In this document: in pieces, positions 1-56,179 of the stretch | How the letters are laid out: every line of letters begins with the position of its first letter | Numbering within the stretch: the stretch's first letter is position 1 | Assembly (NCBI GenBank): GCA_048938025.1 | Contig: JBHLMP010000023.1 | Location: forward strand, 1 to 56,179 | Length of the DNA: 56,179 nucleotides | Source: Promethearchaeota archaeon | Lineage (GTDB): Archaea > Asgardarchaeota > Lokiarchaeia > Sigyniarchaeales > SOKP01 | Direction of reading: 5' to 3' | The notes under the pieces: generated by a model | Seen by the model: only the letters and a program-made list of their open reading frames with translations | Told to the model about the DNA's origin: nothing | Database searches by the model: none | Program-made: the position numbers and the translations under genes

Positions 1-531
1 AGCATCATCCTTAGATTCAAATTCTTTTATTTTTTCAAAAATCATCATTTTTAATCCCATAGGGGGATTTATTTCACTCATCATGCCAAATATGTTCGCC
101 CATTTTAGTTTCAATTCTTCCAAATAGCTATTTCCTAATTCTGTTATCAAATAAAATTTATTTGCACGTCCATCTATTATTTCCTCTTTTGTTTCTAAAT
201 GTTTTCTAACTTCTAAATCTTGTAAGGTTCTAATAAGTGTTCCTCTTGGAAACTTATATTTCTCTTGTAATTGATAACCAGTTATACCGTTAGGATGATC
301 AGAAATTATTAATAAAACTAAATAATCCCTTATCTCTTGAAATAATTCTTTACCGAATGGTAATGGAAATTTGAAATATGAATGAAAAAATGGTGGCATT
401 ACTCCCCCTAAAGGTGGTGGACCGCCGTGTGGTGGCGAATGGGGATGTCCATAATGTTCAGGAGGACCTTGCCCCATGAATCTATGTTTTTCATACTCAG
501 ACCTAAACTGATCTCTATCTCTATTAAACAT
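1..531 (-). CDS. PadR-family winged-helix transcriptional regulator, 3'-truncated by the window edge, His/Pro-rich N-terminus
   Basis: Manual translation from ATG at 531: MFNRDRDQF...GPPEHYGHPHSPPHGGPPP...YLVLLIISDHPNGITGYQLQEKYKFPRGTLIRTLQDLE...GRANKFYLITELGNSYLEELKLKW. Open to position 1; not in the ORF track. Confidence 0.8.
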   Translation of the reverse strand, partial: MFNRDRDQFRSEYEKHRFMGQGPPEHYGHPHSPPHGGPPPLGGVMPPFFHSYFKFPLPFGKELFQEIRDYLVLLIISDHPNGITGYQLQEKYKFPRGTLIRTLQDLEVRKHLETKEEIIDGRANKFYLITELGNSYLEELKLKWANIFGMMSEINPPMGLKMMIFEKIKEFESKDDA

Positions 532-557
532 ATCTTTATCAACTTTAATTAAACTTG

Positions 558-640
558 TTGTCCAAATAGGTCATATGATCAAATAATAAAAACTACTATT
601 TAAACTTTATTGTGTTTTGACATATGTCAAAATTGGACAA
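558..640. promoter_or_regulatory. Paired palindromic operator-like sites in a divergent promoter region
   Basis: Perfect 18-bp palindrome TTTTGACATATGTCAAAA at 615-632. Segment 558-583 is an imperfect inverted copy of 615-640 (TTGTCCAA and CATATG shared). Confidence 0.6.
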
Positions 641-716
641 ATCCCCTTTCTGGGGGAAAGGTAAAACTAATTAAGTCTTGACTCTAAAAATTATTATTAA
701 TGAAAGTGGAAAAACT

Positions 717-2054
717 ATGACAGAAGTTTATATTGAAGATACAAAGAAAGGGATTAAATCAGCCGTAAATCAAATTTTCTCACGAATTGAGAAAAATGGT
801 CACCCACTTCTCAAAAATTCCAAAGAAGTCTATATTAAAGTGAATGGTATTCATTTTAAAAAACATACTTATACATCTCCAGAAGTTTTAGAAACCGTCA
901 TTCTTTATTTAAAAGAAATTGGAGCAGATGTTTATGTAATGGAAAATTGCACACAAGGAAATTTCACTAGGATTGTTTTTGCTGTCACTGGATATAAAGA
1001 AGTATGTGAAAAAACGGGGGCAAAAATAATATATTTAGATGAGGAAGATACAAAAACATTTGAATTTAAAGGCAAACTTTCATCTAAAGATGATCCTAAA
1101 GGATATAATTTGATGACTTTCAGATTACCAATGACTATAGTTAAGATTATGGAAAATAGAGATTCCATAACATATATAAATTTACCAAAATTGAAAACTC
1201 ACAGTATGGGGGTTGTTACACTTGGTATTAAAAATCAATGGGGCTTTCCTCAACATGCAGATCGTGGTAAGGATCACAATTATAATCTCCATTCAAAATT
1301 AGTGGATGTTTATGAACTGATAAAACCAGATCTAACTCTCATTGATGGAACTGAAGGAACTATTCATGGACATTATCCTCCTACGGCATGGGAAGATAAA
1401 TTAGTGATTCCATTTAATATTCTAATTGGTGGTACAGACACATTAGCAGTTGATGTGGTAGGAGCAAGAGTATTTGGATTAACAATTAATGAAGTTCCTC
1501 ATTTAAAGATTGCATTTGAAAGAGGCTTAGGACAAGGAGATTTAAGTAAAATAAGTGTAAACGGTAAAGATTTAGAAGAGTATAAAGAAAAATATGAGTG
1601 GAATTTGCTTCAAAAATTTCCTGAAAATGTTAAAATAGTGAAAGGCAAAGATTTATTATGTAGAGAAGGATGTCAGAATAATCCTTTAACAATTTTGCAA
1701 AGCTTTGCTTACGATTGTCCAGAAAAGTTTAAAGGGGATTGGTTTATAATAATGGGTAAAGGACATGATGATGATCTAATCGAACAATTAAAATCAGAAG
1801 GATATACGAAAGGGTTAGTAGCAGGTTATTGTGCAATTGAAGAAGTTGGAAAAGAACTTAGAAAAGAATTTGGTAGGAGGAATGTGTTTTTTTCAGGTAA
1901 CTGCAATAATCTAGCTGAAACGGTTACTGCTGAACTTAAATTAGCTGGTATGAATGCATTTGATATAACACCCTTATCATATGAAGAAGCGATTAAATTA
2001 CTTCAAGAAGCTCAAAAACATGGCACGAAGGCATTAATCACTACTGCACTCTAA
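717..2054 (+). CDS. DUF362 domain-containing (Fe-S associated) protein
   Basis: VYIKVN, TYTSPEVL, INLPKLKTH, VTLGIKNQWG, PDLTLIDG and DTLAVD motifs; C-terminal CREGC and further Cys. ATG at 717 preferred over TTG at 678. Confidence 0.8.
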   Translation: MTEVYIEDTKKGIKSAVNQIFSRIEKNGHPLLKNSKEVYIKVNGIHFKKHTYTSPEVLETVILYLKEIGADVYVMENCTQGNFTRIVFAVTGYKEVCEKTGAKIIYLDEEDTKTFEFKGKLSSKDDPKGYNLMTFRLPMTIVKIMENRDSITYINLPKLKTHSMGVVTLGIKNQWGFPQHADRGKDHNYNLHSKLVDVYELIKPDLTLIDGTEGTIHGHYPPTAWEDKLVIPFNILIGGTDTLAVDVVGARVFGLTINEVPHLKIAFERGLGQGDLSKISVNGKDLEEYKEKYEWNLLQKFPENVKIVKGKDLLCREGCQNNPLTILQSFAYDCPEKFKGDWFIIMGKGHDDDLIEQLKSEGYTKGLVAGYCAIEEVGKELRKEFGRRNVFFSGNCNNLAETVTAELKLAGMNAFDITPLSYEEAIKLLQEAQKHGTKALITTAL

Positions 2055-2125
2055 AAAAAGTAATTTTTTTTATCTACATTAAAATAAAGAAATTTTTTTA
2101 AAGATTAATAACAAATAAAATTATT

Positions 2126-2875
2126 GTGAATTTAAGTTCTGTTTATTCTGACATAAAACAATTCTTATCAATTTCAGATGAAAACTTTAATTTAGAGAAA
2201 AATATTAATCTCTATTTTAAATCAGAACCAGATGAGAATAAACTGGAACTTTTAGCCGACATTTTAAGTTTTATTAATTACTTCTCAATGTTTAAAGAGA
2301 TTAAACCATTTATGAACTCTCTTTATAGATGTATTAATAATACCATTGAATTTACAACAGATTCAATGAAAGATTTTGAAGAATTGTTAATTAAAAATTC
2401 AATTTTACACTTTGTACAAGAATATATTGATTATTCACAACTAACCTATAAAAGAAAAATTTTAAAATTTTTATCAGATTCATTAGAAAAACTTCAAGTT
2501 CAACCGTTAATCATTAATCTTGGATTACTTCTTAAACCAATGTATCAAGATCGAGAATATATCAATCATTTAGATAAAATCAAAGAAACTGAAGTTACCT
2601 ATGTTTTAGATAATGAAGCAGAATTTCAAATAAAAGAACAAATCGATAATTGGCTTAGATCTCTGAATATTAACTTAGATAACCAAGAAGAAGTAAAAGA
2701 ACGCTTAAAACATGAATTTGATAGCTTAATTCTTAAATATAATATACAACAAAATAATGAAATTTACAAAAGATTACAAATGGAAATTTTGGAAATGTTT
2801 TCAATGAAACTTGCCTTAATAAGCCTTACAATTTTAACTTCAGATGATTCATTGGAACCAATCCCAATCAAGTAA
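2126..2875 (+). CDS. Hypothetical protein
   Basis: 249-aa ORF with host-like composition; no recognised motif. Confidence 0.7.
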   Translation: MNLSSVYSDIKQFLSISDENFNLEKNINLYFKSEPDENKLELLADILSFINYFSMFKEIKPFMNSLYRCINNTIEFTTDSMKDFEELLIKNSILHFVQEYIDYSQLTYKRKILKFLSDSLEKLQVQPLIINLGLLLKPMYQDREYINHLDKIKETEVTYVLDNEAEFQIKEQIDNWLRSLNINLDNQEEVKERLKHEFDSLILKYNIQQNNEIYKRLQMEILEMFSMKLALISLTILTSDDSLEPIPIK

Positions 2876-3017
2876 TATATCAAAGAATTTAGTACTAATT
2901 CTGATAATAGTATTAAATCTAAAATCCAAATTCTTAACTTGAACTTAAAAATAATTAAATACTTATTTTGATATTATATTTAAAAATAACTTAATTATTT
3001 CTCCGAGAGTGAGAATA

Positions 3018-4379
3018 ATGGGAAATAATGAAAAACCCTTAACTAGTAAAGAAATAGAAAGACAAAAGAAAATTGTTGATAAAATCTATAAGAAAGAAAA
3101 GGAAGAAAGAGATGCCTATTTAAAAGATACAGAAAAAGAGAGAAAAAAATCCTTCGAAGAAAGTAAAGAACATATTATAGATTCAATTGAGGAAAAAGCT
3201 TTTATAATTGAAAAGAAGAGGGAAAAAGATATTGAAAGATTAGAAATAAAAACAGATATCGAAGGAGTAGCTAAAAAAATCGAAAAATCTATTGGAGAAA
3301 AAGCTTTTACTATTGATCGCCAGAAAGAAAGTGCTACACAATTAAAGGAAATGCACCCAGATATTATTGGAATTGCAGAAAAGATCGAGAAATCCGTTGG
3401 AGAAAAGGCTTTCATGATTGATCGCCAGAAGGTAACTGCAGCACAAAGAAAAGAGTTAAAACCCGATATGGAAGGCGTTGCAGAAAAGATCGAGAAATTT
3501 ATTGGAGAAAAAGCTTTTACTATTGATCGTCAAAAGGAAAGTGCTACACAATTAAAGGAAATGCACCCAGATATTATTGGAACTGCAGAAAAGATCGAAA
3601 AATCCGTTGGAGAAAAGGCTTTCATGATCGATCGCCAGAAGGAAACTGCAGCACAAAGAAAAGAGTTAAAACCTGATATAGAAGGTATTGCAGAAAAAAT
3701 TGAGAAGTCGGTTGGAGAAAAGGCATTTATAATTGATCGTCAAAAGGAAAGTGCTACACAATTAAAGGAAATGCACCCAGATATTATTGGAACTGCAGAA
3801 AAGATCGAAAAATCCGTTGGAGAAAAGGCTTTCATGATCGATCGCCAGAAGGAAACTGCAGCACAAAGAAAAGAGTTAAAACCTGATATAGAAGGTATTG
3901 CAGAAAAAATTGAGAAAGCAATTAAGGATAAGGCTTTCATGGTTAACCGACAAAAAAACAGTGTTGCTCAATTAAAAGAAATACATCCAGATATAGAGGG
4001 GGCCGCCGAGAAAATAGAAAAATCAATTGAAGAAAAAAGCTTTATAATTAGTCGCCAAAAAGATAGCGTTGCTCAATTAAAGGAAATTCATCCTGATATA
4101 GAGTCGACTGCTGAAAAAATAGAAAAATCTGTAGGTGAAAAAGCCTTTTTGATAGATCGCCAGAAAGAAAGTGTTGCTAAAAGAAAAGAGTTAAAACCTG
4201 ATATAGAAATCACAGGAAAAAAAATCTTTGGCGCTGTAGAAAAGCATGCTAAACGTATAGAAAAACAGCGTAATATAGATGCTCGCAAGATTGAAATAAA
4301 AACAGAAGCTAGAGACATTGTTGAAAAATTCAAAGATAAAGTTGGTAAAATTAAAAAAAGTGAAGAAGAAGAGGATTAA
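3018..4379 (+). CDS. Charged helical protein with about 10-11 tandem 35-aa repeats
   Basis: Repeat unit PD(I/M)xGxAEKIEKSVGEKAFxIDRQKExxxQxKExx. ATG at 3018 (ORF track starts at GTG 3009). Confidence 0.85.
   Translation: MGNNEKPLTSKEIERQKKIVDKIYKKEKEERDAYLKDTEKERKKSFEESKEHIIDSIEEKAFIIEKKREKDIERLEIKTDIEGVAKKIEKSIGEKAFTIDRQKESATQLKEMHPDIIGIAEKIEKSVGEKAFMIDRQKVTAAQRKELKPDMEGVAEKIEKFIGEKAFTIDRQKESATQLKEMHPDIIGTAEKIEKSVGEKAFMIDRQKETAAQRKELKPDIEGIAEKIEKSVGEKAFIIDRQKESATQLKEMHPDIIGTAEKIEKSVGEKAFMIDRQKETAAQRKELKPDIEGIAEKIEKAIKDKAFMVNRQKNSVAQLKEIHPDIEGAAEKIEKSIEEKSFIISRQKDSVAQLKEIHPDIESTAEKIEKSVGEKAFLIDRQKESVAKRKELKPDIEITGKKIFGAVEKHAKRIEKQRNIDARKIEIKTEARDIVEKFKDKVGKIKKSEEEED
3250..4210 (+). repeat. 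Coding tandem repeat, 105-bp unit with a 210-bp A/B super-repeat
   Basis: ATGCACCCAGATATTATTGG recurs at 3351, 3561 and 3771 (210-bp period); central copies nearly identical. Boundaries approximate. Confidence 0.9.
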
Positions 4380-4380
4380 A

Positions 4381-4878
4381 TTAAAAATTAATTTTAAACT
4401 TAAATAATGAGTTCAAATTCATACTCTCTAATTTTTCTTTGTATTTTAAAAGTGCGGGATCTATTATCCCTTTAAAGGTATTTATATAATTCTTATATTT
4501 CATATAAAAATCTTCAACAATTTCTCGTAAAATACCTCTTTCTATTTGAAGATTGTTTTTTTTAGTAATAGCAATAACAATCAATCTCCCTCTTCTTTCA
4601 TATAATATTCGTGTCTCTCTAAAATTGATATCTTGAATTTCTTCATTATTATCTGCATTGATTTCTTTAATAAATAAATTGAGAGCAATTAAAAAATTAC
4701 TAATTAGATCTTCACTTAATAGACTTGATTTAACAGTATATCTTTTACTTAAAAGAAGAGAACCACTAAAACTATCAACAAAGTAAATAGCATGAAACCC
4801 ATAATCGTTATTGCTTATCTTTTCTAATGCAAACCCAAATTGCTTTTCATCATGATTTGCATTATCTCTTATATACAT
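4381..4878 (-). CDS. Longin-like domain protein (Asgard type)
   Basis: AIYFVDSFSGSLLLSKRY...SEDLISNFLIALNLFIKEI...IQDINF...ILYER...LIVIAIT pattern. Confidence 0.7.
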   Translation of the reverse strand: MYIRDNANHDEKQFGFALEKISNNDYGFHAIYFVDSFSGSLLLSKRYTVKSSLLSEDLISNFLIALNLFIKEINADNNEEIQDINFRETRILYERRGRLIVIAITKKNNLQIERGILREIVEDFYMKYKNYINTFKGIIDPALLKYKEKLESMNLNSLFKFKINF

Positions 4879-5127
4879 AATTTCTCCTTCAAACTTGACG
4901 TAAATTGTTATTTAGAATTTGATGTTAAATATTGAAAAATTGACTTAAATATAAAATACAAATGTTATCAATGTAATATCTAAATTATCTCCTTTTCATA
5001 TAGGTTTAATATTTGGTAGAATTGGATTATAACTTAGTCTTTTACTAAATGTTTATAACTAAAGGTTTATAAATAGAAACATATATATATTTTTACTAAA
5101 TAATTACTTTTAATTACTCCAAAATTT

Positions 5128-5595
5128 TTGATTATTATGGTAGCAGAAAAATTAGAGGAGAAAAATAAAATCTCTGTAGGTATGATTATTACTAATGAAG
5201 AATTAAATAATAACCGTATTTTTCCTTCAGAAATTAAAGAAGAGATTTTAAGATCGCCCTATTATTTGCTAATTTTTATTTCACGAGAAGATGTTGTTAA
5301 AATTAGCTGTTTTCCTACAAAAAAGAACAATATTAAAAAAATACTTATTAAATTGAAAGAATTTTCACCAGATCTCGTGAAAGGGATCTCCAATGTGTTA
5401 AATGAACTTAATTTAAGTAAAGACATATTACACACGACCGGTTTATGTTACGAAATGGAAAAATGTTTTTATGAGACTTATTTAACTAGCGATATAATAG
5501 ATTCAGGACAATTAAATGTTGAAACACTTAAAAATAAATTCATGTCTGTAGCAAATGTAATAAATGTTTTCATAGAAGATATACCCTTTTTGTAG
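5128..5595 (+). CDS. Hypothetical protein, possible C-terminal ACT-like domain
   Basis: 155-aa ORF; IKLKEFSPDLVKGISNVL...ILHTTG resembles the ACT beta-alpha-beta pattern. Start probably ATG 5137. Confidence 0.55.
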   Translation: MIIMVAEKLEEKNKISVGMIITNEELNNNRIFPSEIKEEILRSPYYLLIFISREDVVKISCFPTKKNNIKKILIKLKEFSPDLVKGISNVLNELNLSKDILHTTGLCYEMEKCFYETYLTSDIIDSGQLNVETLKNKFMSVANVINVFIEDIPFL

Positions 5596-5710
5596 AGTTT
5601 AATTAACGTATATCAGATTGTCTGCTGAGAAAATATGGTTAATGTTTAACATATGACCATAATAATGATATTGGAATTGTTAAAAGGAAAAATATAGTAT
5701 TGTGGAAATT

Positions 5711-5923
5711 ATGAATGATAAAAAAATACCACCACCTCCAGTATTACCCCCAAGTATTGAAATCAAAAATATGGATAATTTTTGCCTCTTCCATAAAGGT
5801 CAAATAAAAGGAGAGATCTATACTTGTCCTAAATGCAAAACAAAATATTGTTTAAAATGTGCTAAAGAAGCTAGAAATGAAGGGAACTATTGTGTAAAAT
5901 GTAGACAGTTAATTTTAATTTAA
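5711..5923 (+). CDS. Small RING-like zinc-finger protein with a polyproline N-terminus
   Basis: Eight ligands CLFH-x9-CPKC-x4-CLKC-x10-CVKC, preceded by IPPPPVLPPS. Confidence 0.75.
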   Translation: MNDKKIPPPPVLPPSIEIKNMDNFCLFHKGQIKGEIYTCPKCKTKYCLKCAKEARNEGNYCVKCRQLILI

Positions 5924-5943
5924 TTTTTAATATTTCTTTTTTT

Positions 5944-6336
5944 TTAATTTGTCTTCTTTATTGAAGAAAGTGAGCGCCAAGCTTTCCAAAAAATTAACCA
6001 TAATATTATAAAAATTAATAGTGCTGTTACAACAGTATAACCTCCAATAAAAAGATCAATTAAAATCAAAAAGGGTATACCTGCTCCTGAGAACCCAAAC
6101 ATATATCCATAACCCCAATATCTATTCTTTATTGCAATTAATACTCCTGGTATTATTGATGTGAATATTATTGATAAATAAGACCAGATTTCCATTGAAT
6201 CTAAAATAACTAACATATTTATCCAAGATACAGCAAATCCTATAATGATAAATACTACAGTCCCGATATCAAATTTGAACTCTGGCTCAGATCTTCCAAC
6301 TGTTTGCTTCTTTTTCATGTTTTCCATAATAATCAA
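5944..6336 (-). CDS. Small membrane protein (about 4 TM)
   Basis: Four hydrophobic segments in 130 aa. Confidence 0.75.
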   Translation of the reverse strand: MIIMENMKKKQTVGRSEPEFKFDIGTVVFIIIGFAVSWINMLVILDSMEIWSYLSIIFTSIIPGVLIAIKNRYWGYGYMFGFSGAGIPFLILIDLFIGGYTVVTALLIFIILWLIFWKAWRSLSSIKKTN

Positions 6337-6617
6337 CGAAGGTTTATTCCATTAATTCAAAAAGAAATTACAATAGATACGAGAACTTCTAAAAATTTAG
6401 TTTTTCTAATTTTTTACTTGATTTAAAATATCTCTTATTTCTTTTTAATTTTAAGAAAATTTAAAATTAATGATTTAAATAAGTAGATTTTATTATTTGA
6501 TTATAGAATTAATTTATAAACTCTAAAACATATAGTAAGTATAAGATAAAAATTTAATTTCCAAATATCATATTAAAACCAAAAATAAGATAGGAAAAAA
6601 AATTCATTAAAAACCCA

Positions 6618-6738
6618 TGACTCCTGCCTACACCCTGGATTTTTGTCTTTTGGTAGTGTAAGTCTTTACACTCTGATTTCGCCCTCCTCCCCCTATTTTA
6701 TTTTTGACCTTGTATTTAGGTCTTGTTGGCAGGAGTCA
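6618..6738. ncRNA. Candidate structured RNA or cis-element (121 nt)
   Basis: GC-rich island in an AT-rich spacer. Terminal arms 6618-6632 and 6724-6738 pair 14/15; internal hairpins GTGTAA/TTACAC and GACCT/AGGTC. Confidence 0.45.
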
Positions 6739-6945
6739 CCTTTTAAATCTAAAGGACAATGTTTAATTAAGGTGAAAATTGAAACATCTAAATAACATTT
6801 TAATAAAATTTCAGCTATTTTTTAATAATATTGATAATAATATCGAGATTATTAAAATACTTAAATAGCTTGAAGGGTTATTTTGTTAAAACAACCATTT
6901 ATTAAAATACTATTCTAAATAAATTACAAATATGTATTGATTCTT

Positions 6946-8676
6946 ATGACTGAAGGATTAACTCAAGAAGTTCAAAGAAAAGAAGAAATTATTCGAACAA
7001 CAACCAGCTTATGTCCAGAATGTTTACAACAAATTCCCGCCGAGATTTATGTTGATTCAGAAACAGATTGGGTGATGATGAGAAAAACATGCGAAGATCA
7101 TGGAGATTTCAAAGATAAGCTTTCAATTCATCCAGAAGATTATAAATGGCAAATGTCATTTACAGATGATATTGGTTCTACTGTAGATAACTCTACAAAA
7201 CCAGAATATACATCATCTGGGATTAAAGAAATAAAAAAGGGTTGTCCTTATGATTGTGGACTATGTGATAATCACCAAAGTGCTCCAAATATCTGTCTTA
7301 TCGATATAACTAATCGCTGCAATTTAACTTGCCCTATTTGTTTCGCCAATGCAAGTGCTAAAGGATATGTAGTAGAACCTACGTTTAATCAAGTAGTTCA
7401 AATCATGGAACACTTTAGATCCATGAAACCTGTCCCTGCTGTCATGCTCCAAATATCTGGTGGAGAACCAACAATAAGAGATGACCTACCTGATATCATT
7501 CGTAAAGGAGGAGAATTAGGATTTACTGAAATCATGGTTACTACAAATGGAGTAAGATTTGCAAAATCTATTGATTTTCTTCAACAATGTAAGGATGCTG
7601 GAATGAATGCTATATATCTCCAATTTGATGCAACCGACGATCCAGAGGCTTGGAAAAAAATTAGAGGCGTTAATTTATGGCCACTGAAGAAAAGAGTTAT
7701 TGAAAATTGTCGAAAAATTGGATTTTTTGGTGTTATGCTAGTTCCTGTAATTGCCAAAGGTGTTAACGATCATCAAATTGGTAACATTATGAATTATGCT
7801 AAAAACAATACTGATGTTATATCAGGAGTAATATTTCAACCAGTTGCTTTATGTGGTCGTATTAGTTTTGAAGAATTAATGGATATAAGATACACAACCT
7901 CTGATTTAAAAGATGCTATAAATGAATGTACAAATAACGCAATAGGTAAATTCTACCCAATCGCAACCACGGCTAAAATGACGAGACTATTAGCGTGGTT
8001 CGATAACCAGCCTGAATTTGGTATGACGAGCCATCATGACTGTGGTTTTTGTACCATTTGCATTGTAAATGAGAAAGACGAATGGGACCAAATCGAAAAA
8101 TATTTCGATACAGAAGGATTAATTAAATGGTCTAATAAAGTCTATGATATGGTTCAAGGTAAAGAAATTCCTAAACCTACTGGTTTCTTGAAGGGTATTA
8201 ACTTAGAGGATTTCGGAGCAATTGCAAGTACTATAGGTAAATTCGTTGATGAAATAACAGATCTCGGGTACAGGCAAATGATGAAAGCCTATTTCTTTGC
8301 AGGGGCATTAAAATTTATAAAAAACCCTGAAAAAATTCTAACAAGTAAAACTCTTCAAGGATTCATCCGTCTAGTTGCGTCTCCTAACTACAATTCAGCA
8401 GCAAACTTTCTACACACCCGTAATCTCATGATAAGTGCCATGCACTTCCAAGACGCATATAATTTCGATTTGGAGCGAGTAAGGCGATGTTTGGTTCATT
8501 ACGGCGTAATAGATCCAGACAATTCAGGTAAGGTTTTAGAGGTTCCATTTTGTGCCATGAACACATTACATCGGGAGCGTATAGAGCTAGCCCTTGCCAT
8601 ACAAGGCGAACAGGCTAAGAAGCCTGAAGTAATCCAAGCGGAAATCGAGGAACTTCTGGAGACCGTTAAGGACTAA
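6946..8676 (+). CDS. tes: Radical SAM tetraether lipid synthase (Tes/GDGT-MAS, MJ0619 family)
   Basis: N-terminal SLCPEC...CEDHG, GCPYDCGLCDNH, radical SAM CNLTCPIC, SGGEPT, C-terminal YNFDLERVRRC...PFCAMN. Confidence 0.85.
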   Translation: MTEGLTQEVQRKEEIIRTTTSLCPECLQQIPAEIYVDSETDWVMMRKTCEDHGDFKDKLSIHPEDYKWQMSFTDDIGSTVDNSTKPEYTSSGIKEIKKGCPYDCGLCDNHQSAPNICLIDITNRCNLTCPICFANASAKGYVVEPTFNQVVQIMEHFRSMKPVPAVMLQISGGEPTIRDDLPDIIRKGGELGFTEIMVTTNGVRFAKSIDFLQQCKDAGMNAIYLQFDATDDPEAWKKIRGVNLWPLKKRVIENCRKIGFFGVMLVPVIAKGVNDHQIGNIMNYAKNNTDVISGVIFQPVALCGRISFEELMDIRYTTSDLKDAINECTNNAIGKFYPIATTAKMTRLLAWFDNQPEFGMTSHHDCGFCTICIVNEKDEWDQIEKYFDTEGLIKWSNKVYDMVQGKEIPKPTGFLKGINLEDFGAIASTIGKFVDEITDLGYRQMMKAYFFAGALKFIKNPEKILTSKTLQGFIRLVASPNYNSAANFLHTRNLMISAMHFQDAYNFDLERVRRCLVHYGVIDPDNSGKVLEVPFCAMNTLHRERIELALAIQGEQAKKPEVIQAEIEELLETVKD

Positions 8677-8887
8677 TTATCTTTATTTTATATTTTTAAT
8701 TTCGATTTTTTCATACTTTTTTATTCCTAAAAATTATATTATCTTAATTTAGAAATACAAAAAAAGGTAGATCACTTAAGATTTTTTTAGTCTATAGTTA
8801 CTTGATATTAAGACTCTAGAAAGGGAACAGCTAATTCAGTAATAAATCATCATAGTAAATAGTAGTATCTTCGATTGGTATAATTAA

Positions 8888-8915
8888 ACGCATACAATTT
8901 CGATCTGGAACGTGT
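8888..8915 (+). repeat. Diverged copy of tes 8453-8480 (AYNFDLERV); possible integration scar
   Basis: 24/28 nt identical; all four differences synonymous (TAT/TAC, TTG/CTG, GAG/GAA, CGA/CGT). Confidence 0.75.
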
Positions 8916-9019
8916 TCATTCGATATCTAAAAATTGTATGCTAACTTAGGTTTAAAAGGAAATTTTATTAACTATTGATGGTATTCACGGAACTATTATT
9001 ATGTAGGTGTTGCAAAAAA

Positions 9020-9832
9020 TCAATAAAAGAAGATTAAATCCACTGAAATGATAGCTACAGCAGCCCCAAATGCGATAATAATGGCAGACCAATCAACTTT
9101 TGATATTTCAGTATGTGATATTCGATCTAAGACCGGAAAAGCTGGTTTGTAAAGTGCCATTAGTAAGATATTAAATCCTATGGCTGAAAAAAGCGGAATC
9201 GATTTATCCTCTAATAGATTTGGAGCAAATATGGATACATAAAATACAACAAAAATAAAGTATAATATAGATCCACTCGATATGAAAACTCGTTTCCAGT
9301 ATGAGTCACGCAAAGAAACATTGACTAATGGCATTAGAAGGAGCATAATGGTACTCCCGATAATTATAAAGACAGCCGCAATAATACCCATTATAATAGG
9401 TGATACTCCTCCGATCTCCATCACTTTTCCCCAATCAGATAACATGGGGAGATCCCCAATATCGATTAAAATTCCTACGCCTTCTACTATAAAATTCGTT
9501 CCTGCTAACATCAGTAATGGCAGAAGCTTAGGATTACGTTTACGCCATAATACAAGCGTAATGATAGAAGAACAAAAGAGATTAAATAGTGGTCCCATGG
9601 CTCCTGTAAAAGGGAAGAATTTTATAGGAACATAGCTGCAGGAAACATGTGATTCGGTAAAAGGATTAACATGTATTTCAATGTCAGAAATACCTCCTAC
9701 TATTAAGTATGCAAGAGCATGGCCAGTTTCATGAATTGTAAGTCCTAAGCAATAACTAAAGGTATATGCTCCTAGCATTAACAACATCGATTTTAAAGCA
9801 GAGAACTCATACACTTTTGAAGGTTCATTCAT
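9020..9832 (-). CDS. Membrane zinc metalloprotease-like protein (peptidase M50/M50B-like)
   Basis: HETGH within a TM segment, GAMGPLFN, SDW; multiple TM helices. Confidence 0.7.
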   Translation of the reverse strand: MNEPSKVYEFSALKSMLLMLGAYTFSYCLGLTIHETGHALAYLIVGGISDIEIHVNPFTESHVSCSYVPIKFFPFTGAMGPLFNLFCSSIITLVLWRKRNPKLLPLLMLAGTNFIVEGVGILIDIGDLPMLSDWGKVMEIGGVSPIIMGIIAAVFIIIGSTIMLLLMPLVNVSLRDSYWKRVFISSGSILYFIFVVFYVSIFAPNLLEDKSIPLFSAIGFNILLMALYKPAFPVLDRISHTEISKVDWSAIIIAFGAAVAIISVDLIFFY

Positions 9833-10140
9833 ACTTTTTCAATCATTGGTTTTGTAGTAGTATAACTAATTGAAAAATGATAGTTTTAAAATATAAATAA
9901 TTAGGAGCCCATTTTTCTTTTTCAATAGTAAAAACTAATTATCGATTTCATGAAATTCATATAAAACCTGATTTTTTCTGCTTTTACCTACTTAAGATTT
10001 ATCAAAACTTTTAATTAGTATTATTGTTGAAATCTCAAATAATCTTAATTAATCTCAAATAATCTCATTCTTATGGTTCTCCAATTATTCCTTAAAAAAA
10101 TAAAATTTTATATATGTATTTATAGTTATAAGAGGTTTAT

Positions 10141-10326
10141 TTCTTCTTTTTTATATTCCAATGATTGACTCTGGTATAATGTTTTATTAGCACTTAATTC
10201 AACTGTCTTCTGTTCAGTTCCTAAAGTGCTGCAATCTATCAAAATTTAATAATATCCCGAAGTTCCATTATTAGTATTGACTATCTGCGTTCCACCTCCA
10301 TCTATTTCATAATAAATAGTAGAACG
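10141..10326 (-). pseudogene. Fragment of a beta-rich (Ig-like) surface protein gene with an internal stop
   Basis: Manual translation RSTIYYEIDGGGTQIVNTNNGTSGYY*ILIDCSTLGTEQKTVELSANKTLYQSQSLEY; no start codon. Confidence 0.5.
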
Positions 10327-10437
10327 GATAAAAAAAAAGAAATAAAAAAAGCTTAAAAGTTTCAAATACTCTTAAGATATAAAAATCTATTGATTAATTG
10401 AGTATAATTTACATATTAGTTAATTATTAGTTAATGA

Positions 10438-10872
10438 TTGAGATTGAAAAGTATTGAAGCAAAAGTAAGTCGAGTAATAGTTGGAAAAGTTGAACCTGAT
10501 GAGGATCTTATTGATGTCATCACTAAACTAGTAAAAAAATATGATGTTAAAGCTGGTTTTTTAAATTGCATCGGTGCCTTCAAAAAATTCACTATTGGAT
10601 ACTTTGATCTTAATAAAAAAGAATATAAATTGGATACTTTTGATGAAAATGTTGAATTAGTCTCGTGTCTTGGAAATGTTGCATATAGAAATGGGGAACC
10701 AATAATCCATGCTCATGTCTCTGTTGGAAGACCTGATTTTAGTATAATTGGAGGACACCTTGCTCAACCAAGCATTATTTCTGTAACAGGTGAAATTTAT
10801 ATCCTAGAGATTGATCAAAAAATAACCCGTTCATTGGACCCTCAATTTAATTTATTGCTATTGAATATTTAA
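10438..10872 (+). CDS. PPC domain (DUF296) putative DNA-binding protein
   Basis: ELVSCLGNV, HAHVSVG, IIGGHL, VTGEI motifs. Confidence 0.9.
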   Translation: MRLKSIEAKVSRVIVGKVEPDEDLIDVITKLVKKYDVKAGFLNCIGAFKKFTIGYFDLNKKEYKLDTFDENVELVSCLGNVAYRNGEPIIHAHVSVGRPDFSIIGGHLAQPSIISVTGEIYILEIDQKITRSLDPQFNLLLLNI

Positions 10873-10896
10873 ATAAGAAATTATCTCATCAGAAAA

Positions 10897-11478
10897 ATGC
10901 CGGATAATTCAGATATTATTGGTGAATATAGAGGTATTGTAAAAAATAGAGTAGTCACTGCCTTATTACAGTCCTATTTAGATAATCTTGACTATGATGG
11001 AATGAAATCTATCCTAAAAGAAGCAGGTTTGATACATCTGAAGGATATGAGAGATGTCGATCCTAACGGTACAATCGATTTCTTTTCTTTTAAAAAAATT
11101 ATTGCTGCTCAAAATTGTCTATTATTTGATTCTAACAAATTACTTTTTGAAATTGGAAAGAAATTTTCATTTTATTTATTTCCATTCGGAAAAAATTTTG
11201 ATGAGATAATAAGTGAAATAAATGAATTAATCTTAACAGATTGGAAGGTTGAAATTATAGAAAAATCTAATAATTTGTTTCTAGTTAAAGTCGAAAAATG
11301 TATTTTTTGTTCTGAAATTGGTGTATCATGTGATTTATTTAAAGGATTTATTATTCATTCTTTAGAAAAGACATTAACAACCGATTATCGAATAATTTAC
11401 TATGGAAAAAGCGAAAATGTAAATGATCCTCAACATAATAATTTTGTTTTAAAATTAAAAATTGAAAAAAAGTATTAA
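10897..11478 (+). CDS. V4R-domain (Bet3/TRAPP-related fold) protein
   Basis: LFEIGKKF, VKVEKCIFC...CDLFKGFIIHSLE pattern of V4R domains; directly upstream of a GTPase. Confidence 0.6.
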   Translation: MPDNSDIIGEYRGIVKNRVVTALLQSYLDNLDYDGMKSILKEAGLIHLKDMRDVDPNGTIDFFSFKKIIAAQNCLLFDSNKLLFEIGKKFSFYLFPFGKNFDEIISEINELILTDWKVEIIEKSNNLFLVKVEKCIFCSEIGVSCDLFKGFIIHSLEKTLTTDYRIIYYGKSENVNDPQHNNFVLKLKIEKKY

Positions 11479-11510
11479 ATAAAGTTATAACTAAATATAT
11501 AAATTGCAAG

Positions 11511-12077
11511 ATGACAACTGAAGAAGTTAAAGAAAGTTTCATAAAAGAATACGTATTTAAGATTGTTTTACTTGGAGATGCTGCTGTGGGGAAAACAAGC
11601 CTTATTACGCAATATTGTGAAGGTTTCTTTGAAGAAGATTACAAACCGACGTTAGGTGCTAATATAATTCGTAAAGACGTGAATTTAGAAAATGTGAACA
11701 CGAAAGTTAGATTAATAGTGTGGGATTTAGCTGGACAAGAAAAATACAGTGTGATAAGGAGTATGTATTTTCAAGGATGTGTTGGTGCATTTTTAGTTTA
11801 TGATATTACGCGATATCATACATTTGATAGCATTAATTCAAAATGGTTAAAAGATTTCAAAAGATATGTAAAAAAAGAAGGGGCTTATATTTTAATTGGT
11901 AATAAGAGTGATTTAAAAGATCAGAGGGTTGTACCCAATGAAAAAGGCAAACAATTATCAGATGAAATTAAAGCAAGTAATTTTATTGAGACAAGTGCAA
12001 AGCTTGGAGAAAATATTGAAGAAGCATTCTCACTTTTAGTATATCAAATTTTGAAGAATCATGGCATAAATGTCTAA
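11511..12077 (+). CDS. Rab-like small GTPase
   Basis: GDAAVGKT, PTLG, WDLAGQE, NKSD, ETSAK. Confidence 0.95.
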   Translation: MTTEEVKESFIKEYVFKIVLLGDAAVGKTSLITQYCEGFFEEDYKPTLGANIIRKDVNLENVNTKVRLIVWDLAGQEKYSVIRSMYFQGCVGAFLVYDITRYHTFDSINSKWLKDFKRYVKKEGAYILIGNKSDLKDQRVVPNEKGKQLSDEIKASNFIETSAKLGENIEEAFSLLVYQILKNHGINV

Positions 12078-12168
12078 AGAACTCCAATAGTTCAGTCTTA
12101 TTTTCTTATTATTAAGCATTCTTATAAAAAACGAACTATTTAAAAAAGATTAAATAAGTGAATAAATT

Positions 12169-13320
12169 ATGAAAGAACTATCCCAAAATCTATCTAAGGC
12201 TCCAAAATCTAAGATAAGAGAATTATTTGATATAGCATTAGGAAAATCGGATGTGATAAGCCTTGGAATTGGTCAACCTGATTTTCCAACTCCAGAGCCA
12301 GCAATTCGAGGAACAATTGAAGCTTTAAGAAAAGGAGTTACCTCCTATGCGCCAACGAGAGGCCTTCCTGAATTATTAGAATTAATTGAAAACAAATTAA
12401 AAAAATTTAATAATATAGAAACTAATTGGAAAGAAAATATCATAATCACTAATGGTGGGAGCCAAGCTCTATGCCTTGCATATGCCTCACTATTTAATCC
12501 TGGAGATGAGTTAATTTTGTTTTCTCCGAACTTCCTTTCATATTTTTATATTGCATCGTTTTTTGGTGTAAGAGTAGTAGAAATTCAAAGAAATCCCGAT
12601 TTTAGCCCAAATTTAGAAAAATTGAAAAAGGCAATTACAGATAAAACTAAAGCAATTATCATCAATTCACCCAATAATCCCACAGGATATGCATTTAGTT
12701 CGAAAGAACTTAATGAAATTGTTGATATAGTTAAATATAATGACTTATTTATAATATCAGATGAAGTTTATGAAAATTATCTATATGATGGTTTGAATCA
12801 TTTAAGTCCTGCATCTTTTGACGGGATGTTTGATCGTACCATTACTATTAACGCTATGTCAAAATTATTTTCTGCCACTGGATTTAGGCAAGGTTATGTT
12901 GTAGCTTCAAAAGAAATAATCGACTTGATGGAGAAATTCCATCAATATACTGTTGCTGGTACGAATCACGCTGCTCAATACGGTTTTATAGAAGCTTTAA
13001 AGATGGATATAAAATTTTTTGAGAAAATCTTAAAAAGTTTTGATGAAAGGCGAAATCTTGTTTATGGTAGATTAAGAGAAATGGGATTTGATGTGGTTAA
13101 ACCTCGTGGAGCATTTTACATAATGCCTTCCTTAAAAAAGTTTAATATGACGGGTTCAGAATTTTCAACTGAAATCATGAAAAAGAAAAGTGTTGCGATT
13201 GTACCAGGCGAGATCTTTGGGTCTTTCTCAAAAGATATGGTAAGAGTATCTTATGCGACTGCTATAGATAAAATTAAAGAAGCTCTGAATAGAATTGAAG
13301 AATTCATTAAAGAGTTATAA
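12169..13320 (+). CDS. PLP-dependent class I/II (aspartate-type) aminotransferase
   Basis: GIGQPDF, NSPNNPTG, ISDEVY, MSKLFSATGFRQG. Confidence 0.92.
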   Translation: MKELSQNLSKAPKSKIRELFDIALGKSDVISLGIGQPDFPTPEPAIRGTIEALRKGVTSYAPTRGLPELLELIENKLKKFNNIETNWKENIIITNGGSQALCLAYASLFNPGDELILFSPNFLSYFYIASFFGVRVVEIQRNPDFSPNLEKLKKAITDKTKAIIINSPNNPTGYAFSSKELNEIVDIVKYNDLFIISDEVYENYLYDGLNHLSPASFDGMFDRTITINAMSKLFSATGFRQGYVVASKEIIDLMEKFHQYTVAGTNHAAQYGFIEALKMDIKFFEKILKSFDERRNLVYGRLREMGFDVVKPRGAFYIMPSLKKFNMTGSEFSTEIMKKKSVAIVPGEIFGSFSKDMVRVSYATAIDKIKEALNRIEEFIKEL

Positions 13321-13409
13321 TATTAGTCCTTTTAATAATTAATTTTTCATTATACTTTTCTTATATTTTTTATTATAACTTAATTAATAAAAAAACCAGA
13401 TCGTTATAT

Positions 13410-13850
13410 ATGATTGAATACATTCCTATTGATTTAAAAATTCATAATTCTCTATTAATTGATTTAAATGATGAATATTTATCTTGGATTGCCGTTGAAA
13501 TTAAGAAACATTATGATTTAGATTTGATTTCCCTATTGGGACACCCAATTTGAGATTACGCAGAGAATAGTGTTAAGGAACTTACTTCTTATAAGCCACC
13601 TGATGGTATATTCTATATATTACAAATTAAAGATAAGATAATAGGGATGGGTGCTTTTAGAAAACTAAAAGATAATATTGGAGAAATAAAAAGAATGTAT
13701 ATTAGACAAGATTTTCGAGAGAATGGATTTGGAAAAGCACTACTGAAACAGCTTTTAAACATGGGGAAGCAATTCGGATGTTCAAGAATCCTACTTGATA
13801 CAGGTCTATTTATGTCAGCTGCACAACATGTTTGTTCCAATCTATTTTAA
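13410..13850 (+). pseudogene. GNAT acetyltransferase pseudogene
   Basis: ATG 13410, in-frame TGA at 13551, frame continues to GEIKRMYI...RENGFGKALL...LDTGLFMSAAQH, then ends without the usual Y-x3-GF motif. Confidence 0.75.
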
Positions 13851-13982
13851 TTTCACTCAATTTAAATTTTCTTTAATTATTTGAATAATGACAATTAAGT
13901 AATGTTTTTAATAAAATTATACAAAATTAATAAGAAATCTAATGATAAAAAACAAATAAAAAGCTAAATAATGAAATTTTAG

Positions 13983-16262
13983 TTATCGATATAAATCGCT
14001 TTTAGATTCTGTTATATTTCGAGATGTTGTTATTTGCTTTGCCATAGTCTCATATCTCTCTATTACTTCTTTGGGTAGTGTAGATCTAATTTTCGATAGT
14101 GCAAAATCAAAATATTTCTGTTTTATTTCTTTTAAATTATTTAATTCTTCTCTAATTGCTTGCATTCCTGCTTCACGACATACATTTTCTAAATCTGCCC
14201 CACTATAACCTTCAGTAATTTGGGCGATTCTCTCTAAAGAAATATCTTTTCCTAATGGCATATTTTTGGTATGGACATTTAAGATTTTTAATCTTGCTTC
14301 ATAATCAGGAGACTCTACATATATTAAACGATCAAATCGTCCTGGTCTTAGAAATGCAGGATCTACGATGTCTGGACGATTAGTGCTAGCAATGACTACG
14401 ATTCCTTTTCGATTTTCCACACCATCCATTTCTACCAGGATTTGATTTACAATTGAAGCAAATGTATGAGTTCCTTCAAAATTTCCTCTACCAGAAGTTA
14501 TCGCATCAATTTCATCAAAATATATAATTGAAGGAGCTGCTTGACGCGCTTTTCTAAATATCTCTCTAACAGCTCTCTCGCTTTCTCCAACCCATTTAGA
14601 ATAGATCTCAGGTCCTTTTATTGAGATAAAATTTGACTTACTTTCAGTTGCAACTGCTTTAGCTAATAGTGTTTTTCCACATCCAGGTGGTCCAAATAAA
14701 AGGATTCCATTTAAAGGGCGTATTCCTGCTCTTTCAAACAATTTTGGATATTTCAATGGCCATTCTACTGCTTCTCTTAACTCTTGTTTAATATCTTCTA
14801 AACCACCTACATCTTCCCAAGCTATATTAGGGATCTCAACCATAACTTCTCGCATGGCTGATGGTTCTATCATATTAATTGCTTTTACAAAATCTGCATC
14901 CTTAATTTTCAATTCTTGAATAATTTCACTTGGAATTGGTTCATCCAAATTAATTTTTGGTAAGATTCTCCTTAAAGAAAACATTGCAGCTTCTCTACAT
15001 ACTGCCATTATATCAGCACCAACAAATCCGTGAGTTATTTCAGCATAGTTATCGAGATTAACATCAACAAGGAGTGGCATTCCTCTTGTATGTATTTGAA
15101 AGATTTCTTTCCTACCTTTTACATTAGGAACTCCAAATTCAATTTCTCTATCAAACCGTCCTGGTCTTCTCAATGCCTCATCAATAGAGTTGATTCTATT
15201 TGAAGCACCAACACAAATTACTTCACCTCTTCCTTGTAAGCCATCCATTAAAGAAAGTAATTGGGAAACAACACGTCTTTCTACTTCTCCGGAAGTATCT
15301 ACTCTTTTTGGAGCAATTGAATCAATTTCATCTATAAAAATAATAGAAGGTGCATTATCTTCCGCTTCTCTAAACTTTTCTCTAAGGCGCCCTTCACTTG
15401 CCCCATAAAATTTGCTCATAATTTCTGGACCATTAATCGTGATAAAATAAGCATTAGATTCTTGAGAAACTGCTTTTGCCATTAATGTTTTTCCTGTCCC
15501 AGATGGACCATAAAATAAAACACCTTTAGGAGGGTCAATATTTAATCGATGAAAGAGTTCAGGATGTTTCAAAGGTAATTCAACCATTTCTCTTATTCTC
15601 TGAATTTCATCAGTTAATCCTCCAACATCATCATAAGTCACCACTCCACCTGATACATTTAAAACAGCGACTCTCTTATTAACCTTTATTAAAGTATCAC
15701 GCGTGATTTTTACAACTTTATCTGACGGTTTTAAATTTTCAACGATCAATCTTAATGTTCCTAAGGTTGTTCTTCTTTTGCTGCCCCATGGAAGCATCTT
15801 CATAATATCATTCATTGGGTTATCAGAATCGTCTTTTTGAACAAAAGTTCCTAAAACATCAACAATATCACCAATAACTACCGGTTTATCAATAAGTTTA
15901 CCTTTAATTGCTTCTGCTTGCCTTTTTAAATCAATATTTTGTCTAGTAGGGGTTAGAACAATCTCAATGGCTGGATACACTTCTGCATGTTGAACGGATA
16001 CAAATTCTCCAATTGTAGCACCTGCGTTTAGTCTTTGAAGCCCATCTAATCTAATGATATTTTTTCCCCTATCGGTAGCACTCGCAACAGCAATACCTGT
16101 AGTTTTCTTTTTCCCTCTTATCTCAATTATATCACCAGTATTTAATGCTAATTCGCTCATTATTTGTTGGTCAATATAGCATAAAGAACGTCCACTTCTG
16201 CTTTTTTCCAATCGCTCAATTCTCAATTTAGCAATTCTGTTATTATTATTTTCTTGTCTCAT
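13983..16262 (-). CDS. cdc48: CDC48/VCP/p97 family AAA+ ATPase
   Basis: N-domain plus two AAA modules ([27 protein letters not shown]). ATG at 16262 preferred over TTG at 16310. Confidence 0.95.
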
Positions 16263-16377
16263 AATTTCAAGTAATATCTTAATTATAGAAATAAAAATAT
16301 CTTTTTTCAAGTTATTAAAGTAATTATGGTTTATTTTCTTTTTCTTTATTTTTAATAAAAATCAAGTAAACCAGTTC

Positions 16378-17190
16378 TTATAATATTTTGATGTTTAAGG
16401 ATTCCTCTAAAAATGTCTGAAATGAATTTTGAATTTCTGATTCGCTTAAAAATTCATTCCTATTGATTCTTAAAAATTCCTTTCTTAATTTAATAATTTT
16501 ATTTTTTAGAGGAATATAATTGGAATTTAGTAACAGTATTCCTACATAATTTCGAGTGATTTTATCCAATTTTTCTTTATAAAGATTGGAATCATGATTA
16601 AATTCTGCTTCTCTTTCAGATATTCTACTAGACTGTTTTACATTTAAATTTAAGCGATTAGCAAAATCTATAAGGCTGTCATTTAAATTTAGTGTTTGAT
16701 TCATATTATATACAGCATATGGCGTATCCCATTTATATTTATTAAAATCATCGAATTTTTTACTAATTCTCTTAATTATTTTGTTTGGAATAGGGTTTCC
16801 TCTCTTTTCATTCCACTTTAGGCAAACTTCAAGTGGAGTAGATATGTGAATTATAAAAAAATTGAGATCAAACTCATCTGCGATTTTTTTTAAATCATGT
16901 CTCATGCTCGAATAATAATTTAAATCATCACTAATAACTATAGATCCTTTTGCTAATTCTCTTTTTATTATCTGAAGATTCTTTTCTTTAACTAAGTGTT
17001 CTTTTTTATAATCAAATTTGTTCTGGGTTATTGTTAACCTTATCTTATCTGGATCAATAATTTTAACCTTAAAATTAGTAAATTTCTTTTCAAGAATCTT
17101 CCTTAATTCATTAGCAAAAATAGATTTTCCCGAAGCTGGTAATCCAGCCAAGCAGATTAAAAAGTTTTGCTCGTTTGCCAAAATTTTCAA
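16378..17190 (-). CDS. pstK: O-phosphoseryl-tRNA(Sec) kinase (PSTK)/KTI12-family P-loop kinase
   Basis: GLPASGKS, DDLNYYSSMR, CLKWNEKR, KWDTP. Confidence 0.75.
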   Translation of the reverse strand: MKILANEQNFLICLAGLPASGKSIFANELRKILEKKFTNFKVKIIDPDKIRLTITQNKFDYKKEHLVKEKNLQIIKRELAKGSIVISDDLNYYSSMRHDLKKIADEFDLNFFIIHISTPLEVCLKWNEKRGNPIPNKIIKRISKKFDDFNKYKWDTPYAVYNMNQTLNLNDSLIDFANRLNLNVKQSSRISEREAEFNHDSNLYKEKLDKITRNYVGILLLNSNYIPLKNKIIKLRKEFLRINRNEFLSESEIQNSFQTFLEESLNIKIL

Positions 17191-17484
17191 CTAAACCAAA
17201 TTAATATTGATAGTACTAATTAATTCCTTTTTCTTTTCTCTAGATAATGACTTAATTTCTATTTCCCTTCTCATTGCTTCTTTTCTATTGGTAAATGTTT
17301 CAAAATATTTTAATTCAATTTGATTTTTCCCTCGACAAAATTTAGCTCCTGTTCCATTTTTATGTTCTGATAATCTTCTATAAAGATTATTTGTATAACC
17401 GGTATAGAATCTTTTCTTTTTATTTTTTCCAACGGTCTCCAGAATATACACATAATAAACAGGCATATTTATTATATAACACAT
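17191..17484 (-). CDS. GIY-YIG nuclease family protein
   Basis: YYVYIL...FYTGYT...RRLSEH...GAKF...EAMRRE. Start may be the ATG at 17466. Confidence 0.9.
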   Translation of the reverse strand: MCYIINMPVYYVYILETVGKNKKKRFYTGYTNNLYRRLSEHKNGTGAKFCRGKNQIELKYFETFTNRKEAMRREIEIKSLSREKKKELISTININLV

Positions 17485-17638
17485 TGGTTTTGTTATATTT
17501 ATTTTTTTAGTTCAATATCATTGGTTTGCGGTCAAATATAAATATTAGGATATCATATTTGCTTAATTAAATAAATGAAAATTTAAATTATTATAGTAGA
17601 AGAATGTGTTTTAAAATTAAAGACTAGGTTGCTAATAG

Positions 17639-18274
17639 ATGCCTACAGGGATCTGCTTAATTAAATGGGATGAGGTTGAAGGTGGCACTGTTAATATGAA
17701 ATATCCAGAAGACCTAGAAATTCCAATTTCTATTGTCCAACAATTACAAATTTCGCATAATTTTACAGAATCTTATATTATCACTGAAGAAAGAGGGTGG
17801 AATTCAGTTTCATATTATAATGAAAACAAAGAAATGATAATTGTTTTAGTTTTAACTAGATATGATGATGGTAACGACTATCTAGAACTCCTTGAAGAAT
17901 TTAACAAAGAGCTTGATAAAGAAACGAAAGGAGAAAATTTAAAGAAGAGATTAGAAAGTATGTTTCATATAAGTTTAGATGTCTTTCGAACTACTGAGGA
18001 AGTTATCACTAAACTAAGCAATGAAGTTGCATATCTTAAAACAAGAGAATATGATTTTGATGTGAAATTTAATAAAATCACAAATTCTAATCAATTAAAT
18101 GTTAAAAGTAAAATTTTGTTTCTTTTAGCTATAAATGAAGAATTAAGTTTAAATGAATTGAAAAAAAACATTCATACGAGTAACAAGTGGTTTATGAGTG
18201 TTATTGAAACTCTGCTTAAAAATAAAGTTATAGGATACAACCCAAATAAGGATACCTACTACTTAGAATTATAA
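17639..18274 (+). CDS. uDENN/longin-like N-terminal domain plus C-terminal winged-helix protein
   Basis: GICLIKWDEVEGGTVNMKYP start; C-terminal KILFLL...LSLNELKK...IETLLKNKVIGY...YYL. Confidence 0.55.
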   Translation: MPTGICLIKWDEVEGGTVNMKYPEDLEIPISIVQQLQISHNFTESYIITEERGWNSVSYYNENKEMIIVLVLTRYDDGNDYLELLEEFNKELDKETKGENLKKRLESMFHISLDVFRTTEEVITKLSNEVAYLKTREYDFDVKFNKITNSNQLNVKSKILFLLAINEELSLNELKKNIHTSNKWFMSVIETLLKNKVIGYNPNKDTYYLEL

Positions 18275-18320
18275 TTGAATTAATAAAATTAAAAAAATTA
18301 AATATTTATTTTCTTTTTAT

Positions 18321-18593
18321 ATGAAAAGAATTAAAATTAAAGTATATGGGCTTGTTCAAGGCGTTTTTTTTCGATATACCACTCGAAAAGTTGCTCGGAA
18401 ATTAGGTTTAACTGGATATGTTAAAAACATGCCCGATGGGGGTGTACTTATTGAAGCAGAAGGTCCTGAAAATGGGTTATTTGAACTATTAGAATTTTCA
18501 AAGAAAGGACCCAAATATGCTCAGGTTGAAAAAGTCGAATATGAATTGAAAGAGTCTAAAAATGAATTTAAAGAATTTGAATATGCTTTTTAA
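18321..18593 (+). CDS. acyP: Acylphosphatase
   Basis: GLVQGVFFR, GYVKNMPDG, GPKYAQV. Confidence 0.95.
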   Translation: MKRIKIKVYGLVQGVFFRYTTRKVARKLGLTGYVKNMPDGGVLIEAEGPENGLFELLEFSKKGPKYAQVEKVEYELKESKNEFKEFEYAF

Positions 18594-18711
18594 TATATCT
18601 TATTCATATAATATGTGCTTTTAATTTAACAACTTAAAGTAAATTGGTAACATTTGGGATTTTTTTATTTATGATAATATCCTAATGTTACTTCTTTTCA
18701 ATAATTAATTT

Positions 18712-19065
18712 TTGAATTCATTATTTATGTCGGTTTCATTAAAAAGAGATGAATTCCTTAAATTCTTTCAATCGATTAATCATAAAAAAATTAAATATCA
18801 AGCTCCTTTAATCTTAAGAATGTATGGAGCTTTGAATAAAGTGAATTTAAGAAGAGAAAACAGATACATTTTGTGTAATTTTCTTGATCAGCATAGTGAT
18901 ATCTTAGGGATTGATGATAATATTTATGAAATTAATAACGAACAATCATTGAATCGGCTTTTTCTTTTAGCTTTTAATAAAGCTAAAGAATCCAAGTTAT
19001 TAAGAGCATTATATGATGAATATATTGACTCTATTAATGCTATTAATGAAAAGAAAGTCATCTAA
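18712..19065 (+). CDS. Hypothetical protein
   Basis: 117-aa ORF; start may be ATG 18727. Confidence 0.65.
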   Translation: MNSLFMSVSLKRDEFLKFFQSINHKKIKYQAPLILRMYGALNKVNLRRENRYILCNFLDQHSDILGIDDNIYEINNEQSLNRLFLLAFNKAKESKLLRALYDEYIDSINAINEKKVI

Positions 19066-19171
19066 ATGGAATATTTAATGTTTAAATATTCTTTGAAGGA
19101 TTATAATAATCTAAATAATAAATTTTGGATATTTCAATAAATGGATTAAAAATTTAAAAAATATAAAAGAT

Positions 19172-19873
19172 TTAGATAAAGGTTATATCTTGATATTCTG
19201 AGTCTCCTATATCTTTTTTTGCAACACCTAAATCTCGAACTTGTTGATTTAATCTTAAAACTGCTTCCCTAACAACTTCTTTTTTTTTTGCCCCTGTACA
19301 AACAATCCTACCAGTTGAAAAAATTAAAAAAACAGTTTTTGGGTCTTGCATACGATAAATTAACCCAGGAAACACCTCTGGCTCATACATTGCGTATTCC
19401 ATTACAATAGCTGCCATATTAAGATCGATATTTGTATGTAGATCGCCTGAAGCCACAATGTTTTGAATCGTTATTTCTGGATTAGCTAGTTTAATTCCAG
19501 CTTTTCTTATGTTTTTCACAACTTTATCAACAACTCGTTCAGCTTCAGATGCTTGTCTAAGCCCCGTTACTACCATTTTTCCAGTGGAGAATATTAAAAT
19601 AGTAGCACGCGGTTTCTCAATCCGCATCACAAGACCAGGAAATCGTTCTGGATTATATTCAACCTCCGCATGACGTCGTGCAATCTGGTTCAGATCAATT
19701 TTTTCTGTAATTTCAACGGTGACTGTTGCTACAACATTTTCTATTTTGTAATCTAAATTAGTTTCATAATCATACTCCCCTTCTAGCTCCTCCTCTTCCT
19801 CCTCTTCCTCTTCTAAATCCTCTTCTAAATCCTCTTCAAAATCCTCATCAATTTCATTTTCTTCTTTTGACAT
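19172..19873 (-). CDS. tbp: TATA-box-binding protein with an acidic N-terminal extension
   Basis: Two TBP repeats: IENVVAT/IQNIVAS, YNPERFPGL/YEPEVFPGL, LIFSTG. Confidence 0.97.
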   Translation of the reverse strand: MSKEENEIDEDFEEDLEEDLEEEEEEEEELEGEYDYETNLDYKIENVVATVTVEITEKIDLNQIARRHAEVEYNPERFPGLVMRIEKPRATILIFSTGKMVVTGLRQASEAERVVDKVVKNIRKAGIKLANPEITIQNIVASGDLHTNIDLNMAAIVMEYAMYEPEVFPGLIYRMQDPKTVFLIFSTGRIVCTGAKKKEVVREAVLRLNQQVRDLGVAKKDIGDSEYQDITFI

Positions 19874-20111
19874 AATAATTAGGAAAGATAAATGTGATTT
19901 AAAATTTAATAAAAAAATATATTCTTTCTTTCATGGTATTTTTTATAATTTTATTTAAATAAAGGTTTTTATTTAAATTTATTTAAAAAGACATAGTTGA
20001 TTTAAAAAAGATATGTGTTAAAATCATCAAATTTTGATATTAGCAATATCACTTTTAAAAATCTTTTTAAAAATTGAAGATATAAATAATTTTGGTGGAT
20101 TTCTAAGACTT

Positions 20112-20639
20112 TTATTGTTTTGAAATTTTCTTTAAGATTTTTGTAGTTAATTCGATAAATGATTTTTCAACATTTTTCCCTGTTTTAGCGGATGTTATAA
20201 TTATATCCATGTTATTTTTTTTTGCAAATTCATTAGCGGCTTTATCAGTAATTTTAATTTTATCTTTTAAATCTGATTTATTCCCAATTAAAATGATAGG
20301 TTCATTTTCTCTATCTTTTTTAAAGCTTTGTATCCATTCGTCAAGTTTTTCATATGATTCTTTATTTGTCATATCATATAATAACAATGCTCCATTAGCT
20401 CCCTCTAAATATAATCTTCTGAGAGATTTAAAAGACTCTTGACCTCCTAAATCCCAAATTTGAGCAGATACCTCACCATATCCTGCTATATTCATATCTT
20501 TCTTTAGAAGATTAACTCCTAAGGTTGATTTGTAATTTTCTCTAAATTTATTTTCGATCCACCTGTAAAGCAACGAAGTTTTACCTACATTAGCCTCTCC
20601 AAGAAGAACTATTTTTATTATATATGTTGGTTCGCTCAT
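20112..20639 (-). CDS. Rab-like small GTPase
   Basis: GEANVGKT, STLG, WDLGGQE, NKSD, TSAK. Confidence 0.95.
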   Translation of the reverse strand: MSEPTYIIKIVLLGEANVGKTSLLYRWIENKFRENYKSTLGVNLLKKDMNIAGYGEVSAQIWDLGGQESFKSLRRLYLEGANGALLLYDMTNKESYEKLDEWIQSFKKDRENEPIILIGNKSDLKDKIKITDKAANEFAKKNNMDIIITSAKTGKNVEKSFIELTTKILKKISKQ

Positions 20640-20769
20640 TGTTGATCAAAACTTACAGTTTTTTTTTATATTCACAATATAGTTTATACTTATTAATAAT
20701 TTTCGACTCAAGTTTCTTGTTAAATATTATAATGATTTATATTATTCGATTCTATTGAAATTTTTAAAC

Positions 20770-21249
20770 TTATTCTTTTTGAAAAACTATCATAAATTCA
20801 CAGTATCCCTTATCAGATTGCAAACTACATTCTAATTCCTGGGCAAAGCAATGATGATCGCTTATTTTTTCCACAACTCCAGCTAGCAATCCCGCTTCGA
20901 ATGAACAAAAACTACCAGTTGTTTTGATCCCTTTATTAAGTAGATCTTTGATAGATGAATGCCCTTTCAACTTTAATTGAACAATTTCATCTGAACTATC
21001 TGTAATTTCAACATCTCCTAGACTATATTCCGAAATAGTCTTTTTTAATTCGTCAGGTATTTTATTTACATCAGTAATTTGTTCTACTTTTAGAATTGTC
21101 CCTAATTCATGCCCTAAATAATAAAAAATCGCTTCTAGTTGGTGTCCTAATGCTAATAAAGCACCAACCTTCATATCTCCTATCGATCTTCCTTCTTTTA
21201 AATTCTTTTTCATTTGAGCCAAAATTTTAGATAATAGTGGTCGATCCAT
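20770..21249 (-). CDS. V4R-domain protein
   Basis: YYLGHELG, FCSFEAGLLAGVVE, ELECSLQSDKGYCEF match the V4R signature. Confidence 0.85.
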   Translation of the reverse strand: MDRPLLSKILAQMKKNLKEGRSIGDMKVGALLALGHQLEAIFYYLGHELGTILKVEQITDVNKIPDELKKTISEYSLGDVEITDSSDEIVQLKLKGHSSIKDLLNKGIKTTGSFCSFEAGLLAGVVEKISDHHCFAQELECSLQSDKGYCEFMIVFQKE

Positions 21250-21313
21250 ACAAATTCACTTAAAATTTTATTCCTTCCTTTATTCAAATCTTTTTAATAT
21301 ATTTTATTTAAAA

Positions 21314-21613
21314 TTATATTTTTACAGATGCTATAAACGCATATAAAATTGCGTCAATTATATCTTCTTCTTGAATATTTACTGCTAATTTTTTTTCTGC
21401 TATAACTAATGTTGGCACAGAAGTGATTCGATATTCTTGTGTAAATCCTCGGTTTTCTTCAAGATCAATCAATATTTTTTCTATTTTTAATTTTTTTCCA
21501 AACAATGAAATATTTATTTTTTTCAGCATTTCTTCAACTGGCTTGCAAGGAGCGCAATGATTCGAAGAAAAAAATATTATCTTAGGATAATCTTGCTCGA
21601 AATATTCATGCAT
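21314..21613 (-). CDS. Thioredoxin-fold protein (CAPC)
   Basis: FFSSNHCAPCKP and cis-Pro motif ITSVPTL. Confidence 0.85.
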   Translation of the reverse strand: MHEYFEQDYPKIIFFSSNHCAPCKPVEEMLKKINISLFGKKLKIEKILIDLEENRGFTQEYRITSVPTLVIAEKKLAVNIQEEDIIDAILYAFIASVKI

Positions 21614-21617
21614 TTTA

Positions 21618-22186
21618 TTAGTCTTCTTTATATCTATAATATAAATCTTTAATTATTGCTTGAAATGCTTTATATACTCCAGTTCCTGTTTTAGCGCTTG
21701 TTCTATAATATCCAAGAAAATTTCTTTCTTTTACAATTTCGTTAGCTTTCTCATCATCTAAATCCTCTTTATTGATTAAATCAATTTTGTTTCCGAATAA
21801 GACTATTGGGAGATCACCGCAATACTTTATAATATCATTATGCCATTGAGGGATATGTTCAAAACTCTCATCATCAGTATGGGAATATACTATAATTGCT
21901 GCTTTGCTTCCTTTATAGAAGGTAGGACGCATGAAATTGAATTCATCCTGACCAGCAATATCCCAGAAAAATAATTTACAATTATCTCCTTCAATCTCCT
22001 CATCATATTTTGAAAATTGCGCCCCCAAGGTCTTAATGTAGTCCCTTTGAAAACTGCCTTGAGTGTATTTTTTGATTAATGAGGTTTTTCCTACTGCTCC
22101 GTCGCCAATAAGTCCACTCTACTGAACTTTTTCAGTAGATCTGTGATTTTGAAGACGAAGCCTTTTTTATCTTCATTATTTCTCAT
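21618..22186 (-). CDS. Rab-like small GTPase split by a 29-nt intron-like insertion (exon 1 22186-22141, exon 2 22111-21618; 179 aa joined)
   Basis: Joined frame MRNNEDKKGFVFKITVIGDGAVGKTSLIKKYTQGSFQRDYIKTLGAQF...WDIAGQD...NKID...TSAK. The ORF track shows only the P-loop-less part. Confidence 0.9.
22112..22140 (-). other. Bulge-helix-bulge type mRNA intron (29 nt)
   Basis: mRNA UCAC-AG^A-UCUACUGAA-AAAG-UUCAGUAGA-GUGG-AC^U: 4-bp helix UCAC/GUGG, two 3-nt bulges, 9-bp intron stem, exon-exon stem GCUUCGUC/GACGGAGC. Canonical cuts restore the frame. Confidence 0.85.
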
Positions 22187-22281
22187 TTAAATCACTCTGT
22201 AAAATTTTTTTTCCGAATAAATCTATACTATTGCTTTAAAATTTCAAAAGTATAAGATATTATTTAATTATTTATTTTTAT

Positions 22282-22800
22282 TTGTTATTAATTTATATTT
22301 ATGCTATTTTTTATAATAATAATAAATTGTTTTTAATGTTTCCATGGAGAGATATGAGTCAAGATATAAACGAAATGAAGTTCTGTGAAAGCTGCAAAAT
22401 GAATGTTTTTCCATCAAGACCAAAATTTAATATTAAAATATTTGGATTATTTATCATCCTCATCTCAGCAATACTTATCCCTTTAACAATTGTATCTATA
22501 CCGCTTTTATCAGGGTTCTTTATTTTTCTTTTTATAATGTATGGCTTTATGTTTATTAACCCCTATCTCATCTATTATGGTATTAAGAAAAAACAGAATT
22601 GCCCTAGATGTTTTCAGAAAGTTGTTGAAAAAAATTTGCAATACCAACCTTTTGGAGAAAAAGATCCAGAAGTATTTAAATCCCTAGCCCCTGTTAAAAA
22701 ACCTGCTACAAAAGTGTTTTGTCCTTACTGTGGAAATCCTATGAGCAAAAAGGGACAATATTGTAAGTTATGTGGTAAAAAATTTGAGATAAAAAGGTAA
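22282..22800 (+). CDS. LITAF-like split zinc-ribbon membrane protein with a C-terminal zinc ribbon
   Basis: CESC-[hydrophobic hairpin]-CPRC, then CPYC/CKLC. True start probably ATG 22336 or 22354. Confidence 0.65.
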   Translation: MLLIYIYAIFYNNNKLFLMFPWRDMSQDINEMKFCESCKMNVFPSRPKFNIKIFGLFIILISAILIPLTIVSIPLLSGFFIFLFIMYGFMFINPYLIYYGIKKKQNCPRCFQKVVEKNLQYQPFGEKDPEVFKSLAPVKKPATKVFCPYCGNPMSKKGQYCKLCGKKFEIKR

Positions 22801-22809
22801 TGATGTAAT

Positions 22810-23283
22810 TTGGCTCTTTTAAGAAGAATCGAGAAGATAATTAAAAATTTTTCAGAAAAAAATATTCGAATTGCTGTCGCAGAATCATGCACAGGAGGTT
22901 ATATTTCCAATATGTTTACCAATGTTTCGGGAGCTTCAAATGTATTTGAAAGAGGTATTGTCTGCTATAGCAATCAGGCAAAAATAGACCTATTAAATGT
23001 AGATCCTAAAGCAATCGAAAAAAATGGTGCTGTATCGAAAGAAATTGTAGTAACATTAGCCAATAATATTAGAATACAATCAAATGTAGAGATAGGTATT
23101 GGTGTTAGTGGTATAGCAGGTCCGACTGGTGGGACACCAGAAAAACCAGTAGGACTTGTCTTTATTGGTTTTTCGAATGAAAAAGAAACTATTGTGGAGA
23201 AATACAATTTCAAGACAGATCGAATAACATTTAAAAAGAAAGTATTAGAAAAAGTACTCCAATATATTGAAAAATTAATTTAG
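22810..23283 (+). CDS. CinA C-terminal domain / NMN deamidase (PncC-like)
   Basis: AVAESCTGG, SGAS, YSNQAK, GAVS, GIAGPTGG, KPVGLV. Confidence 0.92.
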   Translation: MALLRRIEKIIKNFSEKNIRIAVAESCTGGYISNMFTNVSGASNVFERGIVCYSNQAKIDLLNVDPKAIEKNGAVSKEIVVTLANNIRIQSNVEIGIGVSGIAGPTGGTPEKPVGLVFIGFSNEKETIVEKYNFKTDRITFKKKVLEKVLQYIEKLI

Positions 23284-23299
23284 CTTTTCACTAATACAA

Positions 23300-24538
23300 T
23301 CAGATATCAATTAATTTACCATTTTCCATTATTAATTTTTTGGACCCGTCTAGATATTCAACTGTAATATTAGCTTTAGGAGCAGTTACAAAGTCCCAGT
23401 GCATCTGGGATGCGGAAGTTCCTCCAAAACTTTTATTAAATCCAAATGCTAAATGTACACTCCCAATGATTTTTTCATCAGTAAGGATATATCCAATTGC
23501 TCTCGTAATTTCCGGATTACACCCAATTCCAAGTTCAGCAACATTATAGGTTCTAAGTTCAGGAACTTTATTCGCTATATCCATTTCTTCACATTTTTTA
23601 AAAGAAGCAATTAATTCATCTAAGTTTGTCTCTGCAGTTGTTTTATCTATTAATAATTTGCCTTCTTTAAAGGTTAATTCAACATTTTTTATTATTTTAT
23701 CACTTAATCGATCTTTAGTTAAAGGACAGAATACTTTTCCTTCACCTTTTTTTTCTTGTGGAGGAAAGAAAACTTCACCTGCGGGTAAATTACCACCTAA
23801 ATCCCCTAAAGCAATTTGCTCATCTGAAAGAACTCCATCATCAAGAATTTTTTTCCTGTTTTCTATAGAGACCCAAAAGTCAGTCCCAAAATCATCATTA
23901 ATATACACTTTCTTAGCATTATCAAAGAAACGACCTAAGTTTTTTGTAATTTTGTTCATAGTATCATAAGGAATACTGATTCCACCGACAATAAATCTTT
24001 CATATAACTCATAATCAATATTATAGAATTCTGCTGCTTTTTTGGAAGGCCAGGCAGCATAACACCATTTTTTACCTGGTGCAAATTCTTCCTTTAAGCC
24101 ATAAAGAACATCCCTAAGAGGAACTCTAGCCTTAGCCCCAGCATCTATTTTATCTCTTGGTGCGTTGGCGTTAATTGAAGGATCTTCTAAAGGTTCGATT
24201 ACGATATAAGCATCTATATTTTCAATCATTTTCAGATAATGCAAGGGTGTTTTTTCTAAAGTCTCAACTTTAATTTGATTATCTTGAAGCATAGTTTCTG
24301 TATAGTAATCCGATGTATATGTGATGTGAGGAATTCCTCCTTTCCTTAAAATACTTAATCCAATCTCTTCTAATAATTCTTGAGAATAAGCTCCCCCTCT
24401 TATAAGAATGAATTCTCCTTCTTTTTTAATATTTATACTTCTGACAATATTTTCAGCACATAATTGAACTTTATCTTTGGTAATCATAATTTTATGAAAT
24501 ATGCTAAATATATAAAACCTTATCGTGTCTACTCTCAA
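23300..24538 (-). CDS. Aminopeptidase, M29 (AmpS/AmpT) family
   Basis: NLPAGEVF, AELGIG, DEKIIGSVHLAFG, SQMHWD. Real start probably ATG 24488 (MITKDK). Confidence 0.9.
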   Translation of the reverse strand: MRVDTIRFYIFSIFHKIMITKDKVQLCAENIVRSINIKKEGEFILIRGGAYSQELLEEIGLSILRKGGIPHITYTSDYYTETMLQDNQIKVETLEKTPLHYLKMIENIDAYIVIEPLEDPSINANAPRDKIDAGAKARVPLRDVLYGLKEEFAPGKKWCYAAWPSKKAAEFYNIDYELYERFIVGGISIPYDTMNKITKNLGRFFDNAKKVYINDDFGTDFWVSIENRKKILDDGVLSDEQIALGDLGGNLPAGEVFFPPQEKKGEGKVFCPLTKDRLSDKIIKNVELTFKEGKLLIDKTTAETNLDELIASFKKCEEMDIANKVPELRTYNVAELGIGCNPEITRAIGYILTDEKIIGSVHLAFGFNKSFGGTSASQMHWDFVTAPKANITVEYLDGSKKLIMENGKLIDI

Positions 24539-24720
24539 AAATTAATATAGATTTATTTATACGAATATGTAATTTTTAGTAGAGAAACATAATGAAACTT
24601 TAACTCTTTTTAATGAGGAAAGAGTTTATTAAATTCGATTGTTATAATTAAATTATTAAATAAATTACTTTTTGGAAATTCTTCAATTAGTTAAAAAATT
24701 CAATAGAATTAAATCTTAAT

Positions 24721-25182
24721 ATGGTTATTCGAGAAGCTGGCTTATTTTTCAGAGGATTTACGGTTGTAAAGAAAAGTTATCATAAAACTAATCTTGGAAA
24801 AATTGATGCTGATTTAAGAAGTGGATTATTAACTGCTCTCTTAAATTTTGCAGAAAGTGCTTTTTCACAAGGTTTAGTTGAATATTTTGAAGGAAAGAAA
24901 TTTATTATCGCTTTTATCGGGGATAAAATCTTATCTGATAATAGTAATGATCCTGAACTTCTGATTTCTTACGCAATATTAGATAAAGAGAAGAAGATTG
25001 ACAAGTACATTCATAAAATAGTTCAACCATCATTACACAAAATATTAAAAGAATTTAAATCGCTTAATACTGGTAAGGATTTATCAGAAGTTTCTCAATT
25101 TAGGAATTTTAAGCAAAATCTTGATGCTGTTTTTGGAACTGATACACAAACTATTGATCAAAAATTAAAAGGAATATTTTAG
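24721..25182 (+). CDS. Longin-like domain protein
   Basis: MVIREAGLFFRG...IDADLRSGLLTALLNFAESAF...VEYFE pattern. Confidence 0.65.
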   Translation: MVIREAGLFFRGFTVVKKSYHKTNLGKIDADLRSGLLTALLNFAESAFSQGLVEYFEGKKFIIAFIGDKILSDNSNDPELLISYAILDKEKKIDKYIHKIVQPSLHKILKEFKSLNTGKDLSEVSQFRNFKQNLDAVFGTDTQTIDQKLKGIF

Positions 25183-25215
25183 TAAAAATTTCTTTAATTA
25201 AGACAATTTAAATAA

Positions 25216-26166
25216 TTACTTGTTATTTTTTGATTTTTTCAAAAACCAAAATATTAGTGGTAAAGCAATTGTGGCATCTGAAATAAGTGTTGTATATTTT
25301 GCCTTTTGATTAACTTTCCCCCAAGATATTGCTTCTCTTAATGTAGCACCACTTAATCCCCCTGGTTCTGGTCTATCCATAGTAATCTGAATTGCATAGC
25401 TAGCCGAATTTGGGCAAAATTGTAATGATTGCATTATAAAATTTTTAGGAACTCCCCCTCCAACTATGCAAACTCCGGCTTTTTTAGCATCCCATGCAAT
25501 ATCAACCATTTCGAGCATATCTTTGAAGTGGTTTAAATTTAGATTTTTATGATGAAAACCTAACTGCATCGCTAATCCAGAGTCAGTGAAAGCAGGGCAA
25601 AAGATCTTGACATCCTTATCTGCACAGATTCTTAAAATTGAATTTGAACTTTTAGGTAAATGCTCTCCTAAAAATCTTAAAAATGAACTTACTGACATAG
25701 TATTATCTGGGATTTTCAGCTGAGATATAAATTCCTCTATTCCCTCATAGACTTTATTTGGCAAAAAAACATCATAAATTCTATTCATCTCTTCGCTAAG
25801 TAAGTTAGCATCATCAATATTATTAGGATTAATTTCACCTTGTAAATGATGAAAACCTAAGCACTCCGCAAGATCATGCGTTAAATTTGCTCCAGTAGTA
25901 ACTAACACATCAACAAAACCCTCTTTAACAAAATCATGAATAATACCTTGCATACCAACAGGAACCATAGCACCAGCTAAGCCAAAAAATTTAGTACATT
26001 CTTTATCATCAATCATCTCATTATAGATATGACAAGCTAATGCCAATCTTTTAGCATTAAAACCGGTTTCTTTTAAAGAATTAATAAGGCTGACTATATT
26101 TGTGTCATCTGTTATTTTTAATTGGTTTACTTTCTTCAATTTTTCTTTAAAATTTTTATCCATCAT
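25216..26166 (-). CDS. dhs: Deoxyhypusine synthase
   Basis: TTGANLTHD, NRIYDV, FCPAFTDS, GGGVPKN, GGLSGATLREAISWGK. Confidence 0.95.
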   Translation of the reverse strand: MMDKNFKEKLKKVNQLKITDDTNIVSLINSLKETGFNAKRLALACHIYNEMIDDKECTKFFGLAGAMVPVGMQGIIHDFVKEGFVDVLVTTGANLTHDLAECLGFHHLQGEINPNNIDDANLLSEEMNRIYDVFLPNKVYEGIEEFISQLKIPDNTMSVSSFLRFLGEHLPKSSNSILRICADKDVKIFCPAFTDSGLAMQLGFHHKNLNLNHFKDMLEMVDIAWDAKKAGVCIVGGGVPKNFIMQSLQFCPNSASYAIQITMDRPEPGGLSGATLREAISWGKVNQKAKYTTLISDATIALPLIFWFLKKSKNNK

Positions 26167-27078
26167 TTAAATCTTACTATTTTTTTCAGCTATAAATGAT
26201 ATAAATTCTATAATTAACTTAGCTGCTAAATTTATCGTCATATTATTAGCATTGTCCAAATTTGGAGCAACCTCAACCAAGTCGAATCCTCTAATATTAA
26301 AATTCTTAGTTAATTCTCTTAAAATAATCCATATCTCACGGTAAGAAAATCCTCCAGGGATAGCAAAGCCCGTACCAGGGGCAATAGAAGGATCTAAAGC
26401 ATCAATATCGATAGACACATAGAGGTTATTGATATCTGAATCTTTAAAAAATTTAATTATTATCTTAATATATTCATTTAATCCAATTTCAGTTAATTTA
26501 TAAGCATTTAAATATGTAATTTTCTCTTTATTTGCAATATCTAACTCAGGAATATCAATATCTCTTGTACCTACAATTAATAAATTTCTGTTATTAATAA
26601 AATCCATATCATAAATTCGATGAGATACTGTAGCATGTGAATAAACACCCTTATCCCACTCTTCATACAGGTCTAAATGAGAATCAAATACTAAAACTCC
26701 AAAATTATTCTTCTTCTTCAAATTGCTCCCAATTACTTTAACTACAGGATAAGTACAGAAGTGATCACCTCCAATCATTACTAAGACAACGTCTTTTTTC
26801 TCATCATATATGCGTATAACATAATTTTTAATTTCTTTAAGATTCTTCTCTACGTTTTTAGGTTCAATATAAACATCTCCAATATCCACCACTTTTATTT
26901 TAGGAATTTTAAATCCCATTTCAGATGTAAGGGCTAAATTATCAGATACTTCACGTATTTTTTGAGGCGCAATTGCAGAGTTTGGAGCCTCGATTGAAGT
27001 TAAATAATCCCATGGTATTCCAAAAATGACAAATTCAGTGTCTTTATTTATTTTTTCTCCAAAATCAAAAAATTTCAT
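26167..27078 (-). CDS. speB: Agmatinase (ureohydrolase family)
   Basis: GGDH, DSHLD, SIDIDALDPSIAPGTG, DLVEVAP. Confidence 0.88.
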   Translation of the reverse strand: MKFFDFGEKINKDTEFVIFGIPWDYLTSIEAPNSAIAPQKIREVSDNLALTSEMGFKIPKIKVVDIGDVYIEPKNVEKNLKEIKNYVIRIYDEKKDVVLVMIGGDHFCTYPVVKVIGSNLKKKNNFGVLVFDSHLDLYEEWDKGVYSHATVSHRIYDMDFINNRNLLIVGTRDIDIPELDIANKEKITYLNAYKLTEIGLNEYIKIIIKFFKDSDINNLYVSIDIDALDPSIAPGTGFAIPGGFSYREIWIILRELTKNFNIRGFDLVEVAPNLDNANNMTINLAAKLIIEFISFIAEKNSKI

Positions 27079-27105
27079 AATTTATCTTAATAAATCATTT
27101 AAATT

Positions 27106-28821
27106 TTACATTTTATCCAATACTTCTATTCCCATAATATCTAATCCAATCTTTATTACGATTTGTACACATTTTATTAATAATAATCTTACTTTTTCTA
27201 ATTCTTTATTATCTGAGATAACAGGACAAACACTGTAAAAAGAATTAAAAATTTGGCATAAGTATAGAAGATATTGAGCTATTAAATGTATACTATAGTT
27301 TTTAGTTGCTGTGTCTACAATCTCCGGAAAGTAATTTAGTTGCTTAATTAAATTTTGTTCTAAATTATGGCTTAACAAAGTCCAATTAATATCAGAGTTA
27401 ATCATTTCTTTTGATTTAGAGATTATGGATTCTATTCTTGCATAACAATATTGAATATATGGTCCTGTTTCTCCTTCAAATGATATACTTTCTTTCGGAT
27501 TAAATATGAAATCCGATTTGGGATTAAACTTCAAAATAAAAAAAGCTAATGCAGACATACCTATAATCTTAGCTCTTTTTATTTTTTCTTCTTCTGAAAG
27601 TTCAGGATATCTTTCATTGACTTCTTCATAAGCAAGGCTTTCCATTTTTTCTATTATATCGTCTGCATCTACAACAATACCTTCTCTACTTTTCATTTTT
27701 CCTTCTGGTAAATAAACCATTCCATAAGAAAGATGATATTTATCTTCTTTAAAACCGATCATTTCCAAAACAACGAAAAGTTGTTTAAAATAAAGATCCT
27801 GTTCATTTGCAACAACATAAATTGACTTATCATAATCAAAGTCTTGTTTTTTAAGGAAGGCTAGATAAATATCCTGGGTAATATAGACCGATGTTCCATC
27901 TCTTCTAAGTAGTATTTTATTCGGTAATTTATATTTTTCCTTTAATTTAGCAAAAACAGCTCCATCTTCGGTTTTTTCAAAAATTCCTTTCTCAAGATTT
28001 GAAAGAATAATTGCTTTACCTTTTTCATATATATCTGACTCAAAGTATTCTTTATCAAAATTGATATTAAATTTATTAAATGTTTCATTAAAGCCATCTA
28101 AAGCCCATTTATTCATTTTTTTCCATAATGCTCTAGTCTCATTATCTCCACTCTCCCATAATTTTAGCAAATCATATACGTCATCTATCAACTTTTTATC
28201 TTTCTTTTCCATTTGAACATATTTGATATAATAATCTCCTACAAAGTGGTCACTTTTGACATTTGGTAATTTATTTTTACCCCATTTCTTATATGCAATC
28301 ATAGATTTACAGATATGAAATCCTCGATTATTATATAAATTGACTTCAAACACTTTATCCCCCTTATATCTCAAAAGATTTGAAAGAGAACGACCCAAAA
28401 GTATATTTCGAATATGACCAAAATGAAGAGGTTTATTTGTATTAGGAGAAGGATATTCTATTACAATTTTTGATGGTTTGGATTTCTCTTTTTTTGCTAC
28501 TTCGTAAATTTTACCATAATCTCCTCCCAGTTCATAAATGTTTTGTAATATTATTGAAGGTTTAATTTTAAAGTTGAGATAAGGACCAATTGCTTCAATA
28601 CTTTCTAAATAATCTGTTAGAGATGATTTCTTCTTTAATTGTTCTGCAATAATCTTTGGATCTTTTTTTTCAAATTTAGCTAATTGGAAGCATGGAAATG
28701 CATAAGTATAACCAATTTCAGGAGGAGGAATTTCAATTAAACGCTCAATTTCTTCTACTGAGATATAGCTTATGTAATCACCTAAAAAATCTGCGATTGT
28801 TTTTTTATCAACGATAATCAT
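27106..28821 (-). CDS. argS: Arginyl-tRNA synthetase
   Basis: SPNTNKPLHFGHIRN, GKMKSREG, GETGPYIQYCYARIESI, C-terminal DKM. Confidence 0.95.
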   Translation of the reverse strand: MIIVDKKTIADFLGDYISYISVEEIERLIEIPPPEIGYTYAFPCFQLAKFEKKDPKIIAEQLKKKSSLTDYLESIEAIGPYLNFKIKPSIILQNIYELGGDYGKIYEVAKKEKSKPSKIVIEYPSPNTNKPLHFGHIRNILLGRSLSNLLRYKGDKVFEVNLYNNRGFHICKSMIAYKKWGKNKLPNVKSDHFVGDYYIKYVQMEKKDKKLIDDVYDLLKLWESGDNETRALWKKMNKWALDGFNETFNKFNINFDKEYFESDIYEKGKAIILSNLEKGIFEKTEDGAVFAKLKEKYKLPNKILLRRDGTSVYITQDIYLAFLKKQDFDYDKSIYVVANEQDLYFKQLFVVLEMIGFKEDKYHLSYGMVYLPEGKMKSREGIVVDADDIIEKMESLAYEEVNERYPELSEEEKIKRAKIIGMSALAFFILKFNPKSDFIFNPKESISFEGETGPYIQYCYARIESIISKSKEMINSDINWTLLSHNLEQNLIKQLNYFPEIVDTATKNYSIHLIAQYLLYLCQIFNSFYSVCPVISDNKELEKVRLLLIKCVQIVIKIGLDIMGIEVLDKM

Positions 28822-28956
28822 TTTTCAAAAATAAAACATTCTAATTATCTAATAATAAATGATTGAAACTTTTATCTATTTTATTAGATATGTCTAAAAT
28901 AGCTCATAAAATTTTTGATTATCACATTGATTCTCAAATCATTATAAATTAGAATT

Positions 28957-29688
28957 TTATTCTAAGAAAGCTACTTCAATTGTTTCTTCTTTCAAATTCT
29001 TACGATTTATAATTAAATCCCTTATTTTTGGGATTATCTTATCAAAAATAACAAATAAATAAGGAATACCTTGATTGGTCAAAATAAGTGAGTCATACAA
29101 TAATAATTCAAATCCAGATGGTCTAATATTAGTAAAAAGTAAGTAAGATTCCATCATAAAAGAAAGCATAAAGCCAACCCAAAAAACAAAAAGGATGGTT
29201 TTATAATTGTATCTTAAAATAACTAATAATAGGTATCCACATACTACTGTAGTAATTTCTACTATTCTTAAACTTTGCATATGCCTGATAGTAATGATTT
29301 CTAAATCTATTAATGGAAGGATTTGTGATAAACTAGCAATCAATAACCACCCCCCATATAAAAACAGCGTCCATAATATAACCTTCTTTATGCTATTTCT
29401 TTCAAACATAATCATTACCCAACTAAAGGCTAATAACCCATAACTGAAATCCATCATAAAATCCACATAAATTTTAACATTAGAAGGATGTATCTCACGA
29501 ATCCCTGTATTCCACCAAATTATTCCATCTATTATTAAAAATAGAATTCCACACACAAATCCCACATAAATTGGCATCATTTCTTTTTGTTTGATTAAAA
29601 CTATAATAAAAATTAAAAAAAAAATAAAATCAAAAATTAGATAATCTAAATCAAAGATTCGTATTACATCATGATTTAAATAAGACAA
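28957..29688 (-). CDS. Integral membrane protein (about 7 TM)
   Basis: Multiple hydrophobic helices; TTG start. Confidence 0.75.
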   Translation of the reverse strand: MSYLNHDVIRIFDLDYLIFDFIFFLIFIIVLIKQKEMMPIYVGFVCGILFLIIDGIIWWNTGIREIHPSNVKIYVDFMMDFSYGLLAFSWVMIMFERNSIKKVILWTLFLYGGWLLIASLSQILPLIDLEIITIRHMQSLRIVEITTVVCGYLLLVILRYNYKTILFVFWVGFMLSFMMESYLLFTNIRPSGFELLLYDSLILTNQGIPYLFVIFDKIIPKIRDLIINRKNLKEETIEVAFLE

Positions 29689-29836
29689 AAAAATCCCCTA
29701 AATATAAATTCGAATACAAGATAAACATTAAAGTCCCAATGTTGATTATGATTTAGAAATTTATATCGAATTTTAATATATTTATTTTTAATCTATAACC
29801 TATTCAATTTCTCTAGTTTCAGCTATTATACTATAT

Positions 29837-30973
29837 TTATTTCAAATTCCAGAACTCACCTGGAGTTAAATAATTATCAATTTTTGAAAAAGGGCAAACA
29901 GCAATACAAGTACCACAATCACTACTATTTTCAATCCAAAATTCAAAGCATTTTTCCGCATTAACATAATATTTCTTAACACCAGAATTATTACTTATAG
30001 AATCACATTTTATCTTAGGTTCTTTATCTTTTGTAATCGCTTCTGTTTCACACGCATTTGCACATTTAAAACAATTCTTACAAAAGATTTCAACTTTTTT
30101 TATAAATTCAAGATTAGGGCTGTCAGATCTTAATGGTATATCTGTAAATACTTTGCAAATTCTTACTCTAGGGCCATACTCGGGGGTTATTAACAAACCT
30201 AATCTCCCTAATGCACCTAATCCTGCATCAATAGCTAGGGGTATACTTAACGCGGTATCATTTCCACATTGTATGGCTCTAAATCCTAAGTTCCTAATAA
30301 ACTCACCTACACATGCTATTGTAAAAGCCATTTTGGAGTAAGCTAGAGCTGCTGCTGCGGCCGCAGGTTGAGCGGGCGCCGTAGAGATAGCATCCTTATC
30401 CATTTCAATTGCCATTACAATAACTTTATTTATGCCCTCTGGCAAATTAATTGGCTGCTGAAGAATAGAAACGCTTTGTACACCCTCCCTTACTTTCCCT
30501 TTAGAATCTTCTTCACTTTTATTTTCTGGTCTGATAAATCCTGTTTTGTAAATCCATCTCTCATCAATATCAGCAATTCCTACTAATGAGGCACCATAAA
30601 AGTTTGCAGTCTTTTTTATTAATTTGCTAAAATCATCAAGATCTTCAACACTAAATTTGGATTGTGTCCATTTAATCCCATAATCTCCAGTATAATGGTC
30701 CTCTCTTTGCCACGCAAATGCAAATGGAAATTTTTCATACACAGTCCAGCCTGATTTAACAAGATTAAAATCAATACGGGAATATCCTTCTTTTTTAGAA
30801 TCAATATGCTTTTGAATATTAGTAAAAAACATTTGACCATAGGTTGCTAAAGATTTATCCCATAAACGGCGATAAATCATATTATTTTTCTCTTCAAATC
30901 GCTGGTACATTGTCTCATCAATTTCATAAGAACTTTTAGAATTCATAATTACCAATTTCTTTTGATTTTTCAT
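29837..30973 (-). CDS. Reductive dehalogenase-like cobalamin/2x[4Fe-4S] protein
   Basis: YGASLVGIA, ERWIY, AIDAGLGALGRLGLLITPEYGPRVR, FCKNCFKCANAC, CFEFW...CGTCIAVCP; no TAT signal seen. Confidence 0.85.
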   Translation of the reverse strand: MKNQKKLVIMNSKSSYEIDETMYQRFEEKNNMIYRRLWDKSLATYGQMFFTNIQKHIDSKKEGYSRIDFNLVKSGWTVYEKFPFAFAWQREDHYTGDYGIKWTQSKFSVEDLDDFSKLIKKTANFYGASLVGIADIDERWIYKTGFIRPENKSEEDSKGKVREGVQSVSILQQPINLPEGINKVIVMAIEMDKDAISTAPAQPAAAAAALAYSKMAFTIACVGEFIRNLGFRAIQCGNDTALSIPLAIDAGLGALGRLGLLITPEYGPRVRICKVFTDIPLRSDSPNLEFIKKVEIFCKNCFKCANACETEAITKDKEPKIKCDSISNNSGVKKYYVNAEKCFEFWIENSSDCGTCIAVCPFSKIDNYLTPGEFWNLK

Positions 30974-31459
30974 TATATTTTATTAATAATATTATTTGAT
31001 CTTTCTTATTATATAATTATTTAATTATAGGTTATCTGTTAGGAGCGATGCGAATTTGCCGGAGAAAAAGATTATTTTGCAGCTTGGTATACTTCAGATG
31101 ACATAATTGTATACATTACTTGTCATATTTTCATGACCTAAGTTTAGACAAATTATAGAAAAAACAGAATTATTAACTTATATAATGAATTGAAAATAGT
31201 AAATGGATATTACTTACAATATAAGTTTCAAAATTATTACATTAAAATTATAAATTATAATTCGATATTTTATTTATAATGCTTTAAAACATTTATATAT
31301 ATGAATTACATAATAAACATAGAAATCTTTAAAGAATAACCATCTAATTTGAACATAAATCCTTAAAAATAAAAATTAAATTGTAAAAAATCTAAAGAAA
31401 AAAATATCTTCTTAAAGTCTAATAATTTAACCAAAATAAAGGTTCGGAAGAGGAATTTA

Positions 31460-31990
31460 ATGTACGACGCAACATACAAAGTAGTAATATTCGGTGATGC
31501 GGGAACAGGGAAAACTACCTTAACCCAAAGGTTCCTAACAAATTTGTTTAAATCAGATTCTAAGATGACAATAGGAGTGGATTTTGAAGTAAAAAGTTTG
31601 GAAATTAATGAAAAGAAAGTAAAACTTCAGATCTGGGATTTTGGAGGTGAAGAGAGGTTTAGATTCTTGTTGCCAACATATGTTAGGGGCGCAAATGGCG
31701 CTCTCTTCATGTACGATATCACAAATTACTCGAGTTTGGCTCACATAGATGATTGGTTATTAGTTGTTAAAAAAGAAATTAGATCGGAAGATCAATTTCC
31801 TGTTATTGTAGTTGGCGGGAAAGCAGATTTAATTGATGATCGTGAAATCTCTGGAGAGGAAGGAATTAATATTTCAAAATCAAGAGGAGTAGACGGTTTT
31901 ATTGAGTGTAGTTCTAAAACAGGAGAAAATGTTGAAGAAACATTTGAAGCACTAACAAGATTAATGATGCAAAAATCTAATCTGCTTTAG
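31460..31990 (+). CDS. Rab-like small GTPase
   Basis: GDAGTGKT, TIGVDF, WDFGGEERF, GKAD, CSSK. Confidence 0.95.
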   Translation: MYDATYKVVIFGDAGTGKTTLTQRFLTNLFKSDSKMTIGVDFEVKSLEINEKKVKLQIWDFGGEERFRFLLPTYVRGANGALFMYDITNYSSLAHIDDWLLVVKKEIRSEDQFPVIVVGGKADLIDDREISGEEGINISKSRGVDGFIECSSKTGENVEETFEALTRLMMQKSNLL

Positions 31991-32064
31991 TGTTTATCAA
32001 AGAACACTTAAAATCTTATTTTATAAGTAAGGAAATAAATAATTGTTTATCTTATGGATTGTAT

Positions 32065-32991
32065 TTATTCTTGTTCCATAATTTCTTTTTGTTTTAATCG
32101 TAAGTCAATTCTCCTAGCAGAAACCATAATTTGGAATTCTAAGTCTTTTTTATAATTGTCAGCAAATTTAAAGATATTTTCAAGTATTAATTTTTCTGTT
32201 TCCTGACATTCAATATTAATCCCATTAAATATAGGGATTTCTGAATATTCATTGATTAGAATATTTAGCAATTCTTCAGGTAAAACATCAGATCGGTCTT
32301 TAATTGCAACCAATATTGCCTCATGTAAAGTATTATAAATTTCTCGTTTGCTAAATTGACACAATACACATTTTGAACTTCTATTTTTTAAAATATTTAA
32401 AACAATCAAACCAGTCAGAAATTTGAAATTCTTGTTTAATATTTGTTTATTTCCATTGTTGGTTCGTTTAATGTATTCTTGAGTATATAATTCAGATTTT
32501 AGATATAATTTCGAAAAATATATTGCTCTGTCAAAGTAAGCTGGAACAATACAAAAAATTCTAGTAAACCAAAATGGCTTAATATCTTTTGGAGGATCTT
32601 CATAAAAAATGTAATAAACTACTCTACCATCTCGTTCTTTATATAGTGTGGATTCTTTTTTTAGCATATTTAAATAAGTTGAAATTGTAGAACGAGCAAT
32701 TTCTTTATAATATCTTTTATACTCTCGCTCAACTTCTGTTGTAGTAATTTTCTTTTTACCTTCTAGGTAATATTTTAGGATAATACCTAAGATACGGTTT
32801 TCATGAAGTCGTCCTGTTTTAATTTGTTGTTCTTCTGATTCATCCTCTCTATAATCATAAATGTGAGCAATTTCTGGAGCATAATCTTGAACTAATTCAT
32901 CAATTAATAAAAGCTCGCTATCTTTTACTTTTACTTTTTCTAGTTTCGCAACCTCTATTTCAAGTTTTTCTATTTCTGGTTTTTCTGACAA
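32065..32991 (-). CDS. Winged-helix domain protein, probable regulator
   Basis: ITTTEVE...IARSTISTYLNMLKKE...ERDGRVVYY; CVLC motif downstream. Confidence 0.7.
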   Translation of the reverse strand: MSEKPEIEKLEIEVAKLEKVKVKDSELLLIDELVQDYAPEIAHIYDYREDESEEQQIKTGRLHENRILGIILKYYLEGKKKITTTEVEREYKRYYKEIARSTISTYLNMLKKESTLYKERDGRVVYYIFYEDPPKDIKPFWFTRIFCIVPAYFDRAIYFSKLYLKSELYTQEYIKRTNNGNKQILNKNFKFLTGLIVLNILKNRSSKCVLCQFSKREIYNTLHEAILVAIKDRSDVLPEELLNILINEYSEIPIFNGINIECQETEKLILENIFKFADNYKKDLEFQIMVSARRIDLRLKQKEIMEQE

Positions 32992-33282
32992 AATATTGTC
33001 TCTTTAAGTTTTATTTATTTACTATCTTATTAAAAAAAACTTATCTTTTTATTAATTACTATTCTAGTGTACTAGAATTATATGTTAGAATCTATTGCAT
33101 TCCTTTATCTTATTATTATTTTTAAAATTATTTATTATTTTTTGATATTTTAAAATATCTTGAAAAATAAAAAAAATTACATATTTCGATTAATTTAATC
33201 TTTAAGATTTTTAATAGTCTTGCAATCTGTAAAAGTTTGTTTTTTAGGTTTCATAATGATAAATTTTCTTTTAAATAAAACC

Positions 33283-35073
33283 TCATTGTGAATTTCCGTA
33301 TCTTTCAATATATAACGGATCTTTAATTTGAAGTTCTCGACGTTGAACCTTTCCTATGATATTTTTTGGCAATTCTCCAATAATAGCAATAGAATAAGGT
33401 ACTTTATAGAGTGCCATATTTTTAGTAGCCCACTCTTTTATTAGATGAGGTGATAAATTACAATCTTCTTTTATTGAAACCCATGCTTTTATAACTTCTC
33501 CATATTCTTCATGGGGCAATCCTGCTACAGCAGCTTCGGTAATATCTGGATGTTTCATTAGGAGTTCTTCTACTTCTTTAGGAAATACAGAATAACCCTT
33601 ATACTTAATAAGTTGTTTCTTTCGATCTCTAATTACGATTGTGCCATCTTCATTCATAAAACCAATATCTCCTGTTAATAACCATAATTTATCTTTGTAT
33701 TCTAAAATTGTATCAATAGTTTCATCTGGCTCGTTTAAATACTCTAACATGATCTGAGGACCAGCTATACAAATTTCTCCTGAATGTTCAATACCAAAAT
33801 TTTTTTCATCTGGATTTCCTAAACATATAGGACCTAAATTGAAATTGTCTGTTGGCCAGATACCCCATTCTGTTCCTGGAAATGGCATACCTATGGAGCT
33901 AACTGGGCTTTCACCAAATAAGTTACCAGCGCTAACTGCTGGACTAGCCTCTGATAATCCATAACCTTCAACAATTCTACCACCGGTGTTTTCAATAAAA
34001 GCATCATGTACCGCTTTATGCAATGGACCGGCACTTGAAACACATAAAATTAATTTTCCCATAACTCCCGGGTATCTCTTCTTTAATCTTTTGAGTTCTG
34101 CTAGCCTTTTAAATAACATTTCAGTACCCGCATAAATTAAACCCTCTGTACAAGGTAATTTTTCAATTTCCTCACATAATTCTGTTTGTGAAGGAGGATT
34201 TGGAAAAAGCATAATCCAACCACCAACTGCTATAGTTGTATTCATAATTACTGTATGAGCAAAACTGTGAAATAATGGAAGTATCCCAATATTCCCTATA
34301 CATGGTCTTTCTCCACCTAACCATAATTTGCATTGTTTAGCATTGGATACTACATTAAAGTGCGTTAAAACTGCTGCCTTTGGCAAACCTGTGGTTCCAC
34401 CGGTCATTATATAAGTTGCAGGATGGGTTTTAACATTAAACTTAATTTTTGGAACATTTGGCTTAGTTTTTAGAAGATCTTTAAATTTATATGCATTAGG
34501 ATAATCAACTTTCCCTGTAGGAATCTTCTTTACAAATTTACCAACTATCTTTTTTACACTAATCATATCGGTTAGATCTGCTAGATTAGTATATACAATT
34601 ATTTCTACACTTGATTCATCAATAATAGGCTTTATGTAAGTTTTATATAAAGCATCTAATACAATTAACATTTTAGGCTTTATAATGTCAAGTTGATGTA
34701 ATATTTCCATAGGTTGATAAGTGGGATTAATTCCACTTGCTATAGCTCCTATCCTAGTAATAGCATAATACCCTACTATATATTGAGGACAATTAGGCAT
34801 GTGGATCGCTATAACATCCCCTTTTTTAATACCTAAATTAGCCAATGCCGTAGCAAACGATTTTACATACTCTTGAAATTGTTTATAAGAAATCCAGGTA
34901 TCTAAAAACCAAATTAAATTATCATTAGAATACTTCGCCACTTGCTCGTCTAGAAATTCATTTGTAGTTTTTTCTTCAAATGTAGTGTTAAAAGGGACTC
35001 CCTCAGGCCACCATTTCTTAAACCATCGTTTATTTTCATCTACTTGATAGGTATCATCTAACTTAATTGGCAT
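33283..35073 (-). CDS. Long-chain fatty acid-CoA ligase (AMP-binding)
   Basis: MTGGTTGLPK, EGYGLSE, TGDIG, DRKKQLI, IGKVQRR. Confidence 0.92.
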   Translation of the reverse strand: MPIKLDDTYQVDENKRWFKKWWPEGVPFNTTFEEKTTNEFLDEQVAKYSNDNLIWFLDTWISYKQFQEYVKSFATALANLGIKKGDVIAIHMPNCPQYIVGYYAITRIGAIASGINPTYQPMEILHQLDIIKPKMLIVLDALYKTYIKPIIDESSVEIIVYTNLADLTDMISVKKIVGKFVKKIPTGKVDYPNAYKFKDLLKTKPNVPKIKFNVKTHPATYIMTGGTTGLPKAAVLTHFNVVSNAKQCKLWLGGERPCIGNIGILPLFHSFAHTVIMNTTIAVGGWIMLFPNPPSQTELCEEIEKLPCTEGLIYAGTEMLFKRLAELKRLKKRYPGVMGKLILCVSSAGPLHKAVHDAFIENTGGRIVEGYGLSEASPAVSAGNLFGESPVSSIGMPFPGTEWGIWPTDNFNLGPICLGNPDEKNFGIEHSGEICIAGPQIMLEYLNEPDETIDTILEYKDKLWLLTGDIGFMNEDGTIVIRDRKKQLIKYKGYSVFPKEVEELLMKHPDITEAAVAGLPHEEYGEVIKAWVSIKEDCNLSPHLIKEWATKNMALYKVPYSIAIIGELPKNIIGKVQRRELQIKDPLYIERYGNSQ

Positions 35074-35206
35074 TTCTTCTTCTCACTGATACTTGTAAAA
35101 TTTTTTTCTCTTTATATCATTTAGGTATATCCAAATTTAAAACTTTGTAGGTTAAAGTTTCAAGAAAATTAAAAAAAAAAAAATTTTAAAAAAAAAAATA
35201 TATTTT

Positions 35207-37273
35207 TTAAACTCTCATGTCCTTTCTTCTTTTTATCAATATCGTTGCTACACCGACTAATCCAACACCAGCAATTAATACAATCAATGCCCAGAATTCA
35301 GGAGTCTGAAAAGTCATAAAAACTGAGAAAGTAGGATCATGCCAAATACCAGTACCATCCTCAAATTCAGGATAACATACTGCGTAAGCTACTACAGTGA
35401 AATTTATATTAAGCCTAATATCAGTAGCAAAAGGTTTTACATCTGTTTCACTTGGTGGTACAAATGTATCATGTCTTTCCATTTCACCAGTCCATACAGC
35501 AAGAGGGATGATAGCAGTACTTGCATTGTCACGAGATCTACTAGCAATGTCTTCTGGACCATAATCATAATATGGTCCCGCTATATCAACGAAATCTAGT
35601 GGCTCTGAGCCACCAAGGTAATTCCCAACCTTTAATTCATGAGTCTCTTTAACATAATCGTCATCATTAGGATTTTCATCATAAAAATCATCTAAGTTTG
35701 CATCAGGAGGCGTAACGTCACTAGAAGTTGCTACATTTAAGTGGAAATGTAGAATTGTCGATACATAAATTATTGCCATATCCAAATCTATAATATCAGC
35801 ATTTGCGTAGGGATCAGTATTATTATTCCATGGAGCAAAGTATTGGTCTAGTTTTATTTTCCCTACGGCATCTGCCCCTTCTACATTCTTTTCTGGATCA
35901 AAAGTAAATCCAAATTGCATATAATCTAGATTTTCTTGAGGTGCGGCTAGATAGGAATCTAAATCAATACCAACAGGAACAGCAGAGATATTAACATCTT
36001 GTAATCGTAATCCCCATGAAATAGTATTATCATCATTCTTAGTTGGAGATATAAAATTGTAAGTGCCTACCCTTCTTAAAACTAATCTATGAGTAAGTTC
36101 AGAACTCTCTGGATATGATATATCTTTATCTTCATTGTTAATTGTTACTGTTGTATCTGTATAGTTCACAGAAAGTTCACGATCATTAGGAAACTTATCA
36201 TTATAGAGGAAAGCACCAGCTAAATGATGGGAAAATAGGTAAAATTCAATATCACATCCCTGAAAAGCTTTCGCAGGATCGCCTCCCTCTCCACTTCCAA
36301 TGTTAATAAGTTCTGTTATATCAATATGAATTTCAAAATTTTTCATCCAAAATTCAATTAAATCGAAGGTAAATGCTGTCCAGTATAATTTTTCACCGGG
36401 TATTATAACTTCTGTATTTCTCAATAACCATTGCATATAAATATCTTTTCTGGCATCGGCTTCCGTATTCAAAGGACCTAGTATTGATGGATAGGCTACT
36501 TCAAGCTCATCATCATCACCATCTCCAATTATTGTGTTATTTGAATGGTACCATGTTTTTGTTATTTGAAAATCAATTGGAGTAATTTCTAATTTCTGCC
36601 AGGTAATGGGATTCAATATAAACAATTCATCACCAGTGAAAATGTCATTTATATGGATTAAAAACCAAACAATTAGTTCTACTCCTTCTCTAATAAGATC
36701 CTCAGGAATTTCTTCTCCATGTAAATCGCTCTCTTCTAATGTTTTGAAGAAATTAAATAATTTTTTGACAGCATTTATGAATGAATGGTCGTTATCCCAA
36801 ATTATTAGTGTGACTCCTGCTCCCGCAGTCATACTATATTCATATGAACCACTCTTATTTACTACACAGTAAGCTGTTCCAGAAATGCCTGAAAGACGGG
36901 CATAATCTTCTGGTAGTAGATGGTATTCAAGAACACCATCAGATCCTAAATCATTAGTCCTTACTGGAGTTGAAGTTTCATTGAATGCACTTAAAACATA
37001 GACACCTGACATCATCTCTCTAGCAGAAATATCTTCATATGCTTGTTGAAATAGCATCAAGAATACTTGTCCTAATAGATTTCCAGCGTAACCTAATCCT
37101 CCTAACATACTCCCAAAGCCTCCCTGAAAACTATCAATAATATCCTCATTATCTCCCAATTGATCTAAGTCAAACTTATTATCATCGTCTGCAGATACCA
37201 TAACTGGCATTGCTATCATCGAGGTAAGAAATAAAGAAAGAACCATTAAGGATTTAGTATTTATTATTTTCAT
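35207..37273 (-). CDS. Secreted, C-terminally anchored acidic surface protein
   Basis: Signal peptide ending VSA-DDD, acidic ectodomain, IWHDPTF, C-terminal TM followed by KRRK. Confidence 0.8.
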   Translation of the reverse strand: MKIINTKSLMVLSLFLTSMIAMPVMVSADDDNKFDLDQLGDNEDIIDSFQGGFGSMLGGLGYAGNLLGQVFLMLFQQAYEDISAREMMSGVYVLSAFNETSTPVRTNDLGSDGVLEYHLLPEDYARLSGISGTAYCVVNKSGSYEYSMTAGAGVTLIIWDNDHSFINAVKKLFNFFKTLEESDLHGEEIPEDLIREGVELIVWFLIHINDIFTGDELFILNPITWQKLEITPIDFQITKTWYHSNNTIIGDGDDDELEVAYPSILGPLNTEADARKDIYMQWLLRNTEVIIPGEKLYWTAFTFDLIEFWMKNFEIHIDITELINIGSGEGGDPAKAFQGCDIEFYLFSHHLAGAFLYNDKFPNDRELSVNYTDTTVTINNEDKDISYPESSELTHRLVLRRVGTYNFISPTKNDDNTISWGLRLQDVNISAVPVGIDLDSYLAAPQENLDYMQFGFTFDPEKNVEGADAVGKIKLDQYFAPWNNNTDPYANADIIDLDMAIIYVSTILHFHLNVATSSDVTPPDANLDDFYDENPNDDDYVKETHELKVGNYLGGSEPLDFVDIAGPYYDYGPEDIASRSRDNASTAIIPLAVWTGEMERHDTFVPPSETDVKPFATDIRLNINFTVVAYAVCYPEFEDGTGIWHDPTFSVFMTFQTPEFWALIVLIAGVGLVGVATILIKRRKDMRV

Positions 37274-37582
37274 TTTTTTCTAACCCTTTTTTTTAAATAA
37301 ATTTTAATTTTAATCTTAAAATTATAAATAAAATTTAGCTTATTAATAATTTATATTCTAATATAGTAGAAAATTGTAGGATAATTTAACTCATATTAAA
37401 TTAAAATATTTAATCAACAAGTTCTTATTGATTGAAACAAATTTTAATAAAATCAATATCTTTATTAATCTTGCTTATTCTATAATAATAATCTTTTAAT
37501 CTAATCTAATTTATTCAGGAAATCGGTTTAATTTTTAACATGAATATATCAGGGTTAACTTAAAATTAAAAATAAAAAAAAA

Positions 37583-38614
37583 TTAGTGATTATATTTTAG
37601 TTCTGGTTCCTCTAAACGGATAAATGTAATTAAAAATACTAAAATAAATAATATTCCAGAGACAATAAGACTCGAGACTTTCATAAAATCTGAGAATTCT
37701 GTATCTGAAATGAATATTAAATTGGAGCCCATGAAAATAGCTGCTAAAATATATCCCATCACGTGACCTCGAAATTTACTTGTTTTTTGTTTCCCTGTAA
37801 AATAATTAACTATTGAAACTATAAGAACGATAACAAATCCTGCATTGTAGAATAGATCTATAACTGGAAATTCATAAAAAGCTAAAAATAAGAAGAAAAC
37901 GAATAAAACCAAGATTAAAATTTTAATTTGCATCATCTTTTTGGTTTTTGTAGTATCTACAAATATTTGCTCATATTCACTTATGCCGGAATTAGCAAAT
38001 AAGATAAATAAAGAACCAATTGCAAGAGCCGTACATAAACAATATGAGATTATGTAAATCGGATTAAGTAATGGAATCCAAATATTCCATAATAAAAATA
38101 TTGATAACTTAATATATTCTGGTATAATAACGATTCCACAAAAGATAGGGATGATTGAAGCTAGAATCATAATAATTTTAGTTAATAAAGAAACTTTCGT
38201 GTCCTCTTCCCACCGTTCCTTTCTAAAGGTTGTTAACTGCCACCCAAAGGAAGCAAAGGTTAAAACTGAAACAACTGGCGTGATTAATGGAAATACAAAA
38301 ATAAGAAGTATATAAACGGCATTTATGCCATAAAATAATTTCAATCTTAAGGGAATTACACCTACCACTCTATCTGTAGAATCAATTGTTTCAGCAAAAC
38401 GGTTTGCAAATAAAATTATGAAAAATAACCATGAAATACTAAAAACTAAGGGACATAAAAGTTTAATAATCAAAAACTCCAAATCTGGATCATTTGAAAA
38501 CCACAATTCAAAACCAGCAAAATTATAGATTAAAAATGTGATTATCGGGATAAGAACGATAGAAATTAAAACAACCAAGCGGCTAAACATAAACCCTTTT
38601 ATCTCTTTCGGCAT
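37583..38614 (-). CDS. Polytopic membrane protein
   Basis: About 9-10 hydrophobic segments. Confidence 0.8.
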   Translation of the reverse strand: MPKEIKGFMFSRLVVLISIVLIPIITFLIYNFAGFELWFSNDPDLEFLIIKLLCPLVFSISWLFFIILFANRFAETIDSTDRVVGVIPLRLKLFYGINAVYILLIFVFPLITPVVSVLTFASFGWQLTTFRKERWEEDTKVSLLTKIIMILASIIPIFCGIVIIPEYIKLSIFLLWNIWIPLLNPIYIISYCLCTALAIGSLFILFANSGISEYEQIFVDTTKTKKMMQIKILILVLFVFFLFLAFYEFPVIDLFYNAGFVIVLIVSIVNYFTGKQKTSKFRGHVMGYILAAIFMGSNLIFISDTEFSDFMKVSSLIVSGILFILVFLITFIRLEEPELKYNH

Positions 38615-38768
38615 AATATCATCTTATTGTTTGAATTTTCATTATTATTATAATTAGTATAACTTAATAATTAATGTATTTTTCTTGGAATTAAAATATA
38701 AGTATCTAATACAAAATTATGGAAATCAAATCTAATAATAAATAAAATAAGTGTATAAAAATAGATAA

Positions 38769-39542
38769 TTACTTATTTCCCCTTACTTTTTTTCCACAAT
38801 TAGTGCAAAAATCATCAGAGGGAGTAAGCTTAGCTCCGCAGTTCGTACAAAAAGGTGAAATACTTTCTGTCTCTTCTACTTTTCCTAATTTTTCAAAAGT
38901 AGGTTCAGAAATTTCTACTTCTTCTTCTGTAAATTTTTTAACCTTTGGTTTTGCTTTCCCGGGTTTATATTTCAAGCTACCAATAAACGCTCCAAAAACA
39001 GCCCCCACCAAACAACCCTCAAAGATTGACGTAAGTATAGCAAGTAAAAATGGTAAGTCTGCCAATCCCAATAATAACCCATCTAAAACTGCTGAACCTA
39101 ATGGAAATGCAACAGCTAATACTAGATAAATAATCGATAGTGGAATCATATATCCAAAACCAATAGCAAGACTAGTGTTAATACCACCTCGAGGAGAATG
39201 TGCAAATAAGCCACTCGTGATGGCACAGCATAAAATCCAAGGAACAGTAACTGCAATAATTAACCCTACATCTTCAGGGCGGTAAAATATACACCAATGA
39301 ATAGGAAATAAAAAAATCATAGCTATTCCAATAAAACCCCCCGCTACAATTTCTAAAAAAGGTCCTCCAAAACCTATAAGTCCCGTTAATGTACTCAAAG
39401 CATCTTCAAAATTCTCTAATAATCCACCAGTAACTCCTCCTGTCAAATTTAAAAACCGAAAACTTATATATGCCATTGGTAATAAACAACACATTCCGGC
39501 ACACCCTGACAGAATCACGCGCTTTTTTCCGATATTTAACAC
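38769..39542 (-). CDS. Gly-rich membrane protein with a C-terminal zinc ribbon
   Basis: TM helices, then FCTNCG...FCTNCG; start codon uncertain. Confidence 0.75.
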   Translation of the reverse strand: MLNIGKKRVILSGCAGMCCLLPMAYISFRFLNLTGGVTGGLLENFEDALSTLTGLIGFGGPFLEIVAGGFIGIAMIFLFPIHWCIFYRPEDVGLIIAVTVPWILCCAITSGLFAHSPRGGINTSLAIGFGYMIPLSIIYLVLAVAFPLGSAVLDGLLLGLADLPFLLAILTSIFEGCLVGAVFGAFIGSLKYKPGKAKPKVKKFTEEEVEISEPTFEKLGKVEETESISPFCTNCGAKLTPSDDFCTNCGKKVRGNK

Positions 39543-39797
39543 CCTACCTAATTTTTAATTTAGACTTTGATTTTATAATTTAATTTATTTAATAGTATTT
39601 CAAAAACTCTTAATATATTTATATTTTTGTTTTGAAAACCCATCTACATATTAATCATATAAGTTATACCCCACTTGGAATAATTTAAGAAAAAAATCTT
39701 GATCTATTTACAGGGTATAAAAATTTGATAGATAAATGTATAGATTGAGAAATTCAGGAAAAAAAATAATGATTTGATGATAAAATAAAATTAATTA

Positions 39798-40490
39798 TTA
39801 TTCAATTTTAATAATTCTTCCCTTATCCATTTTAATAACTTTATCCGCATATTTATTTAAGTGTGTACGATGAGTAACTACTATAATTGTTGTTTCTGTG
39901 TCTTTATTAATTTTCTTTAATAAATCCATTACCTGTAATTCTGATTCAGGATCTAAATTTCCAGTTGGTTCATCTGCTAAGATAACCCTAGGCCTATGAA
40001 TAATTGCCCTCGCTAAACCAATTCTTTGTTTTTCACCACCACTTAGTTGAACAGGATGGTGGTCTTTACGTTCAAGAAGATTAACATCTCTTAATGCTGC
40101 AATTGATCTATTTTCTATTTCTTTATTACTTAAAACTGTCGGCCATAATAATGCTTCTACATTTTCGATTGCTGTTAATGAATTAACAAGGTTATAATCT
40201 TGGAATACAAAACCAATTTTTTGACGCCGAATTTTACTTAATCTATCTTCTGTTGCTCGTGCTATATTTTCACCATCAAAAATAATTCTACCCGAATCTG
40301 GTAAATCTAAACCTGACAATACATTAAGGAGAGTACTTTTTCCACATCCGGTTGGTCCTTGCACTATAACAAACTCTCCGGATTTTACTTTTAAATTTAT
40401 ATCTACTAGTGCTCTAATAATGGCTCCTGCCCGTCTATATTCCTTATTTATATCAATTGCCTCAATCATAATATCTTTTGCAAATGCCAT
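39798..40490 (-). CDS. ABC ATPase, LolD/MacB/FtsE type
   Basis: GPTGCGKS, GFVFQDYNL, LSGGEKQR, LADEPTGNLD, VTH. Confidence 0.93.
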   Translation of the reverse strand: MAFAKDIMIEAIDINKEYRRAGAIIRALVDINLKVKSGEFVIVQGPTGCGKSTLLNVLSGLDLPDSGRIIFDGENIARATEDRLSKIRRQKIGFVFQDYNLVNSLTAIENVEALLWPTVLSNKEIENRSIAALRDVNLLERKDHHPVQLSGGEKQRIGLARAIIHRPRVILADEPTGNLDPESELQVMDLLKKINKDTETTIIVVTHRTHLNKYADKVIKMDKGRIIKIE

Positions 40491-40502
40491 TTTTTTTCCT
40501 CC

Positions 40503-41045
40503 TTACCCTCCTACTCTTTTTAATGCAATTATTGGTCTTACTTTTAAAACTTTCCTATAAACAACAATTAAGGCAAGTAATTGAACAAATATGAACATTC
40601 CACTAGTAACAATGACTGGGACTAATCCTATTAAAATTGTAATATCTAAATTGATTTCTGCTGAATTTAAATAAGCGACAATAGCAGCATAATGAAATAG
40701 AACTTCAATTACAATAAAAAATCCCATCAATGTAGTAAATAATATAATTCCTGATACTAATATAATTATATTTTTATTTGTATAACCAATACATTTGAAT
40801 GTAGCCCAAACTCTTCTTCTTCTAGACACCAAAATCCAAGCATAGAGTAGAGAAAGAATTAAACTAGTAATAAAAAAGATCAATATAAAAAATAGAGCAG
40901 ATTCTCCTAATTCACCCCCAATTCCCAATTCTATGAATAAACTGGATAAAAATATTAAAATAGTATATATCAATGCAAAAACTGTGAATATCTTTTTTTC
41001 ACGCAATGAGAGAAGTATTGCCTTTTTCCACATTCTGAAAGCCAA
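40503..41045 (-). CDS. Minimal FtsX/MacB-like ABC permease
   Basis: RRRVWATFKCIGY and VRPIIALK motifs, 4 TM; adjacent to the ATPase. Confidence 0.75.
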   Translation of the reverse strand: MAFRMWKKAILLSLREKKIFTVFALIYTILIFLSSLFIELGIGGELGESALFFILIFFITSLILSLLYAWILVSRRRRVWATFKCIGYTNKNIIILVSGIILFTTLMGFFIVIEVLFHYAAIVAYLNSAEINLDITILIGLVPVIVTSGMFIFVQLLALIVVYRKVLKVRPIIALKRVGG

Positions 41046-41149
41046 TCAATTTCACCGTCATTAATTTAATTTTATTTTTAAACGTATTTTTAAATTTATA
41101 ATTTATTTATTAAATAATAATTTGATAATATAATATTTTGGTAATAATG

Positions 41150-41551
41150 ATGTCTGAAATAGAAATAATTATTGATGAGTTATTAAATGAAGAACAAAAT
41201 ATCTTTGGGATTGCAATTTTAAATAAAGATGGTATTTTGCTTACTCAAACTGAAAACTGGGATATTTCTAATGATCTTGCTCAAATTAATGAGTTGCTTA
41301 ATACTAAACTAGAGCTTGGTCAGAAAGGAATAACAAGTATTACTATTCAGGCTATAAAATATATGATCGTAGAAAACACAGAAGAAAGAAAAATAGGAAC
41401 GAATATAACAGGACAAGGACATATTATTATTTGTCCTATTCCAATCGGGGGAACAGGAGCATTAATTTGCTATATAAATCCAAAAGTGGGACCTCGAGAT
41501 ACCTTATTTGTTGCGCAAGAGTATGCCCAAAAACTTACCAATTTTGTTTAA
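41150..41551 (+). CDS. Profilin (Lokiarchaeia type)
   Basis: GIAILNKDG...TQTENW...IKYMIVENTEERKIGTNITGQGH...GPRD closely matches Loki profilin as I recall it. Start ATG 41147 or 41150. Confidence 0.9.
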   Translation: MSEIEIIIDELLNEEQNIFGIAILNKDGILLTQTENWDISNDLAQINELLNTKLELGQKGITSITIQAIKYMIVENTEERKIGTNITGQGHIIICPIPIGGTGALICYINPKVGPRDTLFVAQEYAQKLTNFV

Positions 41552-41726
41552 TTTCTTAATTTTTTCTTATTATAATGAATTCCAGAATTTAGTTATTAAA
41601 TTTCTTTATGAATTTTTTGTTTTTTATATTTCTAATTCCTTAGAATTATTTGAAAAATCTATATATTCAAAGGATAGTTATTATACAGTCCAACAGACTA
41701 CATTAAAACTCGAAGGTTTAATTTAG

Positions 41727-41766
41727 AAATTCTATGACTTTCTTAATTAAAATTCTATGACTTTCT
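41727..41766 (+). repeat. 17-bp direct repeat pair (AAATTCTATGACTTTCT)
   Basis: Exact copies at 41727-41743 and 41750-41766. Confidence 0.8.
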
Positions 41767-41986
41767 GAAAAAAGTTCTAAAAACAGTATTTTTCTCTTAA
41801 ATGATTTATAATCTTTTTGATAATTTTATTATTAAAAGGTAATTTTATCTTTTTTTTAGTAAATAGAATTTCAATAGATCTTCATCCAAAAAAAATAAAA
41901 ACAGAAATAACTGTTTATTAATCATTATCTAAAATATATTTAGAAAACCAAGGGTAGAAATATAACATACTCAATATATTCGAATA

Positions 41987-44900
41987 ATGATAGAGGAAAC
42001 AGAAGTATCTCTCTTAGAAAGAGCACAGGTTGAGGAAAAAAATTATAATTGGGTGGAAGTAGTAAGATTATACGATACTCTTGTTAAATCTTATTTAGAC
42101 AACGAATCGGCTATTAAATTAGCGGAGGTATATAAAAAACTTGGTTACGCTTACTTTAGAGCAGCAGAGAATTCAGAAATCTCAGAAGAATTTCTAGAAA
42201 GATATAAAAATTGTATTAAAGCTTATGAAGAAGCTGCCGATATTTATAAACAAACCGAAATCAAAGCTGAAGAATTGGATTGCATGGCGAATGCTTTCTT
42301 CTACAAAGGATTTATAGAAAGTTCTCTAAAGGATGCAAAAAATTCTTGCTACAAAGCTTATGAACTTTTCTTTGAGTCAAGCGAGATTTATTCTAAGGAA
42401 AATAACCAAGAAAGTTTTGTGAGAGCCTTAAGTAGAGCTGCATTGGCTTTAAGTCTAACTACAGCTCTTACCAACAACCATAATGAAATTCAGCAATTTA
42501 TTAAAAAAGGAAGAAAAATTGCAAAGAAAGCTTGGAGACTTTCAAAAACAGTTGGCAGTATTCCATCCATTGCCGAATCATTGTGGGCTGACAATTTATT
42601 TGCATGTTGTGAAACTTTTACGACAGATTTTAAATTGAATGAAAACTGGGAGGTGTATATCAAGGAATTACTTTACAGGGTTGACGAAAGTTTAAAATTT
42701 GCCGAAAATTGTGATGACTATAGATTCCGTGGATTAATTTACGCTCTAGTCGGTGATTGTTATGGTTTATATGGAGTTCAGTTTGTTGAGGATGAAATAA
42801 TACAAAGGAAGACCATTAATAAGGGATTAAAATTACTCGAAAAGGGCTTACAATTTGCTAAAAAAGCAAAAGATAAACAAATTATACTTTGGTCATTGTT
42901 TTGGTTGGATTGGTGGGCATGGCTTGGAGGAAGGTATGATTACATTCAAAAGAGAATAGTCACTGATCTTAATGAATTTATAAAAATAGGAGAAATATAT
43001 GGAAACTCATATAATATTTTAATTCGGTATGCGTTTGTATGGCCTGCCCTCTATTATAGCAATTTTGCGCAGAGAAGTTTTTTCACTCCAGCTCAGAGAA
43101 AAATCCATGCTAAACAAGGGATAAAATATGCCAAAGAATCTATGAAGATTTTTCCAATCTCATTTTGGGCTCCAATGTCATATCAGGTAATGACTTGGTC
43201 ATACTCGCAATTAACGATTCTGACTAAAAAAAAGGATGAGCAAGGTAAATATGCACAGAAAATGCTGCATTACGCAAAGCAAGCTGAAATAATTTCTAAA
43301 AAATACAATGGAGGAGGTTCTCGAGCTGCTGGCTATTCATCTTTATACAAAGCTTACAAAACACTTGCTGAAATTAATGAAAATAAAGAAGAAAAAATTA
43401 AAATGCTATCAGCTGCCGTAGATGCATCTAAAATGAGCATCGGACACGCTATAGAATCCCGAACGGGCACAATAGCAGCTTTTTTGCGGTTAGCACTCCT
43501 CTATGAAGAACTTAGTCTCGTAAGCGGAGAATTAGATTCGTTAATGGAAGCTAAAGAGATTTTACTAAATGTTAATAAGGAAAGCATTGATAGAAGATAC
43601 AATTCATTCACAGCCGCTTCACACGAATATATTGCACGCATAGAAGATCGACTGGGCAATCACACGGCTTCTGCGGAACACTATAAAAGAGCTCAAAAAG
43701 CTTACGGAAAGTCACTCGAAACCATTGAATACAAACCCTTGAAAAAACGGGTTAATGAAAAAATTGAATATGCCCATGCTTGGAATCTAATCGAAAAGGC
43801 AAAATCATACAATAAAAGAGAAAGTCACTTAGAAGCTAAAGAATGCTACGAAAAAGCGTGTGGAATTCTAAAAAGAATACCAAGATACAATTACGAAGCA
43901 CTCTACTTTTCTGCATGGATATCACAAGAGGAAGCAGAGCATCTCAGTAAACAAGAAAAATATAATGAAGCCATTGAGGGTTTTGAAAAAACTAAAAAAA
44001 TCTTTTATAACGCTATAAAGACGCTAGAAAAATCCTTCATGCAATCTAAAGATAAAATTGAAAAAGAAAGAATCAAGAAACTCGAGAATATAGCCAAAAT
44101 AAGGATGAATTATTGCTCAGCCAGAATAAACCTTGAAAAAGCAAAGATCTTAGGAAAAAAAGGAGAACATATTGATGCTGCAGAAAAATTTTCCTCAGCA
44201 GCTTCTCAAATTAGAGATATTTGCACTTTATTTATAATTAAACGAGAACGAGAGGAACTTAAAGCAGTTTATTATCTCTGTAAAGCCTGGGAGAATATGG
44301 AATTCGCTGAAAATTATTTAGAACCAGAAAGATATGCAGAAGCAGCAGATCTTTTCTCAAAAGCAAGCCAAACCTTTCCTGATAATAAAATGAAATTGCT
44401 AGCGTCTGGAAATTGTGCTTTCTGTAATGCTTTAAAACTAGGATGTAAATTTGATGAGTCTTATGACTCAGAAACTAAAGTAAAATTGTATCCAAACATT
44501 AAAGCAATGTTAAGAGGAGCTGCAACTTCTTATGAGAAGGGAGGTTTTAAAAATGGTGCAAATTGGGCTATAGCTACTTCTACTTATTTTGATGGTGTAT
44601 GGCATATAATTAAAGCAGATGAAGAGATGGAATTAAAAGAGAAAGAAAGACTTTTTAAATTAGGAGAGCAAATTCTAAAATCAACAGCAGATCTTTTCGG
44701 TAAAGCAGGTTACGAAGATAAACAAAATGAAGTATTGAATCGTATTAGATTGATTGAAAAGGAAGAAAAGATTTTGTTTTCTGCTTTAAATTCAATTAAA
44801 AGACCTGAGATTTCTGGAAGTACAACTGGTATAATTGCTCCGGCTTGTCCTATAGAAATCAGTCAATCTCCTAGATTAAGTGAAGTACGCCAAATCACAG

Positions 44901-45817
44901 ATAATATATTAAGAAGATTTGTAGAAGAGAAAACTGAAAGGAAAAAATATGAAATAATATACACAGATTTTCTTAAGCAGGACTTAAAAATCCAAAAAAG
45001 TCAATTTAGAATAGGTATTGCTCAAATTGGTTTATCAAAAACTGGTGAAATTATAACAGAATTTTTTGAAGAGAAATCTTCTGGTCTGTTGGGATTTAAA
45101 AAAGATAAACTAAAAACTATGATAAGTAAAGTTAAAAAAATGGTTGATAATGCTGGTAAACATAAAATTAATGTTCTACTTTTTCCAGAAATGACTATAG
45201 ATTTAAACTATATAGAATTTTTGGAAGAGATATCAAATCTCGCAAAGAAATATAATATGTATATCATTCCAGGTTCCTATCACGACCAAGAAACAAAACA
45301 AAATATAAGTATGGTTATCTCTCCTGAAAGAGTTCTATGGAAACAAGAAAAACATATTCCAGCTATAATTCACTTTAAAGATAAAAAAATTAAAGAAGCT
45401 ATAGAAACCACCTCAAGACCTCGAAAAATACTAGTCTGTAATACTGAATACGGAAGAATTGTTATCGCTATATGTCGAGACTTTTTAGATATGGATTTAA
45501 GAGTAGAATTAAAGAATTTCGAACCTGCTGTAGATATAATTTTAAATCCGGCATTTACTCCTGTAACCGCTGACTTTAAAGCAGCTCATTTTGATGCACG
45601 TAGATCTATATATGCTTACTGCTTCTTCGCCAATGTCGCTGAATTTGGTGATTCGCTAATCTATACCCCCGAGAAAGATCGTACTGAAAGAAACGTTCCA
45701 GTAAAAGAAGAAAGCTTGATATATAAAGATATTGACATCTTTAAATTACGTTCAGAGCGCAAAAAATGGGAAAAAGAGCAAAATAGAGAAAGATTGTTTA
45801 TTCAAAGCACAAGATAG
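41987..45817 (+). CDS. Large TPR-like repeat protein with a C-terminal nitrilase/carbon-nitrogen hydrolase domain
   Basis: About 930 aa of Ala/Tyr-rich helical repeats, then RIGIAQI, LLFPEM (Glu), IIPGS, QEKHIP (Lys), IAICRD (Cys). Confidence 0.85.
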   Translation: MIEETEVSLLERAQVEEKNYNWVEVVRLYDTLVKSYLDNESAIKLAEVYKKLGYAYFRAAENSEISEEFLERYKNCIKAYEEAADIYKQTEIKAEELDCMANAFFYKGFIESSLKDAKNSCYKAYELFFESSEIYSKENNQESFVRALSRAALALSLTTALTNNHNEIQQFIKKGRKIAKKAWRLSKTVGSIPSIAESLWADNLFACCETFTTDFKLNENWEVYIKELLYRVDESLKFAENCDDYRFRGLIYALVGDCYGLYGVQFVEDEIIQRKTINKGLKLLEKGLQFAKKAKDKQIILWSLFWLDWWAWLGGRYDYIQKRIVTDLNEFIKIGEIYGNSYNILIRYAFVWPALYYSNFAQRSFFTPAQRKIHAKQGIKYAKESMKIFPISFWAPMSYQVMTWSYSQLTILTKKKDEQGKYAQKMLHYAKQAEIISKKYNGGGSRAAGYSSLYKAYKTLAEINENKEEKIKMLSAAVDASKMSIGHAIESRTGTIAAFLRLALLYEELSLVSGELDSLMEAKEILLNVNKESIDRRYNSFTAASHEYIARIEDRLGNHTASAEHYKRAQKAYGKSLETIEYKPLKKRVNEKIEYAHAWNLIEKAKSYNKRESHLEAKECYEKACGILKRIPRYNYEALYFSAWISQEEAEHLSKQEKYNEAIEGFEKTKKIFYNAIKTLEKSFMQSKDKIEKERIKKLENIAKIRMNYCSARINLEKAKILGKKGEHIDAAEKFSSAASQIRDICTLFIIKREREELKAVYYLCKAWENMEFAENYLEPERYAEAADLFSKASQTFPDNKMKLLASGNCAFCNALKLGCKFDESYDSETKVKLYPNIKAMLRGAATSYEKGGFKNGANWAIATSTYFDGVWHIIKADEEMELKEKERLFKLGEQILKSTADLFGKAGYEDKQNEVLNRIRLIEKEEKILFSALNSIKRPEISGSTTGIIAPACPIEISQSPRLSEVRQITDNILRRFVEEKTERKKYEIIYTDFLKQDLKIQKSQFRIGIAQIGLSKTGEIITEFFEEKSSGLLGFKKDKLKTMISKVKKMVDNAGKHKINVLLFPEMTIDLNYIEFLEEISNLAKKYNMYIIPGSYHDQETKQNISMVISPERVLWKQEKHIPAIIHFKDKKIKEAIETTSRPRKILVCNTEYGRIVIAICRDFLDMDLRVELKNFEPAVDIILNPAFTPVTADFKAAHFDARRSIYAYCFFANVAEFGDSLIYTPEKDRTERNVPVKEESLIYKDIDIFKLRSERKKWEKEQNRERLFIQSTR

Positions 45818-45918
45818 GAGATTTCGATTTCCTAACTTAAAGAAATGTAAAAAAACAAAAGATGAATTAACTAATTATTAATTATTCCTATAAGTTAATA
45901 CGATATATTGAGGACGAT

Positions 45919-45996
45919 ATAAACCCCCAACCAGATCCAAGAGATACACTCTTTAATGTCCAAGAATAGCCTAAAAAACTAACAGATTTATTTTAA
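45919..45996 (+). pseudogene. Displaced, degenerate copy of the profilin 3' end
   Basis: INPQPDPRDTLFNVQE*PKKLTDLF* is colinear with profilin 41474-41551 INPKVGPRDTLFVAQEYAQKLTNFV* (14/25 aa identical, same stop position). Confidence 0.85.
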
Positions 45997-46013
45997 TTTA
46001 TTTTACATTTTTC

Positions 46014-47132
46014 TTATTGTATTGAAGTCCAGTAATTAGTTAATAAGTTTTTTAATGAATTTTTTATCTTAATTATGTCATCAATTTTACTCTTTTCTAA
46101 GAAATCAATGTTCTCAAAATTGGGTGGTTTATATTCTTCATTTAACAGTGCATTTATAACAGCATGGACACAGAAAGGTAATGCTATTAAATTATAGCCA
46201 CCTTCTAAAACAAATACTAATTTGCCCTGGCATATATCATCTGCTATTTTTAAAATTCTCTTAGTGAATTTGTAATAAGAATTAGATGTTAAATTACAGT
46301 TTCCTATTGGATCTGAGAAATGCATATCAAATCCAGCTGCAATAATTATTAGATCAGGGCAAAATTCATTTAATATAGGTTCAAGAATATCCATAAATTC
46401 TAAAAATATATCATCTGTACAGTACCTTGGTATTGGAAAGTTAATACTTTTGCCTAGACCATCACCCTCACCTAATTCATTTATAAACCCTATTTCTCCC
46501 TCTACAAAATCAAATTCATGAATAGAAAAATAAAGAACACTTGGGTCATCATAAAAATATTGTACTAATCCATCACCAAAATGACTATCTATATCAATAA
46601 TAGCAATTTTTTTTTTATAATTGATTTTTTCCCGTAAAAATATAATTGAATTTGCTATATTATTAAATATACAAAATCCAGAAGCTTTTTCTCTCAAAGC
46701 ATGGTGTCCTGGTGGTCTTATAAGAGCGAAAGATTGATTTATATCTTGATTTATTACACTCTCAATAGCTTGTATAGTACCACCAATTGCTTTTTTTGCG
46801 AGTAAAAATGTGTCTTCTGTGATATAGATTTCTTCACCAAGAAAGCCACTGCCTAAATTTGAGAGATTTTTAATAGAATCAATATGATATTTTGTATGAG
46901 CCAAGTTTATTATCGATTCATCAATTAGTTTAGGTTTCAATTTAATTATCATCTCATTTTCAAAAATTTTTCTATTTTCAAAATGAGTCAAAATAGATTT
47001 GATCCTAAGAGGAGTTTCGTAAGAAAGAAAGATTGGATGTGGATATGGGGGAATATTCTTCGAAGCAAAGTCGTCATCGACAACAATTCCAATTTTATTA
47101 TTCTTTAGCATATTAACATTAACAATATTCAA
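46014..47132 (-). CDS. Histone deacetylase family (Zn-dependent deacetylase)
   Basis: RPPGHHA, GFCIFNN, DIDSHFGDG, AGFD, EGGY. Confidence 0.93.
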   Translation of the reverse strand: MNIVNVNMLKNNKIGIVVDDDFASKNIPPYPHPIFLSYETPLRIKSILTHFENRKIFENEMIIKLKPKLIDESIINLAHTKYHIDSIKNLSNLGSGFLGEEIYITEDTFLLAKKAIGGTIQAIESVINQDINQSFALIRPPGHHALREKASGFCIFNNIANSIIFLREKINYKKKIAIIDIDSHFGDGLVQYFYDDPSVLYFSIHEFDFVEGEIGFINELGEGDGLGKSINFPIPRYCTDDIFLEFMDILEPILNEFCPDLIIIAAGFDMHFSDPIGNCNLTSNSYYKFTKRILKIADDICQGKLVFVLEGGYNLIALPFCVHAVINALLNEEYKPPNFENIDFLEKSKIDDIIKIKNSLKNLLTNYWTSIQ

Positions 47133-47211
47133 AAATAACTAAATTATTATATTAAAATTTGCATACTTTATTTTAAATACATTTTATTTAATAAAAAAAT
47201 ACATGTGAATA

Positions 47212-49434
47212 ATGATGAATGCTCCTGAAATTTTGTTTATTACATATATAAATGCAATTCCAATTTTAATTTTATTAATACCCTACTTCTTAATTCGAAA
47301 AAAAGCTATAAGAAACCTATATCTTAGAATTTATGTTGGAATTTTAGTTTTTTATTTGATATACTGGGTTCTTCCAATAATTTATCAAATAAAACTAGAT
47401 CCTGAAGAATTAGAAAGCCAAAATGATGTAGTTGGATTAGGATATATGTTTTCTCATTTAGGGTCGTTAATATCTTTATTTGCCTATTACCCCTTAGTTA
47501 CATTACCGTTCATTTTTTTTGTTGCTCCTTTTTTATCGATTTTTTATGTTTGGAATCGGTTAAGAAAAGAAGAAGGATCAATTAAATTCAACTTAACACT
47601 ATTAACTTACCAGTTAAGTGACAGTCCTTATAAACTTATTCGAGAAGAATTAATAAAAAATAATTGGGCTAGGGAGAAAGAGATACTAAAGTTAATGATT
47701 GTACTTTTGCCTATATCACTTTATCTCTTACAAGTGATTTTAACTGTGACAGGAAAAGAAAGTGATCCAGTGCTTACCGGCGAAACACCATTAGGGTGGT
47801 TTCTTGAAATTCTGTTTGTTTATCTCGCAATCTTCATCTTAAGCATAGAGTTAATTTATATCTCACAAATCACATTAAAAGGTCGATATATTGGAGAGGA
47901 TATGAGAAGAGATACATACAAAAGTCTTTATTCAGTAGGAGCACCGATATCGATTTTATCTATCTTATTATTTATTGTCCAATATACAGATTCAATTCCA
48001 GTAATGCTTTATTTCTTCGCATATTTTATAATGGCTTCAATAATTTTCGTTTTGTTCCTTAATATCTTTGAACCAATAGCTCTTCTCATCTTTATTAAAA
48101 TATTAGATTGGTGGAAACATAAAAAAGAAAAAATTAGAAAAACAAATTTTACAAACTTTTATTATGGAATAGTATTTAGTTTTTTGGCAGTATTCCTATT
48201 TCTACTTTTAAATATGATCGCATTTAATCCCATGTACCTTATTTCATTCGAAGATCCTGATTCTATTATTGATTCAGGAAAATTCATTCCTGATATTGTA
48301 GATCCAACTCTTAGAAACTCAATTCTATTTGATTCGATGGTAATTTTCAATTTTTTTGCTTTACAACTTGTACCTTTAATTATAATAATTATCTTTTTGG
48401 TTTATACCTTGAAATATTTAAAAAGTCTATTCTTAAGTTTCACTTCATTTTTACCAATAATAATCCTATTTTCCATACTATTTGGGCTTCTACAAGCACC
48501 AGCTTTGATTAACTTTGCTCCAGAAGAATACTGGATAACAGGTCAAACAAGTTTTTTTAACATATTTGGATTCAACTTTTATACTTTTAGAACAGCTGCT
48601 TTAGATGCTAATCTATCTGGTTTATTAGGTTTTTTGGCAATTCCTTATCTCTTTACAAGGTATGTGTTCAATATAATAATTTGGGGTTTGATAGTCTTTT
48701 ATCTTAAAAAGGATTTTAGAAGTATTAAGTTTCCAATTGATGAAAGCCGAATAGAAAGTACAATATTTGCCTCAGTTGGCGATTTTATCACTTATAAAGA
48801 TTATACTGAAGAAGAAATTCCATATCTAATTACGAAAAAACCAGATATAGTTTTGAAGGATATTGAACAAGAACGAGAAGAAATTAAGGATTTATTGAAT
48901 ATTTTGGAAAAGGACACATTATTAGAACAGCTTAAACCAGAAGATGAAAATGAAAAAAAGAGACTTTTCTTTACTCTTAAATATCTCTTTTTTAATAATT
49001 TTATAAGTATCTGGAAACCTGAATTTTCTTTTACATATGAAAGAGTAGAAAAACAAGGATTATATATCATTTATGATGATGGTCGGGGAATATTTAATTA
49101 TCCTTTTGTTAGAGAAACTGTCCAAGATCCAGGGCTAGTATCTGGTATGTTTTCAGCAATTACTTCATTCATTAAAGAAATGACTAAATCTACCGAAGTA
49201 TTAAAAAAAATTGACCATGGCGACATTACAATTCTTTTAGAATATGGTCAACGTATTTTTGGCGCTCTCTTTATAAAGGGAAATGAAAGTGCAGAAGTAA
49301 GAGGACATTTAAAAGATTTTGTCAAAACTTTTGAAGAAAAATATTCAGAAATACTCAAAGATTGGAGTGGTGCTCTCATTTACTTTAAAGACGATGCCAA
49401 ATTAGTAGAAGATATATTTAAAGAAGAAGAATAA
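47212..49434 (+). CDS. Polytopic membrane protein with a C-terminal longin-like domain
   Basis: About 10-11 TM, then GLYIIYDDGRGIF...QDPGLVSGMFSAITSFIKE...KIDHGDITILLEYG. Confidence 0.8.
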   Translation: MMNAPEILFITYINAIPILILLIPYFLIRKKAIRNLYLRIYVGILVFYLIYWVLPIIYQIKLDPEELESQNDVVGLGYMFSHLGSLISLFAYYPLVTLPFIFFVAPFLSIFYVWNRLRKEEGSIKFNLTLLTYQLSDSPYKLIREELIKNNWAREKEILKLMIVLLPISLYLLQVILTVTGKESDPVLTGETPLGWFLEILFVYLAIFILSIELIYISQITLKGRYIGEDMRRDTYKSLYSVGAPISILSILLFIVQYTDSIPVMLYFFAYFIMASIIFVLFLNIFEPIALLIFIKILDWWKHKKEKIRKTNFTNFYYGIVFSFLAVFLFLLLNMIAFNPMYLISFEDPDSIIDSGKFIPDIVDPTLRNSILFDSMVIFNFFALQLVPLIIIIIFLVYTLKYLKSLFLSFTSFLPIIILFSILFGLLQAPALINFAPEEYWITGQTSFFNIFGFNFYTFRTAALDANLSGLLGFLAIPYLFTRYVFNIIIWGLIVFYLKKDFRSIKFPIDESRIESTIFASVGDFITYKDYTEEEIPYLITKKPDIVLKDIEQEREEIKDLLNILEKDTLLEQLKPEDENEKKRLFFTLKYLFFNNFISIWKPEFSFTYERVEKQGLYIIYDDGRGIFNYPFVRETVQDPGLVSGMFSAITSFIKEMTKSTEVLKKIDHGDITILLEYGQRIFGALFIKGNESAEVRGHLKDFVKTFEEKYSEILKDWSGALIYFKDDAKLVEDIFKEEE

Positions 49435-49463
49435 AATATTTTTTTTCTAATTTAATTCAATAT

Positions 49464-49655
49464 TTATTCTGTAATTGTTTCTGTTGCCCAACCTTTCCCG
49501 AGAGGCAAATGCTGATCTGGTTTTATTTTTGGATATATAAAAGACATCTATTCAACGCCAGTATCATGATCGCTATATTCTATATGAGGTGCCATTATCG
49601 GCATTTCACCTAAAGTTTCATTGTAAATTGGCACAGATAAATCAATAAATTTCAA
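49464..49655 (-). pseudogene. 5' fragment of a cyclase/kynurenine-formamidase-like gene
   Basis: GAGG then TTG; KFIDLSVPI...PHIEYSDHDTGVE*...LPLGKGWATETIT. Internal TAG at 49550-49548; truncated before the HxGTHxD motif. Confidence 0.65.
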
Positions 49656-49784
49656 TTCAAAGTTCCTCTAACTTTCTAAATATATGCTAAGTTTGGTTGA
49701 GATCATTATTAAATGTTATTCTATTAAAGAAAGATACAAAAGTATTGAGAAACAAGTAATAAATTAAAAAAAAAAAGAATTTAA

Positions 49785-51836
49785 TTAAATAAGTCCTTCT
49801 AATTCATTTATTAGATCTAAAATTTCAGAACATGCTAGGGAAACTTCTGTATCCCTCGCAATCCGCTCTATTATATTTATCAGAATTTTCAAAAACCGTA
49901 AGCTATTCACAGGGATAGGTTCATTGTTTGAATGTAAGTCAATTAAATTATTAACAAGAATTGATGCAGAAAATAGCATTGTTTTGCATATATTTTTTCG
50001 TGGTCCCTCCACATTATTATTTATAAGGATCTCTAAATCATAAAAAGAATCTAGAATTTCATTTAGAATGTCTCCAATTGGATCCTCTGGAGGTATTTCC
50101 CATTGACATAAGTAAAAGGATTGTATATTTAATGGATTAGCTATAAAACCTGTTAGATATTTCGACATCGCGTAATATCTCTTACCTACTGAAATCCAAG
50201 CAAAGAAGTAGAGTTCTTCTACTAACTTTCGTTGAATTTCATCATAAATTGGTTGTCTGGCAAAATAATCGCCTGTTGTTTCTCCTTCAAGCATTAATTC
50301 CTCTAATTCCTCATCATAGGTATTAACTGAAAATGTTGATCTGCTACTGTACAAAGGGGTAATATAATTCTCTGGATCGGGATAATCAGGAGCCCATCCA
50401 AGCATGTACATGGGGATTTGTCTTTTATCACTAATGATACAATTAATAAGAGAGTTGAATGGGATCTGCACTACTGGGGCATCAATCCCTAGATATCTCA
50501 GGTTATCCGAAATAGATAAGGCAAGATCTCTTCGGAAGGTACCTTCCGTTTGGGCAGTAATATTCCAATGTTGCGTTCCTGGCCAACCTCCACTATCTGC
50601 TACCGCAAGCCATTCTTCATCAGTAATAAAGTCATCACCAAATCCCATAGATTGCATTATCGACTGAGCATAGGCACGGTCAAACACAGGATAATTAAAT
50701 CCATAGTTGGACATGGAGATACCTCTAGGGATTGGAGATTTCAATCTACTTGCCTTTCCTAACAATATTTCATCAATCAAATATGAATAGTTTATCGCAT
50801 ATGAGATTGCTTTCCTGAAAGTAGTGTTAACCATTTCACCATTAAATCCCATATGGTTACTAACAACAGTCTCTTCCTCTATTACAGTAATATCGGGATG
50901 AGTTCTGAAGGTATCAATCATAGAATCAAGAACGCTATCTATGAAGTGTATTGACCCCTCCAATAACGCATCATTCAATTCTGCCTGATTAAGATAAATT
51001 TTGAATATCATTTTTTCAATATCAGCAATATGCACTTTGTCCCAGTAATCTTCATATTTTGTAAAATTTACTTCTTGGTCAAGTTCATATCCATCATAAA
51101 TAAAAGGACCTGTTCCTACTAGATCTCCTGTATTTGTATCGATGTAACTATGCAACGGAGTAGACTCCGTGGAAACCATATATGCCCCCATATATGTATG
51201 ATGACATAGAAGTGATAAAAAGGATCCTTTTACTTCCCTTAATACAATTTTAACTGTATACTCATCAGGAGTTTCAATGTGGTCAATAATCGGTTCACCT
51301 ATAGAAGTTTTAAATAAGTTACTTAATTGAGTGACGGGCACATTAGCATCGAGTGCTACATTCCAAGGCTCTGGTAGCCAACTATTTCCAGACCAATTTA
51401 AAAAGTGCATTAACCGATATAAATTCCATTCAACAGAACTCGCATTAAATTTTGATCCATCATGAAATGTAACCTCTGTTTCCAGAGGAATTGTCAAACT
51501 CAATCCATCAGGAGAGAAGGTGGGAAATGCTGCTGCTAAGTGTGGAATTATAGAACAAGAAGGATCTGAAATATTAAATTGATACAGAGTTTCACATACT
51601 TGGTCAATTACTTTCAGCGAAATTGAATCATAGGCATAATGTGGATCAAGATCACTAGGACCAGCAATTAAACCGACTTTGAATGGAGCTTCAGAAGCAT
51701 TCAACCCCGTATCCCTCATTTCATTGCTTTCACTATAATTTACCTTAGGTATTCCACTAAAAAACATGGAAACTCCAAAATTGATTAATAGAATCAAAAT
51801 ATAAATTCTTACTTTTGATTTTAGTTTTGTTTTCAT
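49785..51836 (-). CDS. ABC substrate-binding protein, family 5 (peptide/nickel), with an extra C-terminal helical region
   Basis: SDLDPHYAYD, VTFHDGSKFNA, GTGPF, FRKAISYAINY, GWAPDYPDP. Confidence 0.9.
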   Translation of the reverse strand: MKTKLKSKVRIYILILLINFGVSMFFSGIPKVNYSESNEMRDTGLNASEAPFKVGLIAGPSDLDPHYAYDSISLKVIDQVCETLYQFNISDPSCSIIPHLAAAFPTFSPDGLSLTIPLETEVTFHDGSKFNASSVEWNLYRLMHFLNWSGNSWLPEPWNVALDANVPVTQLSNLFKTSIGEPIIDHIETPDEYTVKIVLREVKGSFLSLLCHHTYMGAYMVSTESTPLHSYIDTNTGDLVGTGPFIYDGYELDQEVNFTKYEDYWDKVHIADIEKMIFKIYLNQAELNDALLEGSIHFIDSVLDSMIDTFRTHPDITVIEEETVVSNHMGFNGEMVNTTFRKAISYAINYSYLIDEILLGKASRLKSPIPRGISMSNYGFNYPVFDRAYAQSIMQSMGFGDDFITDEEWLAVADSGGWPGTQHWNITAQTEGTFRRDLALSISDNLRYLGIDAPVVQIPFNSLINCIISDKRQIPMYMLGWAPDYPDPENYITPLYSSRSTFSVNTYDEELEELMLEGETTGDYFARQPIYDEIQRKLVEELYFFAWISVGKRYYAMSKYLTGFIANPLNIQSFYLCQWEIPPEDPIGDILNEILDSFYDLEILINNNVEGPRKNICKTMLFSASILVNNLIDLHSNNEPIPVNSLRFLKILINIIERIARDTEVSLACSEILDLINELEGLI

Positions 51837-51990
51837 TTTTCTTCAAAACTTTTTAGTTAAATAAAATTGGATTTGTTTTTTGATAAAGAAGTATTATTAT
51901 CAATTAATATTTAAATTTTTAGTAAATTATTGTAAAAACACATTTTAAGGTTTTAAAGATCAAACATTTACTTTGGTTATAAAGGTGGGA

Positions 51991-52049
51991 GGAGATATAT
52001 TCAAAGAAAAAAAATAAAATTTTTTTTCCAATTTACTTCAATATTCATT
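51991..52049 (+). repeat. Diverged direct repeat of 49408-49468 (last codons, stop and T-tract of the TM-longin gene)
   Basis: GGAGATATATTCAAAGAAAAAAAATAAAAT...CAATTTACTTCAATATTCATT vs GAAGATATATTTAAAGAAGAAGAATAAAAT...TAATTTAATTCAATATTTATT; about 52/59 by manual alignment with a 2-nt gap. Confidence 0.7.
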
Positions 52050-52203
52050 TGGGAATTGTAGAAACAGCTTTTACTTACATTACCTATTCAACAAAAATAT
52101 TAAATCTTAAATATGTAATTATAATTTTCTTACTTACAAATTTATATTCTTTAGGCGAAAATAAAATGAATTTATATCAATTATAGATTAATAAATATTA
52201 GAG

Positions 52204-52695
52204 GTGTTGAATATAGGAAAAAAACTACGTAAAATAGCAGAAAAAAATAATCTTCTTAATTTTCCTAAAACTGTGCTATATACTGGCGCTAATAAAGTTC
52301 ACCATTCAATGGATCTTGTGATGGATACTTATATTCCTGATACTGCAGATGAAATATGGAAATATCTTGTGTCAGTAGATCGCTCCACAAAAATGGGTAA
52401 ATCAAAACCATCTCGAAATAAACAGTTATATTATTTAGCACCCGAAATATGGGTATTTGTAGAAATAGATGCTAGAGTAGCAGGACTTAATGCTATGAAA
52501 GCAAGTAATCACGTCCTTAAAATTAATATCTATAGTGATAATAAGGAATATACTAAAGGAATTGCGCATGCTATCAATGATAATTTTGTGGGCGGAGTTT
52601 TAAACCAAATCAACTGGGAAAAAATTGATAAAATTTTTCACATTGATAAGGAAAAGGAAATTTCCGCTTGGAAAACTGTTTTAGAAATGCCTTAA
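52204..52695 (+). CDS. Hypothetical protein
   Basis: 163-aa ORF; start uncertain. Confidence 0.7.
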   Translation: MLNIGKKLRKIAEKNNLLNFPKTVLYTGANKVHHSMDLVMDTYIPDTADEIWKYLVSVDRSTKMGKSKPSRNKQLYYLAPEIWVFVEIDARVAGLNAMKASNHVLKINIYSDNKEYTKGIAHAINDNFVGGVLNQINWEKIDKIFHIDKEKEISAWKTVLEMP

Positions 52696-53026
52696 CATTT
52701 AAATTTATTTTTAAGAAATAAGATATTAAAACACACTTAATTATAAAAGGTTTGAATCTGTAATAAGCAGATAATAACCAAGCAGATAATAGAACAAATA
52801 ACAAGCAATTATATATTAAAAATTAAGGATAATCTTGAATTTAAAAGAAAGAAAAGTATGAAATGAAGATAGTAATATTATCTTTAAGAATAAATGTAAT
52901 ATGCAATATTGAATTATAAAAAATTATAAATCAAAATAATTTAATACTTCTTGTATTAAAATTATAAACGTGTAATTATAATTAAAGAATTAAACCAAAA
53001 AAAACAATTTAAAAAATTGATGAGAA

Positions 53027-54580
53027 ATGGTTAGGACAAAAGAACAGTACATGAAAGATTTAGGTAAAATGAAATCCAATCTTTATTATGATGGCGAACA
53101 AATTGATCGATTAGATGACCGCCAAATGGATTGTCTAAATACGATTGGAACTACATTTGAAGCCTTCGACGATCCTGAATACAAAGAATTAGTACAAGTA
53201 AAATCTCATCTTACGGGTGAAATTATTAATAGATTTACGCATATTCATCATAGTACTGAAGACCTTCATAAAAAGCAAGATATGACTCGCAAATTATGCC
53301 AAAAAGTTGGTGGATGCATTCAGCGATGCATGGGTTGCGATGCAGCGAATGCGATATACAATGTTTCATATGAGGCTGATAAACTAAATAATGGAGAATC
53401 TCATTACCACGAAAATTTTAAAAAATGGCTACTAAGATTTCAACAGGAAGACTTAGTCGCAGCTGGTGCTCAAACTGATGTAAAAGGTGATCGAATTAAA
53501 CGCCCTGCTGATCAAGCAGACCCTGACATGTATGTTCATGTTGTAGAAAAGAAGAAAGATGGAATTATAGTTAGTGGCTGTAAATTGCATATCTCAGAAG
53601 CTTCCGTTTCTGATGAACTACTAGTTATCCCAACAAGAGCTTTAAGACCAGAAGATAAAGATTATGCGGTTGCGTTCGCTGTACCTGGAGATTATAAGGA
53701 TGTTACTCAAGTGGTTACCATTCATAATTATCGTAATAGGGAACATTTTCCACGTGGGTTTCAACCAGGAGCCACGGATTCTTATATAATTTTTGACGAT
53801 GTATTCGTTCCCTGGGAAAGAGTCTTTTTATGCGGTGAATACCAGCATGGGGGTGCCCTTGCCTTACTATTTGGTCTCTTTCACCGGCATAGTTACTCGG
53901 GATGCAAACCCGCAATTGGAGATATAATGACGGGAACAGCAGCTTTGGCTGCTGAATACAACAACATAGCTAAGGCAACACATGTTAGACATAAGTTAGC
54001 AGAATTAATCTTAGTTACAGAACTTGGTTATGCTGCGGGATACACTGCTTCTGATTTAGGAAAATCAGAAATATACATGCCTGGAGTAGGATTAATTCCT
54101 TATGGGCCAGGAAGCTACATTCCAAACTCAATTTACTGCAATGTTGGGAGATGCTTAACTGGAGAAAATGTATTCCGTGAAGCTGAGATAATTACAGATA
54201 TTTCAGGTGGTATTCCAGCAACTTTCCCACATGAAAAGGATTTTGTTAATCCTAAATTGAAAGACAAACTCTATAAATATATTACTAGAAACCCAAAGAT
54301 ATCGCCTGAAAATGCCGCACAATTCTGGCGGTATGTTGGTGATATGATTTGCTCTGCAACAGGAGGAATCCATCTCTTTGGAAGTTACCACGGAGGAGGA
54401 AGCCCAGTTATGGAAGAAATAGCTATTACAACCCAATATGACATTGAAGCCCGAAAAACGATGGTTAAAAAAATAGCTGGAATTGATGATGAGTTAAATA
54501 AGAGCAGATTGAAATTCAATGAGAAAAATACCACAAAATTGATGGTACATGATTTAGATAAAACGGTTTCTGAAAAGTAA
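53027..54580 (+). CDS. 4-hydroxybutyryl-CoA dehydratase (AbfD)/HpaB family protein
   Basis: CIQRC, QTDVKGDR, HRHSYSGCK (Fe-S ligands), HGGGSP. Confidence 0.88.
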   Translation: MVRTKEQYMKDLGKMKSNLYYDGEQIDRLDDRQMDCLNTIGTTFEAFDDPEYKELVQVKSHLTGEIINRFTHIHHSTEDLHKKQDMTRKLCQKVGGCIQRCMGCDAANAIYNVSYEADKLNNGESHYHENFKKWLLRFQQEDLVAAGAQTDVKGDRIKRPADQADPDMYVHVVEKKKDGIIVSGCKLHISEASVSDELLVIPTRALRPEDKDYAVAFAVPGDYKDVTQVVTIHNYRNREHFPRGFQPGATDSYIIFDDVFVPWERVFLCGEYQHGGALALLFGLFHRHSYSGCKPAIGDIMTGTAALAAEYNNIAKATHVRHKLAELILVTELGYAAGYTASDLGKSEIYMPGVGLIPYGPGSYIPNSIYCNVGRCLTGENVFREAEIITDISGGIPATFPHEKDFVNPKLKDKLYKYITRNPKISPENAAQFWRYVGDMICSATGGIHLFGSYHGGGSPVMEEIAITTQYDIEARKTMVKKIAGIDDELNKSRLKFNEKNTTKLMVHDLDKTVSEK

Positions 54581-54806
54581 TGTAAAATTAATATAAAATT
54601 ACTCATTTTCTTTTTTAAAATTAGAGTTAAAATCTTAAATAGATTGAGTATAGAGAGCAACTTAAATGAGCTATTAATGGGATAGATATCATTGGATGTG
54701 AACTAACCCAAAATATCGCTAAAAAACTACAAGAAAAATAGAAAGAAAAAATAAATTGAAAAAAATAATTAAAAAAAAAATTTAAATATTTAAAATTTTA
54801 AATCAC

Positions 54807-55520
54807 TTAAATTCCCAAATATACTTTTCTTATTCGAGGTTCTTTTTCTAATTCTTCTTTTGTTCCTCTCATTTCAATTTTTCCGTCTTCAAGTACATGA
54901 ATCATATCTGCAATATTCAATGCAAAAAATATGTCCTGTGTAACCAATAAGGTGGTTGTTCCTTCTTGTCTTATTTTTTTAATGGCACTAAATATCTTTT
55001 TTTTTACAATTGGAGCTAAACTTACTATAGGATCATCCAACAAGAGTAGTTTTGGATTTGACATTAATGTACGACCCATCGCAATCATTTGTTGTTCACC
55101 CCCGCTTAACGTTCCTGCTCGCTGTTTTTTTCTTTCTTTAAGTCGTGGGAATATCTCATAAACAAATTTTAATCGATCTTTATAGATATCCTTACTTTTT
55201 ATCATTTTCCCTCCTACTTTAAGATTATCTAAGACATTCATATCATAGAATAATCTGCAACGTTCTGGACAAAGTGAAATTCCTTTTTTAGTGATTTCAT
55301 GAGCTTTTAAACCATCTATTCTTTCACCTAGGAATTCTATTTTTCCTCTGTTAGGTTCTTCTAAACCAATTATTAATTTAAGGAGTGTTGATTTTCCAGC
55401 ACCGTTTGGACCAATAACAGCATTTAGAGATTTCTCTTCGATTTTTAAATTTAATTCTTCAAGTACTTTTGCACTCCCATAATTGTGATATATTTTTTTT
55501 AATTCAAGCAAATTCTTCAT
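54807..55520 (-). CDS. LivF-like ABC ATPase (orphan)
   Basis: GPNGAGKS, FPRLKER, AGTLSGGEQQM, VYLG; Walker B reads LLLLDDP. Confidence 0.88.
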   Translation of the reverse strand: MKNLLELKKIYHNYGSAKVLEELNLKIEEKSLNAVIGPNGAGKSTLLKLIIGLEEPNRGKIEFLGERIDGLKAHEITKKGISLCPERCRLFYDMNVLDNLKVGGKMIKSKDIYKDRLKFVYEIFPRLKERKKQRAGTLSGGEQQMIAMGRTLMSNPKLLLLDDPIVSLAPIVKKKIFSAIKKIRQEGTTTLLVTQDIFFALNIADMIHVLEDGKIEMRGTKEELEKEPRIRKVYLGI

Positions 55521-55999
55521 TTCAACCTTCTTTAGTAATCCTAGTATTATTCTTTTTTCTCTAGAAACCCTATAAAACCAGAAAAAAAACCATTCTTTTC
55601 TTTTTCATATAAAGATATACCTATTAAATAATAAAAGCTTTTTAAACCCTCCTAAATAACATTATATTTATAATCTTCATTTTACAGCTACTTATTTCCA
55701 TTTTCCTTTAAAGATAAGGTAAGACTTTTCAATATCCATTTCATTTAAATACTCGAACTTTCATGTCTAGGATAGAGAGACAAATTTTTGTAGAGTGGAT
55801 CAAGGATGTGTAAAGAATGTAATGATACCGGAAAAACTAGAGTCTATAGGCATGACTTAGAGGAATTTGAAGAAATTCCCTGTGACATATGTCATCATGT
55901 CTATCCAGAGAGTATCCCAAATTCCTGAGTATAATACTGTTTTTGAAGCTTTTGTAAATCTTATCTAAAGTTAGACTGTCATAATAATTTAAGCAGAAC

Positions 56000-56179
56000 T
56001 TACATTTTTCTACCAAGTCCAACTATCGTGCGACATTGAGAGCATATACTTATATCTAAACGGACTTCTGTTATTTTACCGGGAACTGTATAAAGTGGAG
56101 TCCTTATTCGCATTGTGAGAATCTCATCAGTCATTAGCATACCCTTTCCATCTCTATCAATCCTAATTTCAGTTTTGCA
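56000..56179 (-). CDS. 3' part of a small putative zinc-ribbon protein, 5'-truncated by the window edge
   Basis: Open frame CKTEIRIDRDG...ISICSQCRTIVGLGRKM* from the window end. Confidence 0.55.
   Translation of the reverse strand, partial: CKTEIRIDRDGKGMLMTDEILTMRIRTPLYTVPGKITEVRLDISICSQCRTIVGLGRKM

Follow-up and report, generated by a model that had tools for sequence, protein, structure and literature searches.

A probable bulge-helix-bulge intron in the mRNA of a Ras-family GTPase from a Lokiarchaeota-type genome

The window, a stretch of 56,179 nucleotides comprising contig JBHLMP010000023.1 of a Promethearchaeota archaeon (assembly GCA_048938025.1), carries on its minus strand a Ras-family GTPase gene interrupted by a short insert one codon upstream of the P-loop (Table 1). 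Read without splicing, the frame stops after 31 aa, at 22093-22091; joining the exons in silico yields a 540-nt ORF encoding 179 aa. The initial annotation had proposed the coordinates, the premature stop and the restoration of the frame by removal of 29 nt, and we reproduce all three. The GUGAU-4 nt-AUG layout at the beginning of the gene is common to nearly all of the printed orthologues. The gene callers' version of the locus is a shortened 136-aa protein without the P-loop, and an identical sequence is present in a public protein collection.

Table 1. Positions of the GTPase gene, its type-A intron and the elements of the bulge-helix-bulge (BHB) structure in the window
Feature	Position	Strand	Description
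Shine-Dalgarno-like GUGAU	22191-22195	-	four bases upstream of the GTPase ATG
Start codon ATG	22184-22186	-	read from the sequence
Exon 1, 46 nt	22141-22186	-	15 codons and base 1 of the Val codon; N-terminus and the greater part of beta-strand 1; from orthologue alignment
Outer exon-exon helix, 5' strand	22147-22161	-	partner 22096-22110; 13/15 positions paired
Central 4-bp helix, 5' strand UCAC	22143-22146	-	exonic; partner 22114-22117
5' bulge AGA	22140-22142	-	predicted cut between 22141 and 22140; frame restored
Type-A BHB intron, 29 nt	22112-22140	-	last base of 5' bulge, 9-bp hairpin with loop AAAG, 3' strand of central helix, two bulge bases
Inner hairpin	22118-22139	-	perfect 9-bp stem, 22131-22139 with 22118-22126; 4-nt loop 22127-22130 (AAAG)
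Central helix, 3' strand GUGG	22114-22117	-	intronic
3' bulge ACU	22111-22113	-	predicted cut between 22112 and 22111
Exon 2, 494 nt including stop codon	21618-22111	-	last two bases of the Val codon, P-loop, switch regions, NKxD and SAK motifs
Outer exon-exon helix, 3' strand	22096-22110	-	within P-loop codons

Exon 2 alone matches the Pfam Ras profile (PF00071) at 1.4e-44 over profile positions 5 to 160 of 162, so that only the first beta-strand is missing from it. The translated GTPase shows the P-loop, DxxGQ, NKxD and SAK motifs. What these data establish is membership of Pfam Ras, and the "Rab-like" label of the initial annotation goes beyond them. Rab proteins proper group with eukaryotic Rabs and possess Rab-specific motifs and C-terminal prenylation cysteines; the predicted C-terminus of this GTPase has no cysteine motif, which does not favour a classical Rab. 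The three uninterrupted paralogues previously claimed for the window were all located, at 11511-12077 (+), 20112-20639 (-) and 31460-31990 (+), and belong to Pfam Ras. The genome contains about 45 other small-GTPase loci.

The RNA around the insert adopts the strict hBHBh' form, with all nine pairs of the inner stem formed and 13 of 15 outer-helix positions paired. Its 4-bp helix lies between two 3-nt bulges, one on each strand, and this bulge geometry is common to every other carrier. The previously described fold (UCAC/GUGG, bulges AGA and ACU, 9-bp stem, 4-nt loop and exon-exon stem) is confirmed from the sequence. In each bulge the archaeal tRNA-splicing endonuclease EndA cuts behind the second base, and in silico cutting at exactly these points restores the reading frame. 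An 86-nt stretch folds at -27.2 kcal/mol, compared with -13.0 +/- 2.8 kcal/mol for 200 shuffled sequences (z = -5.1), none of which is as stable. The minimum free energy (MFE) structure keeps the inner and outer helices and pairs four central positions slightly differently; the strict BHB is therefore near-optimal, though not itself the MFE. With loose criteria, 19,531 BHB-like motifs are counted versus 19,661 in a mirror-image control, and because they are no commoner than the control, the motif alone is insufficient as evidence. In a genome-wide scan for BHB motifs that restore an ORF, the site scores 40 among 26,683 candidates (99.9th percentile 37, maximum 43) and ranks fifth in the list of ORF-compatible candidates. 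Rfam gives no matches on positions 21000-23000 of the window at E <= 1, and below E = 1 a blastn-short search of the genome for further copies of the intron returns the self match only.

The initial annotation had suggested aligning orthologues for intron presence and compensatory changes, and the alignment provides both. Among 54 genomes of the genus, 45 have orthologues without an insert, uninterrupted at exactly the type-A insertion point, three have the type-A intron, and six have a type-B intron—an unrelated 30-nt BHB intron located 2 nt upstream of the type-A position. The type-A intron recurs in G012, on the independent contig L133, in G065 and in G121, which identifies the 29-nt insert as genomic. 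A covariance model of the type-A intron (R2), scoring 79.4 bits at this locus, finds the intron at the same codon position of a 59%-identical paralogue in G013 and G061 (62-65 bits), while the other 28 of the 30 fetched orthologues of this paralogue are uninterrupted. The model also finds the type-A intron in two other genera. One gene, from G142, combines a 31-nt version of the type-A intron with a 29-nt BHB intron after switch II, both frame-restoring. A 30-nt BHB intron inside the DxxGQ motif in G071, a member of another genus, marks a fourth position, with the frame restored under the same cutting rule. In the family as a whole, interruptions occur in 11 of 124 orthologues, with two introns in a twelfth gene, and the insertions occupy four positions. 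Ten family genomes have no close orthologue and contain only paralogues at 55-68% identity. Matches of R2 at 25-30 bits in G006, G048, G104 and G145 have no GTPase context and were rejected as noise; a match in G119 has 26.5 bits. Apparent internal stops in G148 and in a G069 paralogue are natural stop codons and not introns.

Base pairing is maintained among the carriers. In the three type-A sequences, 98.7% of the 78 cells representing paired positions are paired, as opposed to 33-55% when the partners are slid. Pairing is complete in the central helix, where one U.G pair is changed to U-A, and in the 13 pairs of the outer helix; in the inner stem it reaches 96%, with one compensatory change from U-A to A-U and a further change from C-G to U-G. 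This single compensatory pair in only three sequences is equalled by 142 of 500 shuffles and is weak on its own. In the type-B inner stem both sides are changed at five of nine pairs (seven cells), which is equalled by none of 500 shuffles, and the type-B central helix is 100% paired. The type-B form is a relaxed one, since its outer helix does not abut the bulge. Folding energies of the type-B, type-C and paralogue introns show MFE z-scores of only -0.1 to -2.1, and the MFE structure is often not a BHB.

A small palindromic insertion that inactivated the GTPase, its BHB-like shape being coincidental, would also account for the broken unspliced ORF and for the truncated protein of the gene callers, and the numerous other small-GTPase loci could compensate for the loss. 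We consider this very unlikely, because exon 2 is intact in all nine carriers of the genus despite dS values of up to 1.4-2.4. Between carriers dN/dS is 0.03-0.11 at dS up to 2.4, and it is the same for carriers compared with non-carriers; exon 2 of the present locus gives 0.08-0.11 against other carriers. These ratios indicate that exon 2 is under strong purifying selection. Pseudogene-like decay of exon 2, named at the outset as the observation that would speak against an intron, does not occur in the carriers. Conservation extends to the start codon, the Shine-Dalgarno-like site and exon 1, the intron structure is kept with compensatory changes, and independent inserts at four positions obey one cutting rule and restore the frame, all of which argues against a dead gene. 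Across the 17 residues that surround the junction, each of the nine spliced products is identical to the 45 intron-less genes.

Retention of the insert in the mature message, with the ribosome bypassing it in the manner of phage T4 gene 60 or undergoing a programmed frameshift, is the least probable of the explanations and in our view nearly negligible. A stable hairpin just after the break would suit such a mechanism, as would the in-frame TAA or TAG found at the same codon in all six type-B inserts. However, the insert falls within the Val codon, which comes into being only when exactly 29 nt are removed. Bypass signals are known from phage T4 gene 60; reading of the sequences reveals no matching take-off and landing codons that would give the right frame. 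A frameshift inside the insert would separate beta-strand 1 from the P-loop by approximately 10 foreign residues. The type-B, C and D inserts, moreover, contain in-frame stops.

On the gene tree the intron has a patchy distribution, almost every carrier standing beside a sister that lacks it, and the closest relative (G043, 94% identity) has an orthologue without an intron. In the first ~90 nt the G020 carrier differs from carriers of another clade by 2-5 positions per 30 nt and from its own clade by 8-11, whereas the rest of the gene shows the reverse pattern, with 6-13 differences from the other-clade carriers and 0-4 from its own clade. By its pattern of differences this gene is a clear recombinant, mosaic around the intron.

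These data also bear on whether the intron, while real, serves as a regulated switch, with EndA and RtcB splicing the message conditionally. In the XBP1/HAC1 system, IRE1 cleaves twin stem-loops under stress regulation, and ligation in animals is of the RtcB type. The likeness to the GTPase intron lies in a non-spliceosomal, cytoplasmic reaction, a short frame-shifting intron and an RtcB-type ligase. The structure here, by contrast, is a BHB suited to EndA and not the twin loops of the IRE1 motif, and frame-shifting is confined to the 29- and 31-nt versions, the 30-nt ones leaving the frame as it is. A switch would be in keeping with these frame shifts, with the constant stop codon of the type-B inserts, owing to which unspliced type-B RNA would never be read through, and with the synonymous codons shared by the carriers, which permit outer-helix pairing. 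On the other hand, 45 of 54 congeners, including the closest relative, do without the intron, intron-less sisters stand next to almost every carrier, and tRNA splicing by EndA is, to our knowledge, constitutive. A negative regulatory role has been proposed for the cbf5 intron (PMC2738675) and would offer a precedent. On balance an XBP1-like switch looks unlikely, and we give conditional splicing a small probability, though a larger one than gene inactivation. The intron is most likely a tolerated, nearly neutral passenger that ties expression to the tRNA-splicing machinery. The absence of any intron in 45 of 54 congeners means that no function for it is required.

The genome encodes the enzymes that such splicing would need: two matches to the EndA family (PF01974; 105 and 70 bits), in the regions C66:88427-88651 and C33:14707-14955, and one to RtcB (PF01139; 566 bits) at C68:33115-34422. 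Aragorn calls introns in 18 of 32 tRNA genes, indicating that the tRNA-splicing machinery is in heavy use. The cutting rule matches one of the 18 aragorn introns exactly, a weak check, and in the same weak comparison 8 of 18 regions are rescued to an intron-less tRNA, compared with 4 of 18 under mirror geometry. In two metatranscriptome runs containing 0.10-0.11 of the sequence words, the sole RNA match is a 151-nt contig covering 21623-21773, far from the junction. Asgard archaea are reported to have an (alpha-beta)2 EndA with a specificity-broadening loop (PMC5829648).

We searched this genome for additional introns in protein-coding genes. A further BHB scan, demanding exons open for >=30 and >=40 codons, closed unspliced frames and no start codon near the 3' site, leaves 4,103 candidates; the top 40 loci are noise-like, and within the scan, which is blind to short exons and relaxed motifs, no second convincing mRNA intron emerges. 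A 40-nt candidate preceding an Arf-like GTPase (C51, 102216-102255) was promising at first but was rejected: its upstream GTG lacks conservation, three G.U pairs and one A-U pair make up the central helix, and all 30 fetched orthologues have the hairpin as a conserved leader element. A Walker-A scan of 120 ORFs uncovered five more small-GTPase ORFs without a canonical start, and no convincing BHB was found upstream of these five.

An intron of BHB-like structure in crenarchaeal cbf5 pre-mRNA was reportedly described by Watanabe et al. in 2002. The intron of cbf5, which encodes a pseudouridine synthase, is treated in Crenarchaeota by Yokobori et al. 2009 (PMC2738675), and it resembles the GTPase intron in several respects: it is non-spliceosomal, lies within a protein-coding ORF and is recognized by EndA at a BHB-type structure; its hosts have a hetero-oligomeric EndA; its length falls in the range of tRNA introns; it has been lost in particular lineages; and it disrupts an essential codon region, which makes splicing obligatory for function. 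The host gene here differs in being a small GTPase, and the host phylum is Lokiarchaeota/Asgard, as against Crenarchaeota for cbf5; the motif, strict in the GTPase, counts as only "BHB-like" in cbf5. The cbf5 intron occupies a single position and is regarded as ancestral, with a few losses, whereas the GTPase family has introns at four or more positions. They are patchy within a genus, with one intron shared by two paralogues, one gene carrying two introns and one carrier having recombinant flanks.

Experimental proof of a BHB intron in an archaeal mRNA exists for the 5' UTR of Haloferax volcanii HVO_1309 (Schwarz et al. 2020, PMC7714728). According to that paper, the only other mRNA intron reported by 2020 is that of cbf5, in agreement with the statement of the initial annotation that cbf5 is the established archaeal pre-mRNA case. 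HVO_1309 likewise presents an mRNA as an EndA substrate, but its intron lies in an untranslated leader, leaves the frame uninterrupted and was demonstrated experimentally, whereas splicing of the GTPase intron is deduced from sequence. Asgard tRNA genes are heavily interrupted, with repeated and apparently independent intron gains (PMC11291895; preprint 10.64898/2026.10.13.758758). BHB introns of archaeal tRNA and rRNA have the motif, presumably the enzymes (EndA and RtcB) and similar lengths in common with the GTPase intron; the host here, however, is an mRNA, which requires of the cut sites that they keep the reading frame intact as well. A search of freely accessible full texts found nothing on mRNA BHB introns in Asgard archaea.

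Taken together, the 29 nt are very probably an archaeal BHB intron in the mRNA of a Ras-superfamily GTPase, spliced by EndA and RtcB to give an intact product and behaving as a nearly neutral passenger. The central proposal of the initial annotation, an EndA-type BHB intron in an Asgard small-GTPase mRNA, is strengthened by structure-preserving substitutions in other assemblies, BHB introns at three other positions, purifying selection on exon 2, and the presence of two EndA genes and RtcB. In the pre-mRNA, base pairing between the end of exon 1 and the 3' end of the insert would create the 4-bp helix, bordered by the two 3-nt bulges, the intron hairpin and the exon-exon helix. A heteromeric (alpha-beta)2 EndA would cleave each bulge behind its second base, and RtcB would ligate the exons and probably close the 29-mer into a circle. 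The product would be an mRNA for the intact 179-aa GTPase, while unspliced RNA would yield only the 31-aa peptide. Cleavage, ligation and translation of the spliced product are all predictions from the genomic data. The intron would belong to a small family of 29-31 nt mini-introns that occupy a minimum of four positions in this GTPase family of Lokiarchaeota-type genomes and are subject to frequent gain and loss, at least partly through homologous recombination that would move the intron together with adjoining exon sequence from species to species and from paralogue to paralogue. With less assurance than for the intron itself, we favour the broader reading that BHB mini-introns are mobile in small GTPase genes of Lokiarchaeota-type genomes, occurring at several positions near nucleotide-binding motifs with no more than two per gene, spreading between species and paralogues together with short flanks, and being lost precisely.

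The introns would be rare protein-gene introns in archaea, and, judged against the 2020 record (PMC7714728), the GTPase would be a second protein-coding host gene for an archaeal BHB intron, beyond cbf5. The host phylum differs from that of cbf5 and is the one nearest to eukaryotes, and the gene family is among the eukaryotic signature proteins. The case does not appear to be a single oddity, given the several positions and the evidence for movement of intron and flanks by recombination, and it gives direct material on a long-standing problem: by what route coding genes acquire and shed introns when there is no spliceosome. Because gene callers miss or truncate such genes, counts of Asgard GTPases and "pseudogenes" may be off, and a BHB-aware gene finder is warranted. 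If the mini-introns are indeed a mobile family, EndA/RtcB-type splicing of protein-coding transcripts would be active and ongoing in the archaeal lineage closest to eukaryotes, and these genomes would offer a natural system for watching the gain and loss of introns in coding genes at the level of species.

A 29-nt insert interrupts a Ras-family small GTPase gene of the genome under study (G000). Unspliced, the frame ends at a stop at 22093-22091, leaving an ORF of 31 aa. Translated in the other frame, 22109-21621 gives 163 residues that match Pfam Ras (PF00071) at 1.4e-44 over profile positions 5-160 of 162, so that only the first beta-strand is absent from the exon 2 product. When exactly 22112-22140 is excised by script, the joined exons form a 540-nt ORF for a 179-aa product, with the first beta-strand contributed by exon 1 and the split Val codon made whole; the initial annotation had described the same insert, the stop after 31 aa and the restored frame. 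The next canonical start in exon 2 (TTG at 22028) opens a 136-aa protein without the P-loop, and since this exact sequence is present in the public protein collection, the truncated product is the result of a public gene call.

Features of the interrupted GTPase gene, its insert and its downstream neighbours
Feature	Position	Strand	Remark
Start codon ATG	22186-22184	minus	4 bases downstream of Shine-Dalgarno-like GUGAU
Insert, 29 nt	22140-22112	minus	begins after 15 codons + 1 base of ORF
Central helix, 4 bp	UCAC 22146-22143 (last exon bases) with GUGG 22117-22114 (insert 3' end)	minus	read from sequence
5' bulge AGA	22142-22140	minus	3 nt, after UCAC strand
3' bulge ACU	22113-22111	minus	3 nt, after GUGG strand
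Inner stem	inside insert	minus	perfect 9 bp, loop AAAG
Outer helix	22161-22147 (exon 1) with 22110-22096 (P-loop codons)	minus	13/15 positions paired
Thioredoxin-like gene	21314-21613	minus	downstream of interrupted gene; retained in another genus (G121, locus L210)
V4R/DUF2507-like gene	20770-21249	minus	downstream of interrupted gene
Another Ras-family GTPase	20112-20639	minus	downstream of interrupted gene

The RNA at the insert has the strict helix-bulge-helix-bulge-helix form (BHB), with the helix, bulges and stem that the initial annotation had read. The archaeal splicing endonuclease cleaves each bulge between its second and third bases. Such cuts fall at 22141/22140 and 22112/22111, the only positions that rebuild both the Val codon and the frame, and the earlier equation of cut sites with frame-restoring junctions thus stands. 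For the 86-nt region the folding energy is -27.2 kcal/mol, where 200 shuffles give -13.0 +/- 2.8 (z = -5.1; none as stable), with four central positions of the minimum-energy fold paired slightly differently from the BHB. The motif alone is little proof, because loose BHB-like motifs are as frequent in the genome (19,531) as in a mirror-image control (19,661). When a restored ORF is required, the site scores 40, where the 99.9th percentile of 26,683 candidates is 37 and the maximum 43; it ranks fifth, and none of the four sites above it re-creates a recognisable protein motif at its junction, as this one does with the P-loop. An Rfam search of 21000-23000 returned no match, and scans of the genome, which miss short exons and relaxed motifs, yielded no second convincing mRNA intron. 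Two sediment metatranscriptomes with small shares of the sequence contributed one 151-nt contig, at 21623-21773, and no coverage of the junction.

Orthologues were aligned across the junction in all 54 genomes of the genus (one each, 73-94% identity), a check proposed in the initial annotation: 45 are uninterrupted and nine carry introns. The 29-nt intron, here type A, is found in G000, G012 and G065. The G012 variant also occurs on an independent contig (L133), and the presence of the insert in independent assemblies excludes an assembly artefact. Substitutions keep the structure (in the central helix U.G to U-A; elsewhere C-G to U-G or U.C, U-A to A-U, and an altered loop). Pairing holds in 98.7% of 78 cells, and in 33-55% once partners are slid by 1-3 columns, a comparison of three sequences that is weak alone. 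Six other genomes (G013, G020, G048, G049, G068 and G069) carry an insert of 30 nt, type B, two bases upstream within a Thr codon. It has a central helix of GAUY with GAUY (24/24 cells paired), bulges ACU and A-N-N and a variable hairpin, and its excision by the same cutting rule rebuilds the Thr codon. Both sides have changed in five of the nine inner-stem pairs (7 cells), which none of 500 column shuffles matches. Type-B RNAs show no unusual stability, and the BHB is not their minimum-energy fold (G013 z = -0.1); the case for these putative introns rests on geometry, covariation and frame restoration. Over 17 residues at the junction, all nine spliced carriers are identical to the 45 intron-less genes. 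In all six type-B introns (L007, L024, L044, L046, L047, L048) one codon of the hairpin loop, the same in each, is an in-frame stop (TAA or TAG), and the unspliced mRNA therefore cannot be read through. Ribosomal bypassing or frameshifting past the insert would leave the split Val codon unrebuilt, and the in-frame stops of the 30-nt introns block it.

All nine carriers of the genus retain an open exon 2. The dN/dS ratio between carriers is 0.03-0.11, at dS from 0.33 to 2.4, and spans a similar range (0.05-0.10) between carriers and intron-less sisters. By these measures the interrupted gene is not a pseudogene, and the decay of exon 2 that the initial annotation had named as counter-evidence is absent. 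The notion of a dead gene conflicts with the purifying selection, with the conservation of the structure and with the restoration of the frame by four independent introns.

Covariance models of both types were searched in the 54 genomes. The type-B model recovers only its six known copies at 68-76 bits, followed by one match at 21 bits. The type-A model recovers its three known copies at 77-79 bits and picks up further copies in G061 (65 bits) and G013 (62 bits). Both of these interrupt another GTPase gene, with 59% protein identity, at the matching codon position. By our own count this intron is ~83% identical to that of G000, and its flanks match. The paralogue occurs in 41 of the 54 genomes, G000 not among them; it is uninterrupted in 28 of 30 sequences fetched, and a short open frame is seen in G061 and G013 only. 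G013 thus combines type B in the orthologue (L024, C97:90061-90109) with type A in the paralogue (L177, C82:13862-13909). Searched against 151 sampled genomes of the order, the type-A model matches the orthologue in two further genera: G121 (60.7 bits, 29-nt intron, with a thioredoxin-like gene downstream as in the window) and G142 (40 bits, a 31-nt version). The G142 gene is broken a second time, by 29 nt that follow the switch-II motif and precede the next strand. This insert has AAUU/GAUU as its central helix, UAA and AUA as bulges and four outer pairs, and the frame is regained when it is excised by the same rule. In a family-wide protein search, 124 of 135 genomes yielded an orthologue at E <= 1e-68. 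The search brought in one more carrier, G071, whose DxxGQ motif is split by 30 nt that stay in frame and contain a stop codon (L214:469-498; central helix GACA/UGUU, bulges UUU and AAG, five outer pairs). Interrupted orthologues number 11 of the 124, and G142, below the threshold, is one more. Introns thus sit at four positions in the GTPase family, all obeying the same cutting rule.

Carriers are scattered across the maximum-likelihood tree of exon 2. The next relative of G000 and G012 is the intron-less G043, three type-B carriers each adjoin an intron-less sister, G020 (type B) lies within a group of intron-less genes in another clade, and G065 (type A) is distant from G000. A regulated switch like that of XBP1, for which the frame shift and nothing else speaks, is improbable for an intron missing from most species, the nearest one included. 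Carriers have synonymous codons in common that permit the pairing, for example those that supply the central helix, an Ile codon ending in C for type A and AAG-AUY for type B; their intron-less neighbours use others. The first ~90 nt of G020 differ at 2-5 positions per 30 nt from other-clade type-B carriers and at 8-11 from its own clade; the remainder of the gene reverses this (6-13 and 0-4). The pattern reads as the signature of a recombination tract bringing in the intron, and a shorter similar tract is seen around the type-A intron in G065 and G000. Precise intron 'loss' can be explained by conversion from an intron-less allele. For cbf5, its authors proposed reverse transcription of spliced mRNA (PMC2738675); the present data are compatible with both routes and cannot tell them apart.

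The closest orthologues stand in records of Promethearchaeota or Promethearchaeia, names that in the NCBI taxonomy correspond to Lokiarchaeota within the Asgard group. The G000 genome (3.52 Mb, 88 contigs, 29% G+C) encodes the required enzymes: one RtcB ligase (566 bits) and two separate genes of the splicing endonuclease EndA family (105 and 70 bits against PF01974). The two genes fit the (alpha-beta)2 Asgard enzyme, described with a loop that broadens its substrate range (Kaneta et al., PMC5829648). Aragorn finds 32 tRNA genes and calls introns in 18, some with odd anticodons. Because only 32 were found in a genome rated 97% complete, many are likely missed, probably through interruption at non-canonical positions. 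With aragorn boundaries, which are not BHB-based, the cutting geometry matches exactly in 1 of 18 introns, and 8 of 18 regions are rescued to an intron-less tRNA against 4 of 18 with mirror geometry.

Other small GTPases of G000 display oddities of their own. An Arf-like gene (C51:101740-102260, minus; L134/L136) lacks each of the start codons ATG, GTG and TTG from the in-frame stop up to the P-loop, as do the 30 orthologues fetched; among 51 listed orthologues of the genus, most have a 159-aa open frame. A conserved ~35-nt hairpin followed by GGUUGAU lies immediately upstream, and a BHB reading of it was tried and rejected. Four more ORFs (C11:56075(-), C38:49029(-), C52:72118(-), C87:66252(+)) likewise have no canonical start between the upstream stop and the P-loop, that of C52 having ATA at the usual distance from a GUGAU site. 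They could use non-canonical starts or very short hidden first exons; no convincing BHB was found at the four. At C31:6221-6700(+) (L135), an in-frame fusion joins a GTPase domain without its N-terminal half to a second, complete one; none of the frames upstream of the truncated domain shows a P-loop.

The 29 nt at 22112-22140 are, on the sequence comparisons, very probably a real, spliced intron. The mechanism is of an already known sort, the archaeal BHB intron in mRNA. The nearest parallel comes from the cbf5 pre-mRNA of Desulfurococcales and Sulfolobales, with a BHB-like intron described as cut by EndA, interrupting a catalytic codon and lost in some lineages (PMC2738675). A report of a BHB intron in a Haloferax 5' UTR gives cbf5 as the sole other mRNA case (Schwarz et al. 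2020, PMC7714728). Asgard tRNA genes are described as heavily interrupted (PMC11291895), and the text of a 2026 preprint on them mentions neither mRNA, GTPases nor cbf5. The initial annotation knew of no prior description, and a search of the main texts of openly readable papers likewise turned up no account of BHB introns in protein-coding genes of Asgard archaea. What is new is the host gene, the lineage, the number of positions and the polymorphism within a genus, together with the spread to a paralogue, a gene with two introns and recombinant flanks.

Follow-up and report, generated by a model that had tools for sequence, protein, structure and literature searches.

A horizontally mobile, integrase-less genomic island at the convergent profilin/HDAC junction of Lokiarchaeia

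Introduction

In the genome of a Promethearchaeota archaeon of the Lokiarchaeia, the last codons of the gene for the actin regulator profilin recur, in degenerate form, beyond the next gene downstream. This arrangement raises the question of how the intervening DNA arrived and which copy of the tail belongs to the host. The initial annotation of the locus proposed that an accessory element had used the 3' end of profilin as its attachment site and, in doing so, had replaced the C-terminal helix of the protein. We analyzed the surrounding 56,179-nt stretch of contig JBHLMP010000023.1 (hereafter the window) together with 80 related loci.

The 3' ends of genes are typical targets of integrative elements; when an island or integrative element has a tRNA or protein gene as its target, its attP contains a copy of the 3' end of that gene. 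Flexible genomic islands are exchanged by homologous recombination in conserved flanking genes. In Campbell-type (pop-in/pop-out) integration, circular DNA integrates by a single crossover, and direct repeats of the homology segment are expected. SGI1-type islands at trmE (PMC8409611) are an example of islands targeting a gene 3' end. For Asgard archaea, PMC11529989 describes integrated elements with tyrosine integrases and an 11-bp att motif.

Results

A direct repeat of an entire two-gene junction flanks a single gene

The features of the locus are as follows.

41150..41551, plus strand: profilin gene (133 aa from the ATG at 41150), intact, with a native C-terminus of the type found in its clade
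41472..41677, plus strand: left repeat copy (attL-like), located by blastn, an nhmmer junction profile and tblastn; live profilin tail at 41474-41551, 15-nt spacer at 41552-41566, dead 36-codon HDAC tail at 41567-41674 (minus strand)
41678..45916, plus strand: island proper, 4,239 bp; its one gene is preceded by 309 bp and followed by 99 bp
41684..41745, plus strand: possible further remnant of the profilin tail, older and immediately within the island edge (weak)
41987..45817, plus strand: cargo gene (TPR + nitrilase superfamily), 1276 aa, intact
45917..46124, plus strand: right repeat copy (attR-like), located by nhmmer, blastn and tblastn; dead profilin tail at 45919-45996, 17-nt spacer at 45997-46013, live HDAC tail at 46014 to ~46121 (minus strand)
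46014..47132, minus strand: intact HDAC-family gene, 372 aa, convergent with profilin; its tail is of host type

A search with the profilin protein returned 828 homologues at E ≤ 1e-3, the best 120 of which were 75-100% identical to it. Many of the best 119-120 homologues carry a precomputed PF00235 assignment and the source name 'profilin family protein'; when the window protein was scanned with Pfam directly, nothing matched at E ≤ 0.01. On the basis of 75-97% identity to 119 listed proteins, the product of 41150-41551 is assigned to profilin (PF00235). Alternative in-frame starts lie just upstream, at ATG 41147 and TTG 41138. The convergent gene encodes an HDAC-family protein (PF00850, E 6.8e-76) with 93% amino acid identity to its counterparts at two related loci, L001 and L002.

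The colinear, same-frame copies of the profilin tail that had been annotated are real: the last 25 codons and stop (41474-41551) recur at 45919-45996 with 14 of 25 residues matching and one in-frame stop, and the two copies bracket the cargo gene. The duplication had been described as one of the profilin tail, and it extends further than that, continuing past the stop codon and the spacer into 36 codons of the HDAC gene. The result is a direct repeat of ~206 bp (41472-41677 and 45917 to ~46124; 69% identity), aligned by blastn between 41472-41671 and 45917-46118 with 141 of 204 identities (E 2e-26). Its local alignment score of 72 compares with 15.4 ± 2.5 (maximum 30) in 500 Markov-resimulated pairs (z ~23) and with a top score of 30 among 390 other 400-nt pieces of the window. 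Each copy is thus an entire junction, in which the profilin tail is followed by a spacer of 15-17 nt and by the final 36 codons of the HDAC gene, which runs convergently.

The two copies are reciprocal: the left has a live profilin tail and a dead HDAC tail, and the right has a dead profilin tail and a live HDAC tail. An nhmmer junction profile recovered both, matching model positions 2-240 at 41439-41677 (E 2e-44) and 35-351 at 45917-46235 (E 8.7e-64). The dead HDAC tail aligns by tblastn to HDAC residues 338-371 (E 1e-7) and has two internal stops and a doubled terminal stop in its reading frame; the dead profilin tail aligns to profilin residues 109-131 (E 3e-6).

A further profilin-tail remnant may lie just inside the island. 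At equivalent places, nhmmer matched model positions 69-131 in two other island carriers, L015 (E 0.015) and L001 (E 0.021), and gave a non-significant E of 4.3 in the window; by tblastn, the L015 profilin tail matches the left end of the L015 island at E 0.003 with the stop codon in register. We had considered 41672-41725 as an extra minus-strand HDAC remnant and dropped this assignment because the plus-strand profilin-tail remnant, itself weak, fits better.

The island is present or absent at a fixed site

The initial annotation had suggested looking for an empty profilin-HDAC site in relatives. Such sites are common: across the 80 related loci, the two genes are separated by 7-51 bp in 58 (mostly 14-17 bp), including L002, a close relative with 93-98% amino acid identity in its backbone. 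The other 22 comprise three with the island (L001, L015 and L067), 13 with other spacers, four with no HDAC gene downstream and two cut by contig ends. Spacers of ~500-600 bp at eight other loci contain a lineage-specific membrane ORF of ~120 aa and do not represent island scars, and no scar was found in 59 aligned island-free junctions.

The three other carriers have the island at the same site as the window and with the same repeat limits. In the window, L015 and L067 the attR-like copy begins at profile position 35-38, and in the window, L015 and L001 the attL-like copy finishes at 238-240; these shared limits point to a single origin. Within each carrier the copies are 68-85% identical (68-71% in the window and L067). 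An att-like direct repeat of the kind that marks an integrative element or genomic island is present with the same limits in four genomes.

The body of the island (~41700-45900) matches nothing else in the window. Against the 77 island-free loci it gave six weak matches only (60-65% identity, E 5e-12 to 4e-5), all at AT-rich ends, and besides these the dead gene tails match host profilin and HDAC ends, as expected.

The island has moved recently between distant hosts

A host tree built from five backbone genes, with 71 of 81 rows, puts the genomes that carry the island at three or more separate places, as its starred branches require; the empty L009 is the sister of L067, and L015 lies among the empty L008, L014 and L022. 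Sliding identity between the window and L015 islands is 90-100% per 50-nt bin from ~41800 to ~45918. Synonymous divergence of the island from the window is 0.11 for L015, 0.21-0.26 for L067 and 0.055 for L001 (residues 556-1276), and the corresponding backbone values are 1.1-2.4 for L015 and L067 and 0.09-0.25 for L001. Hosts with saturated synonymous sites in their backbones share an island of 93-98% nucleotide identity, and the contrast between an island dS of 0.05-0.26 and a backbone dS of 1.1-2.4 shows recent horizontal transfer. Pure vertical inheritance with losses is rejected on the same contrast.

The inner edges of the repeat move with the island (88-95% identity between hosts); further out, its sequence is similar to that of different host lineages, and the dead profilin copies are no nearer to each other (68-73% identity) than to host tails (best matches 74-87%). 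The flanks of the L067 island are a patchwork: the FtsX region is L009-like (96-100%), the 3' end of the HDAC gene L011-like (86-88%) and the remainder L035-like (90-97%). Such patchwork flanks could in part reflect chimeric assembly of mixed strains in metagenome-assembled genomes. Together, the empty/occupied polymorphism at a fixed site, the att-like repeats of gene 3' ends and the horizontal movement support the earlier description of this DNA as an accessory island.

The cargo gene is intact and encodes a predicted nitrilase-superfamily protein

The only island ORF of at least 100 aa is the cargo gene. Its product has a helical, TPR-like N-terminal part of ~1000 aa, followed at the C-terminus by a nitrilase-superfamily (CN hydrolase) domain (PF00795, residues 1042-1254, E 1.1e-8), whose score of 35.1 bits exceeds the cut-off of 23.2. 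The motifs FPE, QEK and ICRDF, which we take to be the nitrilase Glu-Lys-Cys triad, have invariant E, K and C in 43 sequences. In a Foldseek search with a predicted model (pLDDT 61), the top matches were all nitrilase-superfamily structures (best 2w1v, E 1.5e-7); a phmmer search of the C-terminal domain against PDB sequences gave no match. From domain profile and predicted structure, we assign this domain to the nitrilase superfamily. The family to which the cargo protein belongs is widespread in Lokiarchaeia.

With a dN/dS of 0.16-0.34, the intact cargo gene is under purifying selection. PADLOC matched the protein to RTasNitrilase (E 1.4e-13); we rejected a DRT-type (RT-nitrilase) defence system since the model matches in the nitrilase part only (profile positions 120-354 of 397), and no RT domain was found in the cargo protein or neighbouring ORFs. 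A phage or plasmid source was likewise set aside, as tblastn against phage and plasmid collections gave zero matches. NCBIfam left five proteins without a name. Our literature search returned nothing linking nitrilase and tetratricopeptide with Asgard, and broader ones listed no report of an island at profilin.

No mobility enzyme accompanies the island

As the initial annotation had noted, the interval has no integrase: the cargo gene is its sole ORF of this size, and no recombinase domain is present. The same holds more widely, with no integrase or transposase domain in the 45 ORFs of at least 100 aa in the 56-kb window and no recombinase among 14 non-backbone ORFs of at least 150 aa within 10 kb of the island in L001, L015 and L067, whose backbone ORFs are orthologues of window ORFs already scanned for recombinase domains. 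A transposon with a target-site duplication was rejected for want of a transposase domain and of convincing terminal inverted repeats; the sole inverted pair near both ends (41599-41625 and 45850-45876, 27 nt, 78%) is AT-rich and belongs to a set of 132 similar ones. A tRNA target was rejected because the window has zero tRNAs, and Rfam found no structured RNA in 41000-47300 at E ≤ 1. In the junction alignment, no core identical across all copies stands out.

The live profilin and HDAC tails are of host type

Which tail is the host's own was assessed from residues that distinguish clades. Among the 119 best of the 828 homologues, K4 of the live profilin tail occurs in 15 of the 15 closest and in 0 of the 104 others, and Q19 occurs in 13 of the 15 closest; the empty-site relative L002 also carries both. 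The dead copy lacks K4 and has five states found in 0 of the 119. It had been thought closer to Lokiarchaeal profilin than the live end, which proved not to be so: 110 of the 119 are nearer to the live tail, seven are equidistant and two are nearer to the dead copy. That impression had a real core, in that the dead copy carries the commoner family states at tail positions 4, 14, 19 and 23 (Q in 76, V in 55, K in 58 and D in 39 of 119); the live tail has rarer states there, among which K4 and Q19 mark its own clade.

At the sites that distinguish the repeat copies, L002, taken as a proxy for the host, sides with the left one in the profilin tail (19:5) and the spacer (3:0); in the HDAC tail it sides with the right one (10:1, then 27:4). 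This pattern indicates that both live tails are host-type, with the proviso that simple decay of the dead copies would give the same result and that the test alone is no proof of foreign origin. The absence of K4 from the dead copy is the stronger argument for foreign origin. Over its first 22 nt, the spacer behind the live profilin tail equals that of L002, unlike the spacer behind the dead copy. In the window, host-type sequence gives way to non-host sequence at the HDAC stop codon, so that both live tails are the host's own; in L001 the change lies ~75 nt further right. On this evidence, the live profilin tail is that of the host clade, the dead copy is an old or foreign scar on the island side, and recoding of the window's profilin by the island is not supported.

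One HDAC tail offers a modest example of incoming DNA supplying a new gene tail. The dead copy in L001 is 100% identical (58 nt) to the live tail of L002, and the live tail of L001 differs from it at 4 of 58 positions.

Discussion

The locus has features of several known systems. Like islands that target gene 3' ends, it combines a fixed site, direct repeats of target 3' sequence, empty sites, horizontal spread and an intact target gene. Unlike them, it has no cis integrase in any of four copies, its ~206-bp repeat covers the tails of two convergent genes and their spacer, its crossover position seems variable, and the live tails in the window are the host's and not element-supplied. Like flexible genomic islands, it has no mobility genes, is present or absent between close relatives, is more similar between lineages than its flanks and sits in mosaic flanks; like Campbell-type integration, it is bounded by direct repeats of a homology segment. 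It departs from both of these in that its hosts stand at backbone dS above 1 (55-83% amino acid identity), the homology segment is only ~206 bp at ~70-85% identity and the cargo is a single gene. With the Asgard integrated elements of PMC8813620 and PMC11529989 it shares Asgard hosts, a defined site and a sequence repeated at both ends. A term search of both papers found neither 'nitrilase' nor 'direct repeat'; 'profilin' is absent from PMC11529989 and occurs in PMC8813620 only within a list of eukaryotic signature proteins.

The weight of the evidence leads us to favour, as the probable reading, a horizontally mobile single-gene genomic island that lacks its own recombinase, resides at the convergent profilin/HDAC junction and enters by recombination. 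That the DNA is an accessory, integrase-less island, polymorphic for presence at a fixed site and moving horizontally, is supported by how the locus is built, by the empty sites, by the use of one site with one set of repeat limits in four genomes, by the evidence of transfer and by the absence of an integrase nearby. The 3' end of profilin is part of the attachment site, as had been proposed; the site is the whole profilin/HDAC junction and not profilin alone.

In the mechanism that we envisage, the island would travel with, or be bounded by, a ~206-bp junction copy made up of profilin tail, spacer and HDAC tail, and entry would most likely occur by recombination between this copy and the chromosomal junction. 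This could take the form of a Campbell-type single crossover of a circular form, or of a double crossover in the profilin and HDAC flanks with DNA from an island-bearing donor. The outcome would be a direct repeat in which each host gene retains one complete functional tail with its 3' context, the other copy of each tail staying dead on the island side. Both the recombination route and its performance by host recombination, not by a dedicated enzyme, are what we infer from these features. Counting against the model, the repeat copies (68-85% identical) and the junctions of distant hosts (~70-85%) are low in identity for efficient homologous recombination, and the first event that made the 206-bp duplication is unexplained by it. 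Gene conversion between the copies after integration could mimic variable crossover points.

A site-specific integrative element or mobilisable island, with its integrase acting in trans or lost and the 206-bp repeats serving as attL and attR around a fixed junction core, is a tentative alternative that we hold to be doubtful. It would account for the use of one site in four genomes of distant lineages with identical outer limits of the repeats, and gene 3' ends are what such elements typically target. Asgard integrated elements with integrases and short att motifs are described in PMC11529989. Against it stand the absence of a recombinase from the island, from the window and from 10 kb around the three other carriers, the different apparent switch points in the window and L001 and the lack of an identical core in the alignment; moreover, since all four islands share their single-gene content, decay would have had to precede spread. 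Far less probable is a decayed tandem profilin-HDAC duplication around a captured gene, or an ancient vertical feature lost many times. The old-looking repeat copies of the window and L067 and the possible second remnant inside the island would fit such a history, but it is contradicted by an island dS at least 10-fold below backbone dS between hosts and by the 58 close junctions and scar-free alignments; we dropped the duplication because no gene-body remnants extend past 206 bp and because a second intact profilin or HDAC gene, which for profilin the initial annotation had named as a sign of simple duplication, occurs at this position in 0 of the 80 loci.

The proposal that the element entered profilin at codon 109, supplied the live 25-codon C-terminus and displaced the original tail downstream to decay is, in our judgement, very unlikely. 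The repeat does begin exactly at codon 109, and the window's profilin tail is 14.7-16% diverged from those of L001 and L002, as against 6.2-6.5% in the gene body (p ~0.02-0.03). Between L001 and L002 themselves, the body has 3 differences in 324 positions and the tail 10 in 75 (p 6e-6), and tails and bodies are decoupled among clade proteins (P0001 and P0002 have no body and four tail differences). However, two pairs of empty-site loci have the same excess (body 1/324 and tail 7/75 for L049/L056; 2/324 and 6/75 for L014/L022), so hypervariability of the profilin tail is not specific to island carriers, and we no longer take the L001-L002 divergence as a mark of element-driven replacement. The K4/Q19 signature of the live tail, shared with L002, the L002-like spacer behind it and the lack of K4 in the dead copy, with its dissimilar spacer, also argue against the dead copy being the displaced original.

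A bolder extension, which we regard as improbable, is that the TPR-nitrilase gene is an integrase-free, self-targeting 'homing cassette' that uses its 206-bp junction mimic as a homology arm, popping in and out and swapping tails. If true, it would move between genomes that stand at genus- or family-level distances, any of its visits could exchange the profilin C-terminal helix or the HDAC tail, and the faster divergence of profilin's last 25 codons than of its body, even at now-empty sites, would be explained. This reading counts the profilin/HDAC junction among the most conserved neighbourhoods in Lokiarchaeia.

These results correct an attractive idea, in that the actin regulator profilin was apparently not recoded by the island in the window's genome. 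How genes move between Asgard archaea is poorly known, and the island itself is a concrete case, open to dating, of recent transfer among Lokiarchaeia that diverged deeply, landing at one defined locus without a recognisable mobility enzyme. With its attachment site in the form of a duplicated two-gene junction, it provides a simple marker by which integration, excision and recombination could be followed in metagenomic populations.

Repeat structure around the island

The gene at 41150-41551 encodes a protein 75-97% identical to 119 proteins among the matches listed, from Lokiarchaeia-type MAGs. Many of these homologues carry a precomputed PF00235 assignment and the name 'profilin family protein'; a Pfam scan of the window protein gave no match at E<=0.01. 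The ORF was called mechanically from a TTG at 41138, and since the homologues are 133-134 aa long and begin MSEIE, the true start is probably the ATG at 41150 or 41147. As initially annotated, the end of profilin has a degenerate colinear copy: its last 25 codons and stop (41474-41551) recur in the same frame at 45919-45996, with 14/25 residues matching and one in-frame stop, and the two copies flank the 1276-aa ORF of the TPR-nitrilase gene (41987-45817).

The repeat extends beyond the profilin stop (blastn, 41472-41671 against 45917-46118, 141/204 identities, E 2e-26), adding a 15-17 nt spacer and the final 36 codons of a convergent gene of the histone deacetylase family (HDAC). Its local alignment score of 72 exceeds both nulls, neither of which rises above 30: 500 Markov-resimulated pairs (15.4 ± 2.5) and 390 pieces of 400 nt from elsewhere in the window.

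HDAC features in the window
46014-47132, minus strand: HDAC gene (Pfam PF00850, E 6.8e-76)
41567-41674, minus strand: dead HDAC tail within the left repeat copy (tblastn E 1e-7; in-frame stops)

The structure is thus reciprocal: the left copy joins the live (intact-gene) profilin tail to a dead (orphan) HDAC tail, and the right copy joins a dead profilin tail to the live HDAC tail. The initial annotation placed an attachment site in the profilin 3' end; the profilin tail is indeed repeated, but the repeat also takes in the spacer and the HDAC tail.

The window is otherwise an ordinary Lokiarchaeal chromosome, with genes for Ras-family GTPases, TBP, CDC48, deoxyhypusine synthase and ArgRS. Four Ras-family small GTPase genes lie within 56 kb (11511-12077, 20112-20639, 21618-22028 and 31460-31990), and their company of TBP, CDC48, KTI12 and deoxyhypusine synthase is typical Asgard content. 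No tRNA gene was found in the window.

Distribution and transfer of the island

Scanning species-representative genomes with a profilin alignment recovered 80 loci with 10-kb flanks. The gene order g37583-zinc ribbon-ABC-FtsX-profilin, followed by convergent HDAC-MEM740, is kept at nearly all of them.

State of the profilin-HDAC site at the 80 related loci
Gap of 7-51 bp, mostly 14-17 bp: 58
TPR-nitrilase island present: 3 (L001, L015, L067)
Spacer of 61-250 bp: 4
Spacer above 250 bp: 9 (a ~120-aa membrane ORF in 8)
HDAC absent downstream: 4
Locus cut by contig end: 2

The empty profilin-HDAC site to be sought in relatives is therefore the common state, and it is also that of the close relative L002, whose backbone has 93-98% amino acid identity to the window. 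In a FastTree host tree of five backbone genes, from which profilin was excluded (71 of 81 rows kept; 10 with fewer than three genes dropped), starred branches force the four carriers into at least three separate positions. The window groups as (L001,(L002,window)); L067 adjoins L009, whose site is empty; and L015 falls among the empty loci L008, L014 and L022, its nearest row being L050, where the contig stops within profilin, short of the site.

In bins of 50 nt, the window and L015 islands share 90-100% identity from ~41800 to ~45918, whereas their flanks share 50-86%.

dS of the island and of four backbone genes, window against each carrier
L015: island 0.11; backbone 1.3-2.1
L067: island 0.21-0.26; backbone 1.1-2.4
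L001: island 0.055 (residues 556-1276); backbone 0.09-0.25

The low island dS beside the backbone dS of the same pairs shows that the island moved recently between deeply diverged hosts, and it always occupies the profilin/HDAC site. The island body between the repeats has no other match in the window, and in the other 77 loci its matches are limited to six weak ones within AT-rich stretches (60-65% identity), besides those of the dead tails to host profilin and HDAC ends, which are expected. The initial description of an accessory island lacking an integrase thus fits an element that is present or absent among relatives and horizontally spread.

Other variation was seen near profilin. The ~120-aa membrane-protein ORF is conserved in 470-600-bp spacers of one clade (L016, L026, L033, L042, L043, L054, L069, L076); among these, L054 (DATKTW010000011.1) is titled Nanopelagicaceae bacterium, yet has a full Lokiarchaeal profilin neighbourhood and is probably mis-binned. 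L037 has a 3.1-kb insertion upstream of profilin (6755-10000) with a 708-aa ORF that has no Pfam match, preceded by a remnant duplicate of the first 34 profilin codons (62% identity); it is a second insertion at profilin bounded by a duplicated gene end. The sister genomes L013 (8617-9810) and L064 (2660-3859) carry a ~398-aa BNR-repeat gene (PF13088) between FtsX and profilin, with G+C of 0.34-0.40 against 0.21-0.28 in profilin-HDAC spacers of other loci examined. Relative to L002 and the window, L001 has an extra ~2.8-kb insertion (4785-7637) between g37583 and the zinc-ribbon gene, encoding a 464-aa rhodanese-domain protein and a 162-aa membrane protein, with no integrase.

The cargo gene

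Residues 1042-1254 of the cargo protein form a nitrilase-superfamily domain (PF00795, 35.1 bits against a cut-off of 23.2), and the cargo matches the nitrilase part of the PADLOC RT-nitrilase model (E 1.4e-13). The best fold matches of a structure model of moderate confidence (pLDDT 61) all belong to the nitrilase superfamily. Motifs FPE, QEK and ICRDF, which we take to be the Glu-Lys-Cys triad, are invariant across 43 family members. At E<=1e-3 the family takes in 710 of 7,997 scored candidates, mostly proteins of ~1276 aa with 53-62% identity. One member lies on a contig of 2,265,924 bp, which is also the length of the complete L009 chromosome with its empty site; the island cargo is one subclade of a family that normally resides elsewhere in the genome. 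Phage and plasmid collections gave no match. The dN/dS of 0.16-0.34 shows that selection keeps the cargo functional.

The N-terminal TPR-like region (residues 22-555; window 42050-43650, L001 10930-12530) is a swapped cassette: window and L001 share 56% nucleotide identity there (dS 1.9) against 96-98% on either side, and the L001 version has at most 42% amino acid identity to each of 120 family members listed. The nitrilase domain, by contrast, keeps 85-91% identity even with ordinary members of the family; the pattern is that of a conserved catalytic module joined to a variable N-terminal one.

The profilin C-terminus

The initial annotation had proposed that the dead copy is closer to Lokiarchaeal profilin than the live end and that an element had replaced the C-terminus. 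The opposite was seen: of the 119 listed homologues, 110 resemble the live tail more closely, 2 resemble the dead copy more closely and 7 are equidistant. At tail position 4, K occurs in 15/15 of the closest homologues and 0/104 others, and Q occupies position 19 in 13/15; the live tail has both states, as does empty-site L002, whereas Q4 and K19 stand at these positions in the dead copy, whose states P5, D6, stop17, P18 and F25 occur in 0/119 listed homologues. Because the clade marker K4 is missing, the dead copy would seem foreign or older than the clade. Where the two window copies differ, L002 sides with the left copy by 19:5 sites across the profilin tail and by 3:0 across the spacer; over the HDAC tail it sides with the right copy (10:1 and 27:4). 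From this agreement and the clade signature, both live tails are host-type, with a switch at the HDAC stop codon, although decay of the dead copies alone would yield the same picture.

Replacement of the window profilin C-terminus is therefore very improbable, even though tails and bodies are decoupled among the profilins of this clade. Between near relatives profilin tails also differ more than the gene bodies, which at first pointed to replacement: L001 and L002 differ at 3/324 body and 10/75 tail positions (p 6e-6), and the window differs from either by ~6% in the body and 15-16% in the tail (p about 0.02-0.03). However, the same excess is found where both sites are empty (L049/L056, 1/324 against 7/75; L014/L022, 2/324 against 6/75; p 4e-5 to 7.5e-4), so it is not specific to carriers. 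Together with L001/L002, these two make up the three closest genome pairs. Each has 6-10 differences in the 25 C-terminal profilin codons and 1-3 in the remaining 108, for which candidate causes are a recombination hotspot, selection acting on the C-terminal helix, and scars left by earlier island visits. The dead HDAC tail of L001 equals the live L002 tail over 58 nt and the live L001 tail differs at 4 positions (HDAC background, 0-5 differences per 100 nt), which is a single, modest tail replacement, on a gene other than profilin. In the window genome, the island does not appear to recode profilin.

Repeat limits and mechanism

A profile of 59 island-free junctions was run against the four carriers. 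In the window and L015, the right copy begins at profile position 35-38 and the left copy stops at 238-240. L067 shares this start of the right copy and has a deletion inside its left copy; L001 shares the end of the left copy, and its right copy begins at 112 after loss of the dead profilin copy. The duplicated segment thus has identical limits in all carriers, from profilin codon 109 to HDAC codon -36, which argues for one founding event rather than a fresh target duplication at each insertion.

Left and right copies are 71% identical in the window, 85% in L001, 83% in L015 and 68% in L067. The innermost edges move with the island (window left inner edge, 95% to L001 and 88% to L015), and the outer parts resemble assorted host lineages. 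Dead profilin copies share 68-73% identity, no closer to each other than to their best host-tail matches (74-87%). In L067, the right copy and adjoining HDAC end are L011-like (96% and 87%), FtsX is L009-like (96-100%), and the rest of HDAC with MEM740 is L035-like (90-97%). Across L067 8600-18100 the nearest relative shifts at intervals of a few hundred to a few thousand bases (L009 96-100%, L011 86-88%, L018 84-90%, L035 90-97%), which suggests either that the contig is chimeric or that Lokiarchaeal lineages recombine rampantly. A possible further, older remnant of the profilin tail, just within the island, is weakly hinted at by matches in L015 (E 0.015) and L001 (E 0.021), not significant in the window.

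These data fit a recombinase-free island inserted and exchanged by recombination, in which an island-side junction copy would recombine with a chromosomal junction, either through one crossover that integrates a circle or through two crossovers within the flanks of donor DNA. Such recombination predicts the four features observed: outer limits that are fixed, inner edges specific to the island, middles that are host-like but switch at differing points, and flanks that form a patchwork. A site-specific integrase acting in trans is a serious rival; no recombinase was found in the island, in the window (integrase or transposase domains in 0/45 ORFs of at least 100 aa), or, for L001, L015 and L067, in the non-backbone ORFs lying up to 10 kb from profilin. 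Since the spacer is only ~15 nt, each gene's 3' context would lie within the other's tail, so that duplicating the junction would preserve both genes' ends and terminator regions.

The island works similarly to islands that target gene 3' ends, but lacks their integrase; it also works similarly to flexible islands exchanged by recombination, and shares their defining features. The Asgard mobile-element passages of PMC8813620 and PMC11529989 mention neither nitrilase nor direct repeats; profilin is named in PMC8813620 alone, as one of the eukaryotic signature proteins. We found no literature joining nitrilase, tetratricopeptide and Asgard. For recent gene flow over long range among Lokiarchaeia, the island offers a clean marker at a defined site.
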